From positions 1,513 to 65,512 of IMG/VR virus record IMGVR_UViG_3300027804_002460: a stretch of 64,000 bases of DNA, one strand, 5' to 3'. The position numbers and the translations under genes were made by a program. Numbering within the stretch: the first letter of the stretch is position 1; each line of letters begins with the position of its first letter. This document shows, piece by piece, positions 1 through 64,000 of this stretch. The notes beneath the pieces were generated by a model. That model saw only the letters and a list, made by a program, of their open reading frames with translations. It had not been told where the DNA came from and did no database searches. Source of the DNA: a virus. Lineage: Duplodnaviria > Caudoviricetes.

Positions 1-1835
1 TTCCACTTGATCCATTTGTTCCAGAAGTCCCATTAGTACCTGATGTACCATTAGTACCTGATGTACCATTTGTCCCACTAGTACCATTTGTACCATTAGT
101 TCCACTAGTTCCATTTGTTCCACTTGTACCGTTTGTTCCGTTAGTACCAGATGTTCCGTTGGTGCCGCTCGTACCATTTGTACCTGATGTTCCATCTGTT
201 CCTGAGGTTCCGTTAGTGCCAGATGTTCCGTTCGTTCCACTAGTTCCATTTGTACCATTTGTACCTGAAGATCCATCTGTTCCATTGGTTCCATTAGTTC
301 CGTTAGTACCTGAGGTACCATTTGTTCCGCTAGTACCATTAGTTCCGTTAGTGCCTGATGTTCCATTCGTTCCGCTAGTACCATTGGTTCCATTTGTACC
401 TGAAGTACCGTTAGTTCCATTTGTACCATTTGTACCTGAAGTTCCGTTTGTACCTGAAGTACCGTTAGTGCCTGAAGTACCATTAGTTCCGCTAGTTCCA
501 TTCGTACCATTTGTACCTGAAGTACCGTTTGTTCCACTAGTTCCGTTTGTTCCATTCGTACCAGAAGTCCCATTAGTACCATTTGTTCCGCTAGTTCCAT
601 TTGTACCATTCGTTCCATTAGTTCCTGAGGTACCATTAGTCCCTGATGTTCCATTCGTTCCGCTAGTACCATTGGTTCCATTTGTACCTGAAGTTCCATT
701 TGTACCTGAAGTTCCATTGGTTCCTGAGGTTCCGTTAGTGGCAGATGTTCCGTTGGTTCCGCTAGTACCGTTTGTACCATTAGTTCCTGAAGTTCCATTA
801 GTTCCTGATGTACCATTTACACCTGATAAACCACTTGTACCATTCGTTCCACTTGAACCATTGGTCCCGCTAGTTCCATTTGTGGCCGATGTACCATTCG
901 TTCCATTGGTTCCTGATGTTCCATTAGTTCCGTTTGTTCCGCTAGTACCGTTGGTACCACTTGAACCGTTTGTGCCGTTTGTTCCATTAGTACCGCTTGT
1001 ACCATTAGTTCCATTAGTTCCTGAAGTTCCATTAGTACCGCTTGTCCCATTAGTACCGCTTGTCCCATTAGTACCGCTTGTCCCGTTAGTTCCGTTAGTA
1101 CCTGATGTTCCGTTAGTTCCGTTAGTTCCTGATGTTCCGTTAGTTCCGTTAGTTCCGTTAGTACCTGATGTACCATTGGTACCACTTGAACCATTAGTTC
1201 CGTTAGTGCCTGATGTTCCATTAGTTCCGTTAGTGCCTGATGTTCCGTTTGTTCCGCTAGTACCATTGGTTCCATTTGTACCTGAAGTTCCATTTGTACC
1301 TGAAGTTCCATTGGTTCCCGATGTTCCATTAGTACCATTTGTTCCTGAGGTGCCATTAGTACCATTTGTTCCTGAGGTGCCATTAGTTCCATTGGTTCCT
1401 GAAGTTCCATTGGTTCCTGAGGTTCCATTGGTTCCTGAAGTTCCATTAGTTCCGCTAGTTCCATTTGTACCTGAACTACCATCTGTTCCGTTAGTGCCTG
1501 AACTACCATCTGTACCATTAGTTCCCGAAGTTCCGTTTGTACCATTAGTTCCCGAAGTTCCGTTTGTACCATTAGTTCCCGAAGTTCCGTTTGTACCATT
1601 AGTTCCCGAAGTTCCGTTTGTACCTGAAGTACCATTTACCCCTGATAACCCGCTTGTACCATTACTTCCGTTTGTGCCTGAAGTCCCATCAGTACCATTA
1701 GTACCTGAAGTACCATTAGTACCTGAAGTCCCGTTGGTTCCGCTCGAACCGTTTGTTCCATTTGTACCTGAAGTCCCGTTGGTTCCGCTTGAACCATTAG
1801 TTCCTGATGTACCACTTGAACCAGATGTACCACTT
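1..1835 (-). repeat. Coding 9-nt-period tandem repeat (Gly-Thr-Asn / Gly-Thr-Ser)
   Basis: Degenerate GTTCCATTA/GTACCTGAA units with synonymous variation; near-identical 27-nt blocks at ~1510-1620. Confidence 0.9.
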
Positions 1836-2647
1836 GAACCTGCAGCACCAGTTGCCGTAACACCTGTAATACTTATAATTCCACCTTGATTATCATATAA
1901 ATCAATCGTACTCGACGCACTAAAATATGTTCCGCCTGTTGTATAAGTGTCTCCTGTTATATTAACACCATTAACAATTAAAGATCCTCCTGATACGGTT
2001 AAACCTGTAACAACATCAAATGATGCAGTAAACACACCACCGTTATCATCGTATATTGTAAAACTATTATCGTTATTATATGTAAATCCTGTAATACAAC
2101 AACCACCTGTATCTAACAATCTCCAATTAGAATTCGCAGTTCCACCACTGTGTCCTTGAATAGTTGACCCCGTCCAAGCACTAATTAGTGCCTTTCCTGC
2201 CACTGAATTACTTTTAACTGTAGTTCCAAATTTTGATTGTACCACCGTTGGTCCTCCAGGTCCTGAGGCTGCTAACGCATTATTCCAAAGTGTTGTATAA
2301 TTTGGGATGTTATATTGAAATATCTCTTGTGTTGAATATACATATGCTAACATACCAAGTCTTCTACGACCCGATGAAATGTTATCTGAATTTAATGTTA
2401 AAACATCGGGTGAAAAAACTGATCCGCTACCTTTTTGAAATTGTATTGGAATTGTATTACCTGAAAATTCTATATCTCCTTGTGAACCTGATGGTATGGT
2501 GTATATTAAATCCTGAAGTTCATAAACTTCTACATAACCACCAACACCATATATACTAAAATTAGTACCAAATGTTTGACTTGGTTGAACTGAAAAAGTT
2601 CCAACCGATAATAAAGGTGTTTGTGGGTTTTTATACGGATTTGCCAT
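1..2647 (-). CDS. Gly-X-Y (GTN/GTS/GSS) repeat fibre-like virion protein, 3'-truncated by the window edge (>880 aa)
   Basis: Manual translation from ATG at 2647 (MANPYKNPQTPLLSVGTF...) stays open to base 2. About 270 aa of unique N-terminus, then ~600 aa of GTSGTNG/GSSG triplets. Not in the ORF track because it has no stop in the window. Confidence 0.85.
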   Translation of the reverse strand, partial: MANPYKNPQTPLLSVGTFSVQPSQTFGTNFSIYGVGGYVEVYELQDLIYTIPSGSQGDIEFSGNTIPIQFQKGSGSVFSPDVLTLNSDNISSGRRRLGMLAYVYSTQEIFQYNIPNYTTLWNNALAASGPGGPTVVQSKFGTTVKSNSVAGKALISAWTGSTIQGHSGGTANSNWRLLDTGGCCITGFTYNNDNSFTIYDDNGGVFTASFDVVTGLTVSGGSLIVNGVNITGDTYTTGGTYFSASSTIDLYDNQGGIISITGVTATGAAGSSGTSGSSGTSGTNGSSGTNGTSGTNGTNGSSGTNGTSGTNGTSGTNGTDGTSGTNGSNGTSGLSGVNGTSGTNGTSGTNGTNGTSGTNGTNGTSGTNGTNGTSGTNGTDGSSGTNGTDGSSGTNGTSGTNGTSGTNGTSGTNGTSGTNGTNGTSGTNGTNGTSGTNGTNGTSGTNGTSGTNGTSGTNGTNGTSGTNGTSGTNGTNGTSGTNGTNGSSGTNGTSGTNGTNGTNGTSGTNGTNGTSGTNGTNGTSGTNGTSGTNGTSGTNGTSGTNGTNGTSGTNGTNGTNGSSGTNGTSGTNGTNGTSGTNGTNGTSATNGTSGTNGSSGTNGTSGLSGVNGTSGTNGTSGTNGTNGTSGTNGTSATNGTSGTNGTSGTNGTSGTNGTNGTSGTNGTSGTNGTSGTNGTNGTNGTSGTNGTNGTSGTNGTNGTSGTNGTSGTNGTNGTSGTNGTSGTNGTSGTNGTSGTNGTNGTNGTSGTNGTNGTSGTNGTSGTNGTNGTSGTNGTSGTNGTNGTNGTDGSSGTNGTNGTSGTNGTSGTNGTSGTDGTSGTNGTSGTNGTSGTNGTNGTSGTNGTSGTNGTNGTSGTNGTSGTNGTSGTNGTSGTNGSSG

Positions 2648-2659
2648 TATATACTATTT

Positions 2660-3685
2660 TTATGGTTGGGTATCACTACCTCTAAAATAAATATTGTTAT
2701 TATTGTTTAATCTAAATATTTGGTTAGGGAATGTCGTATAAACTCGATAAGTTCCTGAAGGAATTGTTGATCCTGTGTAATTAACTAAATAACTATTAAT
2801 TGTAGGTTCAGTTCCAACAGATTCTTGTTGAGTTGGGTTACCCATTGCATTTATGTAGATTTCAGTTTGTATTTCATTGTTTGTTGCAATTACAGGAATA
2901 AACCAAGTGTACCACGCTTTTGAAAGTACTGTACCTGATTTAATTTCTGTTGTGAAGAAATTATATTTACTAATTGGATTTCCAAATGCATCATCACCAC
3001 CTGTAGTCTGTGGAACAGATTGAACGACTATACTTGGGAATTGCCCATTAGTCCATGAAGCATAATTCATATATAAATTCATATCTATATTGAATTGTGT
3101 CTGACTTTGTGTTGGTTGAGAAGCATTAGTAAATCCAAAGAAGTTAGAACCATTTGCGTACATATAAGATCCAATTGCGGATGATCCTGAAACAGGTTCT
3201 ATAAACAAGTATGCGAAATAGTTTGGAGGTGTAGTTGGCGTCGGCGTTGGCGTCGGCGTCGGTGTTTGTGACAAACAAGGAGGAAGAGTAGTCGTTGGTG
3301 TAGGTGTAGGTCTTGGAGTCCTTGTTGGTGTTGGAGTTGGGTTTTGTGTTGGTGCAGGTGTTGCAGAAGCACAAGGTTCGTATGTTGGTGTTACTGTAGG
3401 TGTTGGTGTTGGTGTAGGAGTCGCAGTTCTTGTTGGTGTTACTGTAGGTGTTGGTGTTGGTGTAGGACGTGGTACTTGTAATATGTTAGTACATTTGTCT
3501 TCATATGTATAAATTGTGTATGTTCCGTAAACTTCTCTTGGTGGGATTAATAACGAAGGTTCAAAAACCAAAGGTAATGTTACATCACCCAAATTTATTA
3601 CAACAGGATCATTATCAGGCGTGAACAAAACATTGGCTAATTCACCGTCGTGATTGATACTATTTATTGTAATAATTTGACTCAT
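2660..3685 (-). CDS. Putative virion protein with long Pro-Thr linker
   Basis: ORF track 2660..3706; likely start MSQII at 3685, with a TATTTATT motif 18 nt upstream. (PT)n/TPTP tracts at ~3236-3470. Confidence 0.7.
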   Translation of the reverse strand: MSQIITINSINHDGELANVLFTPDNDPVVINLGDVTLPLVFEPSLLIPPREVYGTYTIYTYEDKCTNILQVPRPTPTPTPTVTPTRTATPTPTPTPTVTPTYEPCASATPAPTQNPTPTPTRTPRPTPTPTTTLPPCLSQTPTPTPTPTPTTPPNYFAYLFIEPVSGSSAIGSYMYANGSNFFGFTNASQPTQSQTQFNIDMNLYMNYASWTNGQFPSIVVQSVPQTTGGDDAFGNPISKYNFFTTEIKSGTVLSKAWYTWFIPVIATNNEIQTEIYINAMGNPTQQESVGTEPTINSYLVNYTGSTIPSGTYRVYTTFPNQIFRLNNNNNIYFRGSDTQP

Positions 3686-3733
3686 TGTATTTCTCAATAA
3701 ATACAACCATAACCTTATTTATATCTTTTTGAT

Positions 3734-5980
3734 TTAACCTAAAGTAAAAGAAACTCTACCTGTTGACCCCGTTGTTGTTGTAGTTGTTGTTGTCACATCA
3801 TTAGAAATGATATATGTATAATCATTAGGAGCACATGTTTCAGTATTACAAACAGGACAATCAGGATCAAACATCATGAATTTATCTTTCAATAATTTAA
3901 AATTATGTTTGACTTCAGGTGCCGATAAAGGTTCTGTATAAAATCTAAATTGAGATATACCACCTTCAAAAGTTCCTGCAAAATTTTCTTCTAAAAGAAT
4001 GTGAGTTTTAAGTTTATTTAAGGTTGTTGCACTTAAAATATTTTCAGGAAAACATTCAGGATCTTGTATATAATCACCAATTGTTGTTGCTGTACAAGCA
4101 GATAATGTTAGATTTTCATGTAAACCTTGAGTTCCTCCACCCCAAGACATGTTAAATGGAACCGCAACTTGTTTTTCTTTATCGGTATCCAAAGCTCTTG
4201 GTATTACTTCTTCAAAATCCTCAATTGTAAAAAATATTCTACCATTTACAAAAATTCTTAATCTTCCTCTTCTAAATTTTGTCTCATCCAACCATGTTTG
4301 ATTTAGTTGTACTATTTCAACTTGTTTTGGAATTTCATACCCGTTTGTAACTGGTGGTTCAATCAAAGAAACTGTGTTATTTGCAAGTGATGCCAAATAC
4401 TCAAGTCTTGTTATCTGATCTAAACCTCCAAACCATCTTAAATCACAATAATCAATAAAAGTGTATCTTTCAAATACAACATCTAGTTGGAACCAATGCT
4501 CGTACTCCAACCAAGCGGGATTAGTTTGTAAACAAAAAGGATAAATTGGTGGTGTACAAATATCTTGTATTGTGTATCCAGTTACATATGTTTGTCCTGT
4601 TACACATGTTCCTGTAGTCTCACAATCTCCCGTTATTTTTAAAACTCTAATACCAATTCCGGGATTTTTTGGGTCACCACATAATCTGATTGAGAAATTG
4701 TTTGATAGTGCATCAAACTTAGGATCTTTTTCACATGTATCCTCAATTGATGAAAATGTGTCAGATGGATATGCGGGTGGACAACCACAACTATCACACC
4801 CACAACTAACACATGTTGTACAACAAGGTTTTGGTGGACATGCAACTTGTGTTGGGTATGTATCACAATTAGGTGTCGGGGTTGGTGTCGGGGTTGGCGT
4901 AGGAGAAGGTACTATAATTGTATTACATTTATGTTCAAAACACATCCAACCACAAGTAAGACAAGGATCTAAATCACAACCACAACCACAAGTAAGTTTG
5001 GTTTCATAATTTCCATGACAAAGATTACAACCATAATTAAAATGTGGATCGTAGACACCGCCAATTGGTCTTGGTGGGTATACGTATATACATCTACTAT
5101 TCTTTACTTCATAATTGCAACACGCACATGTTTGAAAGCATCCTGCTAATTCTGAAGTAACCCTAACATAATTAGGATCACATTTTGGTGAACCGTCCGC
5201 ATAATGATAAAATTTATTCTCAGCTCTTGTTCCTAAATAAAATAAAGTATTTTTATTATTTGGGTAAATTTGATTTAATGTTTCGTATCCAGGTTTTGGG
5301 ATGTATTCATTAATCAGTCTAGGTTTTAAGATCATTTCTACAGACCAACCTTTTTTCATTCTTTCAGGTAAGATTTCATAATCATAACCAAATAATTTAT
5401 AAAATCCTTGATAAAACCCACCATATAATTCAACGTATCTACCCACTTGTGGATTATTTTTAGATACCATTTCATAAGCCGTATATTTTGGTATTCCTGA
5501 AAATTTATTATTTTGTGGGACATTTGTAGTTGTTTGAATAAACTTCATTCGTCTATCATAAAACATTCTATCAAACTTAACAGCGTCTGTGAATAAACCA
5601 TTTGTATAGTTTAAAGTTTCACCAACAATATTGTCAACTAAACCATTATCTATTCCCGTTAAACCAATATCACAAGTTGTACCTGCGGTAAAACAATCAA
5701 TTCGTAAATCCTTAGGTTCATAAAATGATTCTGAGATTACAACATTATTAGGGTTATATACACCATAGGTTAATTTTAAGTTTTGAGTTGATAATGGACT
5801 ATTCAAATCAACATTCACAGGTAATTTCTCACCATTGTCGGCACCTATTATATATGGAGAAAAAACTACCTCTTGATTAAAGTCTACCTCATCAGACGCC
5901 AAAGACATATCTTGCCCATCATAAATGAGTTGTAACTTTAACTTTGGGTAGTTATATTGATTTATATTTTGGTATGCCAT
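3734..5980 (-). CDS. Putative virion protein: Cys-rich segment, PT linker, C-terminal LamG/concanavalin-like domain
   Basis: 748 aa ORF. CCTTCVSCGCDSCGC cluster; C-terminal RLRIFVNG...FEGGISQFRFYTEPLSAPEV resembles the end of LamG-like folds. Confidence 0.6.
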   Translation of the reverse strand: MAYQNINQYNYPKLKLQLIYDGQDMSLASDEVDFNQEVVFSPYIIGADNGEKLPVNVDLNSPLSTQNLKLTYGVYNPNNVVISESFYEPKDLRIDCFTAGTTCDIGLTGIDNGLVDNIVGETLNYTNGLFTDAVKFDRMFYDRRMKFIQTTTNVPQNNKFSGIPKYTAYEMVSKNNPQVGRYVELYGGFYQGFYKLFGYDYEILPERMKKGWSVEMILKPRLINEYIPKPGYETLNQIYPNNKNTLFYLGTRAENKFYHYADGSPKCDPNYVRVTSELAGCFQTCACCNYEVKNSRCIYVYPPRPIGGVYDPHFNYGCNLCHGNYETKLTCGCGCDLDPCLTCGWMCFEHKCNTIIVPSPTPTPTPTPTPNCDTYPTQVACPPKPCCTTCVSCGCDSCGCPPAYPSDTFSSIEDTCEKDPKFDALSNNFSIRLCGDPKNPGIGIRVLKITGDCETTGTCVTGQTYVTGYTIQDICTPPIYPFCLQTNPAWLEYEHWFQLDVVFERYTFIDYCDLRWFGGLDQITRLEYLASLANNTVSLIEPPVTNGYEIPKQVEIVQLNQTWLDETKFRRGRLRIFVNGRIFFTIEDFEEVIPRALDTDKEKQVAVPFNMSWGGGTQGLHENLTLSACTATTIGDYIQDPECFPENILSATTLNKLKTHILLEENFAGTFEGGISQFRFYTEPLSAPEVKHNFKLLKDKFMMFDPDCPVCNTETCAPNDYTYIISNDVTTTTTTTTGSTGRVSFTLG

Positions 5981-6033
5981 GAGTTTTACTTATAAATACA
6001 ACAAATGAAAGTATTTATTGTAAAAACTATATC

Positions 6034-6918
6034 ATGATAGAATTGAATAAAGAATATTTTGAAAAACCTTATTATTTCTTTTTGAAAGATAAAGGAAGTA
6101 AAGTTGGTGTATATTATTCTGTATCTGAAACATTATCTGAATCTAGGAAAGAAGATGAATTTATTGAAGTTGATAAATCAGTATTTGAAGAAATCCAAGA
6201 TGTAATTTCAAAAATTTTAAAATCAGGTAAAAAATTAACAAAACAGCAAGTTCATAAATTAATTGATTCTAAAACTAAAAAAGAAACTAAAGATGGTGAA
6301 ATTGATGAGTTAGTTGATCCTGACGGATCTTTAATAAGTTCTAATATCCCTGTCCTAAATCAAAGAAACTTAGCTAAAAAGACTATGGACCAAACGGTTC
6401 GTATGACTAGAGCACAACAATGGCCTTTTATCCGTGTCTACTATGGTGAATCTGAAGATGTAAAAAATAACACATTAAGTGAAGTTGATCAATCAGAGTC
6501 TTTTGGTTTTGAGGAAACCGAATTTGCACCTACTTATGATGTCGCAAATAAAATATTGAAAAAGATGGAAGTTGAGGATCCCATTGAAAGGGATGAGAGA
6601 TTAAAAAGATTGGGTTTTGATAGAAACTTAGATAAAGAATTAAAAAACGAAAAGAAACAAGGTAAATGTAAAAATTGTTTTACAAAAAGAAGATTGTCTG
6701 AATTAGAAAAAGAAAAAATGGAAAGTTTAATTGATGAAATATTACTATCAAAAAAAACTAAAGAGAAAGAAGTTGTAAAGAAAACAAAAGAAGATGATAA
6801 ATTATCTAAACCAGTTTCTAAAATTTTAATAAGAAATATTGAAGCAATTAAAAGACTTGCAGATAAAGAAGGTATTAGTATTGATAAATTGGTAAAACAT
6901 TTAAAACAAGGTGAATAG
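6034..6918 (+). CDS. Hypothetical phage protein
   Basis: 294 aa ORF, TATTTATT 22 nt upstream, first gene of a + strand operon. Confidence 0.75.
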   Translation: MIELNKEYFEKPYYFFLKDKGSKVGVYYSVSETLSESRKEDEFIEVDKSVFEEIQDVISKILKSGKKLTKQQVHKLIDSKTKKETKDGEIDELVDPDGSLISSNIPVLNQRNLAKKTMDQTVRMTRAQQWPFIRVYYGESEDVKNNTLSEVDQSESFGFEETEFAPTYDVANKILKKMEVEDPIERDERLKRLGFDRNLDKELKNEKKQGKCKNCFTKRRLSELEKEKMESLIDEILLSKKTKEKEVVKKTKEDDKLSKPVSKILIRNIEAIKRLADKEGISIDKLVKHLKQGE

Positions 6919-7381
6919 TAATTTATATAATAAAACTATTGAACTACCAAAAGAAGTAGTAGAGTATCTTCAAGTATGTTTTGATCATATTCCTAATTCA
7001 GATCCTTCAATTGAAGGTCACAAAAGAAATGAAGAATTAAGAGATACTGGATATGTTACGTACCAACAACTCGGTAGAATAAAAAATTGGTTTGACAATT
7101 ATGAGGGTGATGGGACAGACGCTCCTTTTATTTTGAATGGTGCTGACTACATGAAAAATTGGGTTGAGAATACAATTCAAGGACTAAGAAAAAATGATAA
7201 TTTTTCAAATCAAGTACAAAACGATTATATGCCGGATGAAATAGATGATAAATTAATTAAAGATTTAGGACCTATTGCGGATATGTTAAGACCCTCTAAA
7301 GAACATAGCACTTTTTCACAAGATGTTAGAATTAAAGAAGACCTTGACAGAATAAACCAAATAATGAAACAAATAATTTAA
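6911..7381 (+). CDS. Hypothetical phage protein
   Basis: 156 aa ORF overlapping the previous stop. Confidence 0.75.
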   Translation: MNSNLYNKTIELPKEVVEYLQVCFDHIPNSDPSIEGHKRNEELRDTGYVTYQQLGRIKNWFDNYEGDGTDAPFILNGADYMKNWVENTIQGLRKNDNFSNQVQNDYMPDEIDDKLIKDLGPIADMLRPSKEHSTFSQDVRIKEDLDRINQIMKQII

Positions 7382-7382
7382 A

Positions 7383-7667
7383 ATGCAAACAGAAAGATTA
7401 GATTTTAGCCAACCAGCAAATGATTTGACTGCAGTTGCTGACATCCAAAGAAAGAGCCTTCTTGTAAAAAACGATTACAAAACGGTAAATCCTTATTCTG
7501 CGGTTAACCCTGATGCTTTGTCAGATGGAGATGAGTCAGGTAAAGGTACAGGAATTTTCTTAGATACAATCAATGGTGGTTCATCAATTGATATTATTGA
7601 AAGAAAAAATGAAATAAAAATCAATGAATACCAACCAAACAAACCATATACGACTCCATCAGCATAA
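7383..7667 (+). CDS. Hypothetical phage protein
   Basis: 94 aa ORF, translationally coupled. Confidence 0.7.
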   Translation: MQTERLDFSQPANDLTAVADIQRKSLLVKNDYKTVNPYSAVNPDALSDGDESGKGTGIFLDTINGGSSIDIIERKNEIKINEYQPNKPYTTPSA

Positions 7668-8065
7668 TGAAACTTTACAACACATTAAATAAACTTATTT
7701 TAGAGGTAGCAACAGCTGATCAAATAACTGATGCTATAAGAAATAAAAAAGTATGTGTTATTTATTACAACGGTGATGAACCTGGAGGTAAAGGTTTAAG
7801 AGTTATTGAACCTGTAGCTTACGGTTATAGTAAAAAAGGTAACCCTGTATTAAGAGCTTGGGATAGAGAAGGATCTTCTCATAGAGCTTTTTTAGGTAAA
7901 AAACCTCTTCCGAGTTGGAGATTTTTTAGAGTAGATAAAATGGAATTTATTAGACCTACTCAAGAAATTTTTGATACGCCTCGACCAGGTTACAATCCTA
8001 CAGGGGACAGAAGTATGGAAAGAATGATAATTAACGCAGTATTTGGAAACGAAAATATAACATAA
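7667..8065 (+). CDS. Stand-alone WYL-domain protein
   Basis: IYY...RVIEPVAYG...VLRAWD...WRFFRVDKM matches the WYL pattern Y..R.V.P..L...YL.A...R.FRLDRI. Confidence 0.7.
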   Translation: MKLYNTLNKLILEVATADQITDAIRNKKVCVIYYNGDEPGGKGLRVIEPVAYGYSKKGNPVLRAWDREGSSHRAFLGKKPLPSWRFFRVDKMEFIRPTQEIFDTPRPGYNPTGDRSMERMIINAVFGNENIT

Positions 8066-8066
8066 T

Positions 8067-8684
8067 ATGAATTCAGAAGCAGAATTACTACAAAAATTAA
8101 TGGTCTCAAAAAAGATCATGGAAAAACATAATGATATGGGTAGAGGTCAAGCTCGTAACATAAACATGGGAAATGATTACTCAAGTCCAATGGTTGAAAG
8201 TTATGACGCTCCTGTTGCAAAATACAATTTACCTGCAGATATTTTAGAAGAATCAAGACCTGTATCACAACCAAGACAATCAAATATACCTATGGAAGAT
8301 AGAATTGCAAGTTCTAAATTACCTGACGAAATTAAAAGACTAATGATGGAACACCCCATCCAACAACCTACAATGGGTATGTCATCAGGAGCGGTTTTAA
8401 GTAATGATTTAGTAGAAAAAGCTTCAAGGTTAATGAATACAAATGCTAAAGGAGATCAAATTATTGAAGGTAAACAAAGACAACAAACACAACAAGTACA
8501 AACATCAAGTTCATTATCGGCAAATCAAATAAGAGAAATTGTTAGAGAAACAGTCCAAGACGTTTTAAAAGAAAACGGTCTTTTGGTTGAATCTGAGTCA
8601 AATAGTGGGGAAATGTTTAAATTTAGAGTTGGTCAACATTTATTTGAAGGTAAAGTTTTAAAAGTTAAAAAAATCGCAAAATAA
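8067..8684 (+). CDS. Hypothetical phage protein
   Basis: 205 aa ORF followed by an intrinsic terminator. Confidence 0.75.
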   Translation: MNSEAELLQKLMVSKKIMEKHNDMGRGQARNINMGNDYSSPMVESYDAPVAKYNLPADILEESRPVSQPRQSNIPMEDRIASSKLPDEIKRLMMEHPIQQPTMGMSSGAVLSNDLVEKASRLMNTNAKGDQIIEGKQRQQTQQVQTSSSLSANQIREIVRETVQDVLKENGLLVESESNSGEMFKFRVGQHLFEGKVLKVKKIAK

Positions 8685-8707
8685 AAAATACTTTTCAGGC
8701 GTGAAAT

Positions 8708-8739
8708 AAATACTCATCTTATGATGGGTATTTTTTTTT
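8708..8739 (+). terminator. Rho-independent terminator
   Basis: AAATACTCATC-TTAT-GATGGGTATTT stem-loop followed by a T run. Confidence 0.8.
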
Positions 8740-8788
8740 ATTATTGATTATTGTGTGTAAAATTCTTAGATTTCTACAAAAGAAATTT

Positions 8789-10000
8789 ATGTCTAAAATT
8801 AAAGTATTAGTATTACCTTCCGACACAAGTGGTGTTGGTAAATATCGTTCAGTAGATCCACACATCAATCTACAAAATTTATATCCTAATGATTTCCACA
8901 TTGATATTGATTATAAACCAAGAATTAATGATTTGAATTATTGGCAAAATTATCAAATAGTTCATTTTCATAGAAATTTTGGTGATTTGGATCAATGTCC
9001 AACAATAATTAAGTCTTTGAGGAGTTTGGGTATTATTGTAATTGCAGATATTGACGATTATTGGTTACCTACAAAAGAACACCCAATTCACAACCTAATT
9101 ATTAATGATAAAATGCACCTTAAGATTGTAGAAAATCTAAAGGCGTCAGATTATGTAACAACAACTACAGAAATTTTTGCTAACGAAATTAGAAAATTTA
9201 ACAAAAATGTTATTGTTTTCCCTAACGCAATTGATCCAAAAGAAGGTCAGTTTACAGAACCAACACTTCCTTCTGATAAAGTTCGTGTTGGTTGGTTAGG
9301 TGGATCATCACATTTACATGATTTAAAGTTGTTAGATGGTATGGTTAATAAACTTTCTCCTCTACAAGAAAAATTACAATACTATCTTTGTGGTTTTGAC
9401 ACAAGAGGAAGTGTTACAGAAATTAACAAAGATACTGGAGAAAAAAGACAAAGACCGATTAAGCCTCAAGAAACGGTTTGGTCGATGTATGAACATATTT
9501 TTACAGACAACTATAAAATTATTTCACCTGAATACAAATTGTTTTTAGATAGATTTAAAGAGGAAGAATATCCCGCAATCAAAACTGAAAACTATGTTAG
9601 AGTTTGGACTAGACCTACTGATTCATACGCAAGAAATTACGCTAAATTTGACATTTCATTAGCACCAATTAAAAATCACATTTTTAATAGAATGAAATCT
9701 CAATTAAAAGTTATTGAGGCCGGATTTTACAAAAAAGCTCTCATAGCCTCCAATATAGGTCCTTACACAATTGATTTGAAACATTCATTAAAAAATGGTC
9801 AGTTTGTCGATGGAAATGCATTATTAGTTGATGAGTCAAAAAATCATAGTGATTGGGTAAAAAATATTAAAAAACTTGTTGAAAACCCGAATATGATTGT
9901 AGATCTTGGTGAAAGGTTATACGAAACCGTAAAAGACAAATATGATATAAACAATGTGTCACGTGAAAGAGCATCATTTTACAAATCTTTAATTAAATAA
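8789..10000 (+). CDS. Glycosyltransferase, GT-B fold (GT4-like)
   Basis: Likely start MSKIKVLVLPSD. DIDDYW, VGWLGGSSHLHDL, FNRMKSQLKVIEAG motifs typical of phage GT4-like enzymes. Confidence 0.8.
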   Translation: MSKIKVLVLPSDTSGVGKYRSVDPHINLQNLYPNDFHIDIDYKPRINDLNYWQNYQIVHFHRNFGDLDQCPTIIKSLRSLGIIVIADIDDYWLPTKEHPIHNLIINDKMHLKIVENLKASDYVTTTTEIFANEIRKFNKNVIVFPNAIDPKEGQFTEPTLPSDKVRVGWLGGSSHLHDLKLLDGMVNKLSPLQEKLQYYLCGFDTRGSVTEINKDTGEKRQRPIKPQETVWSMYEHIFTDNYKIISPEYKLFLDRFKEEEYPAIKTENYVRVWTRPTDSYARNYAKFDISLAPIKNHIFNRMKSQLKVIEAGFYKKALIASNIGPYTIDLKHSLKNGQFVDGNALLVDESKNHSDWVKNIKKLVENPNMIVDLGERLYETVKDKYDINNVSRERASFYKSLIK

Positions 10001-10002
10001 TC

Positions 10003-10728
10003 ATGATTAATATCCCAATAACAAAAATTTTATTTTTAGATATAGAAACTGTTGGCGGATGTGCCGATTACCAAACATGTCTTCAATCAAACCCAAGAGT
10101 TGCAGAACAATTTGACAAATATTTTGATTGGTTTCTAAAAAGATTTCCTGAAGACAAAGAATGGGGAGAAGATAGAACAACAGAAGAACATATGGACATT
10201 GTTTTTAAAAAAAGATCAGCACTTGTTCCTGAATTTGCAAAAATTGTGTGTGTTTCTATGGCGTTTGTTTTAGACAATGGTGAAACAAAAAAACAAACTT
10301 TTTCGGGAGATGATGAATACAAATTACTTTTAGAGGTTAGGGATTTGTTAAATAGATGTCATAAATTGGATTTTTATCTTTGTGGTCATAACCTTAAAAA
10401 CTTTGACATTCCAATGTTAGCGAAAAGAATGATTGTGAATGGAATTATGCCATCAAAGATTCTTCCTTCATATGATACAAAACCATGGGAAGTAAAGGCA
10501 ATTGATACTAAAGAAATTTGGCAATATGGTGCGTACACTGCTATTGGTTCATTAGATTTGATGTGTGCATGTTTAGATATTCCAACACCAAAAGATGGTG
10601 AGGTAAACGGGGGAATGGTTCACGAAGCATATTGGGGACACAACAGATTGAAAGAAATATCTGAATATTGCGAAAGAGATGTTGAGGTATTAATTGATGC
10701 AATAATGAAATTAAAAAGTTTAAAATAA
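10003..10728 (+). CDS. DnaQ-like 3'-5' exonuclease (PolB exonuclease-related)
   Basis: LFLDIET (ExoI), GHNLKNFDIP (ExoII), YCERDV (ExoIII). Confidence 0.85.
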   Translation: MINIPITKILFLDIETVGGCADYQTCLQSNPRVAEQFDKYFDWFLKRFPEDKEWGEDRTTEEHMDIVFKKRSALVPEFAKIVCVSMAFVLDNGETKKQTFSGDDEYKLLLEVRDLLNRCHKLDFYLCGHNLKNFDIPMLAKRMIVNGIMPSKILPSYDTKPWEVKAIDTKEIWQYGAYTAIGSLDLMCACLDIPTPKDGEVNGGMVHEAYWGHNRLKEISEYCERDVEVLIDAIMKLKSLK

Positions 10729-11336
10729 TGAGTGAAGAATTAGATAACATTAACGAGGAAGAAATAAACATGTTAATGAAACTACTTGATGAAATTGAAG
10801 TAGATGAATCCGATGATATTGATTACAATGCAATTATGGATTCTTTTGGAATTGACATTGAGGAATTAGAAAAGGAAATGGAAGAGTACGTCCCTAAAAT
10901 TGAAATGGGGGTTGTAAAATCAAATGAAGATGCGGTTTTTCCATCGTATAATTATGAATCTGATTCAGGATTTGATTTGTATTCAATTGAGGAGTGTTGG
11001 GTACACGCATTTGATAGAAAATTAATTAACACTGGTCTGATCCTTGACATTCCTGAAGGATATGAAATACAAGTAAGATCTAAAAGTGGTTTAGCACTTA
11101 AACAAGGTCTTATGGTTTTGAACTCGCCAGGTACTGTAGATCAAGGGTATTTAGGTGAAATTCAAGTCATATTATTTAATACGACAAATCAAAAAGTAAA
11201 AATTGAAAAGGGTCAAAAAATTGCTCAAGCAGTCCTTTGTCCTGTTGTATCGGGAAAATGGGTTGAATTTATTGAAAAAAATAAATTAGAAAATAAAGAT
11301 AGAAACGATAACGGTTTCGGATCAACAGGGGTATGA
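10728..11336 (+). CDS. dut: Trimeric dUTPase with acidic N-terminal extension
   Basis: SGFDL, RSKSGLALK, NSPGTVDQGYLGEI, RNDNGFGSTG motifs. Confidence 0.95.
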   Translation: MSEELDNINEEEINMLMKLLDEIEVDESDDIDYNAIMDSFGIDIEELEKEMEEYVPKIEMGVVKSNEDAVFPSYNYESDSGFDLYSIEECWVHAFDRKLINTGLILDIPEGYEIQVRSKSGLALKQGLMVLNSPGTVDQGYLGEIQVILFNTTNQKVKIEKGQKIAQAVLCPVVSGKWVEFIEKNKLENKDRNDNGFGSTGV

Positions 11337-12835
11337 TTACAATAGTTTATTCAACACATAAAGACGAAAACTATAATAACAAATTTAAACAACACTTATT
11401 ACAAACTGTTGGTTTAAAAGATGTTCAAATTTTAGAGTTTGTAAATCACAATCAATATTCTCTTTCACAAGTTTATAATAGTGGTATTACACAATCTATT
11501 TATAATATTGTGGTTTGTTGTCATAATGATATTAAATTAGAGAAAAATTGGGGTAAAAAATTGTTAGAAGATTTTTCAAATAATAATAGTTTTGGTATAA
11601 TTGGAAAAGCGGGATCATGTTATTTTCCTGAAACAGGAGTTTATTGGGATAGGATGCATTATACAATGGTTGGTCAAGTTTACCACCACCCTGAAGGGAA
11701 AAAAAAGTGGTTAAATAAATACTCAACAAAATTACCTTTTTTAATTCCTGTTGTAACAATTGATGGTTTATTTATTTCATTTGATAAAACAAAAATTAAA
11801 CACACATTTGATGAAACAATTGGTAAGTTTCACTTTTATGATCATTTGTTTTGTGTTCCAAATTATTTAGATGGGGTCAAAATAGGTGTAACCTCATCAT
11901 TCGAAATTATCCATGAATCTGTTGGTCAACCAAATAAAGAATTTTTTGATAGTAAAGAAAAATTTCTTGAGAAATGGGGAAGTAAATTACCGTTAGATTT
12001 AAAACCAACGGAAGTTTATGTTCCACAAATTAAAGTTAAACCAATAAAAAACGTTGGTAAAGTTGCAATCATCATCCCAACCAAAGGTAAAGTTGAGATG
12101 TTAAAGAAATGTGTTGATTCATTCCATGAACATTGTGATGAAAATTTATATGATATTTTTATTGCAGATACAGGATCCGCAGACGATGAAAAAAAATGGG
12201 TCAAAGAAAATATTAGTAATATAAATTTAATAGAATATGACTATTACAATTTTGCAAAAATAAATAATGACGTTGTTAAAAATCATATAACCGATAAGTA
12301 TGAGTTTTTATTATTTTGTAATAATGATATTCAAATATTGAATGATGTTATTTATGGGATGATGAAGACATTTAAAATGAAAAATAAAGTAGGTACAGTT
12401 GGGTGCAGGCTCCACTTTTCAAACAACACCATTCAACATGATGGGATTTCAATAGTGATGAAAGAAATATCCAAAACAATAGTCCTTGACCATTTAACAA
12501 GAGAAACATATTATAAATTTTTAACTGATACTCAAGATGTTGGTGGAAATACCGCAGCCTTGATGATGGTTAGAAAAAAAATGTTTGATTTTTTAGGTGG
12601 TTTTAATGAAAAATTTACTCATTGTCATGAAGACGCATATTTAGGTTTACAAATAATAAAAAATGGATATTTTAATTATTGTTGCGGTGAATGCGTGGCA
12701 TATCACCATGAATCAACAACAAGAAATATCAATGATAATCGAGAACAAATTAATAGAGAATTTGATGAAATCATGTCACCATACATAAGAGAAAATTTTG
12801 ATAAATTTAAAAAATATGCAATAGTAACAAATTAA
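11333..12835 (+). CDS. Two-domain glycosyltransferase (GT2-like + GT2)
   Basis: First domain CCHNDI...TIDGLF...FHFYD; second domain IIIPTK...IADTGS...FCNND...EDAYLGL. Confidence 0.85.
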   Translation: MITIVYSTHKDENYNNKFKQHLLQTVGLKDVQILEFVNHNQYSLSQVYNSGITQSIYNIVVCCHNDIKLEKNWGKKLLEDFSNNNSFGIIGKAGSCYFPETGVYWDRMHYTMVGQVYHHPEGKKKWLNKYSTKLPFLIPVVTIDGLFISFDKTKIKHTFDETIGKFHFYDHLFCVPNYLDGVKIGVTSSFEIIHESVGQPNKEFFDSKEKFLEKWGSKLPLDLKPTEVYVPQIKVKPIKNVGKVAIIIPTKGKVEMLKKCVDSFHEHCDENLYDIFIADTGSADDEKKWVKENISNINLIEYDYYNFAKINNDVVKNHITDKYEFLLFCNNDIQILNDVIYGMMKTFKMKNKVGTVGCRLHFSNNTIQHDGISIVMKEISKTIVLDHLTRETYYKFLTDTQDVGGNTAALMMVRKKMFDFLGGFNEKFTHCHEDAYLGLQIIKNGYFNYCCGECVAYHHESTTRNINDNREQINREFDEIMSPYIRENFDKFKKYAIVTN

Positions 12836-12836
12836 T

Positions 12837-13397
12837 ATGGAAGCACTTATAACGTTTATTATCCCATCATTAAATAGATTAACAATAATAAGATCTATTG
12901 ATTCTTTACTTAATCAAACTAACCCAAATTGGAGAGCTATTGTAATATACGACGGTGTTAAAGGTACCGAATTTAATGACGAGAGAATTAAAATTATTGA
13001 GCTACCTAAAACAGGTTTAGTCGGTCCACATAACGGTCAATCAGGTTTAGTTAGAAATGAAGGTATTAAAATTGTTGATACCGAATGGATAGGATTTTTA
13101 GATGATGACGACACAATCAATCCTGATTATGTTGATACTCTATTAAAAAAATATCAAGATAAAGACTTTGTAGTATGGAGAATGAAATATTCCAACGGAT
13201 TGGTTTTACCTCCATTAAACGAAAACAAATTAATATTTTCGAGAGTAGGGATATCTTTCTGCTATAAAAAGACTTTGGGTTATGTTTTGTTTGATTCAAA
13301 TAGAGATGGTGAAGATTTTGACCTTTTGATGAAATTAAAATCTTTGACAAGTAACTGGATAATAACACCAGAAGTATATTACAATGTAAGACATTAA
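12837..13397 (+). CDS. Glycosyltransferase family 2
   Basis: FIIPSL...IVIYDG...RNEGI...GFLDDDD. Confidence 0.85.
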   Translation: MEALITFIIPSLNRLTIIRSIDSLLNQTNPNWRAIVIYDGVKGTEFNDERIKIIELPKTGLVGPHNGQSGLVRNEGIKIVDTEWIGFLDDDDTINPDYVDTLLKKYQDKDFVVWRMKYSNGLVLPPLNENKLIFSRVGISFCYKKTLGYVLFDSNRDGEDFDLLMKLKSLTSNWIITPEVYYNVRH

Positions 13398-13399
13398 TT

Positions 13400-14023
13400 A
13401 TGAACTTAAATAATTTATCAAAATCAATTTATGTTATCAATCTGAAAGAAAGGACTGACAGAAAAGAACATATCGTTAAAGAATTAAACAAAATTAGTTG
13501 TAATGAATACAATATTATTGATGCAGTTGACGGGTCTAAAATTGAAAACCATTCAAGAATCAAAAAAGGCGCATTTGGGTTATTGATGACCTACAAAAAC
13601 ATTTATAATGATTGGAAAAATAAAGGTGGATCCGACGTTTTGATTGTTGAGGATGATTGTATGTTTATAGATAACTTTAATGTTCACCTTGAGACATACA
13701 CTAAGTCAGTTCCTACAAATTGGGACATGATGTATTTTGGAGCAAATCACAACTACCATATGGGTCAACAAACCCAAAAAATTAACGATTATTGTGTTAA
13801 GACAAATAATAGTTATTCCGCTCACTGTGTATTAATGAAACCTTATATCTTTGAGGAATTAATTAAAATGATTAATAATCAACCGTTAGAAGTCGACGTT
13901 TTAATGGCTCAATTACAAAAAAAATATAATTCATATTCTTCTCATATTGCCCTAACAACACAGATACCGAGTTATTCAAATATTGAGAATAAACCTGTTG
14001 ATAACGTGTGGTTAATAAAATGA
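13400..14023 (+). CDS. Glycosyltransferase family 25 (LgtB/Lex-like)
   Basis: YVINLKERTDRK...DAVDG...LIVEDDC. Confidence 0.85.
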   Translation: MNLNNLSKSIYVINLKERTDRKEHIVKELNKISCNEYNIIDAVDGSKIENHSRIKKGAFGLLMTYKNIYNDWKNKGGSDVLIVEDDCMFIDNFNVHLETYTKSVPTNWDMMYFGANHNYHMGQQTQKINDYCVKTNNSYSAHCVLMKPYIFEELIKMINNQPLEVDVLMAQLQKKYNSYSSHIALTTQIPSYSNIENKPVDNVWLIK

Positions 14024-14832
14024 TTTTAACGTCATTTTTGATGGGGGGATTAGGAAATCAGATGTTCCAAATCTCAAAGGCGGTATGTGAAGGATTAACA
14101 AACAACATTCAGGTGGGATTTCAAAAATCGGCATTTATACCAATGCACGGTAATCAACCTACAAAATACCTAACAAATATTTTTAGAAATGTTAATTTTG
14201 TTGACATACTACCAAATAGACTTAGAGTTCCTGAACCAAATTGGTCATACAACAAATTAAATATAACTTACGATAAACCAATTGAATTTTATGGTTACTT
14301 CCAAAGTAGTAAAAACTTCAATGGTCACGGAGATTATTTAAAAAATATGTTTTCCCCAACGAAGGAATTCATTGACAAAGTCAATTTTTTATATCCAAAC
14401 ATCTCAGATCATAAAACGGTATCTATTCACGTAAGACGTGGTGATTATTTGGGTATTTCAGAAATTTTACCTGTAATTGACAAATCATATATAGATGAAT
14501 GTTTAAGTCGTATTAGTGATTACGATAAAATATATATTTTCTCAAACGACAAGGAGTGGTGTAAACAAAATCTAAACTACGAAAAATCAGAAATTGTTTA
14601 TGATTTAGAAGATTACGAAGAATTATGGATGATTAGTTTATGTAAAATAAACGTAATGTCTAATTCTTCATTTTCTTGGTGGGGATCTTATCTTAATATA
14701 AATGAAAATAAAAAAATATATTGTCCCTCAGTATGGTTTGGACCAAAAGGTGAAAAGAATTATCAAGATATTTATGAAGATAATTGGAATAAAATAGATG
14801 TTCAGTACGTACTCGGGAAATTATTATGTTAA
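14020..14832 (+). CDS. GT11 alpha-1,2-fucosyl/colitosyltransferase
   Basis: GGLGNQMFQ, GYFQS, SIHVRRGDY, MSNSSFSWWG motifs. Confidence 0.9.
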   Translation: MILTSFLMGGLGNQMFQISKAVCEGLTNNIQVGFQKSAFIPMHGNQPTKYLTNIFRNVNFVDILPNRLRVPEPNWSYNKLNITYDKPIEFYGYFQSSKNFNGHGDYLKNMFSPTKEFIDKVNFLYPNISDHKTVSIHVRRGDYLGISEILPVIDKSYIDECLSRISDYDKIYIFSNDKEWCKQNLNYEKSEIVYDLEDYEELWMISLCKINVMSNSSFSWWGSYLNINENKKIYCPSVWFGPKGEKNYQDIYEDNWNKIDVQYVLGKLLC

Positions 14833-14844
14833 AAAAGAAAAAAT

Positions 14845-15456
14845 ATGTTATTAGACTTAATTAATTTAAAAGAAAAATATAATCTAGATATTAAAGGGAT
14901 TATTCACATAGGTGGTCATTTTGGTCAAGAATTCAAAACTTATGAACAGTTAAACATTGATCGAGTTATGTTTTTTGAACCAATACAAAGGACTTTTGAA
15001 AGACTGAAAGAGAACGTTGGTCAAAAAGCAATTTTAAATAATTGTGCATTAGGGAATTTTGAGGGAGAAATTGAGATGTTTGTTGAAGTTGCAAACCAAG
15101 GTCAATCAAGTTCTATATTAGAACCTTTAGTACACCTAAATCAATACCCTCATATTACATTTGAATCTAAAGAAATAGTAAAAATTAAAAAATTAGATTC
15201 CTTTATTGATACAGTAGGTGAGTATAATTTTATTAATATAGATGTCCAAGGATATGAATTGGAAGTCTTTAAAGGAGGGTATGAATATTTGAATAGTATT
15301 GATTACATTATGACAGAAGTTAACCGAGATGAGGTATATAAAGGATGCCCAATGGTAGAAGAATTAGATGAATTCCTAAAACCCTATGGTTTTGAAAGGG
15401 TAGAGACCACATGGGATGGTGTAACTTGGGGAGATGCTTTCTATGTCAAAAGATAA
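14845..15456 (+). CDS. FkbM-family SAM-dependent methyltransferase
   Basis: IHIGGHFG, FFEP, NIDVQGYELEVFKG. Confidence 0.85.
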   Translation: MLLDLINLKEKYNLDIKGIIHIGGHFGQEFKTYEQLNIDRVMFFEPIQRTFERLKENVGQKAILNNCALGNFEGEIEMFVEVANQGQSSSILEPLVHLNQYPHITFESKEIVKIKKLDSFIDTVGEYNFINIDVQGYELEVFKGGYEYLNSIDYIMTEVNRDEVYKGCPMVEELDEFLKPYGFERVETTWDGVTWGDAFYVKR

Positions 15457-16249
15457 ATTATATATTTCAGATAATTTATTTTCACACGCCAGCTCAAGTA
15501 GTTGGTATAATTCACCTAAAAATTTTGAATGGATTAGAGAACTTAATGGTGATCACATTGTTTTAACTGACCATGAACTTTTAAACGTAGGTAGATATAA
15601 CCATGAAAAAAAATACGCATGGCTAATCGAATCTCCTCTTGTAACTAATAATTCTTACAACTTCGTTAAAAACAATAGTCATTTATTTTCTAAAATTTTC
15701 ACCTTTGATAAGGAAATATTAGATGCAAAAAACAACTCCGTTTTAACCCCTATTGGTGGATGTTGGATTTTAGAAGAGGATAGAAAAATACACAATAAAA
15801 ACAAAAGTATTTCTATAATATCATCTAATAAAAAATATTTAGATGGTCACAATTTACGTCACGAAATTATAAAAATTATAGAAGGTATTGATATTTTTGG
15901 CGGGGGATATAATCCAATAGATAATAAGATCAAAGGTTTAAGAGATTATAAATTTTCTATTTGTGTTGAGAATTGTAAAAAAGATTATTATTTTACAGAA
16001 AAAATTATTGATTGTTTTATAACAGGTACAATTCCAATATATTGGGGATGCCCAAGTATAGGTGACTTTTTTGATATGAACGGAATAATCACTTTTAAAG
16101 ATATAAATGACTTAAAGGAAAAAATTAATGAATTGTCTGATAATGAATATGAAAAAAGAATGGAATCAGTTTTAGAAAATTTTAAAAGGTGTCAAAAATA
16201 TTTAGTCGCGGATGATATATTATATAATGAAATAAAAAATAATAAGTAA
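15434..16249 (+). CDS. GT10-like alpha-1,3/4-fucosyltransferase
   Basis: YKFSICVENCKKDYYFTEKIIDCFITGTIPIYWG matches the GT10 donor-binding motif. Confidence 0.75.
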   Translation: MLSMSKDKLYISDNLFSHASSSSWYNSPKNFEWIRELNGDHIVLTDHELLNVGRYNHEKKYAWLIESPLVTNNSYNFVKNNSHLFSKIFTFDKEILDAKNNSVLTPIGGCWILEEDRKIHNKNKSISIISSNKKYLDGHNLRHEIIKIIEGIDIFGGGYNPIDNKIKGLRDYKFSICVENCKKDYYFTEKIIDCFITGTIPIYWGCPSIGDFFDMNGIITFKDINDLKEKINELSDNEYEKRMESVLENFKRCQKYLVADDILYNEIKNNK

Positions 16250-16251
16250 GA

Positions 16252-17106
16252 ATGAAAAACACAATTGAGCTGTATAACCATTACCACAATGGAGACATAT
16301 TTTATTCAAGAGTTTTAGTTAACTCATTATTAGATGAATATAACGTTGTTTATTACCACAATTTAAACGTTCCATTATTTTCAGATATAGATGACGTTAC
16401 CGAAATCTATGGAATTCCTGAACATATGACTAAAGAAAATACAGACATCAATAATAAAATTATTAATGCTTGGATAGGCCAACAGAGATCAAAATATTTA
16501 GACTCACCAATTCCAGGATGTAATTTTGATAATTATTTTAGTTTAGTTAAAGACATTCTTATAAATTTAAATTTACCAATAAAAGAAAGGTGGGAACATC
16601 TACCCACGATAAATTTTAGTAATGTACCAAACTATAGTTTCATCAAAGATCAAATATTAAAATTAAAAAATGACTATAAAAAAATAGTATTAATATCTAA
16701 CGGTAATGTTTATTCAGAACAAGCGTTTAATTTTAATATGGATCAAACAATAATAAAATTATCTGAAGAAAATATAGATTGTCTATTTTTAATAACCCAA
16801 AATATTAATCACAATAACCCAAACATAATTTTTGTTAATAATTTAACAAAAATTTTACCAGACTTATTACAAATAGGGTTTATATCAACTTACTGTGATA
16901 TTATTGTTGGTAGGGCATCAGGACCACATTGCTTTACTCATATAAAAGAAAATTTAATGAATAAGAATACAACATTTATTAGTTTTACAAATAACCAAAA
17001 TGAGGGTAAATGGTTTTTAGAATCAACATCAAAACAAATTTGGTCAAATGACTATAATACTGATAATGTATATAATTTAATAAACAACGAAATAAAATTA
17101 AAATGA
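16252..17106 (+). CDS. Putative glycosyltransferase (GT-B, GT9-like)
   Basis: HNGDIFYSR at the N-terminus and DIIVGRASGPHC at the C-terminus; inside the GT island. Confidence 0.45.
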   Translation: MKNTIELYNHYHNGDIFYSRVLVNSLLDEYNVVYYHNLNVPLFSDIDDVTEIYGIPEHMTKENTDINNKIINAWIGQQRSKYLDSPIPGCNFDNYFSLVKDILINLNLPIKERWEHLPTINFSNVPNYSFIKDQILKLKNDYKKIVLISNGNVYSEQAFNFNMDQTIIKLSEENIDCLFLITQNINHNNPNIIFVNNLTKILPDLLQIGFISTYCDIIVGRASGPHCFTHIKENLMNKNTTFISFTNNQNEGKWFLESTSKQIWSNDYNTDNVYNLINNEIKLK

Positions 17107-17450
17107 TAGGAGAAAGAATTGAGGATATAATCAATGCAAGAACAAAAGAATTATTAGATCAAAGTAAAAACGTAGATTTACCAAATGACATTATCGAAAC
17201 GGATAATTTGGGTGAAGTAATTGAGAAATTATCGATATTACACTGTAGGATGTGGTATTTGGAAGATGCTATTAGTGATGCAAAAAGTGATGAAGAAATT
17301 GCGGAGTTAAAACGTAAAATTGATATTTGTTTTAAAATCAAAAGACCTAAATACGTACAAGCAATAAATAGAATGGTTGAGAACTCTATTGTGAACGGTA
17401 AATCATTAATTGAGGATTCTGTTAAACTTTATAAAGGGGTCAATAAATAA
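17103..17450 (+). CDS. Small helical protein (DUF4254-like), polysaccharide-cluster associated
   Basis: DNLGEVIEKLSILHCRMWYLED motif; family recalled from memory. Confidence 0.5.
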   Translation: MIGERIEDIINARTKELLDQSKNVDLPNDIIETDNLGEVIEKLSILHCRMWYLEDAISDAKSDEEIAELKRKIDICFKIKRPKYVQAINRMVENSIVNGKSLIEDSVKLYKGVNK

Positions 17451-17464
17451 TTAAAATTTAAAAA

Positions 17465-18322
17465 ATGAAATATTATATAGTTGGTAAAAACTCAACAAGT
17501 GGTCCTACCCACGACACGTCAGGTGACTTAAATTCATATTATGAGTTGGGTTGGGAAATTATGGTGACTCATTATAGAGTTAAAAAACTTTTTTACGAAA
17601 AAAAGATTTCCAACCAAGACGTTATTGTGACCACTAATGAGGAAAGAAAATTCTTATACGAATCAATATTCGAAAATGTTATATCTTGGGAAGACTTTTC
17701 AAATATTGATAAAGAAGGTATTGACGTTATCGATTTGGTTGATTTATCAACTAAAGATAATTATCATAATGAATTTATTAATTATGAACCAGAGGTTGAT
17801 AACCAAGAATTAAACGATATATTGTTTTCGTTTAAAAAAAGTGATAAATTTTTACCAAGTAATATAAATAAAAAATACGTTTGTCTACAATTTAGAAATA
17901 GAGATTGGTCAACTGAAAGGAACGTTGATAAATCTTTCTTCTCCAATTTAGTTAAATATTTTACCGATGAAAAAAAAATTCACGTATATGTAATGGGGTT
18001 TGGTAGTGAGTCTTTTTGTATTAACGAAAATATCGAGTATGTTGATTTACAAAGTTTCACAACTTTAATAAATAATAAAAATTGTTTATTCTTCTATTCA
18101 AGTATGAGTGGCCCCGCACATTTATCGTATTTTTTTGGACATAAAAATTTGTATCAGGTAGTTAACTCTGTTGGTGGTCCAAGACCTGATCATTTAAAGG
18201 ATCACCCACTATATGTAGGTGATAAGTATAATCACACAAAAGTTTCAGTTGATATAATTGCATATCATCAAAATGTAAACTTCTTTAAAGAACTTATTAA
18301 TAATAAACTAAATAATTTATAA
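17465..18322 (+). CDS. Putative glycosyltransferase (GT-B-like)
   Basis: CLQFRNR...YSSMSGPAHL; island context. Confidence 0.4.
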   Translation: MKYYIVGKNSTSGPTHDTSGDLNSYYELGWEIMVTHYRVKKLFYEKKISNQDVIVTTNEERKFLYESIFENVISWEDFSNIDKEGIDVIDLVDLSTKDNYHNEFINYEPEVDNQELNDILFSFKKSDKFLPSNINKKYVCLQFRNRDWSTERNVDKSFFSNLVKYFTDEKKIHVYVMGFGSESFCINENIEYVDLQSFTTLINNKNCLFFYSSMSGPAHLSYFFGHKNLYQVVNSVGGPRPDHLKDHPLYVGDKYNHTKVSVDIIAYHQNVNFFKELINNKLNNL

Positions 18323-18323
18323 A

Positions 18324-19145
18324 ATGAAAAATTTTATACATTCACACAAATTTTCAGATCTACATGATAATGAAAACATAATTTACACTAGAGGAACTGA
18401 GTCCAATATTTTAGGTTCTTTAAGTTTAATCGGTAGTATGATGAGACCGGTAATATTAATTACTGCAAATGAGGATACCACTATTGACGAAAGATGGGAT
18501 CAACACATACCAAGTAATTTACATTATTGGTTTGCACAAAATGGTATCTCAAGTAATAAAAAAGTAATTATGATTCCTGAGGGACTACAACCTTCATACG
18601 GTAGTAAAACCGGTGATATAGGTTATCATATTGGGGAAATTAAAGAAAACATTTTAAATAATTTACCAGAAAAAATTCCAACAAAACTTATGTACTCAAA
18701 TTTTAATATAGGTACAAATCCACCACACCGAAATAAAATAAAAGAAATTTGTGAAAGTGTGGACTTTATCGATTGGGACGGTAATATTGATTTTACAACT
18801 TATGAAAGTTATAACAACTATGAGGTGTTAAAATATTTTTATGAAAATATATTAAACTATAGAGCGGTTGTTTGCCCACTTGGGCATGGTTTGGATACTC
18901 ACAGAGTTTACGAAACTTTATATTGTGGTCGAATTCCGATAACTTTTCACGAAAAATTATATTCAAAATTATACGAAAAATACCCAATCATTTATTTAGA
19001 TGATTGTGAAAAATTAAAAGATGAAGAATTAATGAAATCATTAATTAAAAAGGAAGAAGATAAAGTTTGGGATCGAGAACTTCTTAATTTTTCTTATTGG
19101 GAGGAATTAATTTTATTGGAAAAAAATAAAATGTTATCACAATAA
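18324..19145 (+). CDS. Exostosin/GT47-like glycosyltransferase
   Basis: YRAVVCPLGHGLDTHRVYETLYCGRIPI. Confidence 0.65.
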   Translation: MKNFIHSHKFSDLHDNENIIYTRGTESNILGSLSLIGSMMRPVILITANEDTTIDERWDQHIPSNLHYWFAQNGISSNKKVIMIPEGLQPSYGSKTGDIGYHIGEIKENILNNLPEKIPTKLMYSNFNIGTNPPHRNKIKEICESVDFIDWDGNIDFTTYESYNNYEVLKYFYENILNYRAVVCPLGHGLDTHRVYETLYCGRIPITFHEKLYSKLYEKYPIIYLDDCEKLKDEELMKSLIKKEEDKVWDRELLNFSYWEELILLEKNKMLSQ

Positions 19146-19853
19146 ATGGTTTCGATTAATTATGCTGGACGCTTAGGTAATAATATGTTACAATATGCGG
19201 CAGCAAAAATATTTTCAAATAAATTTAAAATAAAACTTTCAACTCCTGCAATTAGTGGAGGTATTAATTTCACAAAATTATTCATAATAAATGACGACAG
19301 TGATTTTGAATCCTACCACAATAAAACAATAATAGTCAACAATCAAAATTTTTTAGAACTTTTATCCAAAGAAAAATGTGAACCAGCAAATTACATTTTT
19401 GAAGATTTTTTTCAAATTAAAGAATTTATTTTAAACTATACTGTAAACATAAAAAACATATTTCAGAATAACACTAAAAGTATTGACCAAGTTTTTGTAC
19501 ATTATAGGATTGGTGATATTGAATTATTACAAAATATGTTACCAATAGATTATTATATTGAAGCTTTAGAAAAAATTGGTTCAAAAAAAGGAGTAATTTC
19601 CTCTGACAGTCCAGATCATGATAATGTAAAACTACTTTCAGAAAAGTTTAATTTAGAAATATTAGTTAAACCTCCTTTAGACACGATAATACTAGGATCA
19701 AATTATAATAATTTAGTTTTAAGTGAAGGAACTTTTTCTTGGTGGATTGGGGTTTTGAGTAATGCTGAAAAAATAATTTATAACAATAGAGAAAGATTTT
19801 GGCATGGAGACATTTTTTGTTATGACGATTGGATTAAACTAAACTACAATTAA
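19146..19853 (+). CDS. Second GT11 alpha-1,2-fucosyl/colitosyltransferase
   Basis: GRLGNNMLQY, VHYRIGD, LSEGTFSWW. Confidence 0.8.
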   Translation: MVSINYAGRLGNNMLQYAAAKIFSNKFKIKLSTPAISGGINFTKLFIINDDSDFESYHNKTIIVNNQNFLELLSKEKCEPANYIFEDFFQIKEFILNYTVNIKNIFQNNTKSIDQVFVHYRIGDIELLQNMLPIDYYIEALEKIGSKKGVISSDSPDHDNVKLLSEKFNLEILVKPPLDTIILGSNYNNLVLSEGTFSWWIGVLSNAEKIIYNNRERFWHGDIFCYDDWIKLNYN

Positions 19854-19870
19854 CTAAACCCCACATATCT

Positions 19871-20662
19871 ATGGCAACAAATAATTTAGTTATTGGTAAT
19901 ACTTCTCAATTAAGTTATTACTTTCCTGAAAATTATGAAAAAATTTCATCAAGGAATATTGATTACGACAAAATTCTGAGTAAAAAATACGACTCAATTT
20001 ATTTATTGTTTTCTGAACAAAGAACATTTTTAGGAGAACCTTTGGAGTTCTTTACAAAAGTTAATTACGATTACACAATTGAGGTAATAGATAAATTAAA
20101 GGATTTTGCGGATAGATTAGTAATTTATTCAACATCAGAACTTTGGAACAATTACGATGGGTGTGTGTCAGTATCTGACCCATATAATTACAACGAGACA
20201 CCGTACATAAAATCAAAAGAATTGATGTGTAATCACATTAATCAAAATAAAGATAAGTATAGTAACGTCATTATCATCTACCCGTTTAACTTCAATTCGG
20301 TTTACAGAAAAGAAGGGTTTTTGTTTGGGAAAATATATAAATCATTACTGAATGGTGAGAAGATTTCTATCGGGGATATAAACTTTGATAGGGATTTAAT
20401 ACACCCAAAAACTATTGTTGATAATTCAATTAATACAAATACTGACATTTTAATTGGGTCGGGTGTACTTATTAATGTCAAAAACTTTGTTCACGATCTC
20501 TTTAAACTACACAATAAAAATTTTAAAGATTATATTTCAGTAGAAGTTAAAAATAACTTACCAAATACAAGAAAGGATTATTTTAGTTGCGTCAAATATT
20601 CAAACTATAATGATCTTTTAAACTTAACAATAAAAGACATCTATGAGTATAAAATTAGTTAA
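19871..20662 (+). CDS. Atypical NAD-dependent epimerase/reductase (SDR)
   Basis: Degenerate Rossmann motif IGNTSQLS; YSTSE and YIKSK catalytic residues; PFNFNS. Confidence 0.6.
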   Translation: MATNNLVIGNTSQLSYYFPENYEKISSRNIDYDKILSKKYDSIYLLFSEQRTFLGEPLEFFTKVNYDYTIEVIDKLKDFADRLVIYSTSELWNNYDGCVSVSDPYNYNETPYIKSKELMCNHINQNKDKYSNVIIIYPFNFNSVYRKEGFLFGKIYKSLLNGEKISIGDINFDRDLIHPKTIVDNSINTNTDILIGSGVLINVKNFVHDLFKLHNKNFKDYISVEVKNNLPNTRKDYFSCVKYSNYNDLLNLTIKDIYEYKIS

Positions 20663-21794
20663 AGATACCATCAATTTTGACGACATATCCAATTTAATAG
20701 AATGGTTAAAAACAAATCCAAGATTAACAAAAGGTAATTTAACTGTTGAATTTGAAAAGAAGTGGTCTGAGTGGTTAGGAGTAAAATACTCGGTTTTTGT
20801 CAATTCAGGGTCATCCGCAAATTTAGCAGGAATTTATTCTTTGATCTTATCGGAAAGAATGAGAAACAAAAAAATTATAGTTCCTGCGGTTTCTTGGGTG
20901 ACGACAGTAACACCAGCAATTCAATTAGGGTTAGAACCTATAATGTGTGACTGTGATGAGAATAATTTAGGTTTAAATATTGACCATTTAAAACAGATAA
21001 TACTTGAGGAGTCTCCTTCAGCAATTATTTTGGTACATGTATTAGGATTCCCTAACCATATGTCTGAAATAATAGATTTGTGTAATGAACATGGGATTCT
21101 TTTGGTTGAGGACACGTGTGAGTCTATTGGTAGTACATACCAAAATAAAAAAGTAGGTACTTTTGGGGATCTATCGACATTCTCTTTTTATTTTGGTCAC
21201 CACATGTCAACAATTGAGGGTGGTATGATATCAACTAATGATGAAGACCTTTATCATATATTATTGTCCATAAGATCACATGGGTGGGATAGAGATTTAC
21301 CAAAAGAGGTACAAAATAAGTTAAGAGAAGACTATAAAATAAATAATTTTAGAGCACTTTATACTTTTTACTATCCAGGGTTTAACCTAAGAGCTACAGA
21401 CTTACAAGCATTTTTAGGTTTAGGTCAATTAGAAAAATTAGATTTAATTATTAAAAATAGAAACAATAATTATCTGAGATATAAAGAAGAGATAAATAAT
21501 ACTTATTGGGACATTCACGAGCCTGAGGGTTCTTTTGTTTCAAATTTTTCATTTCCAATCATAACTAAAAATATAAACAAATTAGTGGAGGAGCTGGAAA
21601 AAAATGACATAGAATGTCGACCATTAATATGTGGGTCAATAAATGAACACCCTTTTTGGTATGAAAGATATGGTAAAAAAGATTTACCAATTTCAAAAAC
21701 TATACATGAGTATGGATTATACATACCAAATAATCATCAAATGACTGAAGAAGAAATAAACAAAGTAATAAAAATAGTTAACGAAAACTTATGA
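20643..21794 (+). CDS. PLP-dependent DegT-family enzyme, ColD-like GDP-4-keto-6-deoxymannose 3-dehydratase
   Basis: VNSGSSANL, VEDTCES, FSFYFGHHMSTIEGG (His where aminotransferases have the Schiff-base Lys), GFNLR. Confidence 0.75.
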   Translation: MSIKLVKDTINFDDISNLIEWLKTNPRLTKGNLTVEFEKKWSEWLGVKYSVFVNSGSSANLAGIYSLILSERMRNKKIIVPAVSWVTTVTPAIQLGLEPIMCDCDENNLGLNIDHLKQIILEESPSAIILVHVLGFPNHMSEIIDLCNEHGILLVEDTCESIGSTYQNKKVGTFGDLSTFSFYFGHHMSTIEGGMISTNDEDLYHILLSIRSHGWDRDLPKEVQNKLREDYKINNFRALYTFYYPGFNLRATDLQAFLGLGQLEKLDLIIKNRNNNYLRYKEEINNTYWDIHEPEGSFVSNFSFPIITKNINKLVEELEKNDIECRPLICGSINEHPFWYERYGKKDLPISKTIHEYGLYIPNNHQMTEEEINKVIKIVNENL

Positions 21795-22768
21795 AAAAAG
21801 CATTGATAACAGGAATTAACGGACAAGATGGTTCTTATTTGGCGGAACTTTTAATTGATAAAGGATATGAAGTATGGGGTACAGTCAAAAGAAATTCAGT
21901 TTCTGAGACCCAATCAACAAGAATAGAACATTTACGTGAAAGCGGTCTTTTGAACTTAGAATATGCCGATCTTACGGATATGGCTTCATTAGTGAGAGTA
22001 TTATCTAAAGTTCAACCAGATGAAGTTTATAATTTAGCAGCACAATCACATGTACGTGTAAGTTTTGATCAACCTATCTATACCGCAAATGTTACTGGTG
22101 TTGGTACCTTGAACATGTTAGAAGCGGTTAGGTTAGTTTCCCCAAATTCAAAAATATATCAAGCATCTTCATCCGAAATGTTTGGTAATTCAATCGATAG
22201 TGATGGATACCAAAGAGAAACAACACCAATGCATCCAGTATCACCCTACGGATGTGCAAAAGTTTTTTCCTACAACATTTGTAGGAACTATAGAAATGCT
22301 TATGACATGAAAATATGGAATGGTATTTTATTTAATCATGAATCACCAAGACGTGGAACTAATTTCGTAACAAATAAAGTGGTCAAAGCGGCTGTTAGAA
22401 TTAAATTAGGTTTACAGAAAAATTTACATTTAGGTAATTTAGAAGCAACTAGAGATTGGGGTCATGCGAAAGATTATGTTGAGGCAATGTGGTTGATGCT
22501 ACAATCAGATGAGCCAGATGATTATGTTTGTGCAACAGGTATATCCCATTCAGTTAGAGACTTATGTGAGTATGTCTTTAGTTCACTAAATTTAGATTAT
22601 AAAGATTATGTGGTTGTTGATGAAAAACATTTTAGACCTGAAGAATTGGATAACTTGAAAGGGGACTCAACTAAACTACAAAAAAAATTGTCTTGGGAGA
22701 TTAAATATACTTTTGAAACAATGTTAGATGAAATGATTCAATATTGGATGGGGTATTATGGAAAATAA
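21791..22768 (+). CDS. gmd: GDP-mannose 4,6-dehydratase
   Basis: ALITGINGQDGSYLA, AAQSHVRVSF, YQASSSEMFG, SPYGCAK, FNHESPRRG, RDWGHAKDY. Confidence 0.97.
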   Translation: MKKALITGINGQDGSYLAELLIDKGYEVWGTVKRNSVSETQSTRIEHLRESGLLNLEYADLTDMASLVRVLSKVQPDEVYNLAAQSHVRVSFDQPIYTANVTGVGTLNMLEAVRLVSPNSKIYQASSSEMFGNSIDSDGYQRETTPMHPVSPYGCAKVFSYNICRNYRNAYDMKIWNGILFNHESPRRGTNFVTNKVVKAAVRIKLGLQKNLHLGNLEATRDWGHAKDYVEAMWLMLQSDEPDDYVCATGISHSVRDLCEYVFSSLNLDYKDYVVVDEKHFRPEELDNLKGDSTKLQKKLSWEIKYTFETMLDEMIQYWMGYYGK

Positions 22769-23678
22769 TAAAATTCTAGTAACTGGTGGTCACGGTTTAG
22801 TTGGATCTGAATTTGTTGGAAACCAATATTATAAGCCAACTTCAAAAGAATACGACCTGAGGAATCCAAATGATGTAAATAGGTTAATGTTAAAACAATT
22901 TGACAGTGTTATTCATACAGCAGGAAAAGTTGGTGGTCTTGGGGGTAACATGAATCATAAAGGTGAATTTTTTTATGATAACATAATGATTAACACAAAT
23001 GTTATTGAGTCAGCAAGACTTACTAAAGTAAAAAATTTGGTAGCATTTTTATCAACATGCGTTTTTCCAAATGATGTTGAGTACCCCTTAACAGAAAAAA
23101 AAGTTCACTTAGGTCCTCCTCATTTTTCTAATGATGCTTATGCTTATGCTAAAAGAATGACTGACATACAAATAAGGGCGTACAAAGAACAATATGGTCT
23201 AAATTATAAATCCGTTATTCCCTCAAATATTTATGGCCCAAATGATAATTACAATATTGTAAATGGTCACGTTGTTCCTTCACTAATACATAAATGTTAT
23301 GTTGCAAGAGAAAACAAAACACCATTAAAAATATGGGGATCAGGTAAACCTTTACGTGAATTTATATTTAGTAAAGATGTTGCAAAATTAACCGAATGGG
23401 TTTTATACAACTACAACGAAAATGAACCAATAATATTATCAACATCTGAAGAAATATCAATCAAAGAGGTTGTTGATGTAATAACAGAATTGATGAACTT
23501 CAAAGGGGATGTAATTTTTGACTCCTCAAAACCCGATGGTCAGTTTAGAAAACCATCAGACAATACTAAAATCAAAAATTATCTACCAAATTTCAAATTT
23601 ACCCCATTCTATGAAGGTCTGAAGGAAACTATTGAATTTTTTGAAAAAAATTATAGTATTGTAAGAAAAAATGGATAA
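22758..23678 (+). CDS. fcl: GDP-L-fucose synthase / GDP-colitose synthase (Fcl/WcaG/ColC family)
   Basis: LVTGGHGLVG, AGKVGG, FLSTCVFP, YAYAKR, NIYGPNDN, WGSGKPLREF, KPDGQFRK. Confidence 0.92.
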   Translation: MENNKILVTGGHGLVGSEFVGNQYYKPTSKEYDLRNPNDVNRLMLKQFDSVIHTAGKVGGLGGNMNHKGEFFYDNIMINTNVIESARLTKVKNLVAFLSTCVFPNDVEYPLTEKKVHLGPPHFSNDAYAYAKRMTDIQIRAYKEQYGLNYKSVIPSNIYGPNDNYNIVNGHVVPSLIHKCYVARENKTPLKIWGSGKPLREFIFSKDVAKLTEWVLYNYNENEPIILSTSEEISIKEVVDVITELMNFKGDVIFDSSKPDGQFRKPSDNTKIKNYLPNFKFTPFYEGLKETIEFFEKNYSIVRKNG

Positions 23679-24117
23679 ACAAAACAGAATTATAGGTATT
23701 ACTTGTTCGACATTCGATCTGCTCCATGCAGGTCATATAATAATGTTAGAAGAATGTAAAAAATACTGTGATTACCTAATATGTGCCCTACAAGTGGACC
23801 CATCATTTGACAGACCTGAAAAAAACAAACCAATTCAATCTTTAGTAGAAAGATACATCCAATTGGACGCCGTCCAATATGTGGATAAAATCATACCTTA
23901 TAACAATGAGGAAGAATTAAAAACTATATTCTCATCTCTAGATATTGATATTAGAATTATTGGTGAAGAGTACAAAGATAAAAACTTCACCGCAAAAGAT
24001 ATTTGTATGAAAAGAAATATAAGATTTGTTTATAATAAAAGAGATCACAATTTTTCTACAAGTAGTTTAAGAAAAAGGATTTATGATCAAGAATCCACTA
24101 AAAGATTTGTAAAATAA
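23671..24117 (+). CDS. Cytidylyltransferase (TagD-like)
   Basis: FDLLHAGH (HxGH), R..STSSLR. Confidence 0.85.
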   Translation: MDKQNRIIGITCSTFDLLHAGHIIMLEECKKYCDYLICALQVDPSFDRPEKNKPIQSLVERYIQLDAVQYVDKIIPYNNEEELKTIFSSLDIDIRIIGEEYKDKNFTAKDICMKRNIRFVYNKRDHNFSTSSLRKRIYDQESTKRFVK

Positions 24118-24120
24118 AAT

Positions 24121-24852
24121 ATGACGAGAAGAAAACCGCAACCAACAGAAGAACCTTATGTTCCACTGAATTCTAAAAAAGATGTGATATCACAAGTAGT
24201 TAAAAAAAGACCAAAAGGTAAATTTTTAACTGAAAATCAAAAAATTTATTCTGAAACATTATTAAATAATCAGATCACTATTTGTTCAGGACCTGCAGGT
24301 GTTGGTAAAAGTTACGTAGCTATGAAAACTGCCGTAGATCTTTTATTAGATGATGGTAATGGATATGATAAAATTATAATTGTAAGACCAGCTGTCGAGG
24401 CCGAAGAAAAATTAGGAGCACTACCTGGTAACTTAGAAGAAAAATTAGACCCATATATCTTCCCATCTTATTACCTTTTGAATAAAATCATTGGTAAAGA
24501 AGCAAAAGAAAAATTAAAAGATGCTGAGGTAATTGAAGTATTTGCATTAGCTTACATGAGAGGTATGACAATAGACAACTCAATCTTAATTTTTGAGGAG
24601 GCTCAAAATGCTACTCCAAAACAAATGAAATTACTATTGACGAGAATAGGTACTAACACTAAATTCTTTATTTCTGGTGATATTGAACAAACTGATAGAT
24701 ATAAAGATAAAAAACACTCAGGTTTGTATGATGCTTTAATTAGATTTAACGGAATTAATGGTATTGGGATATTTGAGTTTGGAGATAAAGATGGAGTTAG
24801 AAATCCGATAATTACAAAAATATTACAAAAATATGATGAGGATAGGGATTGA
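24121..24852 (+). CDS. phoH: PhoH-family ATPase
   Basis: GPAGVGKS, RPAVEAEEKLGALPG, YMRGMT, EEAQN, LTRIG, GDIEQTD. Confidence 0.95.
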   Translation: MTRRKPQPTEEPYVPLNSKKDVISQVVKKRPKGKFLTENQKIYSETLLNNQITICSGPAGVGKSYVAMKTAVDLLLDDGNGYDKIIIVRPAVEAEEKLGALPGNLEEKLDPYIFPSYYLLNKIIGKEAKEKLKDAEVIEVFALAYMRGMTIDNSILIFEEAQNATPKQMKLLLTRIGTNTKFFISGDIEQTDRYKDKKHSGLYDALIRFNGINGIGIFEFGDKDGVRNPIITKILQKYDEDRD

Positions 24853-25498
24853 TATTAATGGTGTATTAAGAGATACTATCGGAAAATTTACTCAACTATA
24901 TGAAAAGCATCTAATTGAGAGTAATACTGATGATGAGGTTACGCAAACAACCTATGAACTTGATATGTCTGGTAACACAAAACCAATAACAGAAACATTA
25001 GAAAAGTTCGAGTATAAACAAATATCTGATGTGAATTCCTTAGAGTTAGATAAACATTTTTCTTTTAGGGGTAAGGATGAGTTATTTAATTTTATGTATG
25101 AAGAATATGCAATGGAATTATTTGGTCATGCTCCATCAACAGAGATGACCACATTTAATATTTTGAATGAAATTTACTTTAGTCTGAGAGATGAAAATGA
25201 ATTGGTAATTGTTTCAGGTGAAATTGGTAAATCAAAACCGTCGTCATTATTTTTCTTATCAAAATTTGGTTGTTTATTAGAAAAAGTAATTTTTTTCAGT
25301 GAAATAACAAAAAACAATATGTGGAATCAAATAGACATTTTACTTACCGCAGATCCTATTCTATTATTAGAAAAACCTGTAGGTAAAATTGTTGTTAAGT
25401 TTAACACTTCCTACAATAAACAAATCAAATCAGATTATGAAATTTCTTCACTTTCTGAATTTGAACAAATTATACAAAACCTTAAACAAAATGTTTAA
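24833..25498 (+). CDS. HAD-superfamily 5'-nucleotidase-like protein
   Basis: RIGIDINGVLRD, a HAD motif I variant (DxN). Confidence 0.55.
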   Translation: MMRIGIDINGVLRDTIGKFTQLYEKHLIESNTDDEVTQTTYELDMSGNTKPITETLEKFEYKQISDVNSLELDKHFSFRGKDELFNFMYEEYAMELFGHAPSTEMTTFNILNEIYFSLRDENELVIVSGEIGKSKPSSLFFLSKFGCLLEKVIFFSEITKNNMWNQIDILLTADPILLLEKPVGKIVVKFNTSYNKQIKSDYEISSLSEFEQIIQNLKQNV

Positions 25499-25745
25499 TA
25501 TTTTTGATGAACATTACTATATCGACTTAGACAAAATTGAAGATGAAGTCGCTTTAGTAGGTACAAGCGGGGAATCCCAAATTCATTTAGTTAAATACGA
25601 AATGATAAAAAATATGGTAGAAACCGTTCTTACAGAAGACGAAATAGTTGATGAAAAAATGGGATTTAAAACTAATGAAGTTTCTATCCCTTTCAAAATT
25701 TCTTTCAACACATTACTGATGAAAAAAATAATAAATAAATTATAA
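25491..25745 (+). CDS. Hypothetical protein
   Basis: Likely start MFNIFDEH within track ORF 25389..25745. Confidence 0.6.
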   Translation: MFNIFDEHYYIDLDKIEDEVALVGTSGESQIHLVKYEMIKNMVETVLTEDEIVDEKMGFKTNEVSIPFKISFNTLLMKKIINKL

Positions 25746-25750
25746 TAGAT

Positions 25751-26809
25751 ATGAATACAGAACAAATCACAAAATTGGAAAATTCTATCAACAACATGAA
25801 AGAGAAGTTGTCTAGAATTTATTTCATAGTACAAGACACCAAAGGAAACGCTAAGGCATCTGTTAGATACATTTACCAAATGGCATTAACATTAAAGAGA
25901 AATGGATATAACTCAATCATCCTTCATGAAAAACCTGAATACTTCGGTGTTGATTCTTGGCTAGGAGAAGAATATATGACTGAATTAGAACACAGAGCTA
26001 TTGAAGGTACTAGCTTGGAAATTTCACCTGATGATCTAATTATCATACCTGAAATCTATGGTTTTATTATGGACCAAATTACTAAATTACCTTGTGGTAA
26101 AATTGTTCTTTGTCAAGCATTTGATCATATATTTGAGACTTTACAACCAGGTCAAACTTGGAGTCAATTAGGATTCTACAAATGTATTACAACTTCTAAC
26201 AAACAAAAAGAACTTATTGAGTCAGTTATGAGAAATGTTTATACTGATGTTATTTCACCATATATTTCGGATACTTTCCAAAAAAATATTTTCCCACCTA
26301 AAACTATTGTGAACATCCACACAAGAGATCATAGAGATACTACTAACTTGATTAAATCATTCTACGCTAAATTCCCTCAATATAGATGGATTACATTTAG
26401 AGATTTAAGAGGTTTGTCTGAAGAAGAATTTAGCGAAGCCATGAAAGATAGTTTTATTTCAGTTTGGATTGACCAAACAAGTTCTTTTGGAACTTTCCCG
26501 TTAGAGTCTATGAAAATGGGTATACCAGTATTAGGTTTGGTTCCTGACTATGTGCCGTCATGGATGAATGAAGACAATGGTCTGTGGGTAAATAATAAAA
26601 CGATTATTGTTGACGTATTATCAGATTTTATTCAAAATTGGTTAGAAGACAATTTAAACCCTGAGTTGTTTGCTAATATGGATTCAACAATTGAATCAAT
26701 AAGTAATTTTGAAAAATTCCAATCTGAAACATTAGAATTATTTGGTAAAATGTTCGAGAGTAGAATCGCTTCTTTTGAAGATCAACTAACTAAAATTGAA
26801 ACAGTATAA
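25751..26809 (+). CDS. Glycosyltransferase, GT-B fold
   Basis: IIIPEIYG...SSFGTFPLESMKMGIPVLG (ExxxxG.PV pattern). Confidence 0.7.
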   Translation: MNTEQITKLENSINNMKEKLSRIYFIVQDTKGNAKASVRYIYQMALTLKRNGYNSIILHEKPEYFGVDSWLGEEYMTELEHRAIEGTSLEISPDDLIIIPEIYGFIMDQITKLPCGKIVLCQAFDHIFETLQPGQTWSQLGFYKCITTSNKQKELIESVMRNVYTDVISPYISDTFQKNIFPPKTIVNIHTRDHRDTTNLIKSFYAKFPQYRWITFRDLRGLSEEEFSEAMKDSFISVWIDQTSSFGTFPLESMKMGIPVLGLVPDYVPSWMNEDNGLWVNNKTIIVDVLSDFIQNWLEDNLNPELFANMDSTIESISNFEKFQSETLELFGKMFESRIASFEDQLTKIETV

Positions 26810-26811
26810 TT

Positions 26812-27618
26812 ATGAGTATCGAAAATAAAATATCAGTTATTTTACCTATTAAATCAGGTAAAGCAATAGACTTCAAAGAGTTCTTTGATAAGTGTATCCA
26901 ATCAATAAGAAATCAAGGTGAATATTTAAATGAACTAATTATTGTTCATGGTTCTGAAGATTTTTTAACTAACTTCTTAGATGAGTATGAGTTTAGTGGT
27001 TTGACAGTTGTAAGAGAAGTTTGGTCAGAATCTCCTAATTTTGCAAAACAAGTTAATAGAGGTGTTGAGTTATCAACATCTGAATGGTGTTCAATTGCAG
27101 AGTTTGACGATGAATATTCAAATATTTGGTTCAAAAACGCAACTAAATATATGGATATTTATAAAGATGTAGATGCTTTTTTACCAATCGTTGTTGACGT
27201 TGATGATAAATTGGTTTTCGCTGGTTTTACTAACGAAGCTACTTTTGCAGCAAACGTATCAACAGATATGGGAATTTTGACAAATGAAACATTACAAACA
27301 TATCAAAATTTCCAAACATCAGGTATGGTTTTCAAGAAAGAAAAATACCAAGAAGTTGGTGGTATTAAGTCTAACATTAAACTTACTTTCGGATATGAAT
27401 TATTTTTAAGACTAACACACAACTCAGTAAAAATTATGACAATACCTCGTATTGGTTATAAACACATGAATTTAAGAGAAGGATCTATATTTTGGAATTA
27501 CAAAAATGGTGATGATAGATTAGATCAGGATGAAGCAAGATTTTGGATTGAGTCAGCAAAAAAAGAATATTTTTTCAAAAACGAAAGAGATATAAATTAT
27601 GAACCACAAAATATTTGA
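26812..27618 (+). CDS. Glycosyltransferase family 2
   Basis: ISVILPI...NRGVE...AEFDDEY. Confidence 0.75.
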   Translation: MSIENKISVILPIKSGKAIDFKEFFDKCIQSIRNQGEYLNELIIVHGSEDFLTNFLDEYEFSGLTVVREVWSESPNFAKQVNRGVELSTSEWCSIAEFDDEYSNIWFKNATKYMDIYKDVDAFLPIVVDVDDKLVFAGFTNEATFAANVSTDMGILTNETLQTYQNFQTSGMVFKKEKYQEVGGIKSNIKLTFGYELFLRLTHNSVKIMTIPRIGYKHMNLREGSIFWNYKNGDDRLDQDEARFWIESAKKEYFFKNERDINYEPQNI

Positions 27619-28361
27619 TGGTAAACAATGAAACTGAAATTTCAATAGAAAAGAAGAAGAAAGGAAGAAAACCAAAAGCCAATAATTATTTTGATGAACG
27701 GGAAGAGACGGCGGTTAAAATGTTTTTAATCGCCGAAACTTATGAAGAAAGAAACAAAATATATAATGAATTTTTGAGAGACCCTTTAGATAAAATGATA
27801 TCTTCAATTATTAGAAGATATAAATTGTACAGGAAGGATATGAACTACGAAGAAATACACGTAGATACACATTCTTTTCTTATGACAAAGATTGAGAAAT
27901 TTAAACCTTCTAAAGAGAAGAAAGCATACTCATACTTTGGGACGATCTGTAAAAATTATTTGATGGGTCAAATAATGAAAGATCAAAAAGAAATGAATAG
28001 AAAAATATCTTACGAAGATATTTCATCTGACCTTTCCAATAGAGCTGAAATGTCATACTTCATTGATAATGACGAATTAAGTTCTGAAACAATTATAAAA
28101 AAGTTTCTTGAAAGACTGAAAGATAATTTAGATAATAATGAGACTAATGATCAAGAACACAAATTAGGTTCTGCAATTTATGACTTATTCGAAAACTATA
28201 ATCAAATTTTTCACGAGTCAAGCAACAACAAGTTTAATAAGAATCTTATTCTTTTTGAATTGAGGGAAATGACTAATTTATCCACTAAAGAAATAAGAAA
28301 TTCTATTAAAAAATATAAAAAGTTATATTTTGATTTAGTTCAAGAATTACTGAAAGATTGA
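27615..28361 (+). CDS. Putative phage sigma factor (T4 gp55-like late sigma)
   Basis: KIEKFKPSKEKKAYSYFGTICKNYL resembles sigma region 2 as seen in gp55-like factors; C-terminal helix-turn-helix-like segment. Confidence 0.55.
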   Translation: MMVNNETEISIEKKKKGRKPKANNYFDEREETAVKMFLIAETYEERNKIYNEFLRDPLDKMISSIIRRYKLYRKDMNYEEIHVDTHSFLMTKIEKFKPSKEKKAYSYFGTICKNYLMGQIMKDQKEMNRKISYEDISSDLSNRAEMSYFIDNDELSSETIIKKFLERLKDNLDNNETNDQEHKLGSAIYDLFENYNQIFHESSNNKFNKNLILFELREMTNLSTKEIRNSIKKYKKLYFDLVQELLKD

Positions 28362-28372
28362 TATTTACTAGT

Positions 28373-28744
28373 ATGCCAAGACCACCGAAAAAAGAGATAA
28401 ATTTATCAAAAGAGTCAATGTTATCTTTGATGCAAGAAATCTACAATGAATTAGTAGAACAAAGAAACACCGCAATTAGAATCCAAAACAAAATGTTGAC
28501 AATGATGAAGGAACCTGAGGACATGACTCTTATTGGTCCTGTAATTGAAAAACAACAAAAAATAATTAATGACTGTGTTGAAAAAAAATTAACCCTTTCA
28601 AAATTACAATCCACAATGTGGCAAAAATCTACGGATAAAGAACAGGATTTCACTCTCTCTGATTTAGACATGGATGACGTTGCAATTCAAAGTCTACTTC
28701 AAAAAGACATCAACAATGATGGGACCTATAAAATGAAAAAATAA
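28373..28744 (+). CDS. Hypothetical coiled-coil protein
   Basis: Likely start MPRPPKK; TATTTAC variant motif upstream. Confidence 0.65.
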   Translation: MPRPPKKEINLSKESMLSLMQEIYNELVEQRNTAIRIQNKMLTMMKEPEDMTLIGPVIEKQQKIINDCVEKKLTLSKLQSTMWQKSTDKEQDFTLSDLDMDDVAIQSLLQKDINNDGTYKMKK

Positions 28745-28751
28745 TTTTTAT

Positions 28752-30671
28752 ATGGCTGTCGATATTAATGAAGATTTAAAAAAAGCAAGTAACAAAACAG
28801 GTGTTTATAAAACTTATAAAGAATATAAAAAAAGTTACGAAAGCTTAAAAAAGAAAGCGGGTAGTTCTCAAGAAACCGCAAATAAATTTTTATCTCAACC
28901 ACTTACAGATTATAAAAAGTGGAGAAAAAAACACACCGCAAATGCTAAAACATTTTTAGATGAATTAATCCAACAACTTAAACAGACTAAAGGTTCTGGT
29001 GTTGAGACTGATAAATTAATCAAAAGAATCTTTTTAAATTCTTTGAAGAAGATTAAACCCGAAGTTAAAACAATCTTAATAGAAGAAGCAATAAAAGCTT
29101 TGGGTTGTAGTAATACAATGACCACAATACCATCGACATACTATGTTCCAGTAAGGTGTGTGGATTTGTTTGGGTCTTTTGAATTGGGTCCTGACGACAA
29201 AATTGGTAAATTTTTCTACGAACAAAAACCTATTCAGTACAATGACTATCCATTTTCGATGAATAGAGAACTTTACCAAAGAACTCAAAATTTAAATCAA
29301 CCATATCAAGCGGTTTCTGGATCACTATATAGAGGTAAATCAAACCAAAATTTATTTAATATTACATATATAGAAACCTATACGGATCCAATAACATTAC
29401 TAACCGTAAATGAACCAACCTTCAAAGTTGACATAAGTACAAGAGTAGGTCTTCCGGCTGTTGATATTTTTTTAGCGGATTATTATGAATCAATAGATAT
29501 TTTGGATTATAAACAATTCTTTGCAAATCTAACGGATTATGTTACTGGTGTAATTTCATTTGGTAGGGGTGATGGATTTTTAAAAATACAAACAATCCAA
29601 AAAACTTTACTAATTATGCAAAGAATACTTGGTCTTTGTTCTGACTCTAATAAAGAAATTAATGTGGGTGCATCATCTAAAGTATCTGAAGTTGATAATG
29701 TTGATGAGTCATTTTATGAATTTAACGATATTGATTTAAGAATTATAGAAAAAAGTATTTCAGACATAAAATTGGGCGTTGTAGAATTTGAGGAATGTGA
29801 TAACATCAAAGTTCCTTTAAATTTAGAAGCGACGCTAACGGCATTAGATAATTTACAATTTAATGAAGATACTTCAGATTTAAATGAGATTGAGGCCGCA
29901 TCAGGAATAATCTATCCAACATTAGATGACGGATTTAAACTATCATTAGATGCAGGTTTTTTTGAACAATTTTTAAAAGCTTTAGTCAATACTGTTTTGT
30001 CACCAAAGAATGTTTTACCAATCATGACATTGGCCGCGATGTATGACCAACCGTTTTACAAACAAGTTTCAAATATTGAGGATTTTCAAAAAAAGTTTAG
30101 AACATTTTTTAATGAATTTATGACTAAAGTTACCGCAATTTTTACTAAGGAAGTTTTTAATGAATTAAAGAAAGAAGTCAAAGCATTGGTAAAATTATTA
30201 CTTCAAGATATCAACGATGAAAAGATAAAAAAACGTTACAGAATGGTTTTAGCGATTGTTGCAATTATACCAGGATTGGCAGTAATCACTAAAGATTTTA
30301 GAGATTGTAAAAGTGTTTTAGATGAACTTCTACAATTACTTAATATTGGGGTTAAAAAAAGATTAAGCGCTTTGGCCGAAAAAGGAGGAGATTTACCATT
30401 ACCCCTTTTATTATCTGCCAAACTACTAGACGGATATTCACCGACAAGATCATTTTTAAATACTGTTCAAAATTTACAAGAAATTGGTGTACCAACCGGA
30501 CCAATGCCAGATGGTAGTCCAAATAAATTTTTAGCATCAATTAAAGCGATGATTGATGGTAACGCACAAGAAATTGAGGAGAATGGTAAAGTCGCTATCG
30601 GTATTGGTCCATTAACTATAACACCGGCTGGTGTAACAATCCCAAAAGACGCATATGGAAAGTTCATTTAA
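28752..30671 (+). CDS. Hypothetical protein, probably structural
   Basis: 639 aa ORF upstream of the baseplate-hub-like gene. Confidence 0.7.
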   Translation: MAVDINEDLKKASNKTGVYKTYKEYKKSYESLKKKAGSSQETANKFLSQPLTDYKKWRKKHTANAKTFLDELIQQLKQTKGSGVETDKLIKRIFLNSLKKIKPEVKTILIEEAIKALGCSNTMTTIPSTYYVPVRCVDLFGSFELGPDDKIGKFFYEQKPIQYNDYPFSMNRELYQRTQNLNQPYQAVSGSLYRGKSNQNLFNITYIETYTDPITLLTVNEPTFKVDISTRVGLPAVDIFLADYYESIDILDYKQFFANLTDYVTGVISFGRGDGFLKIQTIQKTLLIMQRILGLCSDSNKEINVGASSKVSEVDNVDESFYEFNDIDLRIIEKSISDIKLGVVEFEECDNIKVPLNLEATLTALDNLQFNEDTSDLNEIEAASGIIYPTLDDGFKLSLDAGFFEQFLKALVNTVLSPKNVLPIMTLAAMYDQPFYKQVSNIEDFQKKFRTFFNEFMTKVTAIFTKEVFNELKKEVKALVKLLLQDINDEKIKKRYRMVLAIVAIIPGLAVITKDFRDCKSVLDELLQLLNIGVKKRLSALAEKGGDLPLPLLLSAKLLDGYSPTRSFLNTVQNLQEIGVPTGPMPDGSPNKFLASIKAMIDGNAQEIEENGKVAIGIGPLTITPAGVTIPKDAYGKFI

Positions 30672-30888
30672 CATTGACGAAAAAAGAATCAAAGCTAACG
30701 AGGTTTTATTGATAATAAAAGAACATAAAGAAAGATCAAATAGAGATCTTCAAATCGCAATGGAATTTATTAATGAAGACCACAAAGTAACTAAAGAATC
30801 TATAATAAAACTCACACACCATTTAGATGCATTAGAAAATACCTATAATGTTTTACATAAAGAATATACTGAAAGAACTAAAATTTAA
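30655..30888 (+). CDS. Hypothetical protein
   Basis: 77 aa coupled ORF. Confidence 0.6.
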   Translation: MESSFNIDEKRIKANEVLLIIKEHKERSNRDLQIAMEFINEDHKVTKESIIKLTHHLDALENTYNVLHKEYTERTKI

Positions 30889-32438
30889 TGAGTGAACAAA
30901 AGATAATATTTCAAGGTTATGTAATTAACAATCAAGATCCTTTAATGTTAGGAAGAATTAGAGCTTTACCAATAGATCAAGTTGAGGCTGATGTATTACC
31001 TACTAATTGGAACCCTGAAAAGGATATTTGGACTGAAAGAGATCCTTTGATTTATTTACCTTTGTTACCTTATTATGTGAGTCAAGTACCTAAAGTTGAG
31101 GAGTATATTCACATTTTTTACTATAATAAAGATTATGTTGTAGATAACACTAAATTCTACATTCAGGGTCCTATAACAAGACCTCAGAACAATTTTTACG
31201 AAAATTGGCATAACTCTGAGTCAATGTTGGCTAGTGGTGTATTTTTGAAGCAAGCTAACAATATTAAAGATCCTATAAGTTTTGAAATCAAAGGTCAGGC
31301 AAAAGGTATTTATCCTGAACCTGGTGATAATGCCTTATTAGGTAGAGGAACCGCAGACGTTATTGTAAAACAAGATGAGGTTTTAGTAAGAGCAGGTAAG
31401 AACATACCAACCCAAACCGCAGGATTTAATCTACCAACACCAAGACTAAATCGAGGATTTTTACAAATTTCAAATTTTGATTTAGAAAGAGTTGAGAAAG
31501 ACCCAATTAAAAAAACTATTCTAAAAAATAAACCTCAGTTAGTGAAGAAACTAATTGAGTGGGAGGTTACCAATCAAGTAACTATTACTGGAAATACTTC
31601 AGGTGGTGGTGTTACAGGATCTACGTTTTATAATGGTAATATAAGTCTATACTCATTACTACCTAAAGACAAAACTAAAACTAACGAAATATATATGGAT
31701 ACCCCGTTAGATCAATTTAAAAGTGGACCTGAATATACTTTAGTATTTACAGGAAAAACTTTAGATGAAGGGGTAAAAATTATAAACCAATTTATAAACG
31801 GATTAAATCAAGGAAAGATTAATATTCAAGGTTATGATCAATTCCCTTTTGATAATGATCTTAAAATATCAAATCAGTTTCCATTCTATTTCAGACCAAC
31901 CAAAAATAATATTGATAAATTAAGTTCAACAGGATCAACAGATTTCAATATGGTTAACAACTTTTTTACTAAAGTTAAATTATTACCCTCAGATAGACAA
32001 TTTGGTAGTGTTTTAGTTTGGTCTAAAAATGTTGTTGGTCAACAACTAACACCTGAAACTTCAACATTAAGACAGAACACCTATAATCCTAATCCTGTTT
32101 CTTACGGAACAGTTGCTGCAGACTTTTTATATTTATTATCTCATAAATCCGACATACCTTCAAAAAGAAAAATTATGTTGGAACCTAAAGAAACTTTATA
32201 CGGTATACCACAACCATATTTTACCGAAAACATTCTACAAAATACTGACCCAATGGTTAGAGGAAATGAGTTGATGAAATTATTAAAGTTGATCGTAGAT
32301 TTTTTAGGAGCACATGTCCATAATATAAATGAGGCTCCGATTCCAATTGGAGTTGATGGAACTAAGTTGGAAGAGATCTACAAAATTCTACAGGACGCTG
32401 ACAATTCAATACTAAATCAAAATATTCGAATTAATTGA
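30888..32438 (+). CDS. Baseplate hub/spike protein (gp5/VgrG-like N-terminal OB fold)
   Basis: GYVINNQDPLMLGRIRA at the N-terminus; C-terminal GNELMKLL...HVH. Confidence 0.65.
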   Translation: MSEQKIIFQGYVINNQDPLMLGRIRALPIDQVEADVLPTNWNPEKDIWTERDPLIYLPLLPYYVSQVPKVEEYIHIFYYNKDYVVDNTKFYIQGPITRPQNNFYENWHNSESMLASGVFLKQANNIKDPISFEIKGQAKGIYPEPGDNALLGRGTADVIVKQDEVLVRAGKNIPTQTAGFNLPTPRLNRGFLQISNFDLERVEKDPIKKTILKNKPQLVKKLIEWEVTNQVTITGNTSGGGVTGSTFYNGNISLYSLLPKDKTKTNEIYMDTPLDQFKSGPEYTLVFTGKTLDEGVKIINQFINGLNQGKINIQGYDQFPFDNDLKISNQFPFYFRPTKNNIDKLSSTGSTDFNMVNNFFTKVKLLPSDRQFGSVLVWSKNVVGQQLTPETSTLRQNTYNPNPVSYGTVAADFLYLLSHKSDIPSKRKIMLEPKETLYGIPQPYFTENILQNTDPMVRGNELMKLLKLIVDFLGAHVHNINEAPIPIGVDGTKLEEIYKILQDADNSILNQNIRIN

Positions 32439-32458
32439 TATTTATAAATAAAAGATAA

Positions 32459-33925
32459 ATGTCAATTAATAATTCTTATTTCAATAGAAACAATACTATA
32501 GTTTTTAATAGTTATGTAAACACAGGAAGAAATCCTGTTATGCAACTATACTACGGAGATGGTGGTTTAGTAAATCCTATAGGATATTCTCGTTTCATTT
32601 TTGACTTGGATTTATCTCTTTTAAGAGAGAAATTAGCGTCAGGAGTAATTTCAACTGGATGTACTGATAACATGAGACATATACTTAAAATGACTAACAC
32701 TTCTTCATTTAGTGAAGATTTATTAAATACATCTATGCCTGATGGTAGTCTAAGAGCAACATCATTTGATTTAATTTTATTTAGAATACCTCCAAGAGAT
32801 TTAGACCCTAATCAACCACAATATTGGGATGAGGGTGTTGGTTACGATTTTTACGATATTCCTGATGGATTAGGTCCTAATAGGGCTTATTCGAATAGAC
32901 CGTCAAATTGGTATCAGACAACAACTATTGATAATTGGGAACAAGCAGGAATCTACAATAATATGAACTTGGGACCAATGCCATTTTCAGGATTAACGAT
33001 AGTAGATATACAACATTTTGAATTTGGTAATGAAGATATTTTATTCGATATGACCGACGAAATAAATGATTTACTAATTGGGGGGATTGTGAATCCATCA
33101 GGTTGGGGTATTGCTTATTTACCTGAAGTTGAGAATTTGATCGGTACCACAGGAGCTTATTCTGTAGGTTTCTTTACAAGACATACACAAACATTTTATG
33201 AACCATACCTTCAAACAACATATAATGATCTAATCGAAGATGATAGAAATAATTTTACATTAGGAACTGTAAACAAATTATATCTATATGTTTATGAAGA
33301 TGGTGATTTTAAAAATTTAGATACTCCACCATTAGTGACAATTTCAGATTCTTCGGGAACACCTGTTACAGGGTTAATTAATTTACCATCTTGCCAAAGA
33401 ACTAAAGGGGTTTATGAAATAACAATACCACCCCTCATAGGATACAAGACCCCATGTTTATTTACAGATACTTGGTCAAATATAAAATTAAATGGTTTTT
33501 CATTACCAAATGAGATAAATGAATTTACTATCTACCCAACTAAAAGATCTGTACAAATCGGTACAAATACAAACGATCCCGCACAATATGGGTTTACTTA
33601 TTATGGATTGAAACAAAACGAAAAGATTTTAAACTCTGAAATTAGAAAAGTTGGTGTCATTATTAAACAGGCATATACAACAAATAAACAGCTTCCAAAT
33701 GTCGATGGACAATACAGAGTTTATGTTAGAGAAGGTCAAACTGAAGTTATAGTTCAGGATTGGACTAACTTAAATAGGACACCTAATGAATACTATTTTA
33801 TTTTTGATATGAGAGATAAAATACCTAATGAATATTTTGTCGATCTGAAAGTTACAACATCTGGACAGGTTAATGTTTACAAACAACAAATAAATTTCCA
33901 AATCGTAAATGAGAAAGTAGAATAA
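32459..33925 (+). CDS. Putative virion structural protein
   Basis: 488 aa beta-rich ORF; TATTTATA 20 nt upstream. Confidence 0.6.
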   Translation: MSINNSYFNRNNTIVFNSYVNTGRNPVMQLYYGDGGLVNPIGYSRFIFDLDLSLLREKLASGVISTGCTDNMRHILKMTNTSSFSEDLLNTSMPDGSLRATSFDLILFRIPPRDLDPNQPQYWDEGVGYDFYDIPDGLGPNRAYSNRPSNWYQTTTIDNWEQAGIYNNMNLGPMPFSGLTIVDIQHFEFGNEDILFDMTDEINDLLIGGIVNPSGWGIAYLPEVENLIGTTGAYSVGFFTRHTQTFYEPYLQTTYNDLIEDDRNNFTLGTVNKLYLYVYEDGDFKNLDTPPLVTISDSSGTPVTGLINLPSCQRTKGVYEITIPPLIGYKTPCLFTDTWSNIKLNGFSLPNEINEFTIYPTKRSVQIGTNTNDPAQYGFTYYGLKQNEKILNSEIRKVGVIIKQAYTTNKQLPNVDGQYRVYVREGQTEVIVQDWTNLNRTPNEYYFIFDMRDKIPNEYFVDLKVTTSGQVNVYKQQINFQIVNEKVE

Positions 33926-33950
33926 AGAAGTATTTATAAATAAAAAAGAC

Positions 33951-34340
33951 ATGTCAACATTTCAAATACTTTTATGTACTGATGAACAATACGTTCTTGG
34001 TGAATCGGGAAGAGAAACTCTAAATGCCGGTGAAACTTGGGCTTTCAGTGGTGCTAATGGACAAATTATATGTGGTACAGTTGTAGCAGCAGCTGCTGGG
34101 GTTCCAAACTATTCTGCAGTAACCCTTTATGATGGATGTGGAGAATGTTTAAACGCAACACTTGAGTTTTTTACTGCAGGAACACCATATGAAGCTTGTG
34201 TTATATGTTGCCCTTGTGGTACAGGTTCGACTGTTAATTCAGTATCAACCCCTCATCCTACATGGACAGGTTTGAATGGACAAGTAGTTGTTCAAGCAAA
34301 TGCGGTTGAATTAGGAGGGATGAACGGATTATACGCTTAA
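33951..34340 (+). CDS. Small Cys-rich putative virion protein
   Basis: CGEC and CVICCPCG motifs; TATTTATA 20 nt upstream. Confidence 0.6.
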   Translation: MSTFQILLCTDEQYVLGESGRETLNAGETWAFSGANGQIICGTVVAAAAGVPNYSAVTLYDGCGECLNATLEFFTAGTPYEACVICCPCGTGSTVNSVSTPHPTWTGLNGQVVVQANAVELGGMNGLYA

Positions 34341-34342
34341 TT

Positions 34343-34816
34343 ATGAATAGTTTAGATAGAATCATAAGAAAAGTTATTCAAGAAAATATAGGGGACAAAC
34401 CCTCAAGACAAGAAAAAGAGTCCTCAAGATATATGTTCTTTTCAAATTTGGAACAAATGAGAAGACAATGTGACCTATTATTAGATTTAGATCATAATAT
34501 GATCGAGGAAATATTAGATCAAGGTCATGATTGGGCTCAGGATCATATTGCCGAGGCAAAAAACAATTTAGATCAAGTTTTTGATTTTTTAATGAATGAA
34601 ACAAATTCTGAATTTGATGCTGAGATGAAAGATAATGTGATGATGGAAGGTAGAAAAAAAACAGGAACGAAACTTTGTGCTAGAGGTAAATCAGCAGCTA
34701 AAGCTAAGTTTGACGTTTACCCTTCGGCGTACGCCAACGGATACGCAGTTCAGGTATGTAAAGGGACCAAACCTGGATTGGACGGTAAAAAGAGATGCTC
34801 AGGAGCATATTGTTAA
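34343..34816 (+). CDS. Hypothetical protein with basic Cys-containing C-terminal domain
   Basis: KLCARGKSAAKAKFDVYPSAYANGYAVQVCKG (DUF5872-like from memory). Confidence 0.6.
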   Translation: MNSLDRIIRKVIQENIGDKPSRQEKESSRYMFFSNLEQMRRQCDLLLDLDHNMIEEILDQGHDWAQDHIAEAKNNLDQVFDFLMNETNSEFDAEMKDNVMMEGRKKTGTKLCARGKSAAKAKFDVYPSAYANGYAVQVCKGTKPGLDGKKRCSGAYC

Positions 34817-34833
34817 ATTTTTTTAACTTCCTT

Positions 34834-34863
34834 TTTGTTAATCAATATTTTTTTATATATTTG
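34834..34863 (+). promoter_or_regulatory. Bacteroidota-type sigma70 promoter
   Basis: TTTG-N18-TATATTTG upstream of ORF 34888. Confidence 0.6.
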
Positions 34864-34887
34864 TAGTTAGAAACATAAAAACTAACT

Positions 34888-35301
34888 ATGAAAAACTTTT
34901 TTAAAAGACTCTACAAAAGATTTAAGGTCAAAATGGCAAAAAGAATGAGAAAATCTATGCCAACTCATGAAGAAATAGAACCTTATGAAAAAACCGCATT
35001 CAAGATTGTTGTGAAAATGATATCACATAAAAAATCTGATTTTATGATTGCACCTATGTCTAACAAAAGATACATTATAAATGAAGAATTAGGTCTTTTC
35101 GTCCTTATTGATTTTGGAAGAGTTGAGATTACTAATCACGTATTTCATTATGATGTAAAAATGAGTAGTAGAGATTTTGAACGTGTTACCTACTTATACG
35201 ATACTGAAACTGAAAAAAGAAGAAACCTAACTGAAGCTGAAGTAAAATCAAATATTAAAAATTCTTTAGTTAAGGTTTACAATAAAATATCTGAACAATA
35301 G
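34888..35301 (+). CDS. Hypothetical protein
   Basis: 137 aa ORF with its own promoter-like element. Confidence 0.7.
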   Translation: MKNFFKRLYKRFKVKMAKRMRKSMPTHEEIEPYEKTAFKIVVKMISHKKSDFMIAPMSNKRYIINEELGLFVLIDFGRVEITNHVFHYDVKMSSRDFERVTYLYDTETEKRRNLTEAEVKSNIKNSLVKVYNKISEQ

Positions 35302-36246
35302 TTATTTTCTTGGTTTGTAAGAAGTCATAACAGGTTTTTGTCCTTTACCCGTTTGAGTGTCTTTTTTCTCCGCGGCTCTTTTTTGTTGACAAGCAGCTCT
35401 TTTAGCCGAATCTGACATTTTACCGGCAACTCCTGCGGCACGACATTTTGGGTATGAACCTTTAGAAGTGTCGTGTCGTCCACAGGGAGGGTGTTTTCCG
35501 TCGACTTTTCTACAAATATTAACCCAAGGACCTTTTGGTTGAGAAGATCCCTTAGGTTTCTTCTTTTTACCAAACCAAACAGCTAAGTCTTCATTAATTG
35601 TTTCAGGATAATCAATATCTCTTTTATAAGAACCATCTTTATTTTTTTCCCAAACACCAACATTTCTTTTAATATTATTTTTCAAGGTATTTTTTAATGA
35701 TTTTTTATTAAAATCTGTTGGTACCTTTACAGTAAATGGATCTAATTCATTTTTTTTCCACTCCAAACTTCCAATTTCTAATGGAGCATTATATGGTCCA
35801 GCTGTAACAGTGGAACTAATTTCGTTCAATAAATTATCATAAGATAAATCAACCCATTCATTGAATTTTACTTTATTTGTAAATGGTCTCATCGGGCTAT
35901 CCCCTTTAGGTATTTTGTGATCGTACATATATTGATTAATAACCCCACCATCATCATCTCCTGTCGCCAAATCGGGATGTTTTTTTATAAAATTAGTTAT
36001 TTTATTTGCCTCTTTTTCTAATTTCACTATTTGATCCCTTCTCAAATCCATTTTATGGTCTAAACTATCATATTGGACTAATGGACTATCGTATTTAGAA
36101 ACAGGTACATTAAATGGTGCTAAACTATCATCATTAAAAGGTCTGAAACCTGGTTGTACTGGTGTGACATACGCTCCTGCGGCACCTCCTCTTTGTGAAG
36201 TGGCTTCTTTAATAACTTTTTTAATTATTTGATTTAGTCTATCCAT
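35302..36246 (-). CDS. Hypothetical protein with basic Cys-containing C-terminal domain
   Basis: DLAVWFG...WVNIC...HPPCGR...YPKCR (DUF5872-like from memory); TATTTATA 19 nt upstream. Confidence 0.65.
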   Translation of the reverse strand: MDRLNQIIKKVIKEATSQRGGAAGAYVTPVQPGFRPFNDDSLAPFNVPVSKYDSPLVQYDSLDHKMDLRRDQIVKLEKEANKITNFIKKHPDLATGDDDGGVINQYMYDHKIPKGDSPMRPFTNKVKFNEWVDLSYDNLLNEISSTVTAGPYNAPLEIGSLEWKKNELDPFTVKVPTDFNKKSLKNTLKNNIKRNVGVWEKNKDGSYKRDIDYPETINEDLAVWFGKKKKPKGSSQPKGPWVNICRKVDGKHPPCGRHDTSKGSYPKCRAAGVAGKMSDSAKRAACQQKRAAEKKDTQTGKGQKPVMTSYKPRK

Positions 36247-36274
36247 TTTATTATAATTATAAATATCTCACTTT

Positions 36275-36490
36275 TTGAATATGGAAGAAGAAAACAAAAT
36301 CTATGGTAATTTATTTGGGTCTATTAACTTGTTAAGTGAAGATCATTTAGAACTTATATTAAGTACGATGGATAAAGAACACGCACTTTATTATTTAATT
36401 GAATCTGTTAAATCAGCACACTCTAAGGGTGTGTTTACAATTGGTGAATCTGAAGTAATCTCTAAATCTATTAGAACTTTAATAAAATAA
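36275..36490 (+). CDS. Hypothetical protein
   Basis: 71 aa ORF ending at a bidirectional terminator. Confidence 0.55.
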   Translation: MNMEEENKIYGNLFGSINLLSEDHLELILSTMDKEHALYYLIESVKSAHSKGVFTIGESEVISKSIRTLIK

Positions 36491-36516
36491 AAAAGGTCAG
36501 ATTTCTCTGACCTTTT
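36491..36516. terminator. Bidirectional intrinsic terminator
   Basis: AAAAGGTCAG-ATTTCT-CTGACCTTTT between convergent genes, downstream of the major capsid gene. Confidence 0.8.
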
Positions 36517-36536
36517 TCTTATTCGGTTTTAATTGA

Positions 36537-38483
36537 TTATCTCAATTCTCTCAAGTCGAATGTTCTAACTCCATCAACTGTGATACGTCCGTAGAAACGG
36601 TTGTTAACCATTTTCTTAGCGTAACGTGTCATAATACCTTTAATAGGTGTAAAGTTGAATGGGTTGTACATTGTAGGTGTCAATTGTAGAGGTACATACG
36701 GTGCGTAGATGTAACCTGTGTCTAACAATGATGTTCCTTTGTGACCGATTAACACTTGGTTAGGCGGGAAGTAAGGATCACGGTAAACTTGGTATCTACC
36801 AGATAATGTACCAACTCTCTCAATACCCATGTTGTACTGATCTTGCTCAGGAGCTGCGTTAGATACGTGGAAGTATTCTAAATCGTCAAAGATAGCAGAA
36901 ACCTCAGATGAAACAACGATCCAGTTAGCACCACCTCTTAAAGTAGATTTGTGGATTTGTGCTGACAATTGGTTGATTGCTGTAATCAAAGTTTGGTTCC
37001 AGTCTTTTTGAGTGTAAGATACTTGGTTGTTGATTCTTCTCCATCCGTTGTAATCCCAACGTAATTGCCATGCTGCACCTTTACGTAAGTCACGTAAGAT
37101 TTCACGGTCAATCTCAGCCGCTACTTGCTCAGATAACAATGCCGTTAACTCAGCTTCAGCGTCGATGTTATGGAATGCTGCAACGTCTTGAGCTAATTCA
37201 GGAGACCATTGTGCTCTTAGTTTTCTTTCTGTAACAGATACAGTTACTGACTCAAGGTCAAAAGAAACCTCACCAATTTGATCTTCGAACTCAAGGTTAG
37301 CATATCTTCTATACCATGCAGTAAATGAAGTAGCTGATCCACCTGATGCGATTGTAGTACCTGTGTAACCATCTAAAGATGTTGCGTCACAGTCAGCACA
37401 TACAGGACAAGAAAGGTCAACTTCTAACCAAATACATCCGTTAGCGTCACAAATGTCATTATAGTTACCACCGTTACCTGTTGGAGGTGTGTAATCTACA
37501 GTGTTGTTACCTGCATTTCTGAATGTAGTTCCTTGGTTTGTTCCGTATTTAACAATACCTTTACCATAGATTTGAGTTACAACTCTAAACAATAGAGGTG
37601 CGTATACTGTAGATCCGTTGTAAGTAGTTGTTGTTACACTACAAGGTGAAGTTGTGTTAGCAGAGAATCCGTTAGCCGCGTAAATTCTAAGGTCAGAAAG
37701 GAATGATTCTGTATCCATTTCGTTACCGTCAGGACCGATTAATTTACCTGCCCCTGCATTTGCAAATCCACAAAGTCTAACGATAACTTTTCTATAGTTA
37801 CCTGCTGGAATAATTTCTCCTGCCCCAATGTTAGCGTCAACCAATGCTGATCCAGCCCAAGCTTGGATAGCTGTAGTTGCAGTAACTGCAGTCCACTTAC
37901 CTTTAGAGTAGTCAAATAATCCTGGAGGATCTAAAGACGCTTCATTACCTTCATAGAATAAATCATAAAGATCTTTCTTGTAATAGTAATCATTGTCAGG
38001 GTATCCTTGATTAGGGTTATTTAATCCTGCGTTAACAGCTTCAGGAGATCCAATAGGTGCATAGTGGTCACCACCAGCATTAACGTTATTGTTAGGTGTA
38101 GAGTTAGGATATAAGTTAGCATACTCAGAAGATGCGTTTGCATATCCTTGGATTCTTGGTACAAAGTAGAACAATTTACCGATAGGTAAGTTCATAGCTT
38201 GTACTGATACGATATCGTTAGCTAACAATTTAGAGAAAACTCTTCTTACGATTGGGAAAACAACTGTTTCGAACGCTCCGTTTGATTGACCGTCAGAAGT
38301 TGCTTCGTTGATTAAGTAAGATGCTTGGTTTTCGTATAATTGTGCAACGTTTTCTTTTAAGTGACCTTTTAGACCATCCAAAAAGCCTAATTTGTCCCAC
38401 TTGTTAATTGTGTCTTCTTTGATAACTTTAAGGTGTTTCAACCCGATGTTACCTACAAGACCTGATTCTAATAATGCTCCCAT
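36537..38483 (-). CDS. Major capsid protein (T4 gp23-like)
   Basis: VFPIVRR...VSVQAMNLPIGKLFY; RKLRAQWSPELAQD...AEAELTALLSEQVAAEIDREI; YAPYVPLQLT...TRYA. Confidence 0.95.
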   Translation of the reverse strand: MGALLESGLVGNIGLKHLKVIKEDTINKWDKLGFLDGLKGHLKENVAQLYENQASYLINEATSDGQSNGAFETVVFPIVRRVFSKLLANDIVSVQAMNLPIGKLFYFVPRIQGYANASSEYANLYPNSTPNNNVNAGGDHYAPIGSPEAVNAGLNNPNQGYPDNDYYYKKDLYDLFYEGNEASLDPPGLFDYSKGKWTAVTATTAIQAWAGSALVDANIGAGEIIPAGNYRKVIVRLCGFANAGAGKLIGPDGNEMDTESFLSDLRIYAANGFSANTTSPCSVTTTTYNGSTVYAPLLFRVVTQIYGKGIVKYGTNQGTTFRNAGNNTVDYTPPTGNGGNYNDICDANGCIWLEVDLSCPVCADCDATSLDGYTGTTIASGGSATSFTAWYRRYANLEFEDQIGEVSFDLESVTVSVTERKLRAQWSPELAQDVAAFHNIDAEAELTALLSEQVAAEIDREILRDLRKGAAWQLRWDYNGWRRINNQVSYTQKDWNQTLITAINQLSAQIHKSTLRGGANWIVVSSEVSAIFDDLEYFHVSNAAPEQDQYNMGIERVGTLSGRYQVYRDPYFPPNQVLIGHKGTSLLDTGYIYAPYVPLQLTPTMYNPFNFTPIKGIMTRYAKKMVNNRFYGRITVDGVRTFDLRELR

Positions 38484-38513
38484 TTTTTTAGGTTTTTTAT
38501 TTTTAGTTTATGT

Positions 38514-40100
38514 TTATTTTATTTTTCCCATTAAATCCTTCATTCTCAAGAATTGAGGATTTTCATAAGTTTTTGATTCAATTAAGTTTACCGCTGAACC
38601 TGTTTCAACAGTTCTATTTACAGTTCTTTCAATTGATTCAGTTATTTTTTGTTCTGATGAAGAGCCAGTTGAGTTTAACTCATTTTTAATAACTCTGTAC
38701 AGATTTTTTGATTCTTTTAAAGATTCAACATTATCAAATCTTCTTAAGATGTTAACTTTTTCTTGTTTAGTAGTTGAATGTTCAGTGAACAAACGAGTAG
38801 CGTATGCCAAATTAGAGTTAAACACAGCAACTTCATTCAATTTAGTTCTAAAAACGTCAAGTGCTTTTTTGTACTCATCATTTTTATTTTTTAATAATTG
38901 AACTTCTTCATTAACTCTTGTGTTAGGTCTTTGTCTAATTTCTTTTCTATTCACATTTTGGTCAGAACCTTTTCTGTTACCAACTTTGTTAGCTCTAGGA
39001 TAACTATTAGTTCTCACAGCTTCTTTAGTTTCTTTCTTTTCATAGTCTTTATAGTGACCATCTTTATCACCTACTTTGTGACCTTTACTTCTCTTGTAGT
39101 CACCTTTGTTACCACCCCACTCTTTTTCTTCTTTATATTCAAATTTAGCTTTACCTGTACCCATTGCTTTAATTCCTTTTCCAAAAGCTTCTTTTCTTTT
39201 TTCATTGAAACCTCCAGGTTTTTTGTCATAGCTAAATTTTGGACCTTTTCCAATTCCAACACCTTTTGGTTTAACAGATTTTTTAATTGATTCCATGATA
39301 CCTTCCATGTCAAACTCAGCTTCCATTTCCATCATTTCATCTTCTTCTTCCATCATGTCGTATTCCATCATGTCATCTTCTTCTTCAAGACCTAAACCGC
39401 CTTTGATAGCACCTGTTGCAGCACCACCCCAAGACCATTCGTCAAGTTCGTCAGAACCCATCATGTCATCTTCCATCATGTCATCTTCCATTTCCATCAT
39501 GTCATCTTCCATTTCCATCATGTCGTCGGATCCGTCCATTTCTATTTCGTAAATTGTTTCATTCATATCTTCTTCAGATTCACCCAATTGGATCATGTAT
39601 TCGTTATCACCGTCTGTAAGATGAACTGTATTCTCACCTTCTTTTTTCACAACGATTCCATCATTATCACCCATAGCTTTAAAAACTCTTAAGACTTCAG
39701 CGTCAGAAGCTCCTGTCATATCGATAGTTTCTTCATCTTCCATTTCGTCTCCTTCCATGTCCACATCTTCAACTTCGTCTTCACCTTCCATATCAGAATC
39801 TTCAGTGTCCATTTCCATTTCAGCATCAGCCTCCATATCATCGTCCATTTCTTCATCTTCCATTTCAGTTTCTGTGTCCATTTCGGCCTCTCCACCTGTT
39901 ACGGGTTCATCTTGCTCATCAATCTCCTCATCTTTTTTTGATTCTTTAAGAGATTCTTTTACTAATTGTTTGATTTCTTCACTCATTGTCGATTGAAGTA
40001 TTCCTTTTGCATTTTCTTGTAAGGTCTCTTCCAAATTTCTAATTTGGTAAAGAGCATCCTCTACTACATTTTGGTTATTTGCCATATTTGTATTTTTCAT
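38514..40100 (-). CDS. Prohead core/scaffold protein (gp22-like)
   Basis: Very acidic 528 aa ORF between protease and capsid genes; C-terminal LNEVAVFNSNLAYATRLF coiled coil. Confidence 0.75.
   Translation of the reverse strand: MKNTNMANNQNVVEDALYQIRNLEETLQENAKGILQSTMSEEIKQLVKESLKESKKDEEIDEQDEPVTGGEAEMDTETEMEDEEMDDDMEADAEMEMDTEDSDMEGEDEVEDVDMEGDEMEDEETIDMTGASDAEVLRVFKAMGDNDGIVVKKEGENTVHLTDGDNEYMIQLGESEEDMNETIYEIEMDGSDDMMEMEDDMMEMEDDMMEDDMMGSDELDEWSWGGAATGAIKGGLGLEEEDDMMEYDMMEEEDEMMEMEAEFDMEGIMESIKKSVKPKGVGIGKGPKFSYDKKPGGFNEKRKEAFGKGIKAMGTGKAKFEYKEEKEWGGNKGDYKRSKGHKVGDKDGHYKDYEKKETKEAVRTNSYPRANKVGNRKGSDQNVNRKEIRQRPNTRVNEEVQLLKNKNDEYKKALDVFRTKLNEVAVFNSNLAYATRLFTEHSTTKQEKVNILRRFDNVESLKESKNLYRVIKNELNSTGSSSEQKITESIERTVNRTVETGSAVNLIESKTYENPQFLRMKDLMGKIK
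39459..39530 (-). repeat. 21-nt coding tandem repeat (DDMMEME)
   Basis: CATCATGTCATCTTCCATTTC units. Confidence 0.7.
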
Positions 40101-40159
40101 TTATTATCAAATAAATATCATGGATTTTAAAAAAAATTTATTTCTTGGGTATTTCAGAC

Positions 40160-40197
40160 AAAAAAAAATGGGAGAAGACATTTTTGTCAACTCCCAT
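40160..40197 (-). terminator. Intrinsic terminator
   Basis: ATGGGAG..GACA-TTTT-TGTC..CTCCCAT hairpin with an A run on the + strand. Confidence 0.65.
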
Positions 40198-40218
40198 TCC
40201 TTTAAATTCTTGTTACTA

Positions 40219-40431
40219 TTAACCTTCTATAACCTCATCAATTTTTGATTCGACGATTGCGGTGATTCTCCAATCCATAGAATAATTTTCGTAAACCTTG
40301 GTAACTTTAGCTTCAACATCAGTAGGTGAGTACCCACGAACCAATTTTTCTTCTCTCAGCTTTTTAATCTTACCTGTGTTCTCATCAACCATATCAGTGG
40401 TGATTTTTGCTACAAAATATTTTTCGTCCAT
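40219..40431 (-). CDS. DUF4494-like small protein
   Basis: YFVAKI...GKIKKLREEKLVRGYSPTDVEAKV resembles Bacteroidota DUF4494 (from memory). Confidence 0.5.
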   Translation of the reverse strand: MDEKYFVAKITTDMVDENTGKIKKLREEKLVRGYSPTDVEAKVTKVYENYSMDWRITAIVESKIDEVIEG

Positions 40432-40437
40432 AATTAA

Positions 40438-41166
40438 TTATTTATTCAAATAATCGGACAATCTATTCATTAAGTCAAGTGATTTTGATCCTGTTTCACC
40501 AATATGTCTTTCGGCTTGCATTTTTTTCTCCTCATCTAAATTCTCTTCGTAATTCATTCTTTCGTCTTTATCTCTGAAAAGATATGCTCCTGGCGTGGAT
40601 GGAGATGATACTAAGTCAAAACAAATTAATTCAAAATCATCCTGTACTTCGTTTTGTTCACCAACTTTTTTAAGAGACCCAACACCACGAGAAGATATAC
40701 CTAATGTTACACCTTGACGAAGATAGTTAGCTGCTAAATCCCCTTTTGTTGATACAATACCTCTTTCGTGAAAACCAGGACTTGTAAGTAATTTCAATTT
40801 ACCTAATAACACAGGACCTTCCCACCATATATCGGTAATGGCGTGGGATACTCGATCTAAATCTATTAGAGATGATTCAGGGTGATTTAACTCAGAAAGA
40901 GCGGTTCCTTTTTGAATCATCTTTTTATAATTGTCAGCTTCTCTTTTGAGAATCTTTTCAGGGTAAACTCTCCCGTTTCTATTTGGGGTATTGTATTTTT
41001 GTAATACCGCATAAAACTCAAATGGTTTTGAATGGTCTAACATATCTCTGTTCTCTCTAATCATAGATAAGTTTCTTCTTTCATTTGGGTCTATATATCC
41101 TGCGTCATACTCAACAAGAATTCCTTTTCCTGAATCTCTTGGTCCTAATATTTTTAAATCGCTCAT
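40438..41166 (-). CDS. Prohead maturation protease (T4 gp21-like)
   Basis: NRNGRVYP, ELNHP, GISSRGVGS, FDLVSSPS. Confidence 0.93.
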   Translation of the reverse strand: MSDLKILGPRDSGKGILVEYDAGYIDPNERRNLSMIRENRDMLDHSKPFEFYAVLQKYNTPNRNGRVYPEKILKREADNYKKMIQKGTALSELNHPESSLIDLDRVSHAITDIWWEGPVLLGKLKLLTSPGFHERGIVSTKGDLAANYLRQGVTLGISSRGVGSLKKVGEQNEVQDDFELICFDLVSSPSTPGAYLFRDKDERMNYEENLDEEKKMQAERHIGETGSKSLDLMNRLSDYLNK

Positions 41167-41187
41167 TTAATATTTTATTTATAAATA

Positions 41188-41655
41188 CTAAACAGTTTCA
41201 GTTTCTTTCTTAACAAGTTTTTGATTTCCGTTTTTTGTAAGAAAACATTTGAAGTATCTGTTTTTACTAAAAACATCACTGTAAACTTCTTTGATTAAAT
41301 TTTTAACTGATTTTTTTAATTTTGGTGATTTGAAATCCATTGGTTCTAATACAAATAAATTTATTTCTAAATTCATGAAGGATTTCTTTTTTAATTGTAG
41401 TCCGCTTGTTCTGAGGTCTAAATCTACAATAAATTTTGTGTCAAATGTATCTTTGTTTATATTTTCTAACACACAGTGTTTAACTGATCTTGTCATATTT
41501 AAAACAACTCTGTTCCAATTTTCCACTTCTTCTTTAGGTTCTACCCATGTTTGGATGTTGATATAAATTGACTTTAAGTTTTGAGAATCAATAGTCCCAT
41601 ATTGGGCTTTGAATGTTCGATATCCACTTAATTTTGTGGTTTTTCCTTTTTTCAT
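41188..41655 (-). CDS. Hypothetical protein
   Basis: 155 aa ORF in the head module. Confidence 0.7.
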   Translation of the reverse strand: MKKGKTTKLSGYRTFKAQYGTIDSQNLKSIYINIQTWVEPKEEVENWNRVVLNMTRSVKHCVLENINKDTFDTKFIVDLDLRTSGLQLKKKSFMNLEINLFVLEPMDFKSPKLKKSVKNLIKEVYSDVFSKNRYFKCFLTKNGNQKLVKKETETV

Positions 41656-41735
41656 AGAATTTTTTCATGCTCTGAATGTTTATTTTTGATTAAATCTAAC
41701 AAATATTTATATTTATATCAACAACCAAAAATTTT

Positions 41736-41921
41736 ATGTTATTAGTAGAAGTAAAAAAAGGAAACATTGAGAAGGCCCTAAAAGACCTGAAAGGAAAAGT
41801 TATTAGAACCAAACAAAACGCGGCTTTGTTTGAAAGAAAAGAGTTTGTAAAACCTTCAGTTAAGAAAAGAGCCCAAATCATTAAGGCTTCCTATATTCAA
41901 AAATTAAAGTCCCTCGTTTAG
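41736..41921 (+). CDS. rpsU: Ribosomal protein bS21
   Basis: MLLVEVKKGNIEKALKDLKGK...RKEFVKPSVKKRAQIIKASY matches bS21; sits opposite to the surrounding head genes. Confidence 0.9.
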   Translation: MLLVEVKKGNIEKALKDLKGKVIRTKQNAALFERKEFVKPSVKKRAQIIKASYIQKLKSLV

Positions 41922-42614
41922 TTTTCCTAACTTATAGTAATTCAATTCGTTAAACGATTCGTTTTGCAATTTGTTTAAAACTTGATCTATAGTCTTTGAC
42001 GTTTCTTCGTCTGAGCTATCTTTTTGCGAGTTTAATTTCTCAAAAACATCTAACTTCAATTTATTATAGTTTTCGATTAAAGTTTCTTTTGGTGTGGATA
42101 ACAATTTTTTTAATTCTTTTCTTTCAGATTCAGAAAGTGACTGAATGTATCTTTCTACAGTTTTGTTTGCAACATTTACCATAGATTTTAGAGGTACATT
42201 AATTATCTCTTTCTTTTCTTGTTCTTTAGTTTTTAAATTTTCTAAAATAATTTTTTTACTTTTAATTTTGTTTTCTAAAGTTAAAACATTTGTTGAGAAT
42301 AGATTATCAATTTCTTTGTATGTATTTTCACACTGAACATGACCAACCCACATTTTAATTTCTGTTACACTGAAAGGAGAAACTTTATTATATAAGTTCT
42401 CATATGCCGTTATTGATTCATTTATGAATTCATTAGCAACACTTTCTTGAAGCCCTTTATTACTTGATAATTCGTCGTACAAGAAAAATATTTTTGATAT
42501 ATTTTTGTTTTTTAACACTAACTCCTCAAATACAAATAAGTTATCCTTTAAAGTTCCTTTTTTATAAGATTCAGTTAGGTAGGTTTCTATTTTTGATTTT
42601 AATTCTCCGAACAT
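41904..42614 (-). CDS. Hypothetical protein (head module)
   Basis: 236 aa helical ORF; TATTTATT 21 nt upstream. Confidence 0.7.
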   Translation of the reverse strand: MFGELKSKIETYLTESYKKGTLKDNLFVFEELVLKNKNISKIFFLYDELSSNKGLQESVANEFINESITAYENLYNKVSPFSVTEIKMWVGHVQCENTYKEIDNLFSTNVLTLENKIKSKKIILENLKTKEQEKKEIINVPLKSMVNVANKTVERYIQSLSESERKELKKLLSTPKETLIENYNKLKLDVFEKLNSQKDSSDEETSKTIDQVLNKLQNESFNELNYYKLGKLNEGL

Positions 42615-42635
42615 TTTTGTTTTTTCTAATAAATA

Positions 42636-43082
42636 TCAACTAAGTTTATTTATTTCATCTATTTCCGTGTCAGCAGTTTCTTCATCAAATTCCTCTCGGT
42701 CAATCATTTCACCATCCCACCAATCACCACCACCATACCAAGAGATGAAATCTTCAAAATCGTCTTCTTTATCTAAATAACTTTTGTAGGTGTTTTTCCA
42801 ATATTCTCTAACACTAATAGTCGCATATCTTTTTGTAATAATTTCATATTCATGCACTTTAGGTATTTTAAGTTCTTCGGTTAAAAAATTTGGATTTTCT
42901 CTATACAACGCAAAAATAAATTCAATATCTTGGGCTTTAGCATCTATTCCAATGTCATCAAAAATTTGTCTTATAACTCTTTGATTTGCATGTGAAAACA
43001 AATCCCCACTATCTATACCTTCATCCATTCTTTTAAGAATAAACTTCATATTTTTTTCAGTAAGATTTTTAAATTTACTCAT
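42636..43082 (-). CDS. Hypothetical protein
   Basis: 148 aa ORF; TATTTATT 11 nt upstream. Confidence 0.7.
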   Translation of the reverse strand: MSKFKNLTEKNMKFILKRMDEGIDSGDLFSHANQRVIRQIFDDIGIDAKAQDIEFIFALYRENPNFLTEELKIPKVHEYEIITKRYATISVREYWKNTYKSYLDKEDDFEDFISWYGGGDWWDGEMIDREEFDEETADTEIDEINKLS

Positions 43083-43093
43083 GTTAATAAATA

Positions 43094-44902
43094 TTAATCA
43101 CCAAGAAGTTTATTTAATTCATCTTCAATAAGACCTAAAGATCCGTTCATTTTTTTAAAATCTAAAAACTCATCTTCATCAAAATCATCATCTTTAGATT
43201 CTAATATTAGTTTATTTTTTTCTTTTCTAATACTTTCAGGAACTGTTGGTGCTGCTTCTGCAGGTGCTGCTTCTGCAGGTGCCGCTTCGGCTCCTGGTGC
43301 CGCCTCAACCCCTGGTGCTGCAGGTGCTGTAGGTGTCATTGTTCCACCTGTTACAGGTTTATAAAGTCTATCTACAGTATCAAAAATACCTGTTTTTGTA
43401 ATGATTGTTGCGGTATTATCAAGTTCAGTAGAAACCGCTCTCTCCATTCTAATTTGTTGTAACTCAAGTTTAATTTCTTCATCTGAGAAACCAAAGATAT
43501 GTTTCTTCGCCCAAGTAGCTGAAACAGGTTGGATTGATTTTGGAATTTCACTAACCATATCTTTGTATAGTGTTACTTTTTCTTTCCAAACATCAATCAT
43601 TAACAAGTCGGCTTGTTTCGATGGGTTTGTAAGTTGTAAAGTAAAATTTGACAACTCATCCTCAAATCCCATAAGGAATAAGTGGATGATTGCAATTTTG
43701 TTCATTTCTGCAATTGCAGATTTTTGAATTCTATTGATTGTTCTTGCAAAACGAATATCTAATAATGATAAGTTTTTACCATCACCTACAGGTTCCTCAA
43801 ATCCTAAATAAGCTTTAGGAATACGAAGTGCTGTAACTAATTTCTTTTGGATATATTCAATATCTGCAATTTCAGATAAGTTTTGTGCTCCCTGTAAAGT
43901 TTCAATCGGACTTTGTTGTGCCGGATCACGTACAGGAATAAAGTAATCTTGATCTACCGCCATTTGGTTAAATCGTAAATCCACATTTCCTGTTTTTCTA
44001 TCAACAACTTGATCTCTTTTAAATTTGTTTGCAACTCTTTGTACGTATGGTTCTACGTCTTTGTCATCCATGTTACCAACGTAAACTTTAAATACTCTTC
44101 TTTCAGGTGCTCTTGATGTTCTATAAATTAACATCGCATCTTCTGCCAATACTAACTGTTTCCAAATACGACGAGCTTTTTCTAACATCGATGTTCCATA
44201 AGGTAGTTTTCTATCATCACCCAATAATCTAAAGTGAGCGACCTCCCAAGTATTAAATTCTGTGTCTCTTGCTTTCCATGCGAACTTTAAAGCCTTTCTG
44301 TTTAAATTCATTGTAGCTTGGTATGTTCTTGAGTCAACACCTCTTTCTAATCTTTCAATTTCAATATTAGGTAGTTGTAAACATCCTGTAACTCCTTTTT
44401 CAGGGTCCAATTTTAAATAAACAAAATTATCACCATACTTACACATGTTTCTAATCCACATAGGTAAGTTGGTGTTTATATCTAAAGTATTGATGAATAA
44501 ATCAACTAATATACTTTTTATTCTTTTGGATTCTGAGTAAACCTGTAAAACATAACCGTTTTGATCAGGTGTTGTTGATTCCTCAGCATAGATATCTAAA
44601 GCAGTTGATATCTCAGGAGTATATTCCATCGATTCATAGTCATAGAATGCGGCTAATCTTGTTGGTTCGTAATATACGGCTTGAGTATATAAATTATTTT
44701 CTACTTTAGCCCAATTACCACTTAAATAAAGAGATTGCTGATTTTGAAGTTTTGCCTTTTCGTATTCAGCTTTATCTTGAGTTTTTAAAATTTCTTTTTT
44801 ATCTAACTTGTAATCAGGTTGACCTTGACCTAATGTAGAATCAGGTCCAAAAGTCGTAGCTAACCTTTGCCAAACCGTTAGATTTTTATTGTTATTTTCC
44901 AT
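43094..44902 (-). CDS. Portal protein (T4 gp20-like)
   Basis: YGTSMLEKARRIWKQL...EDAMLIYRTSRAPERRVFKVYVG...DYFIPVR...ALRIPK. Confidence 0.95.
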   Translation of the reverse strand: MENNNKNLTVWQRLATTFGPDSTLGQGQPDYKLDKKEILKTQDKAEYEKAKLQNQQSLYLSGNWAKVENNLYTQAVYYEPTRLAAFYDYESMEYTPEISTALDIYAEESTTPDQNGYVLQVYSESKRIKSILVDLFINTLDINTNLPMWIRNMCKYGDNFVYLKLDPEKGVTGCLQLPNIEIERLERGVDSRTYQATMNLNRKALKFAWKARDTEFNTWEVAHFRLLGDDRKLPYGTSMLEKARRIWKQLVLAEDAMLIYRTSRAPERRVFKVYVGNMDDKDVEPYVQRVANKFKRDQVVDRKTGNVDLRFNQMAVDQDYFIPVRDPAQQSPIETLQGAQNLSEIADIEYIQKKLVTALRIPKAYLGFEEPVGDGKNLSLLDIRFARTINRIQKSAIAEMNKIAIIHLFLMGFEDELSNFTLQLTNPSKQADLLMIDVWKEKVTLYKDMVSEIPKSIQPVSATWAKKHIFGFSDEEIKLELQQIRMERAVSTELDNTATIITKTGIFDTVDRLYKPVTGGTMTPTAPAAPGVEAAPGAEAAPAEAAPAEAAPTVPESIRKEKNKLILESKDDDFDEDEFLDFKKMNGSLGLIEDELNKLLGD

Positions 44903-44939
44903 ATTAAAAGTTTAACTATAGATATAAATATTTCAATAG

Positions 44940-45122
44940 TTAGTTAGTCGTCGATCCACTCAAAGATTGTAACGCTTCTTTTTGTGTAGGCGTTAGATCA
45001 TAAGGGTTTGTTTTTTTAAAAGTTACAGGAAATACTTTTTGTCCTGTTGTCACTTCACCTGAAACAACCAATCTTGATCCATTTGCAATTCTACCTGTTT
45101 TTGCTCTAAAATCTAGTCCCAT
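44940..45122 (-). CDS. Hypothetical protein
   Basis: 60 aa ORF between TerL and portal. Confidence 0.55.
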   Translation of the reverse strand: MGLDFRAKTGRIANGSRLVVSGEVTTGQKVFPVTFKKTNPYDLTPTQKEALQSLSGSTTN

Positions 45123-45126
45123 AATT

Positions 45127-46905
45127 TTATTTCATTAAACCACCAAATAACCAACCATATGTTTGATAGTCGTCTCTTGATGGACCATTATTATGTAATC
45201 CCATTCTATCTCTAAGTACATTCTGATTGGGTATTACAGGATCAAAATGTGCCTCTTTGGCAACCGCATCATTATTTACGACAGCCCAAGACTCAATCAT
45301 ATTTTTTGTGTGTTCAGTAGCTCTTTCTAATTTTGAAAATGAGGATTCTCCAACATATAACGCCATCGATATACCCATAATAAGGTCATCATGTTGTCCT
45401 TTTTGGTGATCAGGTCTACCGTTTATGTAGACAAATGTGTTCATCTCGTTATACAAACGAACACTTCTAATACCAAATTTATGTCTTACACTTTCCTCAA
45501 ATGCTGCAATAATCTGAACTCTTTTATTGTTAAAGTTAATACCTGGAATCTTATCAGCCGAAGTTTTATTTACCGCCCATATATTCATAGAATCAACTCC
45601 ATCAATATATAAACTTTTATAACCCAACTCTTGCATTTTTCTAACTGTCGTTATACCCATACCACCGGTGATATCGACAACAACAAAAGCATTATACATC
45701 ATACCCCACTTATATGCGACTTCTGCTAAAGTATCAGGTGGAATTTTTCCTACATACTCTAAGACTTGTTCTCTTTCGTCAAAATCAATTATTTGAATAG
45801 ATGAAAAGTCTTCACTATCACCTCGAGAAACATCAACACCCATAATGTACTTGTGACCTTCAATTGGTTCTTTCCAAATCCATAAGGAATTACCCATAAG
45901 TTTCGAAGGTGGTTCTTGTATTGTGTTTTCTTTAATAAACTCTAATTGTTTGTTATCAAATACGTTATCTCCTGAACCTAAAAATTCACAATTTAACTCT
46001 TGGTTAATTTTACGTTTATCGTATTTAAGTTTTTTAACCATTTTTTCATACCAAGAAGAACAAGGTTTGTATCCTTGACTAAAAAAATGTTTCATTTCAT
46101 CATAATCCCTATTAAATGGATCAGTATGAGCCCAAGAAATATTTTTTGATTCATCAAAATCTTCACGATTTAAAAGATAATGAACAATATCATCGGTTGG
46201 TACCAAATAAAGATCCTTGGTATATCTTGGATCTCTATACCAATACATCTCAGAAATTTTGAAGTTATTCATTCCTTTCAATGATTGGTCATATATTTCA
46301 TAATAAATTGGGTCATATCCGTTTGGTGTAGAAACCACAATTACCTTACCCCCTGTGGATAAGGATGCCATACAAGCCGCCCAGAAATCACTATCGGCTT
46401 CGATAAACGCCGCTTCATCAAATACAAGAATTGTTGGGGTAAATCCACGAAGGGCATCTTTTGATGTTGCCACCGCTTTAACCTCAGATCCGTTATTTAA
46501 TTTATAATGTCTTTGTGAATTTTTATCGTTTGAGAATCCAGCTCCCACCCAATTTGGCCATTGATCAACAAAGGCTCTAATCTTATTTGCCATTTCCATT
46601 GACGTATCAAGTTTGTTGGCAATAATTAGAATTTTTTCAGGTTGAGTTTTTTTAGCAAATACCAATCGTTTAGATATCCAAGCTGCGGTTACTGTTGATA
46701 CTCCGGCCTGACGATACTTTAACGCAATGTTTTCTTCAAATTTTTCGTAGTCATCTAACAATGATACTTGATCAGGAAATAGTTCCAAAGGAACGTATTT
46801 GGATACTGTGTTATCGTATGTTTGTAAATACGTTCTCAGAGCATATGGAGTATCACTCATACACCTAGCGTATTCAATTAAGACTTGTTCTTTAGTTAAT
46901 CCCAT
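45127..46905 (-). CDS. terL: Terminase large subunit
   Basis: LKYRQAGVST (Walker A variant), LVFDEAAF (Walker B), VSTPNG, MGVDVSRG...D, HDDLIM nuclease motifs. Confidence 0.95.
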   Translation of the reverse strand: MGLTKEQVLIEYARCMSDTPYALRTYLQTYDNTVSKYVPLELFPDQVSLLDDYEKFEENIALKYRQAGVSTVTAAWISKRLVFAKKTQPEKILIIANKLDTSMEMANKIRAFVDQWPNWVGAGFSNDKNSQRHYKLNNGSEVKAVATSKDALRGFTPTILVFDEAAFIEADSDFWAACMASLSTGGKVIVVSTPNGYDPIYYEIYDQSLKGMNNFKISEMYWYRDPRYTKDLYLVPTDDIVHYLLNREDFDESKNISWAHTDPFNRDYDEMKHFFSQGYKPCSSWYEKMVKKLKYDKRKINQELNCEFLGSGDNVFDNKQLEFIKENTIQEPPSKLMGNSLWIWKEPIEGHKYIMGVDVSRGDSEDFSSIQIIDFDEREQVLEYVGKIPPDTLAEVAYKWGMMYNAFVVVDITGGMGITTVRKMQELGYKSLYIDGVDSMNIWAVNKTSADKIPGINFNNKRVQIIAAFEESVRHKFGIRSVRLYNEMNTFVYINGRPDHQKGQHDDLIMGISMALYVGESSFSKLERATEHTKNMIESWAVVNNDAVAKEAHFDPVIPNQNVLRDRMGLHNNGPSRDDYQTYGWLFGGLMK

Positions 46906-46943
46906 ATTACATAAATATCAATTCAGGGATTTTGTTGTAAAGA

Positions 46944-47810
46944 CTATTTTTTACCGATAGAAAACATTTTACCTATAGGTAGTTCCATTGGTGCCTCATC
47001 AGAAAACATTGTGACTTTTTTTGGTCTACGAATTATCATAGACTTCATTTTTTTAGATTTTTTTTTTACTGTCTCAATAATATCTTTTTTAGTCATTTTT
47101 GGTGAGATATTATTATCTACCATTTCTGATATTTTTTTTTCCAGAAATTTTTCAAACTGCTCTTTTGTTTCTTTCTTTTTACTTTTGACAGTTTTTTCAG
47201 GGTGTTTTTTTTCTGGCATATTTTTATATTGTTTTTTTGACGTTGAGTCAGAAAACTCTTTTGCCATTTTACACCACTTACATTTCTTATCTGAACATTT
47301 GTTACAACGAGCCCAAAATAAACCTTGTTGAGCTTTAGACTCAAACTTTTCATTAATTGTCGATTCAGCCATACCCATCATTGATCTATTTTCACCAGAA
47401 TCGTCTCCCATACCATCATCAGCCATATCATTTGCATCATGTGGTGGTTCTTGACCTGTATATTTTTGTAAATTAACTTTTCCTTGAGCATTTGATGTAG
47501 TAACACCATCGGTTTCATCTTCAGATAATTCTTTTTCAACAACTTCAACAGTACCTGGTTGTGCGTTTGGTACAGGTTTTAAACTTACAGTAGTTTGTCC
47601 AGGTTTTAAAGGAATGTTACCACCTTTAGGACCTACAATAGTTTTAGTTGTTTGTTGTTGTTGGACTTGTTCTTTGTTTTCTTCTTTTTTCATTTTTTTG
47701 AATTTCTCAAAAAGAAGATTTATTTGAGATTCAGTCATTACTGATACAGTCTTTGATGAAAGACCGTTTTCTATTAAAAATTTTATTTTGTTATTAGTTT
47801 TCATATACAA
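46944..47810 (-). CDS. Hypothetical protein (possible internal head protein)
   Basis: 288 aa; FESKAQQ...RCNKC...CKWC. Confidence 0.65.
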   Translation of the reverse strand: MYMKTNNKIKFLIENGLSSKTVSVMTESQINLLFEKFKKMKKEENKEQVQQQQTTKTIVGPKGGNIPLKPGQTTVSLKPVPNAQPGTVEVVEKELSEDETDGVTTSNAQGKVNLQKYTGQEPPHDANDMADDGMGDDSGENRSMMGMAESTINEKFESKAQQGLFWARCNKCSDKKCKWCKMAKEFSDSTSKKQYKNMPEKKHPEKTVKSKKKETKEQFEKFLEKKISEMVDNNISPKMTKKDIIETVKKKSKKMKSMIIRRPKKVTMFSDEAPMELPIGKMFSIGKK

Positions 47811-48201
47811 CTTCTTTTTCGAATTGTAATACTATATCTCTTTCATATAGTTTGTTTTTAACAGATTCTTCAGTTTCTCCAAATTGAAACACCAATCTTT
47901 TAACAATAGAAAAATCTACATTATCAGTTTCTTTTTCCCATCCCAAAGCAATTACTCCGTCCATAGAATCAATAACTGAAAATACATCAGAATCTTGAAC
48001 CAATTCAAATGATACCTCTTCATTAATCAAAGTACCAACTTTTTTAATATACTCTAAATCAGGTGGTAAAGGATATCCATTTGCTGGTTTAGATTCCCAA
48101 TTTTCTCCAAATACTTCTAAAGTGTCAGAAAAAATAAATTCATAAATGTTGTCCCCTTTATAATTGGGTCCTAAACCATTAATATAGATTAATTGATTCA
48201 T
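47794..48201 (-). CDS. Hypothetical protein
   Basis: 135 aa coupled ORF. Confidence 0.7.
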   Translation of the reverse strand: MNQLIYINGLGPNYKGDNIYEFIFSDTLEVFGENWESKPANGYPLPPDLEYIKKVGTLINEEVSFELVQDSDVFSVIDSMDGVIALGWEKETDNVDFSIVKRLVFQFGETEESVKNKLYERDIVLQFEKEVVYEN

Positions 48202-49784
48202 AAAATATTTCCAGTTCTTGTTATTTTAACTTCATTAATTCCTTGTTTAAAAATCAAATTTTTCTTTTCTGATAAACCCATAAGTTTAACTCTTGGGTTT
48301 TCTGAAATAAATTCAAGAGCCGAATCCATTTGATCTACTGTTTCAGAAAGTCTTATAACATTCTTTTTATTCAATTGATAATTTTGATTAGATTTTAAAT
48401 CTTGTTTTTTTATTTCGTCTTCTGACATTGTAAAATATTTACTTAAAACCTTATCTACTGAAGATTCACCAAAAGTTCCGTGTGTGAAAGCATCTACTTC
48501 AGGATAAAAATGTCTTTTTCTTCTGTTTTTTGATGCATAATCTTCTTCGTCAATTTCTTCAAAATCAATAACATCGTAGTCATCTTCATAATCTTCTGTT
48601 TGTTCACCTGATACACCTTTCATTGCGGCATTACCATAAGCAGCTGGTAAGTAATCTCTAAAGGCGTCGCCATAACTTTCATATTCTTCGGCCATTTCAG
48701 GTGATGGTATTTCTTCTTCACCTTCAGGTGACGGTGGAGGGGGAACCATTTCTTGTTCTTCCTCATAACCTTCAACTTCAGCTTCCATATCCATTTCTTC
48801 ATCACCACCTTCTTCATCTTCATCACCACCTTCTAATTTTGAAATGATTTCTTCGATATCGTCCTCATCTAAAACGTCAACATCAAGTGCGGATAAAATT
48901 GAATTGATTACGTATTTAACGTTTTGAGAAGAAAGTTCTTTTTCTTCCTCATAAGATCTAATTTTTTGTGCTAACTTACCAACAAGAATTTGTATTCTTT
49001 TAAGGTCTGAAACTTTTTTTTCTTTTGGTTTTTTTTCAACGTCGATTTCTAGTTCCTCTTCGCCTTCTTCTCCTTCAGGTGCCGGTGGCATTTCTCCTCC
49101 TTCTTCAGGTGCTGGGGGCATTTCTCCTCCTTCTTCAGGTGCTGGGGGTAATTCACCACCACCTTCTTCAGGTGCCGGTGGTAATTCTGCTCCCGCATCA
49201 GGTGCCGGTGGTAATTCTGCTCCCGCATCAGGTGCCGGTGGTAATTCTGCTCCCGCATCAGGTGCCGGTGGTAATTCTGCTCCTGCGTCAGGTGCTGGAG
49301 GTAGAGCTGCACCCGCATCAGGTGATGGAGGTAGAGCCGCACCCGCATCAGGTGCTGGAGGTAATTCTGCTCCTGCATCAGGAGCTGCAGCCGCTTTAGG
49401 TTTTTTAGTTTTTAGTACGTACTTTTTTTTTTGCTCTCCGATAAGGGGAGTACCTTCTTCGTTTTCAAAAAGGGTATTAACTTCTTTTGTTATCAAGTTA
49501 AGACGTTTCAAAGCCTGAGAATAAGATGAATAATATTTTCTACCTTTCATTGGTTCAATATAGTCGAACTCAGATTCATTGATAGATTTTTTAATAATAT
49601 AACCTTGTCTTTCTTTAGCAATTTCATATGTGTTACCATCAGCCAAATTTATTCTATATTCGGATGACTTTGTCTCATTTACTGATTGAGGAATATTTTC
49701 ATTGTAACGAGCAATTTCCATTATTCGTCTGATTTTATCCATTCCCTCAAGTTTTTCACTTCCAATAGGTCTAAGTCCTGCCAT
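48198..49784 (-). CDS. Acidic, Pro/Ala-repeat protein (possible head protein)
   Basis: 528 aa with PPAPDAGAEL and PPAPEEGGEM repeats. Confidence 0.75.
   Translation of the reverse strand: MAGLRPIGSEKLEGMDKIRRIMEIARYNENIPQSVNETKSSEYRINLADGNTYEIAKERQGYIIKKSINESEFDYIEPMKGRKYYSSYSQALKRLNLITKEVNTLFENEEGTPLIGEQKKKYVLKTKKPKAAAAPDAGAELPPAPDAGAALPPSPDAGAALPPAPDAGAELPPAPDAGAELPPAPDAGAELPPAPDAGAELPPAPEEGGGELPPAPEEGGEMPPAPEEGGEMPPAPEGEEGEEELEIDVEKKPKEKKVSDLKRIQILVGKLAQKIRSYEEEKELSSQNVKYVINSILSALDVDVLDEDDIEEIISKLEGGDEDEEGGDEEMDMEAEVEGYEEEQEMVPPPPSPEGEEEIPSPEMAEEYESYGDAFRDYLPAAYGNAAMKGVSGEQTEDYEDDYDVIDFEEIDEEDYASKNRRKRHFYPEVDAFTHGTFGESSVDKVLSKYFTMSEDEIKKQDLKSNQNYQLNKKNVIRLSETVDQMDSALEFISENPRVKLMGLSEKKNLIFKQGINEVKITRTGNIL
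49078..49380 (-). repeat. 30-nt coding tandem repeat (7 units) plus 27-30-nt units
   Basis: GGTGCCGGTGGTAATTCTGCTCCCGCATCA is identical three times at 49171-49260, then degenerates. Confidence 0.9.
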
Positions 49785-49860
49785 ATTTGTGTTATTTAAT
49801 GTAAATTATTTTTTCTTAATAAATATATCGATAAACGTAATTATTTTTAATTACCGATTT

Positions 49861-50598
49861 TTATTGTTTCATCGACAATTTTTTGTCTATAAGATCTGTT
49901 GGTAATTCGTATAATTTCCCAATGTACCCATTTCTTCTCAGTAATTTGAATACTAAATTTTCTAAGGACATTTCTCCGTTTTTTTCAAGTCCGCAATTTC
50001 TGAATTTCTTTAATTTTTCTTTGTATTTTTTTACCAAACGTTTGATTTCATCGGGATCTTCATCACTGATATTATCAACAACACCATCAATAATTCTCAT
50101 CCACTGATTGGCCTTTTCCTTTAGAAGATCTATATCAATTTTTTTATCTTCAGATTTTTTTGGTTCATTAACCCACATATCATATAAAACAGAATATATT
50201 CCACTACTAAATGTTGTTTCACTTTCGCTTTGAACAAAACATTCAACGTCGTACCCAAATAATTTTATATTATGTCTATCGTTAAATATTATTTTTTTTA
50301 AATCAAAAAATTCAACATATAATTCTTGTGAGTTATTTGGGAATTGGTTGTAATTTACAACTATATGTAAATCTATATCCGAAAACTTAGACCAGTTATA
50401 ATTTACCAATGAACCAATCATTATTATATCAGTTACAATCACATCAACACCTAAAAAATCTATAAATACGTTTGCGGTTTCCAAAAGTTTTTCTCTTACT
50501 TCAGGTCTCATCATATATGACTTACCTTCCTTCTCCCAAATTTTAGGATTTAGATTTTCTTGGGATTCGAAACTTTTTATAATATCTGAAGTATTCAT
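49861..50598 (-). CDS. Pol-beta-superfamily nucleotidyltransferase
   Basis: IIMIGSLVNYNWSKFSDIDLH (GS-x8-DxD) plus a third acidic residue in YDVECF; likely start MNTSDII at 50598. Confidence 0.75.
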   Translation of the reverse strand: MNTSDIIKSFESQENLNPKIWEKEGKSYMMRPEVREKLLETANVFIDFLGVDVIVTDIIMIGSLVNYNWSKFSDIDLHIVVNYNQFPNNSQELYVEFFDLKKIIFNDRHNIKLFGYDVECFVQSESETTFSSGIYSVLYDMWVNEPKKSEDKKIDIDLLKEKANQWMRIIDGVVDNISDEDPDEIKRLVKKYKEKLKKFRNCGLEKNGEMSLENLVFKLLRRNGYIGKLYELPTDLIDKKLSMKQ

Positions 50599-50617
50599 AT
50601 AGATAAATACTTTATAA

Positions 50618-50860
50618 TTATAGTTTCTTATATGTGTGTGCTTTGGAAATGTTTTTGTTAAAGAAGTTTCCTTGAGATTCTGCCATTCTAAACTGAGTAT
50701 ATTTTTGATGTGGTACTTCACTATACTCATATCTCGCACCATTTTTAAACTCTGCAATCATTTTTTTAGTAAGGGTATCGTACTCAGTTCTTACAATATT
50801 TGATGATTCTATTTCATTCAAAATCGTTGTTCCACTAATTAATTCACTTGTTATTGCCAT
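50618..50860 (-). CDS. KTSC-domain protein
   Basis: SSNI...YD...EFKNGARYEYSEVP...AESQGNFFNKNI. Confidence 0.88.
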   Translation of the reverse strand: MAITSELISGTTILNEIESSNIVRTEYDTLTKKMIAEFKNGARYEYSEVPHQKYTQFRMAESQGNFFNKNISKAHTYKKL

Positions 50861-50896
50861 AATTTTTTTATTTAAAAATAAATATGAGTAAAAAAA

Positions 50897-50918
50897 AAAT
50901 CCACCCTAAGGTGGATTT
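50897..50918 (-). terminator. Intrinsic terminator after dnaK
   Basis: AAATCCACC-CTAA-GGTGGATTT with an A run on the + strand. Confidence 0.75.
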
Positions 50919-50939
50919 CTAACTTTAAAATTTAAGAGA

Positions 50940-52796
50940 TTATTTAACTTCCTCGAACTCTACATTTGCAAAGTCTTCTTCTGTTGCTTCAGCGTTGTTT
51001 GTTTGTTCATACAACTTCTGACTTATGGTTTGGAATTTTTTATTAACCTCTTCCATTAAAATTTTTACTTCTGAAATGTCTTTCTTGTCGTAAGCCGATT
51101 TTAATTTATCGATTGATGAATTAATTTCAGTTTTTTCATCTTCAGTAATTTTACCTTCGAGATCTTCCATAGATTTACCGACTTGGAAAATTAATGAGTC
51201 AGCGGAGTTTAAAGTATCAACTTCCTCTTTTAATTTTTTATCAGCTTCCGCATTCATTTCAGCTTCTTGTTTCATTCTCTCAACTTCTTCTTTTGATAGA
51301 CCTGAAGATGACTCAATTCGGATTGATTGTTGTTTGTTAGTTGCTTTATCAACTGCAGATACATTTATAATACCATTTGCATCGATATCAAAGGTTACCT
51401 CGATTTGAGGAGTTCCTCTTCTTGCTGGTGGTAATCCATCAAGGTGGAATTTACCAATAGTTCTGTTATCTCTTGCCATTGCTCTTTCACCTTGTAAAAC
51501 ATGTATTTCTACTGTTGGTTGATTATCTGCAGCTGTTGAGAATGTTTCTGATTTTTTTGTTGGGATAGTTGTGTTTGCATCAATCAATTTTGTAAATACA
51601 CCTCCCATAGTTTCAATACCTAATGAAAGTGGAGTTACGTCTAACAACAATACGTCTGTCACATCACCAGCTAAAACACCTCCTTGAATCGCAGCTCCCA
51701 AAGCAACTACCTCATCAGGATTTACCCCTTTTGAAGGTTCTTTACCAAAGAATTTTTTAACTGCTTCTTGGATGGAAGGAATACGAGTAGATCCACCAAC
51801 TAAAATAATCTCATCAATATCAGATGGTTTTAGTTTGGCATTTTTCAAAGCGGATTCACAAGGTTTAATTGTTCTATCAACCAATGATTGTGTTAATTGA
51901 TCAAACTTAGATTTTGTGATAGTCATTACTAAGTGTTTTGGTCCTGTTGCATCTGCAGTTACATATGGTAAGTTAATTTCAGTTTGAGGTGAAGAAGATA
52001 ACTCAATTTTAGCCTTTTCAGCCGCCTCACGAAGTCTCTGAAGTGCCATAGGATCTTTTGAAATATCCATACCATTTTCTTTTTTGAATTCGGAAACTAA
52101 GTGGTCAATTAAAGCCTGATCAAAGTCATCCCCACCTAAGTGAGTGTCCCCGTCAGTTGCTAACACCTCAAATACACCGTCACCAAGTTCCAATACTGAT
52201 ACGTCATGTGTTCCACCACCACAGTCAAATACTACAATTTTCATGTCTTTTGACATTTTATCAAGACCATAAGCCAAAGCCGCGGCTGTTGGTTCATTGA
52301 TAATTCTTTTTACTGTAAGACCAGCAATTTCACCAGCTTCTTTAGTCGCTTGACGTTGAGCATCGTTAAAATAAGCAGGAACTGTGATTACGGCTTCAGT
52401 TACAGATTGACCTAAATAGTCTTCTGCCGTTTGTTTCATTTTTTGAAGGACGGCCGCTGAGATTTCTTGTGGTGAATAAGTTCTATCGTTAATTTGAACT
52501 TTTGGTGAGTTATTTTCTTTAATAACTTTGTAAGGGACCTTTGTTGTTTCATTTTTAACCTCATCAAAAGATGATCCCATAAATCTTTTAATTGAGTAAA
52601 TTGTTTTGTCAGGGTTTGTTACCGCTTGACGTTTTGCAGGATCTCCGATTTTTCTTTCACCGTCTTTAATAAACCCCACAATTGATGGTGTTGTTCTTTT
52701 TCCTTCACTGTTAGCAATAACCACAGGTTCCTTGCCTTCCATTACGGCAACACACGAGTTAGTTGTTCCCAAGTCAATTCCAATTATTTTTCCCAT
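50940..52796 (-). CDS. dnaK: Hsp70 chaperone DnaK
   Basis: [43 protein letters not shown]-terminal VEFEEVK. Confidence 0.98.
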
Positions 52797-52842
52797 TTTT
52801 TTATCATTTTATTTTTATGTTTATTTTTTCCACACTTTTTAC

Positions 52843-52873
52843 CAAATATATGCCATTCCATAAAACCTGTCAA
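52843..52873 (-). promoter_or_regulatory. Bacteroidota-type sigma70 promoter for dnaK
   Basis: TTG-N20-TATATTTG on the minus strand. Confidence 0.6.
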
Positions 52874-52966
52874 TATGTCAGTATATTTTTTTTTATACTG
52901 ACAAAATAACAATATTGGACTTTTCTAAATTTATTTATTAGTTTTTGAATGTAAAACAATAGAAGT

Positions 52967-55006
52967 ATGTTAGAATTTATGGATGAAGGAAATGATAAAG
53001 CGAAAAAAAAGTCTGATTCAGGAACACCTGTGTTAGATAATTTTAGCAAGGATTTAAACAAATTAGCTCAAGAAGGTAAATTAGATCCTGTAATTGGTAG
53101 AAAGAAGGAAATCTTAAGGATTGCTCAGATACTTTCTCGAAGAAAGAAAAATAACCCAATTATTATTGGTGAGCCAGGTGCAGGAAAAACTGCAATCGTT
53201 GAGGGTCTTGCCATGATGATTCATGATGGTGAGTGTCCTAAGAATTTAATGGATAAAAGAATTGTTTCTTTAGACATGAATTCTTTGGTTGCTGGAACAA
53301 AATACCGTGGTCAGTTTGAAGAAAGAATGAAGGTAATCATTGAAGAACTTCAATCATCCCCAAACATCATCTTGTTTATTGACGAGATTCATACAATAGT
53401 TGGTGCGGGAAATAGTTCAGGTTCATTAGATGCATCTAACATCTTCAAACCTGCACTTTCTCGAGGTGAAATTCAGTGTATTGGTGCAACTACTTTAGAT
53501 GAGTATAGAACTAACTTTGAAAAGGACGGAGCATTAGAAAGAAGATTCCAAAAGGTAGTTGTGGATCCTGCAACAAAAGATGAAACTTTTGAAATCCTTA
53601 AATTAAGTAAGGAAAAGTATGAAGATCACCATAAAGTGACTTATGATGATGAGACGTTATGGACATTTGTTGAGTTAGCGGACCGTTATATTACAGATCG
53701 TGAGTTTCCTGATAAGGCTTTTGATATCTTGGATGAGGTTGGTGCAAGAATGCAAATTGACATAAAACTTCCTGAAGTTATTGAGAACTTAAAAGATGAG
53801 GCTAACAAAATTAAACAAGAAAAAATAAACGTAATCAAAAGACAAGACTACGAACAAGCCGCAGAACTCCGTGATCGTGAAAGAGGTGTAATTGCAAAAC
53901 TTGAGGAAGAAAAGAAAAAATTTGAGGAACATTTGAGAAGTAGTAAAAGAACTATTCCTGAAGAATTAGTTTACGAGGTTGTTTCAAACATGACTAAAAT
54001 CCCAATTTCAAACATCAATCTTGATGAAAGGAATAATCTTATTAATTTGACTGATAATTTGAGTTCAAAAGTAATTGGTCAAGAAGAAGCGGTTTTAAAA
54101 ATTACAAAAGCAATCCGTAGAAATAGAATGGGTATTAAAGACCCAAATAAACCAATCGGTTCATTTATTTTCTTAGGATCTACAGGTGTTGGTAAAACAT
54201 ATTTGGCAAAACAATTGGCAAAAGAAATCTTTGGAAGTGAAGATAATATGATTCGTGTGGACATGAGTGAATACCAAGAAAAACATACTATTTCTCGTTT
54301 GATCGGATCACCTCCAGGATATGTTGGTCATGATGAAGGAGGTCAATTAACAGAACAAGTTAAAAACAAACCTTACTCTGTTGTATTATTTGATGAGATT
54401 GAAAAAGCTCACAAAGACATTTTCTCAACACTTCTTCAGTTGTTAGATGATGGTCACATTACGGATTCATTAGGTCGTAAGATCAACTTCAAAAATTGTT
54501 TGATCATTATGACTTCCAATATTGGTGTTAAAAGATTACAAGATTTTGGTGCTGGTGTTGGATTCAAAACAGGTAAAAGTGAGGCGGTTAGAGAAGAAGA
54601 GAAAAGAGAAATTCTTAAAAAAGAACTAAGTAAATTCTTCGCCCCTGAATTCTTAAATCGTATTGATGATGTAGTTATATTCAATTCACTTGAAAAGAAA
54701 CATATTGATGTAATTACAAAACTTGAGGTTGACAGACTACTAAAAAGAGTCTTAGAAAAGAAATATATTTTCACTTATGAACAAGATCTAATCGATTACA
54801 TTTCTAAAGTGGGATTTGATGAAACATTTGGAGCTCGACCAATCAAAAGAGCAATCCAAGATAAAATTGAGGATTTAATTTCTGAAAAAATCTTGATGAT
54901 GGAGATCGAAGAAAATAAAGACTATGTCTTGAAAGTTGAGAATGATGAGGTTGTTGTTTCTAATAAAGAAGAAAAAGTTAAAAAAACAAGAAAAAAGAAA
55001 GAATAA
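52967..55006 (+). CDS. clpC: ClpC-like Hsp100 AAA+ ATPase lacking the N-terminal domain
   Basis: Two NBDs (GEPGAGKT, GSTGVGKT), UVR-type M domain (DYEQAAELRD), GVGF ClpP-docking loop; sequence starts at TPVLDNFSKDL. Confidence 0.85.
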   Translation: MLEFMDEGNDKAKKKSDSGTPVLDNFSKDLNKLAQEGKLDPVIGRKKEILRIAQILSRRKKNNPIIIGEPGAGKTAIVEGLAMMIHDGECPKNLMDKRIVSLDMNSLVAGTKYRGQFEERMKVIIEELQSSPNIILFIDEIHTIVGAGNSSGSLDASNIFKPALSRGEIQCIGATTLDEYRTNFEKDGALERRFQKVVVDPATKDETFEILKLSKEKYEDHHKVTYDDETLWTFVELADRYITDREFPDKAFDILDEVGARMQIDIKLPEVIENLKDEANKIKQEKINVIKRQDYEQAAELRDRERGVIAKLEEEKKKFEEHLRSSKRTIPEELVYEVVSNMTKIPISNINLDERNNLINLTDNLSSKVIGQEEAVLKITKAIRRNRMGIKDPNKPIGSFIFLGSTGVGKTYLAKQLAKEIFGSEDNMIRVDMSEYQEKHTISRLIGSPPGYVGHDEGGQLTEQVKNKPYSVVLFDEIEKAHKDIFSTLLQLLDDGHITDSLGRKINFKNCLIIMTSNIGVKRLQDFGAGVGFKTGKSEAVREEEKREILKKELSKFFAPEFLNRIDDVVIFNSLEKKHIDVITKLEVDRLLKRVLEKKYIFTYEQDLIDYISKVGFDETFGARPIKRAIQDKIEDLISEKILMMEIEENKDYVLKVENDEVVVSNKEEKVKKTRKKKE

Positions 55007-55053
55007 TTTTTTTATTAACAATTATTCAACTATCTTTGTGGAAACAATTTGAA

Positions 55054-56079
55054 ATGGATCTAAATAAATTTAAAGAACTCCTATCTGTCCCTACCAAGAC
55101 CTATAAGGAAAGTAAAATGGTAGAGTATTTAATTTCTACCATTGGGGATATGGATGGAGTTACTCTTACTTGTGACGAACATAATAACATATATGCGGTT
55201 AAAGGAACATTGGGTGAAGGGGAATTTTACCCAATGTTCATTTCTCACACAGACACAGTTCACGAACTTGTTGACCTTATTGATGTAAAAGAAGAATACC
55301 TTCTCCGTCCATATACATTTGGAAAAGATTTTGGTCAAGAACAAGTATTGTGTTTAAAAGCCTACGACAAAGATGGGAGACCGACAGGTATTGGTGGTGA
55401 TGACAAATGTGGTATCTACATTTGTTTAGAATTACTCCGTCAGTTAGATAAAGTCAAAGTTGCATTTTTTGTATCAGAAGAAACAGGTTGTCATGGATCA
55501 AAATTGGTAAATAAAGAGTTTTTAAAAGATGTTGGTTATTGTACTCAATACGATGCACCTGGCGATCACTTAATTTCATACTCTTGTATGGGAACCGTAT
55601 TATTTGATAAAGATGGTGAGTTTTTCAATACAGCAATTCGATCAATCACAAAAGGATTTGGTAATGAAATGATGGTTCAGTCTCACCCATACACAGATAT
55701 CATGATGATTAAACAACTATCTGACCTATCTTGTATCAACATGTCTTGTGGTTATTATAACATGCACACAGCAAATGAATTCGTTTGTATTGATGATGTT
55801 GAGAGATCAATTCAGGCAGGTAAAAATATGGTTGAGGATCTTGGGTTAAAAAAATACGAATTCAAAACGGAACCAAAACCAACAACTACCACAACAACTT
55901 TGTTTGATGATGAAAGTCCATTCTACGATGATATTCACCAACTAACATCTATTGATGTGATTGAGGAAAAAGATGGGTTTATAATTGCAGATATCTATGA
56001 TGAAAATCAATTCTATATCGATGATGAGGATGGGTACAAGTTATACGAGATTCTAAAAGAGCGTTATCGTTTTAATTGA
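55054..56079 (+). CDS. M28/M20-family zinc peptidase
   Basis: SHTDTVH, GGDDKCG, SEETG, QYD, YYNMHT; TATCTTTG promoter element at 55031-55038. Confidence 0.75.
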   Translation: MDLNKFKELLSVPTKTYKESKMVEYLISTIGDMDGVTLTCDEHNNIYAVKGTLGEGEFYPMFISHTDTVHELVDLIDVKEEYLLRPYTFGKDFGQEQVLCLKAYDKDGRPTGIGGDDKCGIYICLELLRQLDKVKVAFFVSEETGCHGSKLVNKEFLKDVGYCTQYDAPGDHLISYSCMGTVLFDKDGEFFNTAIRSITKGFGNEMMVQSHPYTDIMMIKQLSDLSCINMSCGYYNMHTANEFVCIDDVERSIQAGKNMVEDLGLKKYEFKTEPKPTTTTTTLFDDESPFYDDIHQLTSIDVIEEKDGFIIADIYDENQFYIDDEDGYKLYEILKERYRFN

Positions 56080-57203
56080 CCCGGAGCGATTCTAAACTCA
56101 GTTGGTTTAAATAGACCTGGCTGAGTTGCCATTGTAATTACTTCATTAGGAGTTGATAAACCATACTGACGATCCCCAAAGTAAGAATTTCTACCTACTA
56201 TATATTTTACTTTTAAGGTTTCAGGATCAACTTCCTCAACTCTGATAAACATATTTGTTTGACCTGGTATTTTTACACCGCTATTTTGAAAAAGACCTAA
56301 TGCACTAAGTTTATCCATAGTTTTTGAGTATTCAGGAGAAAATTCTTCTTGAGCCCTTTCTATATACTCATCAATTAAATTTACCAATTTTTCACAGGAT
56401 TGAGATTCAAACATTTCATTATCCATTACATAATATTCCATCTCATAATGTTCAGGAAGAGAATGTCTAAATTTTTTTTCAATTTTTTGTATTAACAAAT
56501 CAAGGGCTTTTCCATCAAATTCACCATCCTCAACAAATAACTGAACTAGATTACCCCAACTTATAAAATATAATCCAAAACACCACTTACCCCATTTCTC
56601 AACTCCAAAGTCACTTAATGTATCACAATATACCTTTTGTATTTCTTGTTTAGCACCTTCTTCAGTTGCATTTGATTTAGCAGAACATATAATGTCATCC
56701 ATTTCATCTCCAATATTTTGAAAGTATTTGTCCAATACTGAAGTTATTTGACTTTCATCATCAATTCTACTACCGTCTTCTTTAATATTATCAACAAGGT
56801 TAGGTGCAATTATTTTAAGTAATTCTCTTAATCTGATTTTTGCTTCACCACAAAGATAACCTAAAGTATATCCTTCTTGCCAATCATCATATGCTCGTTC
56901 TTGGCACGAATCATAAAAATCGTAAGAACCATAATACATACGATCATAGTTAATAGCATCCCACTCACCGTCAGATCCTTCTTCAAACGCAGGGTAATGA
57001 AAAAATTTCAAAAACTGTTCTAAATCTTCAAAATCAAATAATAAACCATCAGGTTTAATTTGAACCTTATTTAAATCAATGTCATAATCCTTAGTTATGA
57101 ATTCGACATCATCAGGAGACAACTTTCTTTTGTTTAAAAGAAGGATTTTTTGAAAGTCCGTCATTTCAGGAACATCATTTTCAATAAGAAGTCTTTTTTT
57201 CAT
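56064..57203 (-). CDS. Hypothetical protein
   Basis: 379 aa; TATTTATA 13 nt upstream. Confidence 0.75.
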   Translation of the reverse strand: MKKRLLIENDVPEMTDFQKILLLNKRKLSPDDVEFITKDYDIDLNKVQIKPDGLLFDFEDLEQFLKFFHYPAFEEGSDGEWDAINYDRMYYGSYDFYDSCQERAYDDWQEGYTLGYLCGEAKIRLRELLKIIAPNLVDNIKEDGSRIDDESQITSVLDKYFQNIGDEMDDIICSAKSNATEEGAKQEIQKVYCDTLSDFGVEKWGKWCFGLYFISWGNLVQLFVEDGEFDGKALDLLIQKIEKKFRHSLPEHYEMEYYVMDNEMFESQSCEKLVNLIDEYIERAQEEFSPEYSKTMDKLSALGLFQNSGVKIPGQTNMFIRVEEVDPETLKVKYIVGRNSYFGDRQYGLSTPNEVITMATQPGLFKPTEFRIAPGQLKR

Positions 57204-57218
57204 ATATTTATAAATATA

Positions 57219-57249
57219 TTGGATAATACAAATCTTTGTATTATATTTG
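57219..57249 (+). promoter_or_regulatory. Bacteroidota-type promoter for tmRNA
   Basis: TTG-N20-TATATTTG, 21 nt upstream of the mature 5' end. Confidence 0.65.
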
Positions 57250-57270
57250 TATAGAAGTTATTTGACATAT

Positions 57271-57657
57271 GGGGGCGTTTTTGGATTTGACAGGTATTGG
57301 CTGAGGAATAAGGGCATGTAGGGACTGAGTTAATCTCTTTAAAAACTGACTTAGAAAACAACTGGCAATGTGCTAAACAAAATGGAAACTCTTGGATTAG
57401 TAAGAGGTTCTGAAGTTACTGTAGCTTAAGATAAGTTCGGAAACGGGGGGTCGGCAGACATATAACCTAGCAACAGAAGTCGTAGTTGTGGTGGATTACT
57501 ATTGAACCCTAAATCGAATGGTAACCATTGGTTGTTGATTTACGATGGTGAAGAACAAATCAACTATTTTGGGGTATTAGAAAATACCAACCTAAACATG
57601 TAGTCCTTATCTGACAGGATAAGCTGGACGAGGGTTCGAGTCCCTCCGCCTCCACCA
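57271..57657 (+). ncRNA. ssrA: Transfer-messenger RNA (tmRNA), 387 nt, predicted tag (A)GNVLNKMETLGLVRGSEVTVA*
   Basis: 5' GGGGGCG..GGATTTGAC; 3' T-arm GAGGGTTCGAGTCCCTC followed by CGCCTCCACCA; G3:U70 wobble; AACT|GGC resume context at 57364, stop at 57427-57429. Confidence 0.92.
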
Positions 57658-57660
57658 ACT

Positions 57661-57688
57661 AAACCTCATCTTCGGATGGGGTTTTTTT
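57661..57688 (+). terminator. tmRNA terminator
   Basis: AAACCTCATC-TTCG-GATGGGGTTT followed by a T run. Confidence 0.85.
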
Positions 57689-57709
57689 ATACGGTAAAAT
57701 TTAGGGCAT

Positions 57710-57738
57710 AAAAAAAGGGATCGATTCACATCGTCCCT
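57710..57738 (-). terminator. Minus-strand terminator closing the large ncRNA candidate
   Basis: AGGGA-TCGAT-TCAC-ATCG-TCCCT hairpin with an A run on the + strand. Confidence 0.7.
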
Positions 57739-57780
57739 AAATTTTTTACCGGTTAGCTCCATTCTATAAAAGAAATAAAA

Positions 57781-58620
57781 CGCTGAGATTACACGTTTGA
57801 TTGAGAACCTTTAGAGTCATTATTGTTTCTACTCCTATCCACTTCCTTTTGAGAAGTATTTCTCAGTGACGGTCTTTTAGGTGTACCACTCCTTGAGATA
57901 ACAGTTACTCTCTTATTACTCGACTCTCTTCGAGGATGCCTCCCCAACTCATCCTTGCGGGACTAGAGGTGTTTGGTAAGAATACGATCAGACTTGCGAT
58001 CCTTTCGTGCAATGAACGGCTCATTACTATGTAGTCACCTTTCACTGTTACCTGACGGACACTTTTGCTTACTGTAGTTTCATATTGGAAAATATCAACT
58101 TCCATAAGTTTTTGTGTCGTGGATTGTAGAAGTAGTGGTCCGTCACGGGCTTCGCTATCTTTTGAACAACGAAATACTCAACTACTCCTTGAAATGTCCC
58201 CATCTCCATACTTTAAGATTACTTCGAGATCAACCCCTTGGTAGAGGTTTATCAAGGTTAATAACAGCACCACCTGTACACTAACATACCTTTCGGTTTT
58301 AAGTACCCTTTTGTATTGGAACACGCAATAATGAAATCGGATAACTTCATGTTTTGCAATATCCCTACGGGTTATTCCTATTGGTGTTCCCACCTCAATC
58401 AGACGACCCACATCGCCAAATCACTTAACCAGTTTCCCTACAGCGTTGCCCTCGGTACTCAAGCTTAAGCGGTATCCCGCTTGTGTACTCGACCTCGATT
58501 ACTCAAGGCGCAAATCGGTTACACTTCCGACTCACTTTATCCTACTTTCGTAGTTTATTTTATGGACTATACACGGCCCAATATCTTTATCATTCCAAGA
58601 AGAGACTTACATCTCAATCA
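57781..58620 (-). ncRNA. Large structured ncRNA candidate (~840 nt core; GOLLD-like by size and context)
   Basis: Visibly GC-richer than the flanks, no credible ORF, many GNRA-capped hairpins on the minus strand, 5' TGATTGAGA complementary to 3' TCTCAATCA, own promoter and terminator. Confidence 0.65.
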
Positions 58621-58706
58621 CTTGTCAAAGAATCTGACAAAACTTTTCCTGAACGGATAATCTATTTTTTCAAAGAACGTTTCAGGACTTTTCCTGATTT
58701 GTTTTA

Positions 58707-58738
58707 CAAAGTTAAGACATTTATTTTGATCTGTCAAG
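58707..58738 (-). promoter_or_regulatory. Bacteroidota-type promoter for the large RNA
   Basis: TTG(ACA)-N21-TAACTTTG on the minus strand. Confidence 0.6.
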
Positions 58739-58756
58739 CCCTTTGTGGTATTTTTT

Positions 58757-58912
58757 TTAATTTTCTTCGTTTACTTGTGTAGTTTCAACATAAACTTTGT
58801 TGGTCCCGTAGAAGTTCGCTCTTATTTGTGCAAAAATCTCGTTAGATGTCCAAAGCGTTTTACCGTTTGCAATATACGAATACATTTCGATTTCTTTTAC
58901 TTCCTCACTCAT
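58757..58912 (-). CDS. Small hypothetical protein (51 aa)
   Basis: Manual: MSEEVKEIEMYSYIANGKRFWTSNEIFAQIRANFYGTNKVYVETTQVNEEN*; TATTTATA upstream. Confidence 0.55.
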   Translation of the reverse strand: MSEEVKEIEMYSYIANGKTLWTSNEIFAQIRANFYGTNKVYVETTQVNEEN

Positions 58913-58968
58913 CGTTTTTTGTTTTTATATTCAAAATGTAATATAAATACTTCTATTGGTCAAGAAAG

Positions 58969-60321
58969 TTACAATATTTTTTTAATAATATCTTTGATTC
59001 TGTCTGTTTGTTCTTGTAGGGCTTCCTGTTTTGCGATATCTTTTTTGAACGATTCCTCATCACCTCTTGCCAAACTTATCATGGCGTTAAGACCTCCTAA
59101 TCCCATAAGATCCAAAACATTTAATTTTGAGTCGTCTTTACCAGATGATTTACTATCTGTTTTTGCTAAATTATCTGAAGATATTGAATCTGAAGATATT
59201 GAATCTGAAGATTGACCCCCAACTTGGAAATTAGCTAAAACTTCATTTGCTTTTCTTTCTCCCATTGATGAGGTTTGTCCACCGGCATTTTTTGTGACAA
59301 AGTATTTTACAGCATCATCTACGTTTTCAAACTTATCATTTAATGCCGAACCCTCTGGTGCTAAGAAATTGATCATTGCATCTGCAGCCCCTTCAGGATT
59401 ATTTAAATCATCAGGATTACCCTCAAAACCATATTTACGATAGTTAGCTCGACCTGTTATTTGATTGAACCCTCTACCTCTATATTTGTATCCATCACCA
59501 GGATCTGTATTACCTAATTTAATACCTGAATTCCTTCCATAAACACAATCAAAGAATTTTTCATCATCACACTTGTGTTTTTTACATCTTTGTCCTCTAT
59601 CTTTGAATATCTGTATGATTCTACTGTCGTCAGTACCACAATATCCTTTTTCATTTTTTGGTACAAATCCACTCTCTTTACCTATAGTTGCCAATATACC
59701 TAAAACAGGTATCGGATTAGTTATACCTTTATCTTTAAGTTTATCGATAATCATATCAATATTTGACTTTGCTTCTCCCTTATATGCGTTTTGATTAATT
59801 GCTAAATTTGATAAATCAACATCAGAAGGTGATGACTTTCCTTTTTGAGTTGGTTCAGAAACATCCGAACCTGATTTCATACCTTGAGCACTTGATTTAT
59901 GTTCCCAATGCCAAGGTTCGGTTCTTGGATTTTTAAATGGATTAGAGAATCCGAATTTTGATGCGTTTTGGGTTAACCATTTATGTGCCGGATCACCATA
60001 TTTTACTTTAAGATCCACAGCACTCCCCCAACCATGATTAGATGTGCCAGGATAAGCAACAGGAGTATTTGAAGTACCTTTTTTTCTTTTTTTACCCGAA
60101 AGTTTATAATATTTCCAATCAAATATTTTGTCTTGGATTTCATAAGGTCTGTATGAATCCGTAATACCCCAACTTATTCCATCTTTTTTTGCTGCATTAA
60201 CCATTTCAGAGTAAGCATTTGCCGCTTCACTATTTAACTGATGGCCAGATCCAATTGGAGTTAATCCCGATAACTTACCGTTTTGGGCTTCGATTAATAC
60301 TTGTTTTTTTGTTAACATCAA
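58969..60321 (-). CDS. Dual-domain peptidoglycan hydrolase (M15/VanY-like peptidase + GH19 lysozyme-like)
   Basis: SYRPYEIQ...[13 protein letters not shown]...EPWHW (M15); KESG...[15 protein letters not shown] (GH19). Confidence 0.85.
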
Positions 60322-60354
60322 TTAATTGTAATTTATTATAAATATTACAACTAA

Positions 60355-60822
60355 TCAAAACCATTCAGGTATTTCTCTATTTTTCCATTTTGCGAAATCT
60401 TTTTTAGCACCTCGATAGTAATTTCTGTAAGATTCAATTACATCATCAACCTTATATTCATCAGGCATCGCTTTAGGAGGAGTGGTAAAATCTTTGTCAC
60501 AAATATTTGGTAAGTTTGTGACACACCATTCTATAACATCTTGTGACTTATGTCTTTTACCATATCGATATGTGTATTCTTTACACAACTCTAAACCAAA
60601 ATCACATAAGTAAAGATAGTTGGATAAAGACTCTCGAGACCAAATGGCACATGGGTGATTTTTGTGTGATAACTTGTATGGTATATTGGACGTATCGTTA
60701 CTGGTTACATGGTGAACACCACATAAAAGTTGTGCGGTTTCTAATATCATTTTAACAACATGTTTGTCGCAATGATATTTTGCACATTTGTTAGTATCGA
60801 AGTCTAAAAAGAAAATATTCAT
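60355..60822 (-). CDS. Pyrimidine-dimer DNA glycosylase-like protein (DenV family)
   Basis: MNIFFLD...HCDKHVVKMILETAQLL...HKNHPC...EYTYRYGKRHK. Confidence 0.8.
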   Translation of the reverse strand: MNIFFLDFDTNKCAKYHCDKHVVKMILETAQLLCGVHHVTSNDTSNIPYKLSHKNHPCAIWSRESLSNYLYLCDFGLELCKEYTYRYGKRHKSQDVIEWCVTNLPNICDKDFTTPPKAMPDEYKVDDVIESYRNYYRGAKKDFAKWKNREIPEWF

Positions 60823-60845
60823 ACCGTAAAGGTAATGAATTTTTT

Positions 60846-61457
60846 TTATTGGGCCAAATAAGTCATTAAAACTCCACCAATAGAAGATGCGTGGTTTTGG
60901 AGATGGTTAATATCCTCCATATCCAATCTTGTCTTTCTCTTTGTAAACTCTACAGATAAAATACCAATAAATCTATCCTCAATAGTTTTGATTGCAAATA
61001 AATAAGAAGATTTACATCCTGTTTCTTCCGCAACGTACTTTAATCCATAGGTTGCAATTGTTTCGTCTTTAAAATCCGCAACCTCAATAACATCATTTTG
61101 TAGGAGTTGATTTATTGATCTTGAAAATAAATTTACAGGAATATTTTTGAAATTAGATTGGACTGATGTTGCATTTGCACTAACCGCCTCATACATAATT
61201 GAAAACTTAGCCATAGATCTTCCTGTTGGGTAAAAATTACCTCCGTTATGAAATTGTGAGATCCATACTCTATCAGCATTGAACTCGTCTCTGATATGAT
61301 CTATTTTCTGATTGATTAGTTCACTAACTCTCAGGGTGTCCATCACCATATCAGGTTTCTTTTTTCTTGAATCCAATACGTGTTTAATATATAAAACTGC
61401 GATTGGACCAATAACCCCTGTAATAAATGCCACCGCAACTGATGCAAAATTTTCCAT
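60846..61457 (-). CDS. Membrane-anchored protein with GAF-like domain (T4 holin T-like candidate)
   Basis: One N-terminal TM helix followed by FNADRVWISQFHNGG...FSIMYE...IGILSVEF. Confidence 0.5.
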   Translation of the reverse strand: MENFASVAVAFITGVIGPIAVLYIKHVLDSRKKKPDMVMDTLRVSELINQKIDHIRDEFNADRVWISQFHNGGNFYPTGRSMAKFSIMYEAVSANATSVQSNFKNIPVNLFSRSINQLLQNDVIEVADFKDETIATYGLKYVAEETGCKSSYLFAIKTIEDRFIGILSVEFTKRKTRLDMEDINHLQNHASSIGGVLMTYLAQ

Positions 61458-61486
61458 AGTTATTCAATAAATATTATGACCAACAA

Positions 61487-61510
61487 AAAAACCCACTTGT
61501 GGTGGGTTTT
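61487..61510. terminator. Intrinsic terminator (bidirectional shape)
   Basis: AAAACCCAC-TTGTG-GTGGGTTTT. Confidence 0.7.
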
Positions 61511-61531
61511 TAATTTTAAAAATAATAAAGT

Positions 61532-61705
61532 TTAAGCCTTGTTTTTATCGACAATAGACCAAATGGCACCTGCCAATGTGGTAGCACCACCCAAGATTTC
61601 TTGAACTATTGAGTCGTCAATTATTCCTTTCATTACAAGGATACCACCGATGAATGTAACGGCGTGTCTAACGATACCCAATAATTGTTCTTTTGTTAGT
61701 TTCAT
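61532..61705 (-). CDS. Small two-TM holin-like protein (57 aa)
   Basis: Manual: MKLTKEQLLGIVRHAVTFIGGILVMKGIIDDSIVQEILGGATTLAGAIWSIVDKNKA*; TATTTATA upstream. Confidence 0.65.
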   Translation of the reverse strand: MKLTKEQLLGIVRHAVTFIGGILVMKGIIDDSIVQEILGGATTLAGAIWSIVDKNKA

Positions 61706-61759
61706 AGTAAACTATTTAAGGTTTATTTTACTATAAATATCACAAATATGTCCAAATTA

Positions 61760-61849
61760 TCACTCATCTTTAAAAGTAAACCAATTATAAATCACATAAA
61801 GTGATAAACATACAGGGATTGCAATTGCTAAAAGTTCTGAGTAAGACAT
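61760..61849 (-). CDS. Possible 29-aa membrane peptide
   Basis: MSYSELLAIAIPVCLSLYVIYNWFTFKDE*. Confidence 0.3.
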   Translation of the reverse strand: MSYSELLAIAIPVCLSLYVIYNWFTFKDE

Positions 61850-61923
61850 GGTATAATTGTTTATTATAAAGACGAATAAATCGTGTTTAAGGTGTAGTAA
61901 AACTGAATATTTTTAGCATTTAG

Positions 61924-62124
61924 TTATTCCTTATTAGCATCGGATCCCCACAATATTTCCTCCCATTTTTTTATTGCTGGAAAAACAATAAAAAATCCTA
62001 CAATTCCACAAAACACACTAGTAAAACTAATCTCATTTTTCATGTAAAAGCTAGTTAAGTATGAACCCAACATAACAATTAGTACCGAAATAAATGATTT
62101 GAAAAAACTTTTTACTTTATTCAT
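61924..62124 (-). CDS. Small membrane protein
   Basis: 66 aa with two hydrophobic segments. Confidence 0.55.
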   Translation of the reverse strand: MNKVKSFFKSFISVLIVMLGSYLTSFYMKNEISFTSVFCGIVGFFIVFPAIKKWEEILWGSDANKE

Positions 62125-62138
62125 ATTTTTAATTTTAG

Positions 62139-62212
62139 TGGTCCCACTTGGGCTCGAACCAAGGACCTAATGATTATGAGTCATTTGCTCTGACCGACTG
62201 AGCTATAGGACC
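62139..62212 (-). tRNA. tRNA with CAT anticodon (probably Ile2, lysidine-type)
   Basis: GGTCCTATAGCTCAGTCGGTCAGAGC-AATGA-CTCATAA-TCATT...GGTTCGAGCC...GGGACCA; no encoded CCA. Confidence 0.88.
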
Positions 62213-62220
62213 AAGTGAAA

Positions 62221-62463
62221 TTATGCTTTCACCATGTGTTTTTCCATCAACTCTGTAGCTTTAGCAACCGCCAAATCTTTAGTTTTAAATCCTTTCTCAA
62301 CAACTTTTTTAGAGTGGTACACAACATACTCAGTTGCTTTAACCTCACCTTTTAACCATTTGAATTTTGTTGCTTTAGCTGGTTTAAGGGTGTCTTTCGC
62401 ATAGATGTCGAAGTGTCCTACTTTACAGATGTAACGTCCTTTGTTTCCTGATTTTGTTGCCAT
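62221..62463 (-). CDS. Hypothetical basic protein
   Basis: 80 aa ORF between tRNAs. Confidence 0.65.
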   Translation of the reverse strand: MATKSGNKGRYICKVGHFDIYAKDTLKPAKATKFKWLKGEVKATEYVVYHSKKVVEKGFKTKDLAVAKATELMEKHMVKA

Positions 62464-62506
62464 GTGTTTTTTTTTATTTTAAGTTAAACAATTATACAAT
62501 TTTTTG

Positions 62507-62578
62507 CGGTCCATGCGAGAATCGAACTCGCGGCTCCACCGTGACAGGGTGGAATGTTAGCCACTACACCAATGGACC
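62507..62578 (-). tRNA. trnD: tRNA-Asp(GTC)
   Basis: GGTCCAT...CCACC-CTGTCAC-GGTGG...GAGTTCGATTCTC-ATGGACC-G. Confidence 0.9.
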
Positions 62579-62583
62579 TATTT

Positions 62584-62862
62584 TTATATCAAAGCATCCC
62601 ATTCGGATACTACAAATTCAAGTTTTAAAAATCCTTCACCAGGGATGTAGGTTACTTGAAGTCCCCCTGATCCGATACTCATTTGAGTTTCAATGGACTC
62701 AGTTAGCATCCGTCTTGCTTTTTCTCTAATTTCACCTTGACATGGGATCTTCTCTTCAGCACCTATCCATTCCCAACGAAGAGCCCTCATCGTTTTATGA
62801 ACCTTGTCGAAATCGAACCAGTCCATTATGTTGTCTATTGCCTTTCTTTCTTCCTCTGTCAT
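62584..62862 (-). CDS. Hypothetical protein
   Basis: 92 aa; TATATTTG element at 62867-62874. Confidence 0.65.
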   Translation of the reverse strand: MTEEERKAIDNIMDWFDFDKVHKTMRALRWEWIGAEEKIPCQGEIREKARRMLTESIETQMSIGSGGLQVTYIPGEGFLKLEFVVSEWDALI

Positions 62863-62885
62863 AGTACAAATATAATAATAATTTT

Positions 62886-63155
62886 TTACAATTTCTGCAC
62901 ATGCTCCATAATTTCTGTAACTTCCTCAGGTTTTAAATAACCAATTACATCATTTGTTACAGGTGTCTTGTAAGTTAATTCACCTTTTTTATCTAAAACT
63001 GCAATTTCAAACAAACCATCTTTTCCACCATATGAATATGTGTGAGATACAACACTAACACCATATCCATTTTCAAACATCATTCGAGAACGAACACCTG
63101 ACATAAATGGTTCATCTGATATTTTATCAAATTCTAAATCTTCAAATTTTTTCAT
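62886..63155 (-). CDS. Hypothetical phage protein
   Basis: 89 aa; YSYGGKDGLFEIAVL. Confidence 0.7.
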   Translation of the reverse strand: MKKFEDLEFDKISDEPFMSGVRSRMMFENGYGVSVVSHTYSYGGKDGLFEIAVLDKKGELTYKTPVTNDVIGYLKPEEVTEIMEHVQKL

Positions 63156-63330
63156 AACTCTAATTAAATTAAATTTGACTTGTGAAGTATACGTTGTTCT
63201 TTATACCCCTTTGATATTCCCCGCGGTTAGTCAAACCGGATAGAGCGTTTCCCTATCAGAAGTTCCATACAAGGTATCACCCTGCTTCTCATCGTATTGG
63301 ACATACTATTCGGTGATGAACCGAACCGTG

Positions 63331-63451
63331 TAGTCAGGACAGGACTCGAACCTGCAACGATGCAACCTTTATGACTTCTCGCATCCAAGAGCTTATGGAC
63401 CGTGGCGTTTTCAGGGTGTGATACCATTTTCACATTACGCATTACCTAACT
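63331..63451 (-). ncRNA. Expanded tRNA-like element (121 nt)
   Basis: Acceptor AGTTAGG/CCTGACT-A and canonical T-arm GCAGG-TTCGAGT-CCTGT, with an oversized multi-hairpin interior. Confidence 0.45.
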
Positions 63452-63474
63452 TACCTATCTACCTTGACAGGGTG

Positions 63475-63546
63475 TAGTCGGTACGGGATTCGAACCCGTG
63501 TGACAAGGATGAAAACCTTGTATCCTGACCCCTAGATGAACCGACC
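63475..63546 (-). tRNA. trnE: tRNA-Glu(TTC)
   Basis: GGTCGGT...CAAGG-TTTTCAT-CCTTG...CGGGTTCGAATCCCG-TACCGACT-A. Confidence 0.88.
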
Positions 63547-63558
63547 ATCTAATTATTG

Positions 63559-63628
63559 TGGACACTGTGGGAATCGAACCCAAACGATCTGATTGCAAAT
63601 CAGTCGACCTGCCGTCGGCATCAGGCCC
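63559..63628 (-). tRNA. Atypical tRNA, probably Ala(TGC)
   Basis: CTGA-TTTGCAA-TCAG anticodon arm, G3:U70 pair, bulged acceptor stem. Confidence 0.55.
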
Positions 63629-63633
63629 ATTTG

Positions 63634-63706
63634 AGCGGGAGAAGGGATTCGAACCCTCAACAGCCAGCTTGGAAGGCTGGAACTCTACCAATTGAGCTAC
63701 TCCCGC
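63634..63706 (-). tRNA. trnG: tRNA-Gly(TCC)
   Basis: GCGGGAGTAGCTCAATTGGTAGAG...CCAGC-CTTCCAA-GCTGG...GGTTCGAATCC...CTCCCGC-T. Confidence 0.95.
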
Positions 63707-63921
63707 AGGTTGTGACGAACTTGGGACATTCGTCACATTTTTTTACATGGAAGAGGGGATCAATCCTACTAACACCATGGGTTCATTTTATCAAGCGACT
63801 TTTCTCCTAAACGCTTCAGTTTTTATCGCCCTCAAACTGAATAAACGGCTTAACATCTTGTGGACTCATTTTTAAGTGCTCACCACTTCCATTCTTAAGC
63901 TGAACTCTACTGCTAACACTC

Positions 63922-64000
63922 CCGTACTGACGGTTGGATTCGAACCAACGTTTTAAACTTACCGCTACAGGCATAGATGATATAAGCATCCACTGGTACG
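63922..64000 (-). tRNA. Degenerate tRNA-like element at the window edge
   Basis: Clear T-arm GTTGG-TTCGAAT-CCAAC and partial acceptor CGTAC/GTACG; weak anticodon arm, possibly GTA. Confidence 0.35.

Follow-up and report, generated by a model that had tools for sequence, protein, structure and literature searches.

The region described here is a conserved accessory block of the bS21-type jumbo phages of freshwater Bacteroidota, situated beside the packaging genes, in which a Clp ATPase, a zinc peptidase and a tmRNA remain linked from phage to phage. The three may together constitute a phage-run tag-and-degrade route, a reading to which we assign a probability of roughly 40%. The window, that is, the whole stretch of 64,000 nucleotides that was analysed, belongs to a linear IMG/VR fragment of 65.5 kb with an estimated completeness of 22%, so that the absence of a component from it says little by itself; the source phage is a jumbo phage of about 300 kb from the freshwater bS21 / Bacteroidota clade. 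A sequence-only reading of the window had proposed a clustered module of DnaK, a ClpC-like unfoldase, a zinc peptidase and tmRNA, and all four components proved genuine and sit where that reading had placed them, among the following features:

50940..52796, minus strand: DnaK (Hsp70), 618 aa (Pfam HSP70, NCBIfam)
52967..55006, plus strand: class-I Hsp100 unfoldase of ClpC type lacking an N-domain, 679 aa (Pfam, ClpC alignment)
55036..56079, plus strand: clan-MH (M20/M42-like) peptidase, probably a di-zinc exopeptidase, 347 aa in the gene list (Pfam, PHROG, Foldseek)
56064..57203, minus strand: fast-evolving gene between peptidase and tmRNA, 379 aa
57271..57657, plus strand: one-piece tmRNA (ssrA) with encoded CCA (Rfam RF00023)
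57364..57429, plus strand: tag reading frame of the tmRNA, with resume codon GGC, 21 codons and stop TAA
57661..57684, plus strand: intrinsic-terminator-like hairpin directly after the tmRNA, a 10-bp stem then a T run
57780..58650, minus strand: GOLLD RNA, convergent with the tmRNA (Rfam RF02032, nhmmer)

Synteny in related phages had been suggested as a check on the module, with a lack of linkage to count against it. The clustering held, and is no accident, for Clp, peptidase and tmRNA, which are linked in every relative tested that has enough flanking sequence. It failed for DnaK, which occupies this site at only about 6 loci out of about 115, five among the 80 seeded with Clp plus one seeded with the tmRNA. 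When loci were collected by their Clp gene and retained if at least 7.5 kb of downstream sequence was available, the tmRNA lay 1.9-5.1 kb from Clp in 43 of 43; when collected by the tmRNA, with at least 5.5 kb of upstream sequence, both Clp and the peptidase were present in 33 of 33. The peptidase adjoins Clp in 78 of 80 loci and is inverted in 60 of those 78, the genes lie on different strands, and the linkage survives this inversion, as well as insertions, down to about 60% Clp identity. The three genes form no operon, and the hairpin behind the tmRNA, with its 10-bp stem and T run, makes the latter look like a separate transcription unit. Homologues of the 379-aa gene, 17-77% identical, occupy the same position in 26 loci; the protein has no match in Pfam, NCBIfam or PHROG, and its confident model (pLDDT 85.8) has no convincing match in the PDB or BFVD. 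The GOLLD RNA scores 336 bits against Rfam RF02032 (gathering threshold 150), the full model being covered at 57780-58189, and in 18 close relatives searched with nhmmer its conservation extends over about 870 nt, reaching about 58650; it was not found at the loci of 6 more distant relatives. The tRNAs and the GOLLD RNA group on the tmRNA side.

The tmRNA matches Rfam RF00023 at 114.5 bits (gathering score 47), over model positions 1-374 of 374, and the homologous gene scores 51-130 bits in six of six distant relatives. As read from the sequence, the acceptor stem pairs 5' GGGGGCG with 3' CGCCUCC followed by ACCA, which provides both the G3-U pair and the 3' CCA. ARAGORN missed the tmRNA at 57271-57657, as it does the whole family, and surveys based on that program will thus under-count phage tmRNAs. 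The tag peptide encoded in the window is GNVLNKMETLGLVRGSEVTVA, and 120 of 124 related tmRNAs keep this register open over 21-22 codons. They yield 63 distinct peptides in which G11-L12 is invariant and G1, K6, V18 and A21 almost invariant. Variability within the frame follows the order of codon position 3 > 1 > 2 (entropies of 0.92, 0.58 and 1.29 for positions 1, 2 and 3); by this sequence comparison the frame is under coding selection, with conservation acting at the level of the peptide. An alternative short tag frame was rejected, as it shows no conservation among relatives. The N-terminal half of the tag is amphipathic and bears the invariant Gly-Leu, and the C-terminal end consists of small non-polar residues, mostly TVA, AVA or VVA, without YALAA. 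Tags of the candidate hosts (Flavobacteriales) have 9-10 residues and an ALAA end, less than half the length of the phage tag. The suggestion that the phage brings its own tag is therefore borne out, both by conservation of the peptide and by its unlikeness to the tags of candidate hosts, although a small non-polar ending of this kind might also be accepted by host ClpXP, given what is known of ClpX degrons.

The unfoldase contains the Pfam domains AAA, AAA_lid_9, AAA_2 and ClpB_D2-small, with a weak UVR match, and belongs to PHROG 4871 ('ATP-dependent protease'). Its best solved relative is ClpC of S. aureus (714 bits), and it is collinear in one stretch with residues about 146-805 of the S. 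aureus and B. subtilis ClpC proteins, an alignment in which the Walker A and B motifs of both rings, both pore loops and a short M-domain are present; the 714-bit match itself spans ClpC 149-791. In the second ring, a G-V-G-F loop is aligned to A-G-F of S. aureus ClpC, and all of 84 homologues (631-741 aa) keep this ClpP-docking loop as G-(V/I/M)-G-F, which lends substance to the proposal that the phage also supplies its own unfoldase. The description 'ClpC-like' stands for the rings and the ClpP loop and does not extend to the N-domain: no Clp_N domain was found in the window ATPase, elsewhere in the record or in either of two complete relatives, and it is missing from all 84 homologues, so that the protein is named here 'ClpC-type, N-domain-less' instead of ClpC proper. 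In ClpC the N-domain is the docking site of MecA/McsB-type adaptors and of phospho-arginine. Assignment to ClpB/Hsp104 was rejected, as the score against TIGR03346 (806 bits) falls below the cut-off of 1232, ClpB structures align in two pieces only, and the window ATPase has the ClpP loop, which is not known from the ClpB family.

The peptidase is recognized by Pfam M20 (31.3 bits, cut-off 24.6), by M42 (23.9 bits) and by PHROG 4191 ('peptidase', E 3.5e-39). Its AlphaFold model (pLDDT 89.5) finds, with Foldseek, PepT 3gb0 (E 3.9e-14) and TET/M42 aminopeptidases (E about 1e-12 to 1e-10) as top matches at a probability of 1.00 and at 12-19% sequence identity. Ten residues are invariant in 43 homologues (H71, D73, D122, D123, E148, E149, D173, H217, D221 and H244), and they resemble, as an overall pattern, the five metal ligands and general-base Glu of clan MH. 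Translation probably starts from the ATG at 55054; relatives begin at the residue encoded there. Most relatives have a core of just about 260-280 residues, whereas the window form carries an extra C-terminal domain of about 50.

The sequence-only reading noted no SmpB, ClpP, DnaJ or GrpE in the window, and Pfam searches in all six frames of the entire 65.5 kb record likewise returned no match to SmpB, CLP_protease, DnaJ or GrpE. In the nearest relative with a near-complete genome (291 kb, 99%), SmpB, ClpP and Hsp70 are likewise missing, which fits the idea that the host's cores are borrowed; that idea does not hold throughout the clade, as some relatives encode their own ClpP and one of these SmpB as well. 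The SmpB of a more distant complete relative scores 161 bits. The phages with their own ClpP encode no ClpX, leaving the ClpC-type ATPase as the sole phage-encoded Clp partner. The docking loop varies along with this distribution: IGF is the only variant found alongside phage-encoded ClpP (14 of 14 contigs), and the V/MGF loop, the variant of the window, is accompanied by phage ClpP in 0 of 13 cases, among them a 99%-complete genome also devoid of SmpB. Phylogeny confounds this co-variation, for which a single event may be responsible.

DnaK itself is unambiguous, with 870 bits to Pfam HSP70 and scores above the NCBIfam equivalog cut-offs (NF001413, 1006.5 against 648 bits; TIGR02350, 973 against 822.6 bits). 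The gene lies between a nucleotidyltransferase gene and the Clp gene, from which it diverges, and DnaK was not found in the two complete relatives. The best bacterial relatives, 68-77% identical, are nearly all from Bacteroidota, chiefly Flavobacteriales and Parapedobacter. DnaK is a recent add-on outside the core, most similar to that of Flavobacteriales, and is a variable, probably host-derived insert.

In the tag-and-degrade route envisaged here, the tmRNA would rescue stalled ribosomes with host SmpB in the lineage of the window, adding alanine and the 21-residue phage tag to the truncated chain. The N-domain-less unfoldase would dock on ClpP, the host's in the window lineage and a phage-encoded one in the sister lineage, and the tagged chain would be unfolded and degraded by the phage Clp ATPase plus ClpP, bypassing the host ALAA/ClpX pathway. 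The small, probably di-zinc exopeptidase would then trim the released peptides to amino acids. Three suppositions underlie the scheme: that the tag is read by the phage unfoldase, that the phage parts are compatible with the host's SmpB and ClpP, and that the peptidase takes over after Clp, the last being suggested by its family. A tag of 21-22 residues might be a private degron, diverged from the host's ALAA and addressed to the phage unfoldase, which would work with host ClpP or, where the loop is IGF, with the phage's own, a possibility that we advance tentatively and regard as somewhat unlikely. A private tag-and-degrade circuit is thus plausible on grounds of association; the linkage falls within a block that is collinear in relatives, and distant huge phages carry this Clp with no tmRNA linked to it.

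The same associations could arise if the parts worked independently, and this is a real possibility, though well short of even odds. The tmRNA would then mainly free ribosomes, sustaining translation while phage or host nucleases are cutting mRNAs or blunting RNA-cleaving defences, the tagged products would go to host proteases or nowhere, and Clp/ClpP would act elsewhere, for instance on host proteins or on virion proteins that had misassembled, adjacency being an inherited order near the structural module. The collinear block also holds the portal, the terminase and four other genes, including unassigned neighbours, whose positions are about as strictly conserved as those of the trio, so that the linkage may reflect collinearity and not function; the differing strands and the frequent inversion of the peptidase point the same way. 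Three huge phages carry a Clp 48-59% identical to that of the window with the tmRNA either missing or about 360 kb away, and the tRNAs and GOLLD RNA near the tmRNA raise the prospect that it belongs to an RNA island and not with the Clp gene. Chaperones and Clp are catalogued for this clade as proteostasis genes of a general kind (Chen et al. 2022, PMC9723584). On the other hand, a tag meant for rescue alone, or for host proteases alone, would need no conserved, non-host stretch of 21 residues with an invariant interior, and the linkage outlasts local rearrangements to about 60% Clp identity.

It is improbable that the long tag is no degron at all and instead protects from host ClpXP, sequesters the product or targets it to a phage structure, or serves as a sensor or as a decoy titrating host SmpB, with the Clp ATPase unrelated. 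The missing host-type YALAA end, the amphipathic half with its invariant Gly-Leu and the lack of a phage SmpB in the closest complete genome are compatible with such roles, and a huge phage carries a TLD-only mini tmRNA-like gene, molecules of this type being discussed as SmpB titrators (PMC4131195). Nevertheless, the small non-polar end resembles known degrons, and the full tmRNA architecture and open tag frame have been kept, neither of which a decoy would need. Least probable is the 'tag-and-rescue' alternative, in which DnaK would team up with the Clp ATPase as a disaggregase in the manner of ClpB and refold proteins. The divergent adjacency of the two genes and the sub-threshold ClpB score would suit it, but DnaK is missing in most relatives and in both complete genomes, DnaJ and GrpE are lacking from the record, and the ATPase carries the ClpP loop and follows ClpC, with its short M-domain, in one piece where it follows ClpB in two.

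If the private-degron reading is true, the virus would possess an orthogonal, self-specified degradation channel inside its host and the first viral tag/unfoldase pair. A phage unfoldase that reads the tag would provide a natural orthogonal degron/unfoldase pair and imply that viruses re-route, and do not merely boost, host quality control. Phage tmRNAs have already been listed many times; the family seen here amounts to 120 tmRNAs read and, in viral contigs, over 590 stretches that carry Clp, and the combination of a conserved non-host tag, a linked unfoldase and the ClpP split makes the role of a phage tmRNA directly testable biochemically.

The proposed route can be compared with several known systems. 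With bacterial trans-translation and ClpXP/ClpAP it shares a one-piece tmRNA having a tRNA-like domain, G3-U, CCA, pseudoknots and an internal tag frame, and a tag that also ends in small non-polar residues. It differs in being virus-encoded, in its tag of 21-22 residues without YALAA as opposed to 9-10 in candidate hosts, in a phage lineage that encodes no SmpB, ClpX or ClpP, and in a neighbour of ClpC type and not ClpX. For unusual length the best precedent is Mycoplasma, whose extended ssrA tag was reportedly found by Gur and Sauer in 2008 to be read by Lon. That tag, of 27 residues, evolved with a change of the reading protease to Lon (Burgos et al. 2021, PMC8403727), and would by analogy favour a different reader for a long tag; the reader there, however, is the cell's own Lon, proven experimentally, whereas the phage candidate is a Clp ATPase, nominated by association.

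Among phages, earlier reports describe large phages with ssrA, in some of which SmpB or ClpXP is encoded at another place in the genome (PMC4131195, PMC12484599, PMC7162821), and examples of phage tmRNA include the mycobacteriophage Bxz1 group, Bacillus phage G and the huge phages of Al-Shayeb et al. 2020. Unlike the present case, the portions of those reports that were covered contain no conserved tag family, strict unfoldase/peptidase linkage or co-variation of loop and ClpP, and the paper on this phage clade used tRNAscan-SE only and leaves tmRNA unmentioned (PMC9723584). The ATPase is like the ClpC of the Firmicutes ClpC-MecA-ClpP system and ClpC1 in its two AAA+ rings, short coiled-coil M-domain and ClpP loop, and unlike them in lacking the N-domain, as do all its homologues; delta-NTD ClpC1 of mycobacteria unfolds an ssrA-tagged protein (PMC6274998). 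The peptidase shares with the PepT (M20B) tripeptidase and TET/M42 enzymes the clan-MH catalytic fold, resembles them in the pattern of its conserved His/Asp/Glu-Glu/Asp/His positions, and departs from them in its low sequence identity, in the smaller core of most relatives and in the extra C-terminal domain of the window form. The PepT and TET/M42 families trim the short peptides that ATP-dependent proteases release.

The 65.5 kb linear IMG/VR record, nearly all of which the window covers, was given a completeness of 22% by CheckV, so the whole genome should measure about 300 kb. A Megablast search with 10 kb of the window against GenBank phages returned no match. The genes carried by the record include the following:

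36537-38483, minus strand: gp23-like major capsid protein
40438-41166, minus strand: S77 prohead protease
41736-41921, plus strand, opposite to the genes listed with it: ribosomal protein bS21 (Pfam, 38 bits)
43094-44902: portal protein
45127-46905: large terminase
49861-50757, minus strand: nucleotidyltransferase-like gene (PHROG 36119; weak NTP_transf_2)
50618-50860, minus strand: KTSC-domain protein (59 bits)

The combination of bS21, an S77 prohead protease and a gp23-like capsid protein places the phage in the bS21 clade of PMC9723584, that is, among bS21-encoding myophages of 293-331 kb with freshwater Bacteroidetes as predicted hosts, and the gene layout of the window is the one given there for these phages. 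In that study tRNAscan-SE was the sole RNA-gene tool, and a tmRNA was not reported.

DnaK, a Clp ATPase, a peptidase and a tmRNA were all found where the sequence-only reading had located them, together with two further features:

50940-52796, minus strand: DnaK, above two curated DnaK equivalog cut-offs
52967-55006, plus strand: Clp/Hsp100 ATPase, a two-ring protein of 679 aa
55036-56079, plus strand: clan-MH metallopeptidase (M20 and M42 Pfam, PHROG, structure model)
56064-57203, minus strand: variable gene, 379 aa (model pLDDT 85.8)
57271-57657, plus strand: tmRNA, full length in Rfam (114.5 bits; gathering score 47)
57780-58650, minus strand: GOLLD RNA, convergent to the tmRNA (Rfam, 336 bits for 57780-58189)

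The Clp ATPase aligns with ClpC of S. aureus and B. subtilis in a single stretch, from about residue 146 to the end (714 bits); ClpB aligns in two pieces only, and ClpA and ClpE score lower than ClpC. A Clp N-domain is absent from the protein, from the rest of the record and from two complete relatives. The ClpP-docking loop of the second ring, used by ClpC, ClpA and ClpX, reads G-V-G-F, and none of the 84 homologues examined (631-741 aa, three huge phages included) departs from the pattern G-(V/I/M)-G-F. From these sequence features the protein is predicted to be a ClpC-type, N-domain-less, ClpP-dependent unfoldase, neither ClpC proper nor ClpB. The missing domain is no argument against recognition of a tag, as mycobacterial ClpC1 without its N-domain still unfolds an ssrA-tagged protein (PMC6274998). 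The TATTTAT-type motif named in the sequence-only reading is present at 52925-52940, about 28 nt upstream of the Clp start. A role of the ATPase in head maturation was considered and dropped as unnecessary, since the phage encodes its own S77 prohead protease.

The M20 and M42 Pfam matches of the peptidase are weak but above threshold, and its PHROG match ('peptidase') has an E value of 3.5e-39. The best structural matches of its model (pLDDT 89.5) are PepT tripeptidases and TET/M42 aminopeptidases, and the His/Asp/Glu-Glu/Asp/His positions are invariant across 43 homologues. Translation probably begins not at 55036 but at the ATG at 55054.

The tmRNA has the G3-U pair and an encoded CCA, with a terminator-like hairpin directly after it, and, being a full-length gene with its own tag, it is not an attP-type fragment of a host ssrA. 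ARAGORN called no tmRNA in the window or in a 700-nt excerpt, a negative that was set aside in view of the clear Rfam and comparative evidence. Some 8 nt before the 5' end there is a conserved TTTG (window 57255-57270; same site in many relatives) that resembles the -7 element of Bacteroidota promoters, and transcription may start close to the tmRNA 5' end. From the resume codon GGC at 57364, set by the Rfam alignment and by relatives, the tag frame reads GNVLNKMETLGLVRGSEVTVA and stops at 57427-57429. This register is open for 21-22 codons in 120 of 124 homologous tmRNAs from related viral contigs, and the 63 distinct tag peptides share an invariant Gly11-Leu12 and nearly invariant Gly1, Lys6, Val18 and final Ala. 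Codon position 3 varies most in nucleotide sequence and position 2 least, so the tag is under selection as a peptide. An alternative short frame of three codons from GCA is not kept in relatives, and a stretch resembling the tag core inside gene 56064-57203 is taken for a coincidence, as it is not conserved in that gene's family. The tmRNA of the huge phage LR756508 (record 92434-92880; 1501-1947 of our excerpt L007; 72 bits) shares the ...ACT|GGC resume context; its frame stays open for 36 codons and closes with small non-polar residues. ARAGORN calls a different short tag there. Large phages of Bacteroidota may in general have long tags.

Relatives of the Clp ATPase were found in more than 590 IMG/VR stretches, and in the best 80, which were analysed (66-100% identical), the gene order is portal, terminase, three unknowns, nucleotidyltransferase, (DnaK), Clp, peptidase, (variable gene), tmRNA, (GOLLD). 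In every one of the 43 loci that extend 7.5 kb or more past the Clp stop, the tmRNA lies on the same strand as Clp, 1.9-5.1 kb downstream. When a 15-nt tmRNA pattern served as an independent seed, 70 of the 80 loci fetched matched the tmRNA-family profile; the remaining 10, without a profile match, were chance matches, as Rfam confirmed. Clp and peptidase are both present in 33/33 profile-matching loci with at least 5.5 kb upstream, at Clp identities down to about 60%. In 60 of 78 loci the peptidase points in the opposite direction to Clp, and insertions separate the genes in places; the three are thus linked but do not form an operon.

The neighbouring features are less constant. Some 870 nt of GOLLD are conserved in 18 close relatives, and the small ORFs listed within the RNA are spurious; it was sought at the loci of six more distant relatives and not found, and is therefore not a constant member of the cluster. 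In LR745206 and LR756502, two related genomes of about 640 kb each without a convincing tmRNA, GOLLD (12535-12940 of excerpt L004 and 9031-9437 of excerpt L005, respectively) and tRNAs precede the homologous Clp by 2-6 kb, and on the basis of these two the GOLLD-Clp neighbourhood may recur outside the bS21 clade. Gene 56064-57203 has no Pfam, NCBIfam or PHROG match and no ESM Atlas lead; Foldseek searches of PDB and BFVD with its confident model yielded no match at E <= 0.001, and the only VIA-align matches were helical bundles (best Z 5.4). Longer homologues in relatives (605-620 aa) have an extra N-terminal region bearing a conserved Cys/Tyr/Trp-rich motif.

The lack of SmpB, ClpP, DnaJ and GrpE noted from the sequence was borne out by six-frame searches of the record, which found none. 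SmpB, ClpP and Hsp70 are all missing from the nearest near-complete relative (291 kb, 99%, Clp 81% identical). A complete genome at greater distance (309 kb, Clp 67% identical) encodes both SmpB and ClpP, the latter with its Ser-His-Asp triad intact. No ClpX was found in the five genomes tested, which leaves the N-domain-less ATPase as the one candidate partner for the phage ClpP that the phages themselves encode. In a survey of 32 contigs, all 14 with a phage ClpP carry the IGF/short-loop variant of the ATPase, and none of the 13 V/MGF/long-loop contigs, the type of the window, has one (the complete 291 kb genome and fragments of 99-149 kb included); the five IGF contigs without ClpP are all fragments of 48-67 kb. 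Such a pattern would be expected of a loop matched to the ClpP with which it works; it also follows a clade split, and could be a single event.

The reading we favour is a coupled pathway, in which ribosome rescue would be followed by tagging, by unfolding and degradation via ClpP, and by trimming, with the tag as a candidate substrate of the ATPase. We give it a probability of only about 0.4, because the surrounding block is equally syntenic, Clp occurs in huge phages without a linked tmRNA, and the reading of the tag is putative. The same observations bear on the somewhat less probable alternative that the parts act independently. That the tag serves some role other than a degron is improbable, and a disaggregase centred on DnaK is very improbable. 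Clp, peptidase and tmRNA sit on the margin of a block in which the other genes show equal synteny (the nucleotidyltransferase-like gene in 76/80 relatives), so that their linkage, however strict, is in itself no proof of joint function. In three huge phages (484-642 kb) Clp is 48-59% identical to that of the window and DnaK lies 30-50 kb from it; one has a tmRNA about 360 kb from Clp, and two have no convincing tmRNA.

Among tmRNAs from five genomes of Flavobacteriales and other Bacteroidota with DnaK close to that of the phage, ARAGORN read tags in four, each of 9-10 residues and ending in ALAA (e.g. GENNYALAA), and the ...GGC (Gly) resume context of the phage is common to three of these. Compared with them the phage tag is more than twice as long and lacks an ALAA-type degron end; it does end in small non-polar residues, mostly TVA, AVA or VVA. 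The clustering put forward in the sequence-only reading stands for Clp, peptidase and tmRNA, but not for DnaK, which occupies the site in 5 of the 80 best Clp-seeded loci and one more, has a patchy distribution even in close relatives and is missing from the two complete genomes. Being this rare and patchy, DnaK (68-77% identical to that of Flavobacteriales and other Bacteroidota) is an accessory insert.

Phage tmRNAs are already known (PMC4131195), among them those of phage G (PMC12484599) and of huge phages that also have SmpB (PMC7162821), as are phage Clp genes and GOLLD beside tRNAs. Targeted full-text literature searches found no account of a bS21-clade tmRNA family or its conserved long tag, of strict tmRNA linkage to an N-domain-less ClpC-type ATPase and an MH peptidase, or of the co-variation of loop and ClpP. 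The closest precedent for the coupled pathway is Mycoplasma, where a long tag of 27 residues accompanies a switch to Lon (PMC8403727).

Follow-up and report, generated by a model that had tools for sequence, protein, structure and literature searches.

A freshwater jumbo phage encodes a tmRNA with a long tag that is unlike the tags of its likely hosts. We analyzed a 64 kb stretch of DNA (hereafter the window; ~30% G+C) out of the 65.5 kb IMG/VR virus record IMGVR_UViG_3300027804_002460 and found a one-piece tmRNA gene with a tag frame of 21 sense codons, which is long for a tmRNA. The record has a completeness of 22% (CheckV). Five near-complete genomes bearing the same tmRNA are 291-304 kb in length, indicating that the window is a fragment of an uncultured freshwater jumbo phage of ~300 kb. 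The phage host is most likely a member of the Flavobacteriia. Based on the comparisons described below, we judge the chances to be somewhat better than even that this is a working, expressed phage tmRNA that adds a 21-residue degron tag of altered specificity, read by an AAA+ protease. The features of the locus are listed in Table 1.

Table 1. The tmRNA gene, its parts, and the genes upstream of it (window coordinates)
Feature	Position	Strand	Remarks
Hsp70/DnaK	50940-52796	-	Pfam HSP70, 870 bits
ClpC-type double AAA+ unfoldase without N-domain	52967-55006	+	Pfam AAA, AAA_2, AAA_lid_9, ClpB_D2-small
M20/M42-like peptidase	55036-56079	+	weak: Pfam Peptidase_M20 31 bits, M42 24 bits
Further gene between peptidase and tmRNA	56064-57203	-	
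Possible Bacteroidota-type promoter box, TAnnTTTG	57242-57249	+	22 nt before the mature 5' end; inferred
One-piece tmRNA gene (ssrA), CCA encoded	57271-57657	+	387 nt; Rfam RF00023
Acceptor stem, 5' strand	57271-57277	+	pairs with 57647-57653
Pseudoknot 1	57320-57352	+	stem 1: 57320-57324/57334-57338; stem 2: 57327-57332/57347-57352
Invariant A at -4 of the resume codon	57360	+	equivalent of E. coli A86
Resume codon GGC (Gly)	57364-57366	+	invariant in 29 of 29 versions
Tag reading frame, 21 sense codons and TAA	57364-57429	+	stop TAA at 57427-57429
Helix-5-like hairpin holding the last tag codons	57415-57444	+	stop codon in loop; RNAalifold consensus
T-arm, acceptor 3' strand, discriminator A and CCA	57630-57657	+	top posterior probability in the Rfam alignment
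Intrinsic terminator	57661-57691	+	10-pair stem, tetraloop, T run; directly 3' of the tmRNA

The tmRNA gene was found by its Rfam model and missed by ARAGORN. A sequence-only reading of the window had proposed a phage-encoded tmRNA and named both programs as checks. The gene matched RF00023 over the full length of the model (positions 1-374 of 374) with 114.5 bits (gathering score of 47; E = 5.6e-44), bearing out that proposal in a viral record. ARAGORN called four tRNAs in the window and no tmRNA. On 128 sequences of the family it made nine calls, mostly in wrong frames, and recovered the 21-codon tag in only two, and we dropped it as a definer of the tag because it misses or mis-frames this family of tmRNAs. 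Two loci from bacterial bins that had no ARAGORN call (L149 and L156) were ordinary tmRNAs cut by the end of the locus.

We assembled a family of related phage tmRNAs, in part with searches that left the start of the tag unconstrained. Our first seed, an exact 20-mer spanning the resume codon, matched 73 viral contigs. Because this seed fixes the start of the tag, we used two further seeds that do not, one in pseudoknot 1 and one at the tag end. A profile search over all fetched loci then gave 127 family tmRNAs, 54 of which did not contain the first seed. The 121 complete tag regions used for comparing tags fell into 29 different nucleotide versions, which encode 18 different peptides. The family tmRNAs (loci L004-L140) are mosaic, with several types of acceptor stem, an encoded CCA in part of the members, insertions of up to ~170 nt in the pseudoknot region, and lengths of 385-559 nt. 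Identical tag versions were joined to differing tRNA-like ends, which suggests recombination inside the tmRNA gene within the family.

The alanine-accepting end of the RNA is under selection, as judged from covariation. In the acceptor stem, G3 (57273) pairs with U70 (57651), the alanine identity pair. This pair was kept in all well-parsed members of the family and positions 4-7 varied by compensatory pairs, the pattern from which we conclude that selection acts on this end. The 3' motif that contains the T-arm was also present in 19 bacterial species genomes, 13 of which belong to the Flavobacteriales or Bacteroidia. In pseudoknot 1, every position was paired in 76-79 of the 79 distinct sequences, and five of the pairs occurred as two or three pair types. 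The middle of the Rfam alignment, where pseudoknots 2-4 would be located, had low posterior probability, and large insertions occur within the family. Upstream of the gene, a TAnnTTTG box was located 28-39 nt from the tmRNA 5' end in 55 of 70 relatives; across the window this motif was not clearly enriched (123 occurrences versus 103 +/- 9.5 expected, with 3 of 100 shuffles as high).

Several independent features place the resume codon at GGC 57364, as far as can be told by comparison. The Rfam alignment sets this GGC on the consensus resume codon. Pseudoknot 1 ends 11 nt before it, compared to 12 nt in the E. coli tmRNA (PMC2481249). All 32 variants of the upstream sequence had an A at -4, and positions -1 to -3 varied; in E. 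coli, the corresponding A86, which is nearly universal, sets the frame exactly four nucleotides downstream (PMC2481249). The GGC is at position 94 of the tmRNA, versus 93-98 in Flavobacteriaceae tmRNAs with the same ...AAAY-GGC context, and in part of the phage relatives the resume context was identical to the Flavobacteriaceae one.

Resumption one base later, at GCA 57365, would give a three-residue tag, AMC, and had been raised in the sequence-only reading as an example of an outcome that would overturn the long frame. GCA is the commonest bacterial resume codon and, in the window, it too has an A at -4 (57361). However, the base at 57361 varied among the relatives, and that at 57360 did not. 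The AMC frame ended at codon 4 in only 23 of the 29 versions, with the stop shifted to codon 12-13 in the other six, and it had 21 synonymous versus 58 radical codon changes. The comparison across the 29 versions thus refutes the AMC frame, which is not conserved, and we give resumption at GCA next to no chance.

The tag peptide is under purifying selection, according to the pattern of codon changes in the family. All 121 complete copies had 21 sense codons followed by a stop codon (TAA, and once TGA), with no insertions or deletions. We counted codon changes on a minimum spanning tree and scored the non-synonymous changes by their mean BLOSUM62 value. In the frame set by GGC there were 38 synonymous and 36 non-synonymous changes, the latter mostly conservative (mean BLOSUM62 of +0.72). 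The +1 frame had 21 synonymous and 58 non-synonymous changes (mean of -1.59) and the +2 frame had three and 77 (mean of -1.05). Internal stop codons were present in the +1 frame in 29 of 29 versions and in the +2 frame in 27 of 29. Leu4 was encoded by CTA, CTT, TTA, or TTG, and Arg14 by AGA or CGT. In the relatives found without a constraint on the tag start, the first five codons varied in nucleotides and kept Gly-Asn/Asp-Val-Leu. Pairwise pN/pS did not separate the GGC frame from the +1 frame (0.55 versus 0.64) in a frame so short, and we relied instead on the number of stops, on the diversity of codons compared to that of residues, and on the changes on the spanning tree. The openness of the GGC frame is far more than chance would give. 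The GGC-opened frame of 21 codons ending in VTVA, as proposed from the sequence of the window, was therefore upheld by the Rfam alignment and by every complete copy, and the comparison of related phage tmRNAs that had been suggested along with it revealed conservation at the level of codons.

The 3' end of the frame is constrained as RNA and as peptide alike, as inferred from a conserved helix-5-like hairpin over the last tag codons. The hairpin was paired in 76-79 of 79 sequences, and a synonymous third-position change at 57417 was compensated at 57442 in eight of them. Helix 5, and not the peptide, accounts for part of the nucleotide conservation at this end of the frame. A second hairpin, at ~57389-57407 in the middle of the frame, was predicted by folding the single sequence and was absent from the RNAalifold consensus; the variants seem to fold mid-frame hairpins in other registers.

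The conserved residues of the tag include its hydrophobic C-terminus. Six residues were invariant (G1, L4, G11, V18, V20, and A21), the C-terminal five were near-invariant, positions 3, 7, 10, 12, and 13 were always hydrophobic, and positions 5, 9, and 14-16 varied. The tag ends in Val-Thr-Val-Ala and not in the canonical Ala-Ala (LAA-type) degron end. Together with the alanine from the charged tmRNA, the predicted addition is 22 residues. A degenerate pattern for the tag peptide had no matches in 185,579 species genomes of bacteria and archaea, and the tag therefore appears to be private to phages. Its fixed length and conserved sequence argue for something that binds or reads it.

To us, a degron of altered specificity is a better account of the tag than a protective tail. 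By analogy, a degron is the most likely function because a hydrophobic C-terminus is common to tmRNA degrons and because there are precedents for other ends: tags engineered in their last three residues (LVA and others) are routinely used to tune degradation, and the long tag of the mycoplasma tmRNA is a Lon degron. In light of these engineered and mycoplasma tags, the premise that a terminal Ala-Ala is the sole degron, on which the sequence-only reading had relied, was too narrow. That reading had proposed that the tagged protein is either re-routed or spared. Re-routing to a different reader is plausible, and sparing fits poorly with purifying selection. In favor of a role in which ribosomes are freed and the tagged protein is spared or sent to a fate other than proteolysis, such as by evading ClpX for lack of Ala-Ala, the tag is without the YALAA end of host-type tags and is absent from all the bacterial genomes searched. 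However, a tail that only supplies a stop codon should drift, and here the length is fixed, six residues do not change, and the other changes are synonymous or conservative. In addition, known degrons have a similar hydrophobic C-terminus, and tags with changes in the last three residues do serve for degradation. We consider sparing improbable, and a neutral or protective tail of any kind unlikely.

The phage tmRNA resembles those of Flavobacteriaceae in its overall architecture, the G3-U70 pair, and the position of its resume codon, and differs from them in its tag. The T-arm and acceptor 3' strand are identical to those of the 13 Flavobacteriales or Bacteroidia genomes. Flavobacteriaceae tmRNAs with the same T-arm have nine-codon tags (GENNYALAA, GEDNYALAA, and GENTYALAA, as identified by ARAGORN), and the bacterial tmRNAs that share this T-arm resume at GGC or GGA at position 93-98, in an ...AAAY-GG context. 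In contrast, the phage tag has 21 codons and ends in VTVA instead of YALAA, and the phage RNA can be aligned to bacterial tmRNAs only at the tRNA-like ends. The initial description of the tag as unusually long and non-canonical thus holds, with more than twice the codons of the host-type tags and without their YALAA end.

The tmRNAs of Mollicutes (Mycoplasma and Mesoplasma) provide a precedent for a tag that has changed its protease. Their tags are likewise far longer than the usual ten residues, have a non-LAA end, and are conserved within the lineage, and they are read by Lon and not by ClpXP, a documented protease switch of a tag. There are two differences from the phage tag. In Mollicutes, the change in the tag accompanies the loss of ClpXP, whereas here the tag is viral and the hosts keep an ordinary tag; and the two kinds of tag have no sequence similarity.

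The tmRNA is present in RNA libraries. A 651-nt stretch, 59% of it tmRNA, was represented by 37-51% of its sampled words in 14 metatranscriptome runs from freshwater, lakes, and rivers, taken from separate studies. Contigs from the RNA libraries of four studies cover 57280-57629 (333-352 nt, with the fourth made up of two overlapping shorter contigs), and one of these is identical to the window. None of the indels listed for these contigs (at 57352, 57430, 57485, and 57534) falls within the tag frame. The flanks at 57188-57248 and 57676-57736 had no cover by RNA contigs, and such gaps carry no evidential weight. The contigs are blind to ends, strand, and level, so that they document presence in RNA and do not amount to a mapped transcript.

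A second structured RNA is located next to the tmRNA gene. GOLLD RNA (RF02032, 336 bits, full model) is at 57780-58189 (-), convergent to the tmRNA. Of the 102 relatives whose downstream sequence was long enough, 67 had the same arrangement, always with GOLLD on the strand opposite the tmRNA. Over 57737-58500, summed contig depths in four metatranscriptomes ranged from thousands to tens of thousands. The RNA cover passes the 5' edge of the Rfam model and extends to at least 58500, and the GOLLD RNA is therefore probably longer than the model. Downstream of GOLLD, 58969-60822 (-) encodes a protein of 450 residues that has a VanY D-Ala-D-Ala carboxypeptidase domain and may be an endolysin or cell-wall enzyme, and also a homologue of pyrimidine-dimer DNA glycosylase.

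A cluster of four tRNAs (Met-CAT, Asp-GTC, Glu-TTC, and Gly-TCC) is at 62138-63706 (-), 4.5 kb from the tmRNA. Its proximity is the only fact that favors a tie between the tmRNA and tRNA-cleaving host defences, and we regard that tie as speculation.

Genes for protein folding and degradation adjoin the tmRNA. The cluster at 50940-56079 encodes DnaK, a ClpC-type unfoldase, and an M20/M42-like peptidase. The unfoldase aligned to residues 149-791 of S. aureus ClpC in a single continuous alignment (713 bits), and its alignment to ClpB broke into two stretches. Alignments to ClpC of S. aureus and B. subtilis began at their residue 146-149 (residue 6-9 of the phage protein), indicating that the phage protein has no N-domain; there was also no Pfam match to Clp_N in it. 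A V-G-F in the phage protein aligned with the A-G-F of S. aureus ClpC, in the loop that docks ClpP. The ClpC gene was present in five of five near-complete relatives and, at 46-99% identity, ~3.3 kb upstream and on the tmRNA strand in the loci of 86 relatives. The peptidase gene adjoined the tmRNA in 103 relatives and that for DnaK in nine loci only.

The set of rescue and proteolysis genes varies within the family. SmpB and ClpP are both encoded by one of the five near-complete relatives (record G002 of 296 kb, loci L141 and L167; SmpB 143 bits, ClpP 160 bits), and the other four encode neither. No Lon was found among the five. For most of the family, host factors must therefore be assumed.

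We considered whether the phage ClpC might be the reader of the tag. In this case, the N-domain-less ClpC, docked on host ClpP, would specifically recognize the tag as an orthogonal degron, independently of host ClpX. Stalled products would be destroyed, with the adjoining peptidase helping to recycle their amino acids. The properties of the protein (a V-G-F docking loop and no N-domain), its presence in all five near-complete relatives, its conserved place upstream of the tmRNA at identities down to 46%, and the DnaK and peptidase genes in the same cluster are consistent with this proposal. However, the neighborhood is weak evidence by itself, as the synteny of ClpC also fits shared descent, DnaK is adjacent in few loci, and just one of the five relatives brings its own ClpP. 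In addition, phages that encode no Clp ATPase have long tag frames (see below). We therefore hold this proposal with low confidence, and treat the neighboring ClpC only as a candidate reader, and a doubtful one.

That most relatives lack an SmpB of their own also bears on a different possibility, in which the RNA is not translated but serves as a decoy, sequestering SmpB of the host or interfering with its trans-translation. Truncated elements of this kind exist in phages, such as that of phage DS6A, which consists of a tRNA-like domain only (PMC4131195). In contrast, the RNA described here has kept a full mRNA-like domain, with codon-level conservation, a fixed stop codon, pseudoknot 1, and the frame-setting A, all of which would be needless for a decoy. 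We consider a decoy very unlikely.

Cultured phages of Cellulophaga have predicted long tag frames that are comparable to the one in the window. Among 50,697 phage records, similar sequences were found in Cellulophaga phages only. One tmRNA (Rfam 86.6 bits), annotated in Calle, is common to Calle_1, phi38:1, and phi40:1. In the crAss-like phage phi14:2, a tmRNA-like gene of 470 nt (L171:901-1370; KC821624 4031-4500) is not annotated, and is overlaid in the phage record with the small 'hypothetical protein' coding sequences gp012-gp014; ARAGORN calls this tmRNA, and its score is under the Rfam gathering score. The hosts of these phages are Flavobacteriaceae, and their tRNA-like 3' end is 97% identical to that of the window over 32 nt. 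Both Calle_1 and phi14:2 have the Flavobacteriaceae resume context and GGA, followed by an open frame of 30 codons in Calle_1 (L168:1261-1350) and 38 codons in phi14:2 (L171:984-1097). These frames start with Gly-Asn and end in small hydrophobic residues, and the other frames shut after 4-12 codons. ARAGORN sets the resume points of both tmRNAs later than the Flavobacteriaceae-type context. The Cellulophaga phages differ from the window phage in their genome size (73 and 100 kb), and no Clp ATPase was found in Calle_1 or phi14:2, indicating that long tags need no phage ClpC.

The relationship between the tags of the Cellulophaga phages and that of the window is tentative. The similarity between the Calle tag and the tags of the window family (z = 3.1; 113 of 20,000 shuffles) is only suggestive of homology. 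However, the RNA profile of the family aligned to the Calle and phi14:2 tmRNAs at the tRNA-like ends only. A pattern for Calle-type tags, searched for in viral contigs, matched only the two isolates' own records. Based on these comparisons, we treat the Calle and phi14:2 tags as analogous cases and not as proven homologues of the window tag.

Based on the selection on the peptide, our preferred reading is that the phage tmRNA adds a degron of altered specificity. Following the mechanism established for tmRNAs, the RNA would be charged with alanine through G3-U70 and would enter stalled ribosomes with SmpB, which in most relatives would be that of the host. Translation would resume at GGC 57364, placed by the A at -4 and 11 nt past pseudoknot 1. 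The ribosome would then add the alanine and the 21 encoded residues and terminate at the UAA at 57427, within the helix 5 loop. An AAA+ protease would read the resulting tag, with its hydrophobic C-terminus, as a degradation signal of distinct specificity. This candidate reader could be a Clp or Lon enzyme of the host, or the phage N-domain-less ClpC docked on host ClpP.

Phage tmRNAs have been reported before, in mycobacteriophages and in Bacillus phage G, and ~2.3% of phage genomes carry one. Huge phages with tmRNA and SmpB genes have also been described, and the marine phage Melnitz has a two-piece tmRNA. As in the window phage, the huge phages and Melnitz encode an RNA for ribosome rescue in a large genome. 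The earlier reports contain no analysis of the tags, and those on huge phages and Melnitz are based on ARAGORN, which misses or mis-frames the tmRNAs of the window family.

The benefit of a tmRNA to a phage is an open question, and the tags have hardly been examined. The tag described here belongs to a large and widespread family (127 contigs, and metatranscriptomes from lakes and rivers), is selected as a peptide, is unlike that of the host, and goes unseen by the standard tool for annotation. If it is an orthogonal degron, then it would be a useful part for synthetic biology, as the mycoplasma tag and Lon have already become. It is conceivable, although we doubt it, that in phages of Flavobacteriia, whether podoviruses of 73 kb or jumbo phages of 300 kb, long and private tags that start with Gly-Asn have taken the place of the nine-residue host tag, forming a virus-specific marking code, and that the tag of the jumbo phages is an orthogonal degron for phage ClpC on host ClpP that clears and recycles stalled products. 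The cultured Cellulophaga phages, with their comparable long frames, provide a laboratory system for questions about the tag. With a peptide under selection in hand, the question of why phages carry tmRNA narrows to that of what binds this peptide.

Follow-up and report, generated by a model that had tools for sequence, protein, structure and literature searches.

A complete GOLLD RNA gene with a conserved rRNA-style promoter and leader, adjoining a tmRNA gene, in a fragment of a freshwater phage genome

The GOLLD family of large phage RNAs was reportedly described in 2009. The family is defined by a conserved 3' domain and a more variable 5' domain (PMC12286853), and both cage assembly and a phage/tRNA context are documented for it (PMC12286853, PMC12990946). 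The env-38 GOLLD, an RNA of 833 nt from the marine metagenome scaffold JCVI_SCAF_1096627009515, forms a protein-free homo-14-mer nanocage, as determined by cryo-EM (PMC12286853, 2025; PDB 9MEE according to PMC12990946). Its two domains belong to one chain, it assembles without any leader, and its pseudoknot/kissing pair acts as an intermolecular bridge (PMC12286853). Copy numbers vary among the solved GOLLDs, with 10, 12 or 14 chains; the Streptococcus agalactiae GOLLD is a 12-mer at full length and a 10-mer when reduced to the 3' domain (PMC12990946).

The window, i.e., the whole stretch of DNA analyzed here, spans 64 kb of a 65.5-kb IMG/VR virus record whose completeness was estimated by CheckV at 22%, which implies a genome near 300 kb. 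On its minus strand, a gene-free stretch of about 950 nt is a complete, well-conserved copy of GOLLD and a member of RF02032. The comparison with Rfam proposed in the first-pass annotation was carried out by cmscan on the whole window, and GOLLD RF02032 was returned at 58189–57780 (minus strand) with 336 bits and E = 1.3e-95, the gathering score of the model being 150 bits. The match is full-length and untruncated (model positions 1–416 of 416), with posterior probabilities of about 1 throughout. In the cmscan alignment, almost every consensus pair of the 3' domain is formed or compensated, and about seven non-canonical pairs were flagged. This domain (P14–P27, 57780–58189, minus strand) comprises the L14 hairpin with its A-rich loop UCAAAAG, the linker J13/15 and the pseudoknot/kissing pair, in which 58053–58044 can form 10 of 10 pairs with 57905–57896 (8 Watson–Crick and 2 G-U) in the bracketed columns of the model. 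The linker (58127–58054, 74 nt) is A/U-rich and the least conserved part of the RNA body, and, although such a linker sometimes holds a tRNA in GOLLD RNAs, none was called inside it by Rfam and tRNA scans. The RF02032 model represents only the conserved 3' domain, and the remaining approximately 500 nt of the interval were analyzed separately.

GOLLD had been named as the first possibility in the first-pass annotation, which described about 900 nt with no credible ORF and raised GC content, bracketed by a promoter and a terminator. Both the coordinates and these features were borne out, the G+C fraction being 0.40–0.44 within the stretch versus 0.26–0.35 in the flanks. What did not survive was the idea of a new RNA and of the best candidate for an undescribed system, since the RNA is a typical member of the known GOLLD family: it is a GOLLD of the "lake" type, ordinary as a class and an already known kind of RNA. 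Taken as a whole, the locus is very probably a stand-alone GOLLD RNA gene of a freshwater phage of about 300 kb, probably infecting Flavobacteriales (Bacteroidota).

An exact 27-mer from the 3' domain was found in at least 119 IMG/VR contigs, many of them of 100–300 kb, with related contigs of 274–304 kb among the matches. One hundred full-length copies were 71–92% identical to the window, and a set of 79 distinct homologues was used to count promoters, terminators, ORFs and the pairing of the ends discussed below. Conservation was unbroken from about 58600 to 57784, with a dip in the linker (58103–58064), and a separate conserved block was found upstream (58750–58644). The variable segment between the conserved blocks, 58643–58604, is an insertion present in part of the family only.

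The ribosome-rescue/chaperone neighborhood noted in the first-pass annotation was confirmed, as a convergent tmRNA, a phage DnaK, a ClpB-like ATPase and a peptidase are located beside the RNA. According to the gene annotation, DnaK is encoded at 50940–52796, the ClpB-like double AAA+ ATPase at 52967–55006, an M20/M42-type peptidase at 55036–56079, a 379-aa protein with no family match at 56064–57203, and a VanY-domain endolysin at 58969–60321; a DenV-like glycosylase is also among the neighboring genes. The phage proteostasis set formed by DnaK, the ClpB-like ATPase, the peptidase and the 379-aa protein (50940–57203) adjoins the tmRNA, and dnaK has its own Bacteroidota-type promoter at 52873. 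Four tRNA genes are found at 62.1–63.7 kb, 4–6 kb from GOLLD. No SmpB was found in the 65.5-kb fragment, which represents about 22% of the genome.

The host is probably a Flavobacteriales-like member of the Bacteroidota, as judged from three sequence features and in line with the promoter type named in the first-pass annotation. A Shine–Dalgarno-like motif was present upstream of 0 of 50 ORFs; TAnnTTTG was enriched in the window (123 occurrences versus 93 ± 10 in shuffles); and the phage DnaK shares 68–77% identity with DnaK proteins of Bacteroidota, including Flavobacteriales, many of these proteins coming from metagenome bins of lakes. Full TTG-N18-21-TAnnTTTG promoters were found upstream of dnaK, the tmRNA and GOLLD.

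The phage tmRNA is encoded on the plus strand at 57271–57657 and is followed by its own terminator at 57661–57684 (whole feature, 57271–57684; RF00023, 114.5 bits, cut-off 47). It converges on GOLLD, with the two terminators 25 nt apart. Its tag frame is unusually long, with 21 codons, GNVLNKMETLGLVRGSEVTVA, before the stop, and a 21-codon tag is also in frame in related phage tmRNAs called by ARAGORN, e.g., GNVINKLSAVGLIRTEESVAVA. The tmRNA of the window was not called by ARAGORN at default settings and, at lowered stringency, was called with a different, doubtful tag. In 47 of 119 related loci, a homologous tmRNA was found, in each case on the strand opposite to GOLLD, downstream of it and 0.6–3.5 kb from the anchor; no other tmRNA arrangement was found in those loci.

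Other GOLLD phages were sampled from the names in the published alignment. In Caulobacter phage phiCbK, an unannotated permuted tmRNA lies about 0.5 kb from GOLLD (NC_019405.1, 103283–103601); in roseophage DSS3P8, the tmRNA comes 171 nt after GOLLD (positions 9071–9457 of the stretch examined), and in Mycobacterium phage PegLeg 0.4–0.8 kb before it. The distance was 5.7 kb in Erythrobacter phage L02 (positions 13720–14128 of the stretch examined) and about 20 kb in Mesorhizobium phage Cp1R7A-A1 (MT188704.1, 58735–59021, located by search only). No tmRNA was found in the GOLLD phages Acinetobacter AM24, Vibrio PG07 and LR756502.1. In the four isolate phages phiCbK, DSS3P8, L02 and MT188704.1, the tmRNAs are permuted, of the alphaproteobacterial type and well above the Rfam cut-offs; those of phiCbK, DSS3P8 and L02 are unannotated in the stretch shown. 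No tmRNA is mentioned in the GOLLD structure paper (PMC12286853) or in a 2026 review.

The proximity of GOLLD and tmRNA may be read in two ways. Shared residence in the tRNA-gene island of the phage, with no functional meaning, is the simplest reading and the probable one: both genes are placed among tRNA genes in every lineage examined, their relative orientation is convergent, divergent or tandem depending on the lineage, two phages have the tmRNA at distances of 5.7 and about 20 kb, three GOLLD phages lack one, and the 47 syntenic loci of the lineage of the window are all relatives. Against this, a tmRNA is carried by six of the nine sampled GOLLD phage groups, as a raw count, and its distance from GOLLD is no more than 1 kb in four of them, which are unrelated lineages (freshwater Bacteroidota jumbo phages, phiCbK, DSS3P8 and PegLeg). 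In addition, each tmRNA is of the standard or permuted type that its own host has, which speaks for the two genes having come together several times independently. The other reading, that GOLLD cages work with the phage tmRNA in ribosome rescue, beyond mere "tRNA islands", is unlikely; in that case, the cage might store, protect or deliver tmRNA or tRNAs, or engage stalled ribosomes.

Transcription signals were found on both sides of the RNA. The promoter, of the Bacteroidota sigma-A type (−33 TTG, −7 TAnnTTTG), is located at 58707–58737 on the minus strand and was read directly and supported by conservation in homologues. It consists of TTGACA, a perfect −35 hexamer, followed by 17 nt and TAACTTTG, and fits the pattern TTG-N19/20-TAnnTTTG. 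The Bacteroidota-type promoter noted at first reading was confirmed, and this pattern is kept in 76 of the 79 distinct homologues. GOLLD, the phage dnaK and the tmRNA of the window share the promoter type with the rRNA operons of Flavobacteriales. From its position, transcription would start at about 58700.

A 5-bp leader hairpin in a boxB-like position (58682–58697, minus strand) comes directly after the promoter, and its stem shows covariation, with C-G to U-A and A-U to C-G exchanges when the window is compared with the consensus of the family. It is followed by the boxA-like motif GTTCTTTGAAAA (58667–58678, minus strand), identified by its conservation and by a layout as in rRNA leaders; across 51 of 52 aligned homologues, hardly any change is seen in its first ten bases. 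The rest of the leader (58580–58666, minus strand), upstream of the first base of the env-38 construct, contains the variable insertion at about 58643–58604 with two local hairpins, and showed an identity of 0.23–0.27 with a gap fraction of 0.44–0.62 in 100 homologues.

The systems of E. coli rrn and lambda nut are the paradigm of boxB/boxA antitermination. In the rRNA leaders of two Bacteroidota genomes, which may not be those of the host, a promoter of the same type is followed, 20–45 nt downstream, first by a small hairpin and next by GTTCTTT(A/G)A, with 2 of 12 positions different from the boxA-like motif; these near-matches were found by direct reading of the leaders only. The exact 12-mer was absent upstream of 16S in five Bacteroidota genomes, with counts no higher than those of a reversed-pattern control, and a literature search for the motif string gave nothing useful. 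Since the order of hairpin and boxA-like motif matches that of rRNA-operon leaders in Flavobacteriales and Bacteroidia genomes, an antitermination leader is proposed: by analogy, the layout suggests antitermination of the boxB/boxA type, with the boxA-like motif as a putative NusB/NusE-type site.

A structural role of the same motif was also considered, in which CUUUG (58674–58670) would pair with CGAAG (58226–58222) in an extra outer helix closing the 5' domain. This helix was predicted by RNAalifold; over 52 sequences it is paired to 99%, one of the pairs being G-C, G-U or A-U, and, by eye, the distant LR756502 copy could form an equivalent CUUCG/UGAAG pair. However, only one of the five pairs varies at all, and real covariation is thus lacking. 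Moreover, env-38 keeps the 3' strand (GAAGUAA) and yet assembles without a leader (PMC12286853), and the motif also follows promoter and hairpin in rRNA leaders, where no such partner exists. A structural role is therefore improbable, and a putative antitermination site is the reading retained.

At the other end, the 3' trailer and intrinsic terminator occupy 57710–57779 on the minus strand, assigned from folding energy and homologues. The terminator given in the first-pass annotation at 57738–57710 was upheld: a hairpin (57738–57717; −11.4 kcal/mol, z = −3.58) is followed by a run of seven T (57716–57710), 64 nt past the end of the Rfam match. Among the 79 homologues, 64 also have a hairpin with a T-run, at a median distance of 62 nt downstream of that end. 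The consensus terminator scanner missed the hairpin of the window because of a bulge. As a side observation, the single further hit in the search for other RNA families, a sub-threshold match to the Bacteroides sRNA BTnc231 (57657–57778, minus strand; 26.7 bits versus a cut-off of 80.4, E = 0.005) spans the GOLLD trailer, the terminator and the spacer beyond, with a score probably driven by the terminator.

The 5' domain (58190–58579, minus strand), equivalent to P1–P13 of env-38, was assigned from collinearity and covariation, and together with the 3' domain it makes up an RNA body of about 800 nt (58579–57780), the counterpart of the solved env-38 molecule of 833 nt. The covariation analysis, advised at first reading, was based on an alignment of 52 non-redundant copies (alignment A1). 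In the RNAalifold prediction for 58579–58190, 20 helices comprise 98 pairs, 63 of which show compensatory changes. In this alignment, 97.5% of cells are paired, compared with 36–42% when partners are slid by 1–3 columns; none of 500 column shuffles matched any observed measure, and the shuffles gave 37.9 ± 2.8 covarying pairs versus the 63 observed. The construct sequence of env-38, taken from the supplementary table of the cryo-EM paper (PMC12286853), is collinear with the window, motif for motif, between about 58577 and P14, where the Rfam match begins (env-38 residues 1 to about 418), and the 5' domain is therefore of the env-38 type. The shared motifs include a GAAA-capped hairpin followed by GGAUAAAGUG, later conserved junctions and a CAAAA-loop hairpin. 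The GOLLD of LR756502.1, an uncultured phage of 642 kb, scored 275 bits, and its 5' half is 66% identical to that of the window.

A new class of large structured RNA that merely resembles GOLLD would account for the Rfam model covering only the 3' 410 nt and leaving the 5' 500 nt without a family assignment (in this part, cmscan returned no match to ROOL, group I/II introns or RNase P even at E = 1), and for the 5' half having no blastn-level match in GenBank isolate phages, in which only the 3' region is matched. This is nevertheless highly improbable, since the 3' half matches the GOLLD model with a high score over its full length, the published 5' domain of env-38 and the 5' half are collinear, and a conserved 3' domain with a more variable 5' domain is the very definition of GOLLD (PMC12286853). 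Equally far-fetched is that the stretch codes for small proteins or consists of two RNAs (a 5' RNA and a 3' GOLLD core): the four longest frames, of 99 aa (plus strand), 77 aa (minus strand), 66 aa and 59 aa, are intact in only 1–21 of the 79 homologues and, despite the variable linker between the domains, the unit as a whole lies between a single promoter and a single terminator, both conserved, and the env-38 domains form one chain (PMC12286853). The protein-coding reading was rejected because stops or frameshifts break these frames in 58–77 of the 79 homologues and, in the same set, no 3-periodicity of substitutions was found, with variability flat across codon positions. Both domains of this GOLLD are under selection for base pairing rather than for coding.

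The capped stems listed in the first-pass annotation were compared with these structures, and four of the five are real helices. CTAC-GAAA-GTAG and ACC-GAAA-GGT correspond to covarying helices of the 5' domain, and the two GCAA-capped stems (TCC-C-GCAA-GGA and GAT-C-GCAA-GTC) are helices of the RF02032 model in the P14–P27 region. The fifth, AAGCGG-GATA-CCGCTT, is present in the sequence and unsupported as structure: 85% of its cells are paired, and one third of the sequences break its two outer pairs. This hairpin is also disfavored because it excludes a long-range helix (100% paired, with 3 covarying pairs) and a 9-bp helix (94% paired, with 7 covarying pairs). The position of ACC-GAAA-GGT on the 5' cap (A1 columns 652–668, about 58292–58290) is naturally variable; env-38 and several relatives have a longer hairpin with an inserted stem there.

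The 9-nt pairing of the ends (58620–58612 with 57806–57798), also put forward there, fared worse. It is present in the window, where it is unlikely to arise by chance (shuffle p of about 0.005), but in only 3 of the 79 homologues, namely the window and two near relatives, and the others reach 4–5 nt, the same as shuffles. Its 5' arm belongs to the leader insertion, which is absent from most relatives, and the 3' arm is engaged in a helix of the Rfam model. The argument for a closed giant fold from this pairing therefore does not hold. No general leader–trailer processing stem was found either, as duplex energies equaled those of shuffled controls (mean z of +0.16 and −0.28), with 3–5% of sequences below a z of −2. 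A second perfect 9-nt complement was observed between 58334–58326 and 57825–57817 (minus strand), by which a strand of the 5' domain would meet a 3'-domain hairpin in its conserved AAUAAU loop. The loop is invariant, and judging from the complementarity, this could be a tertiary or inter-chain contact, or chance.

Metatranscriptome coverage, another check suggested at first reading, was also obtained, and the GOLLD stretch was found in the RNA libraries of 16 runs. These runs, from freshwater, estuary and river and each from a different study, hold 39–55% of the sampled words of the stretch. Four of them were mapped on 56000–60400. In contigs identical to this phage (two runs), word depth was about 3,100–5,100 for GOLLD, 86–149 for the tmRNA and 8–16 for the adjacent endolysin gene. 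These figures derive from the assembled contigs of runs that had been chosen by means of the stretch itself, with related phages pooled, and they give neither a true level nor true ends. On the same basis, the summed depth over 57764–58645 was 10^3 to 3 × 10^4, with flanks near zero, and cover was low or absent over the leader (58646–58792) and the trailer (57617–57763). The contigs support that GOLLD is transcribed and stable. At 58646–58700, the leader may be removed or merely unassembled, and its low cover is not taken as processing. In one contig of run X4 (depth 15.5), 8 extra letters connect the tmRNA 3' end with its 5' end (57269–57656, plus strand), which could reflect a circular or tandem form, or an assembly artefact.

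The GOLLD identity and the conserved anatomy are the part established here, and from them we infer the later steps of the following course. Host RNA polymerase would start at about 58700 and pass the leader hairpin and the boxA-like motif, where Nus antitermination factors would be recruited. Antitermination would then allow the long, untranslated, folded transcript to escape Rho-dependent termination and to fold in order. Transcription would end at the hairpin and T-run (57738–57710), giving a primary transcript of about 990 nt. The body (58579–57780) would fold into the two GOLLD domains and, by analogy with env-38, would self-assemble, free of protein, into a closed cage of identical copies (probably 14) whose linkers point inward. 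The cage would serve the translation-support module of the phage. Since GOLLD is constantly placed among phage tRNA and tmRNA genes, our best guess, a tentative one, is that the cage holds or shields translation components during infection.

The main value of the analysis is the correct label: this is a bona fide GOLLD and not a new system. In addition, the deep alignment of a very abundant freshwater clade provides a covariation-backed model of the env-38-type 5' domain, and the natural gene has a conserved rRNA-style promoter and leader that were omitted from the solved constructs. Such a leader suggests how the phage may obtain a full-length untranslated RNA of 0.9 kb and offers a handle for expression studies, while the repeated closeness of GOLLD and tmRNA is a testable lead on function.

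Among known systems, ROOL resembles the RNA of the window in being large, ornate, phage-borne and close to tRNA genes, and it forms cages made of RNA only (PMC12286853), but it is unrelated in sequence and fold, and no ROOL model was matched at E = 1. The boxB/boxA leaders of rrn operons share the promoter, the short hairpin and GTTCTTT(A/G)A within about 45 nt, with a long untranslated structured RNA downstream. In contrast, the leader of the window drives a phage non-coding RNA instead of rRNA, and no leader–trailer processing stem was detected.

The closest relative described is env-38, with which the window shares the full 3' domain, the A-rich L14 loop, the linker, the pseudoknot/kissing pair, a collinear 5' domain and a body of about 800 nt; the RNA of the window is phage-borne and located among tRNA genes. 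Unlike env-38, it has a conserved promoter-proximal leader of about 120 nt upstream of the start of the solved construct, its ACC-GAAA-GGT is a shortened form of the longer env-38 hairpin, and its linker contains no tRNA. The window comes from freshwater and env-38 is marine. Regarding the GOLLDs of isolate phages (phiCbK, PegLeg, AM24, DSS3P8 and PG07), they match RF02032 at 150–216 bits and share the tRNA-island context, several with a tmRNA nearby, while their 5' domains, like that of S. agalactiae GOLLD, are shorter than or unrelated in sequence to that of the window. With 336 bits compared with 150–216 in these phages, the RNA of the window is closer to the "lake" archetype of the family.
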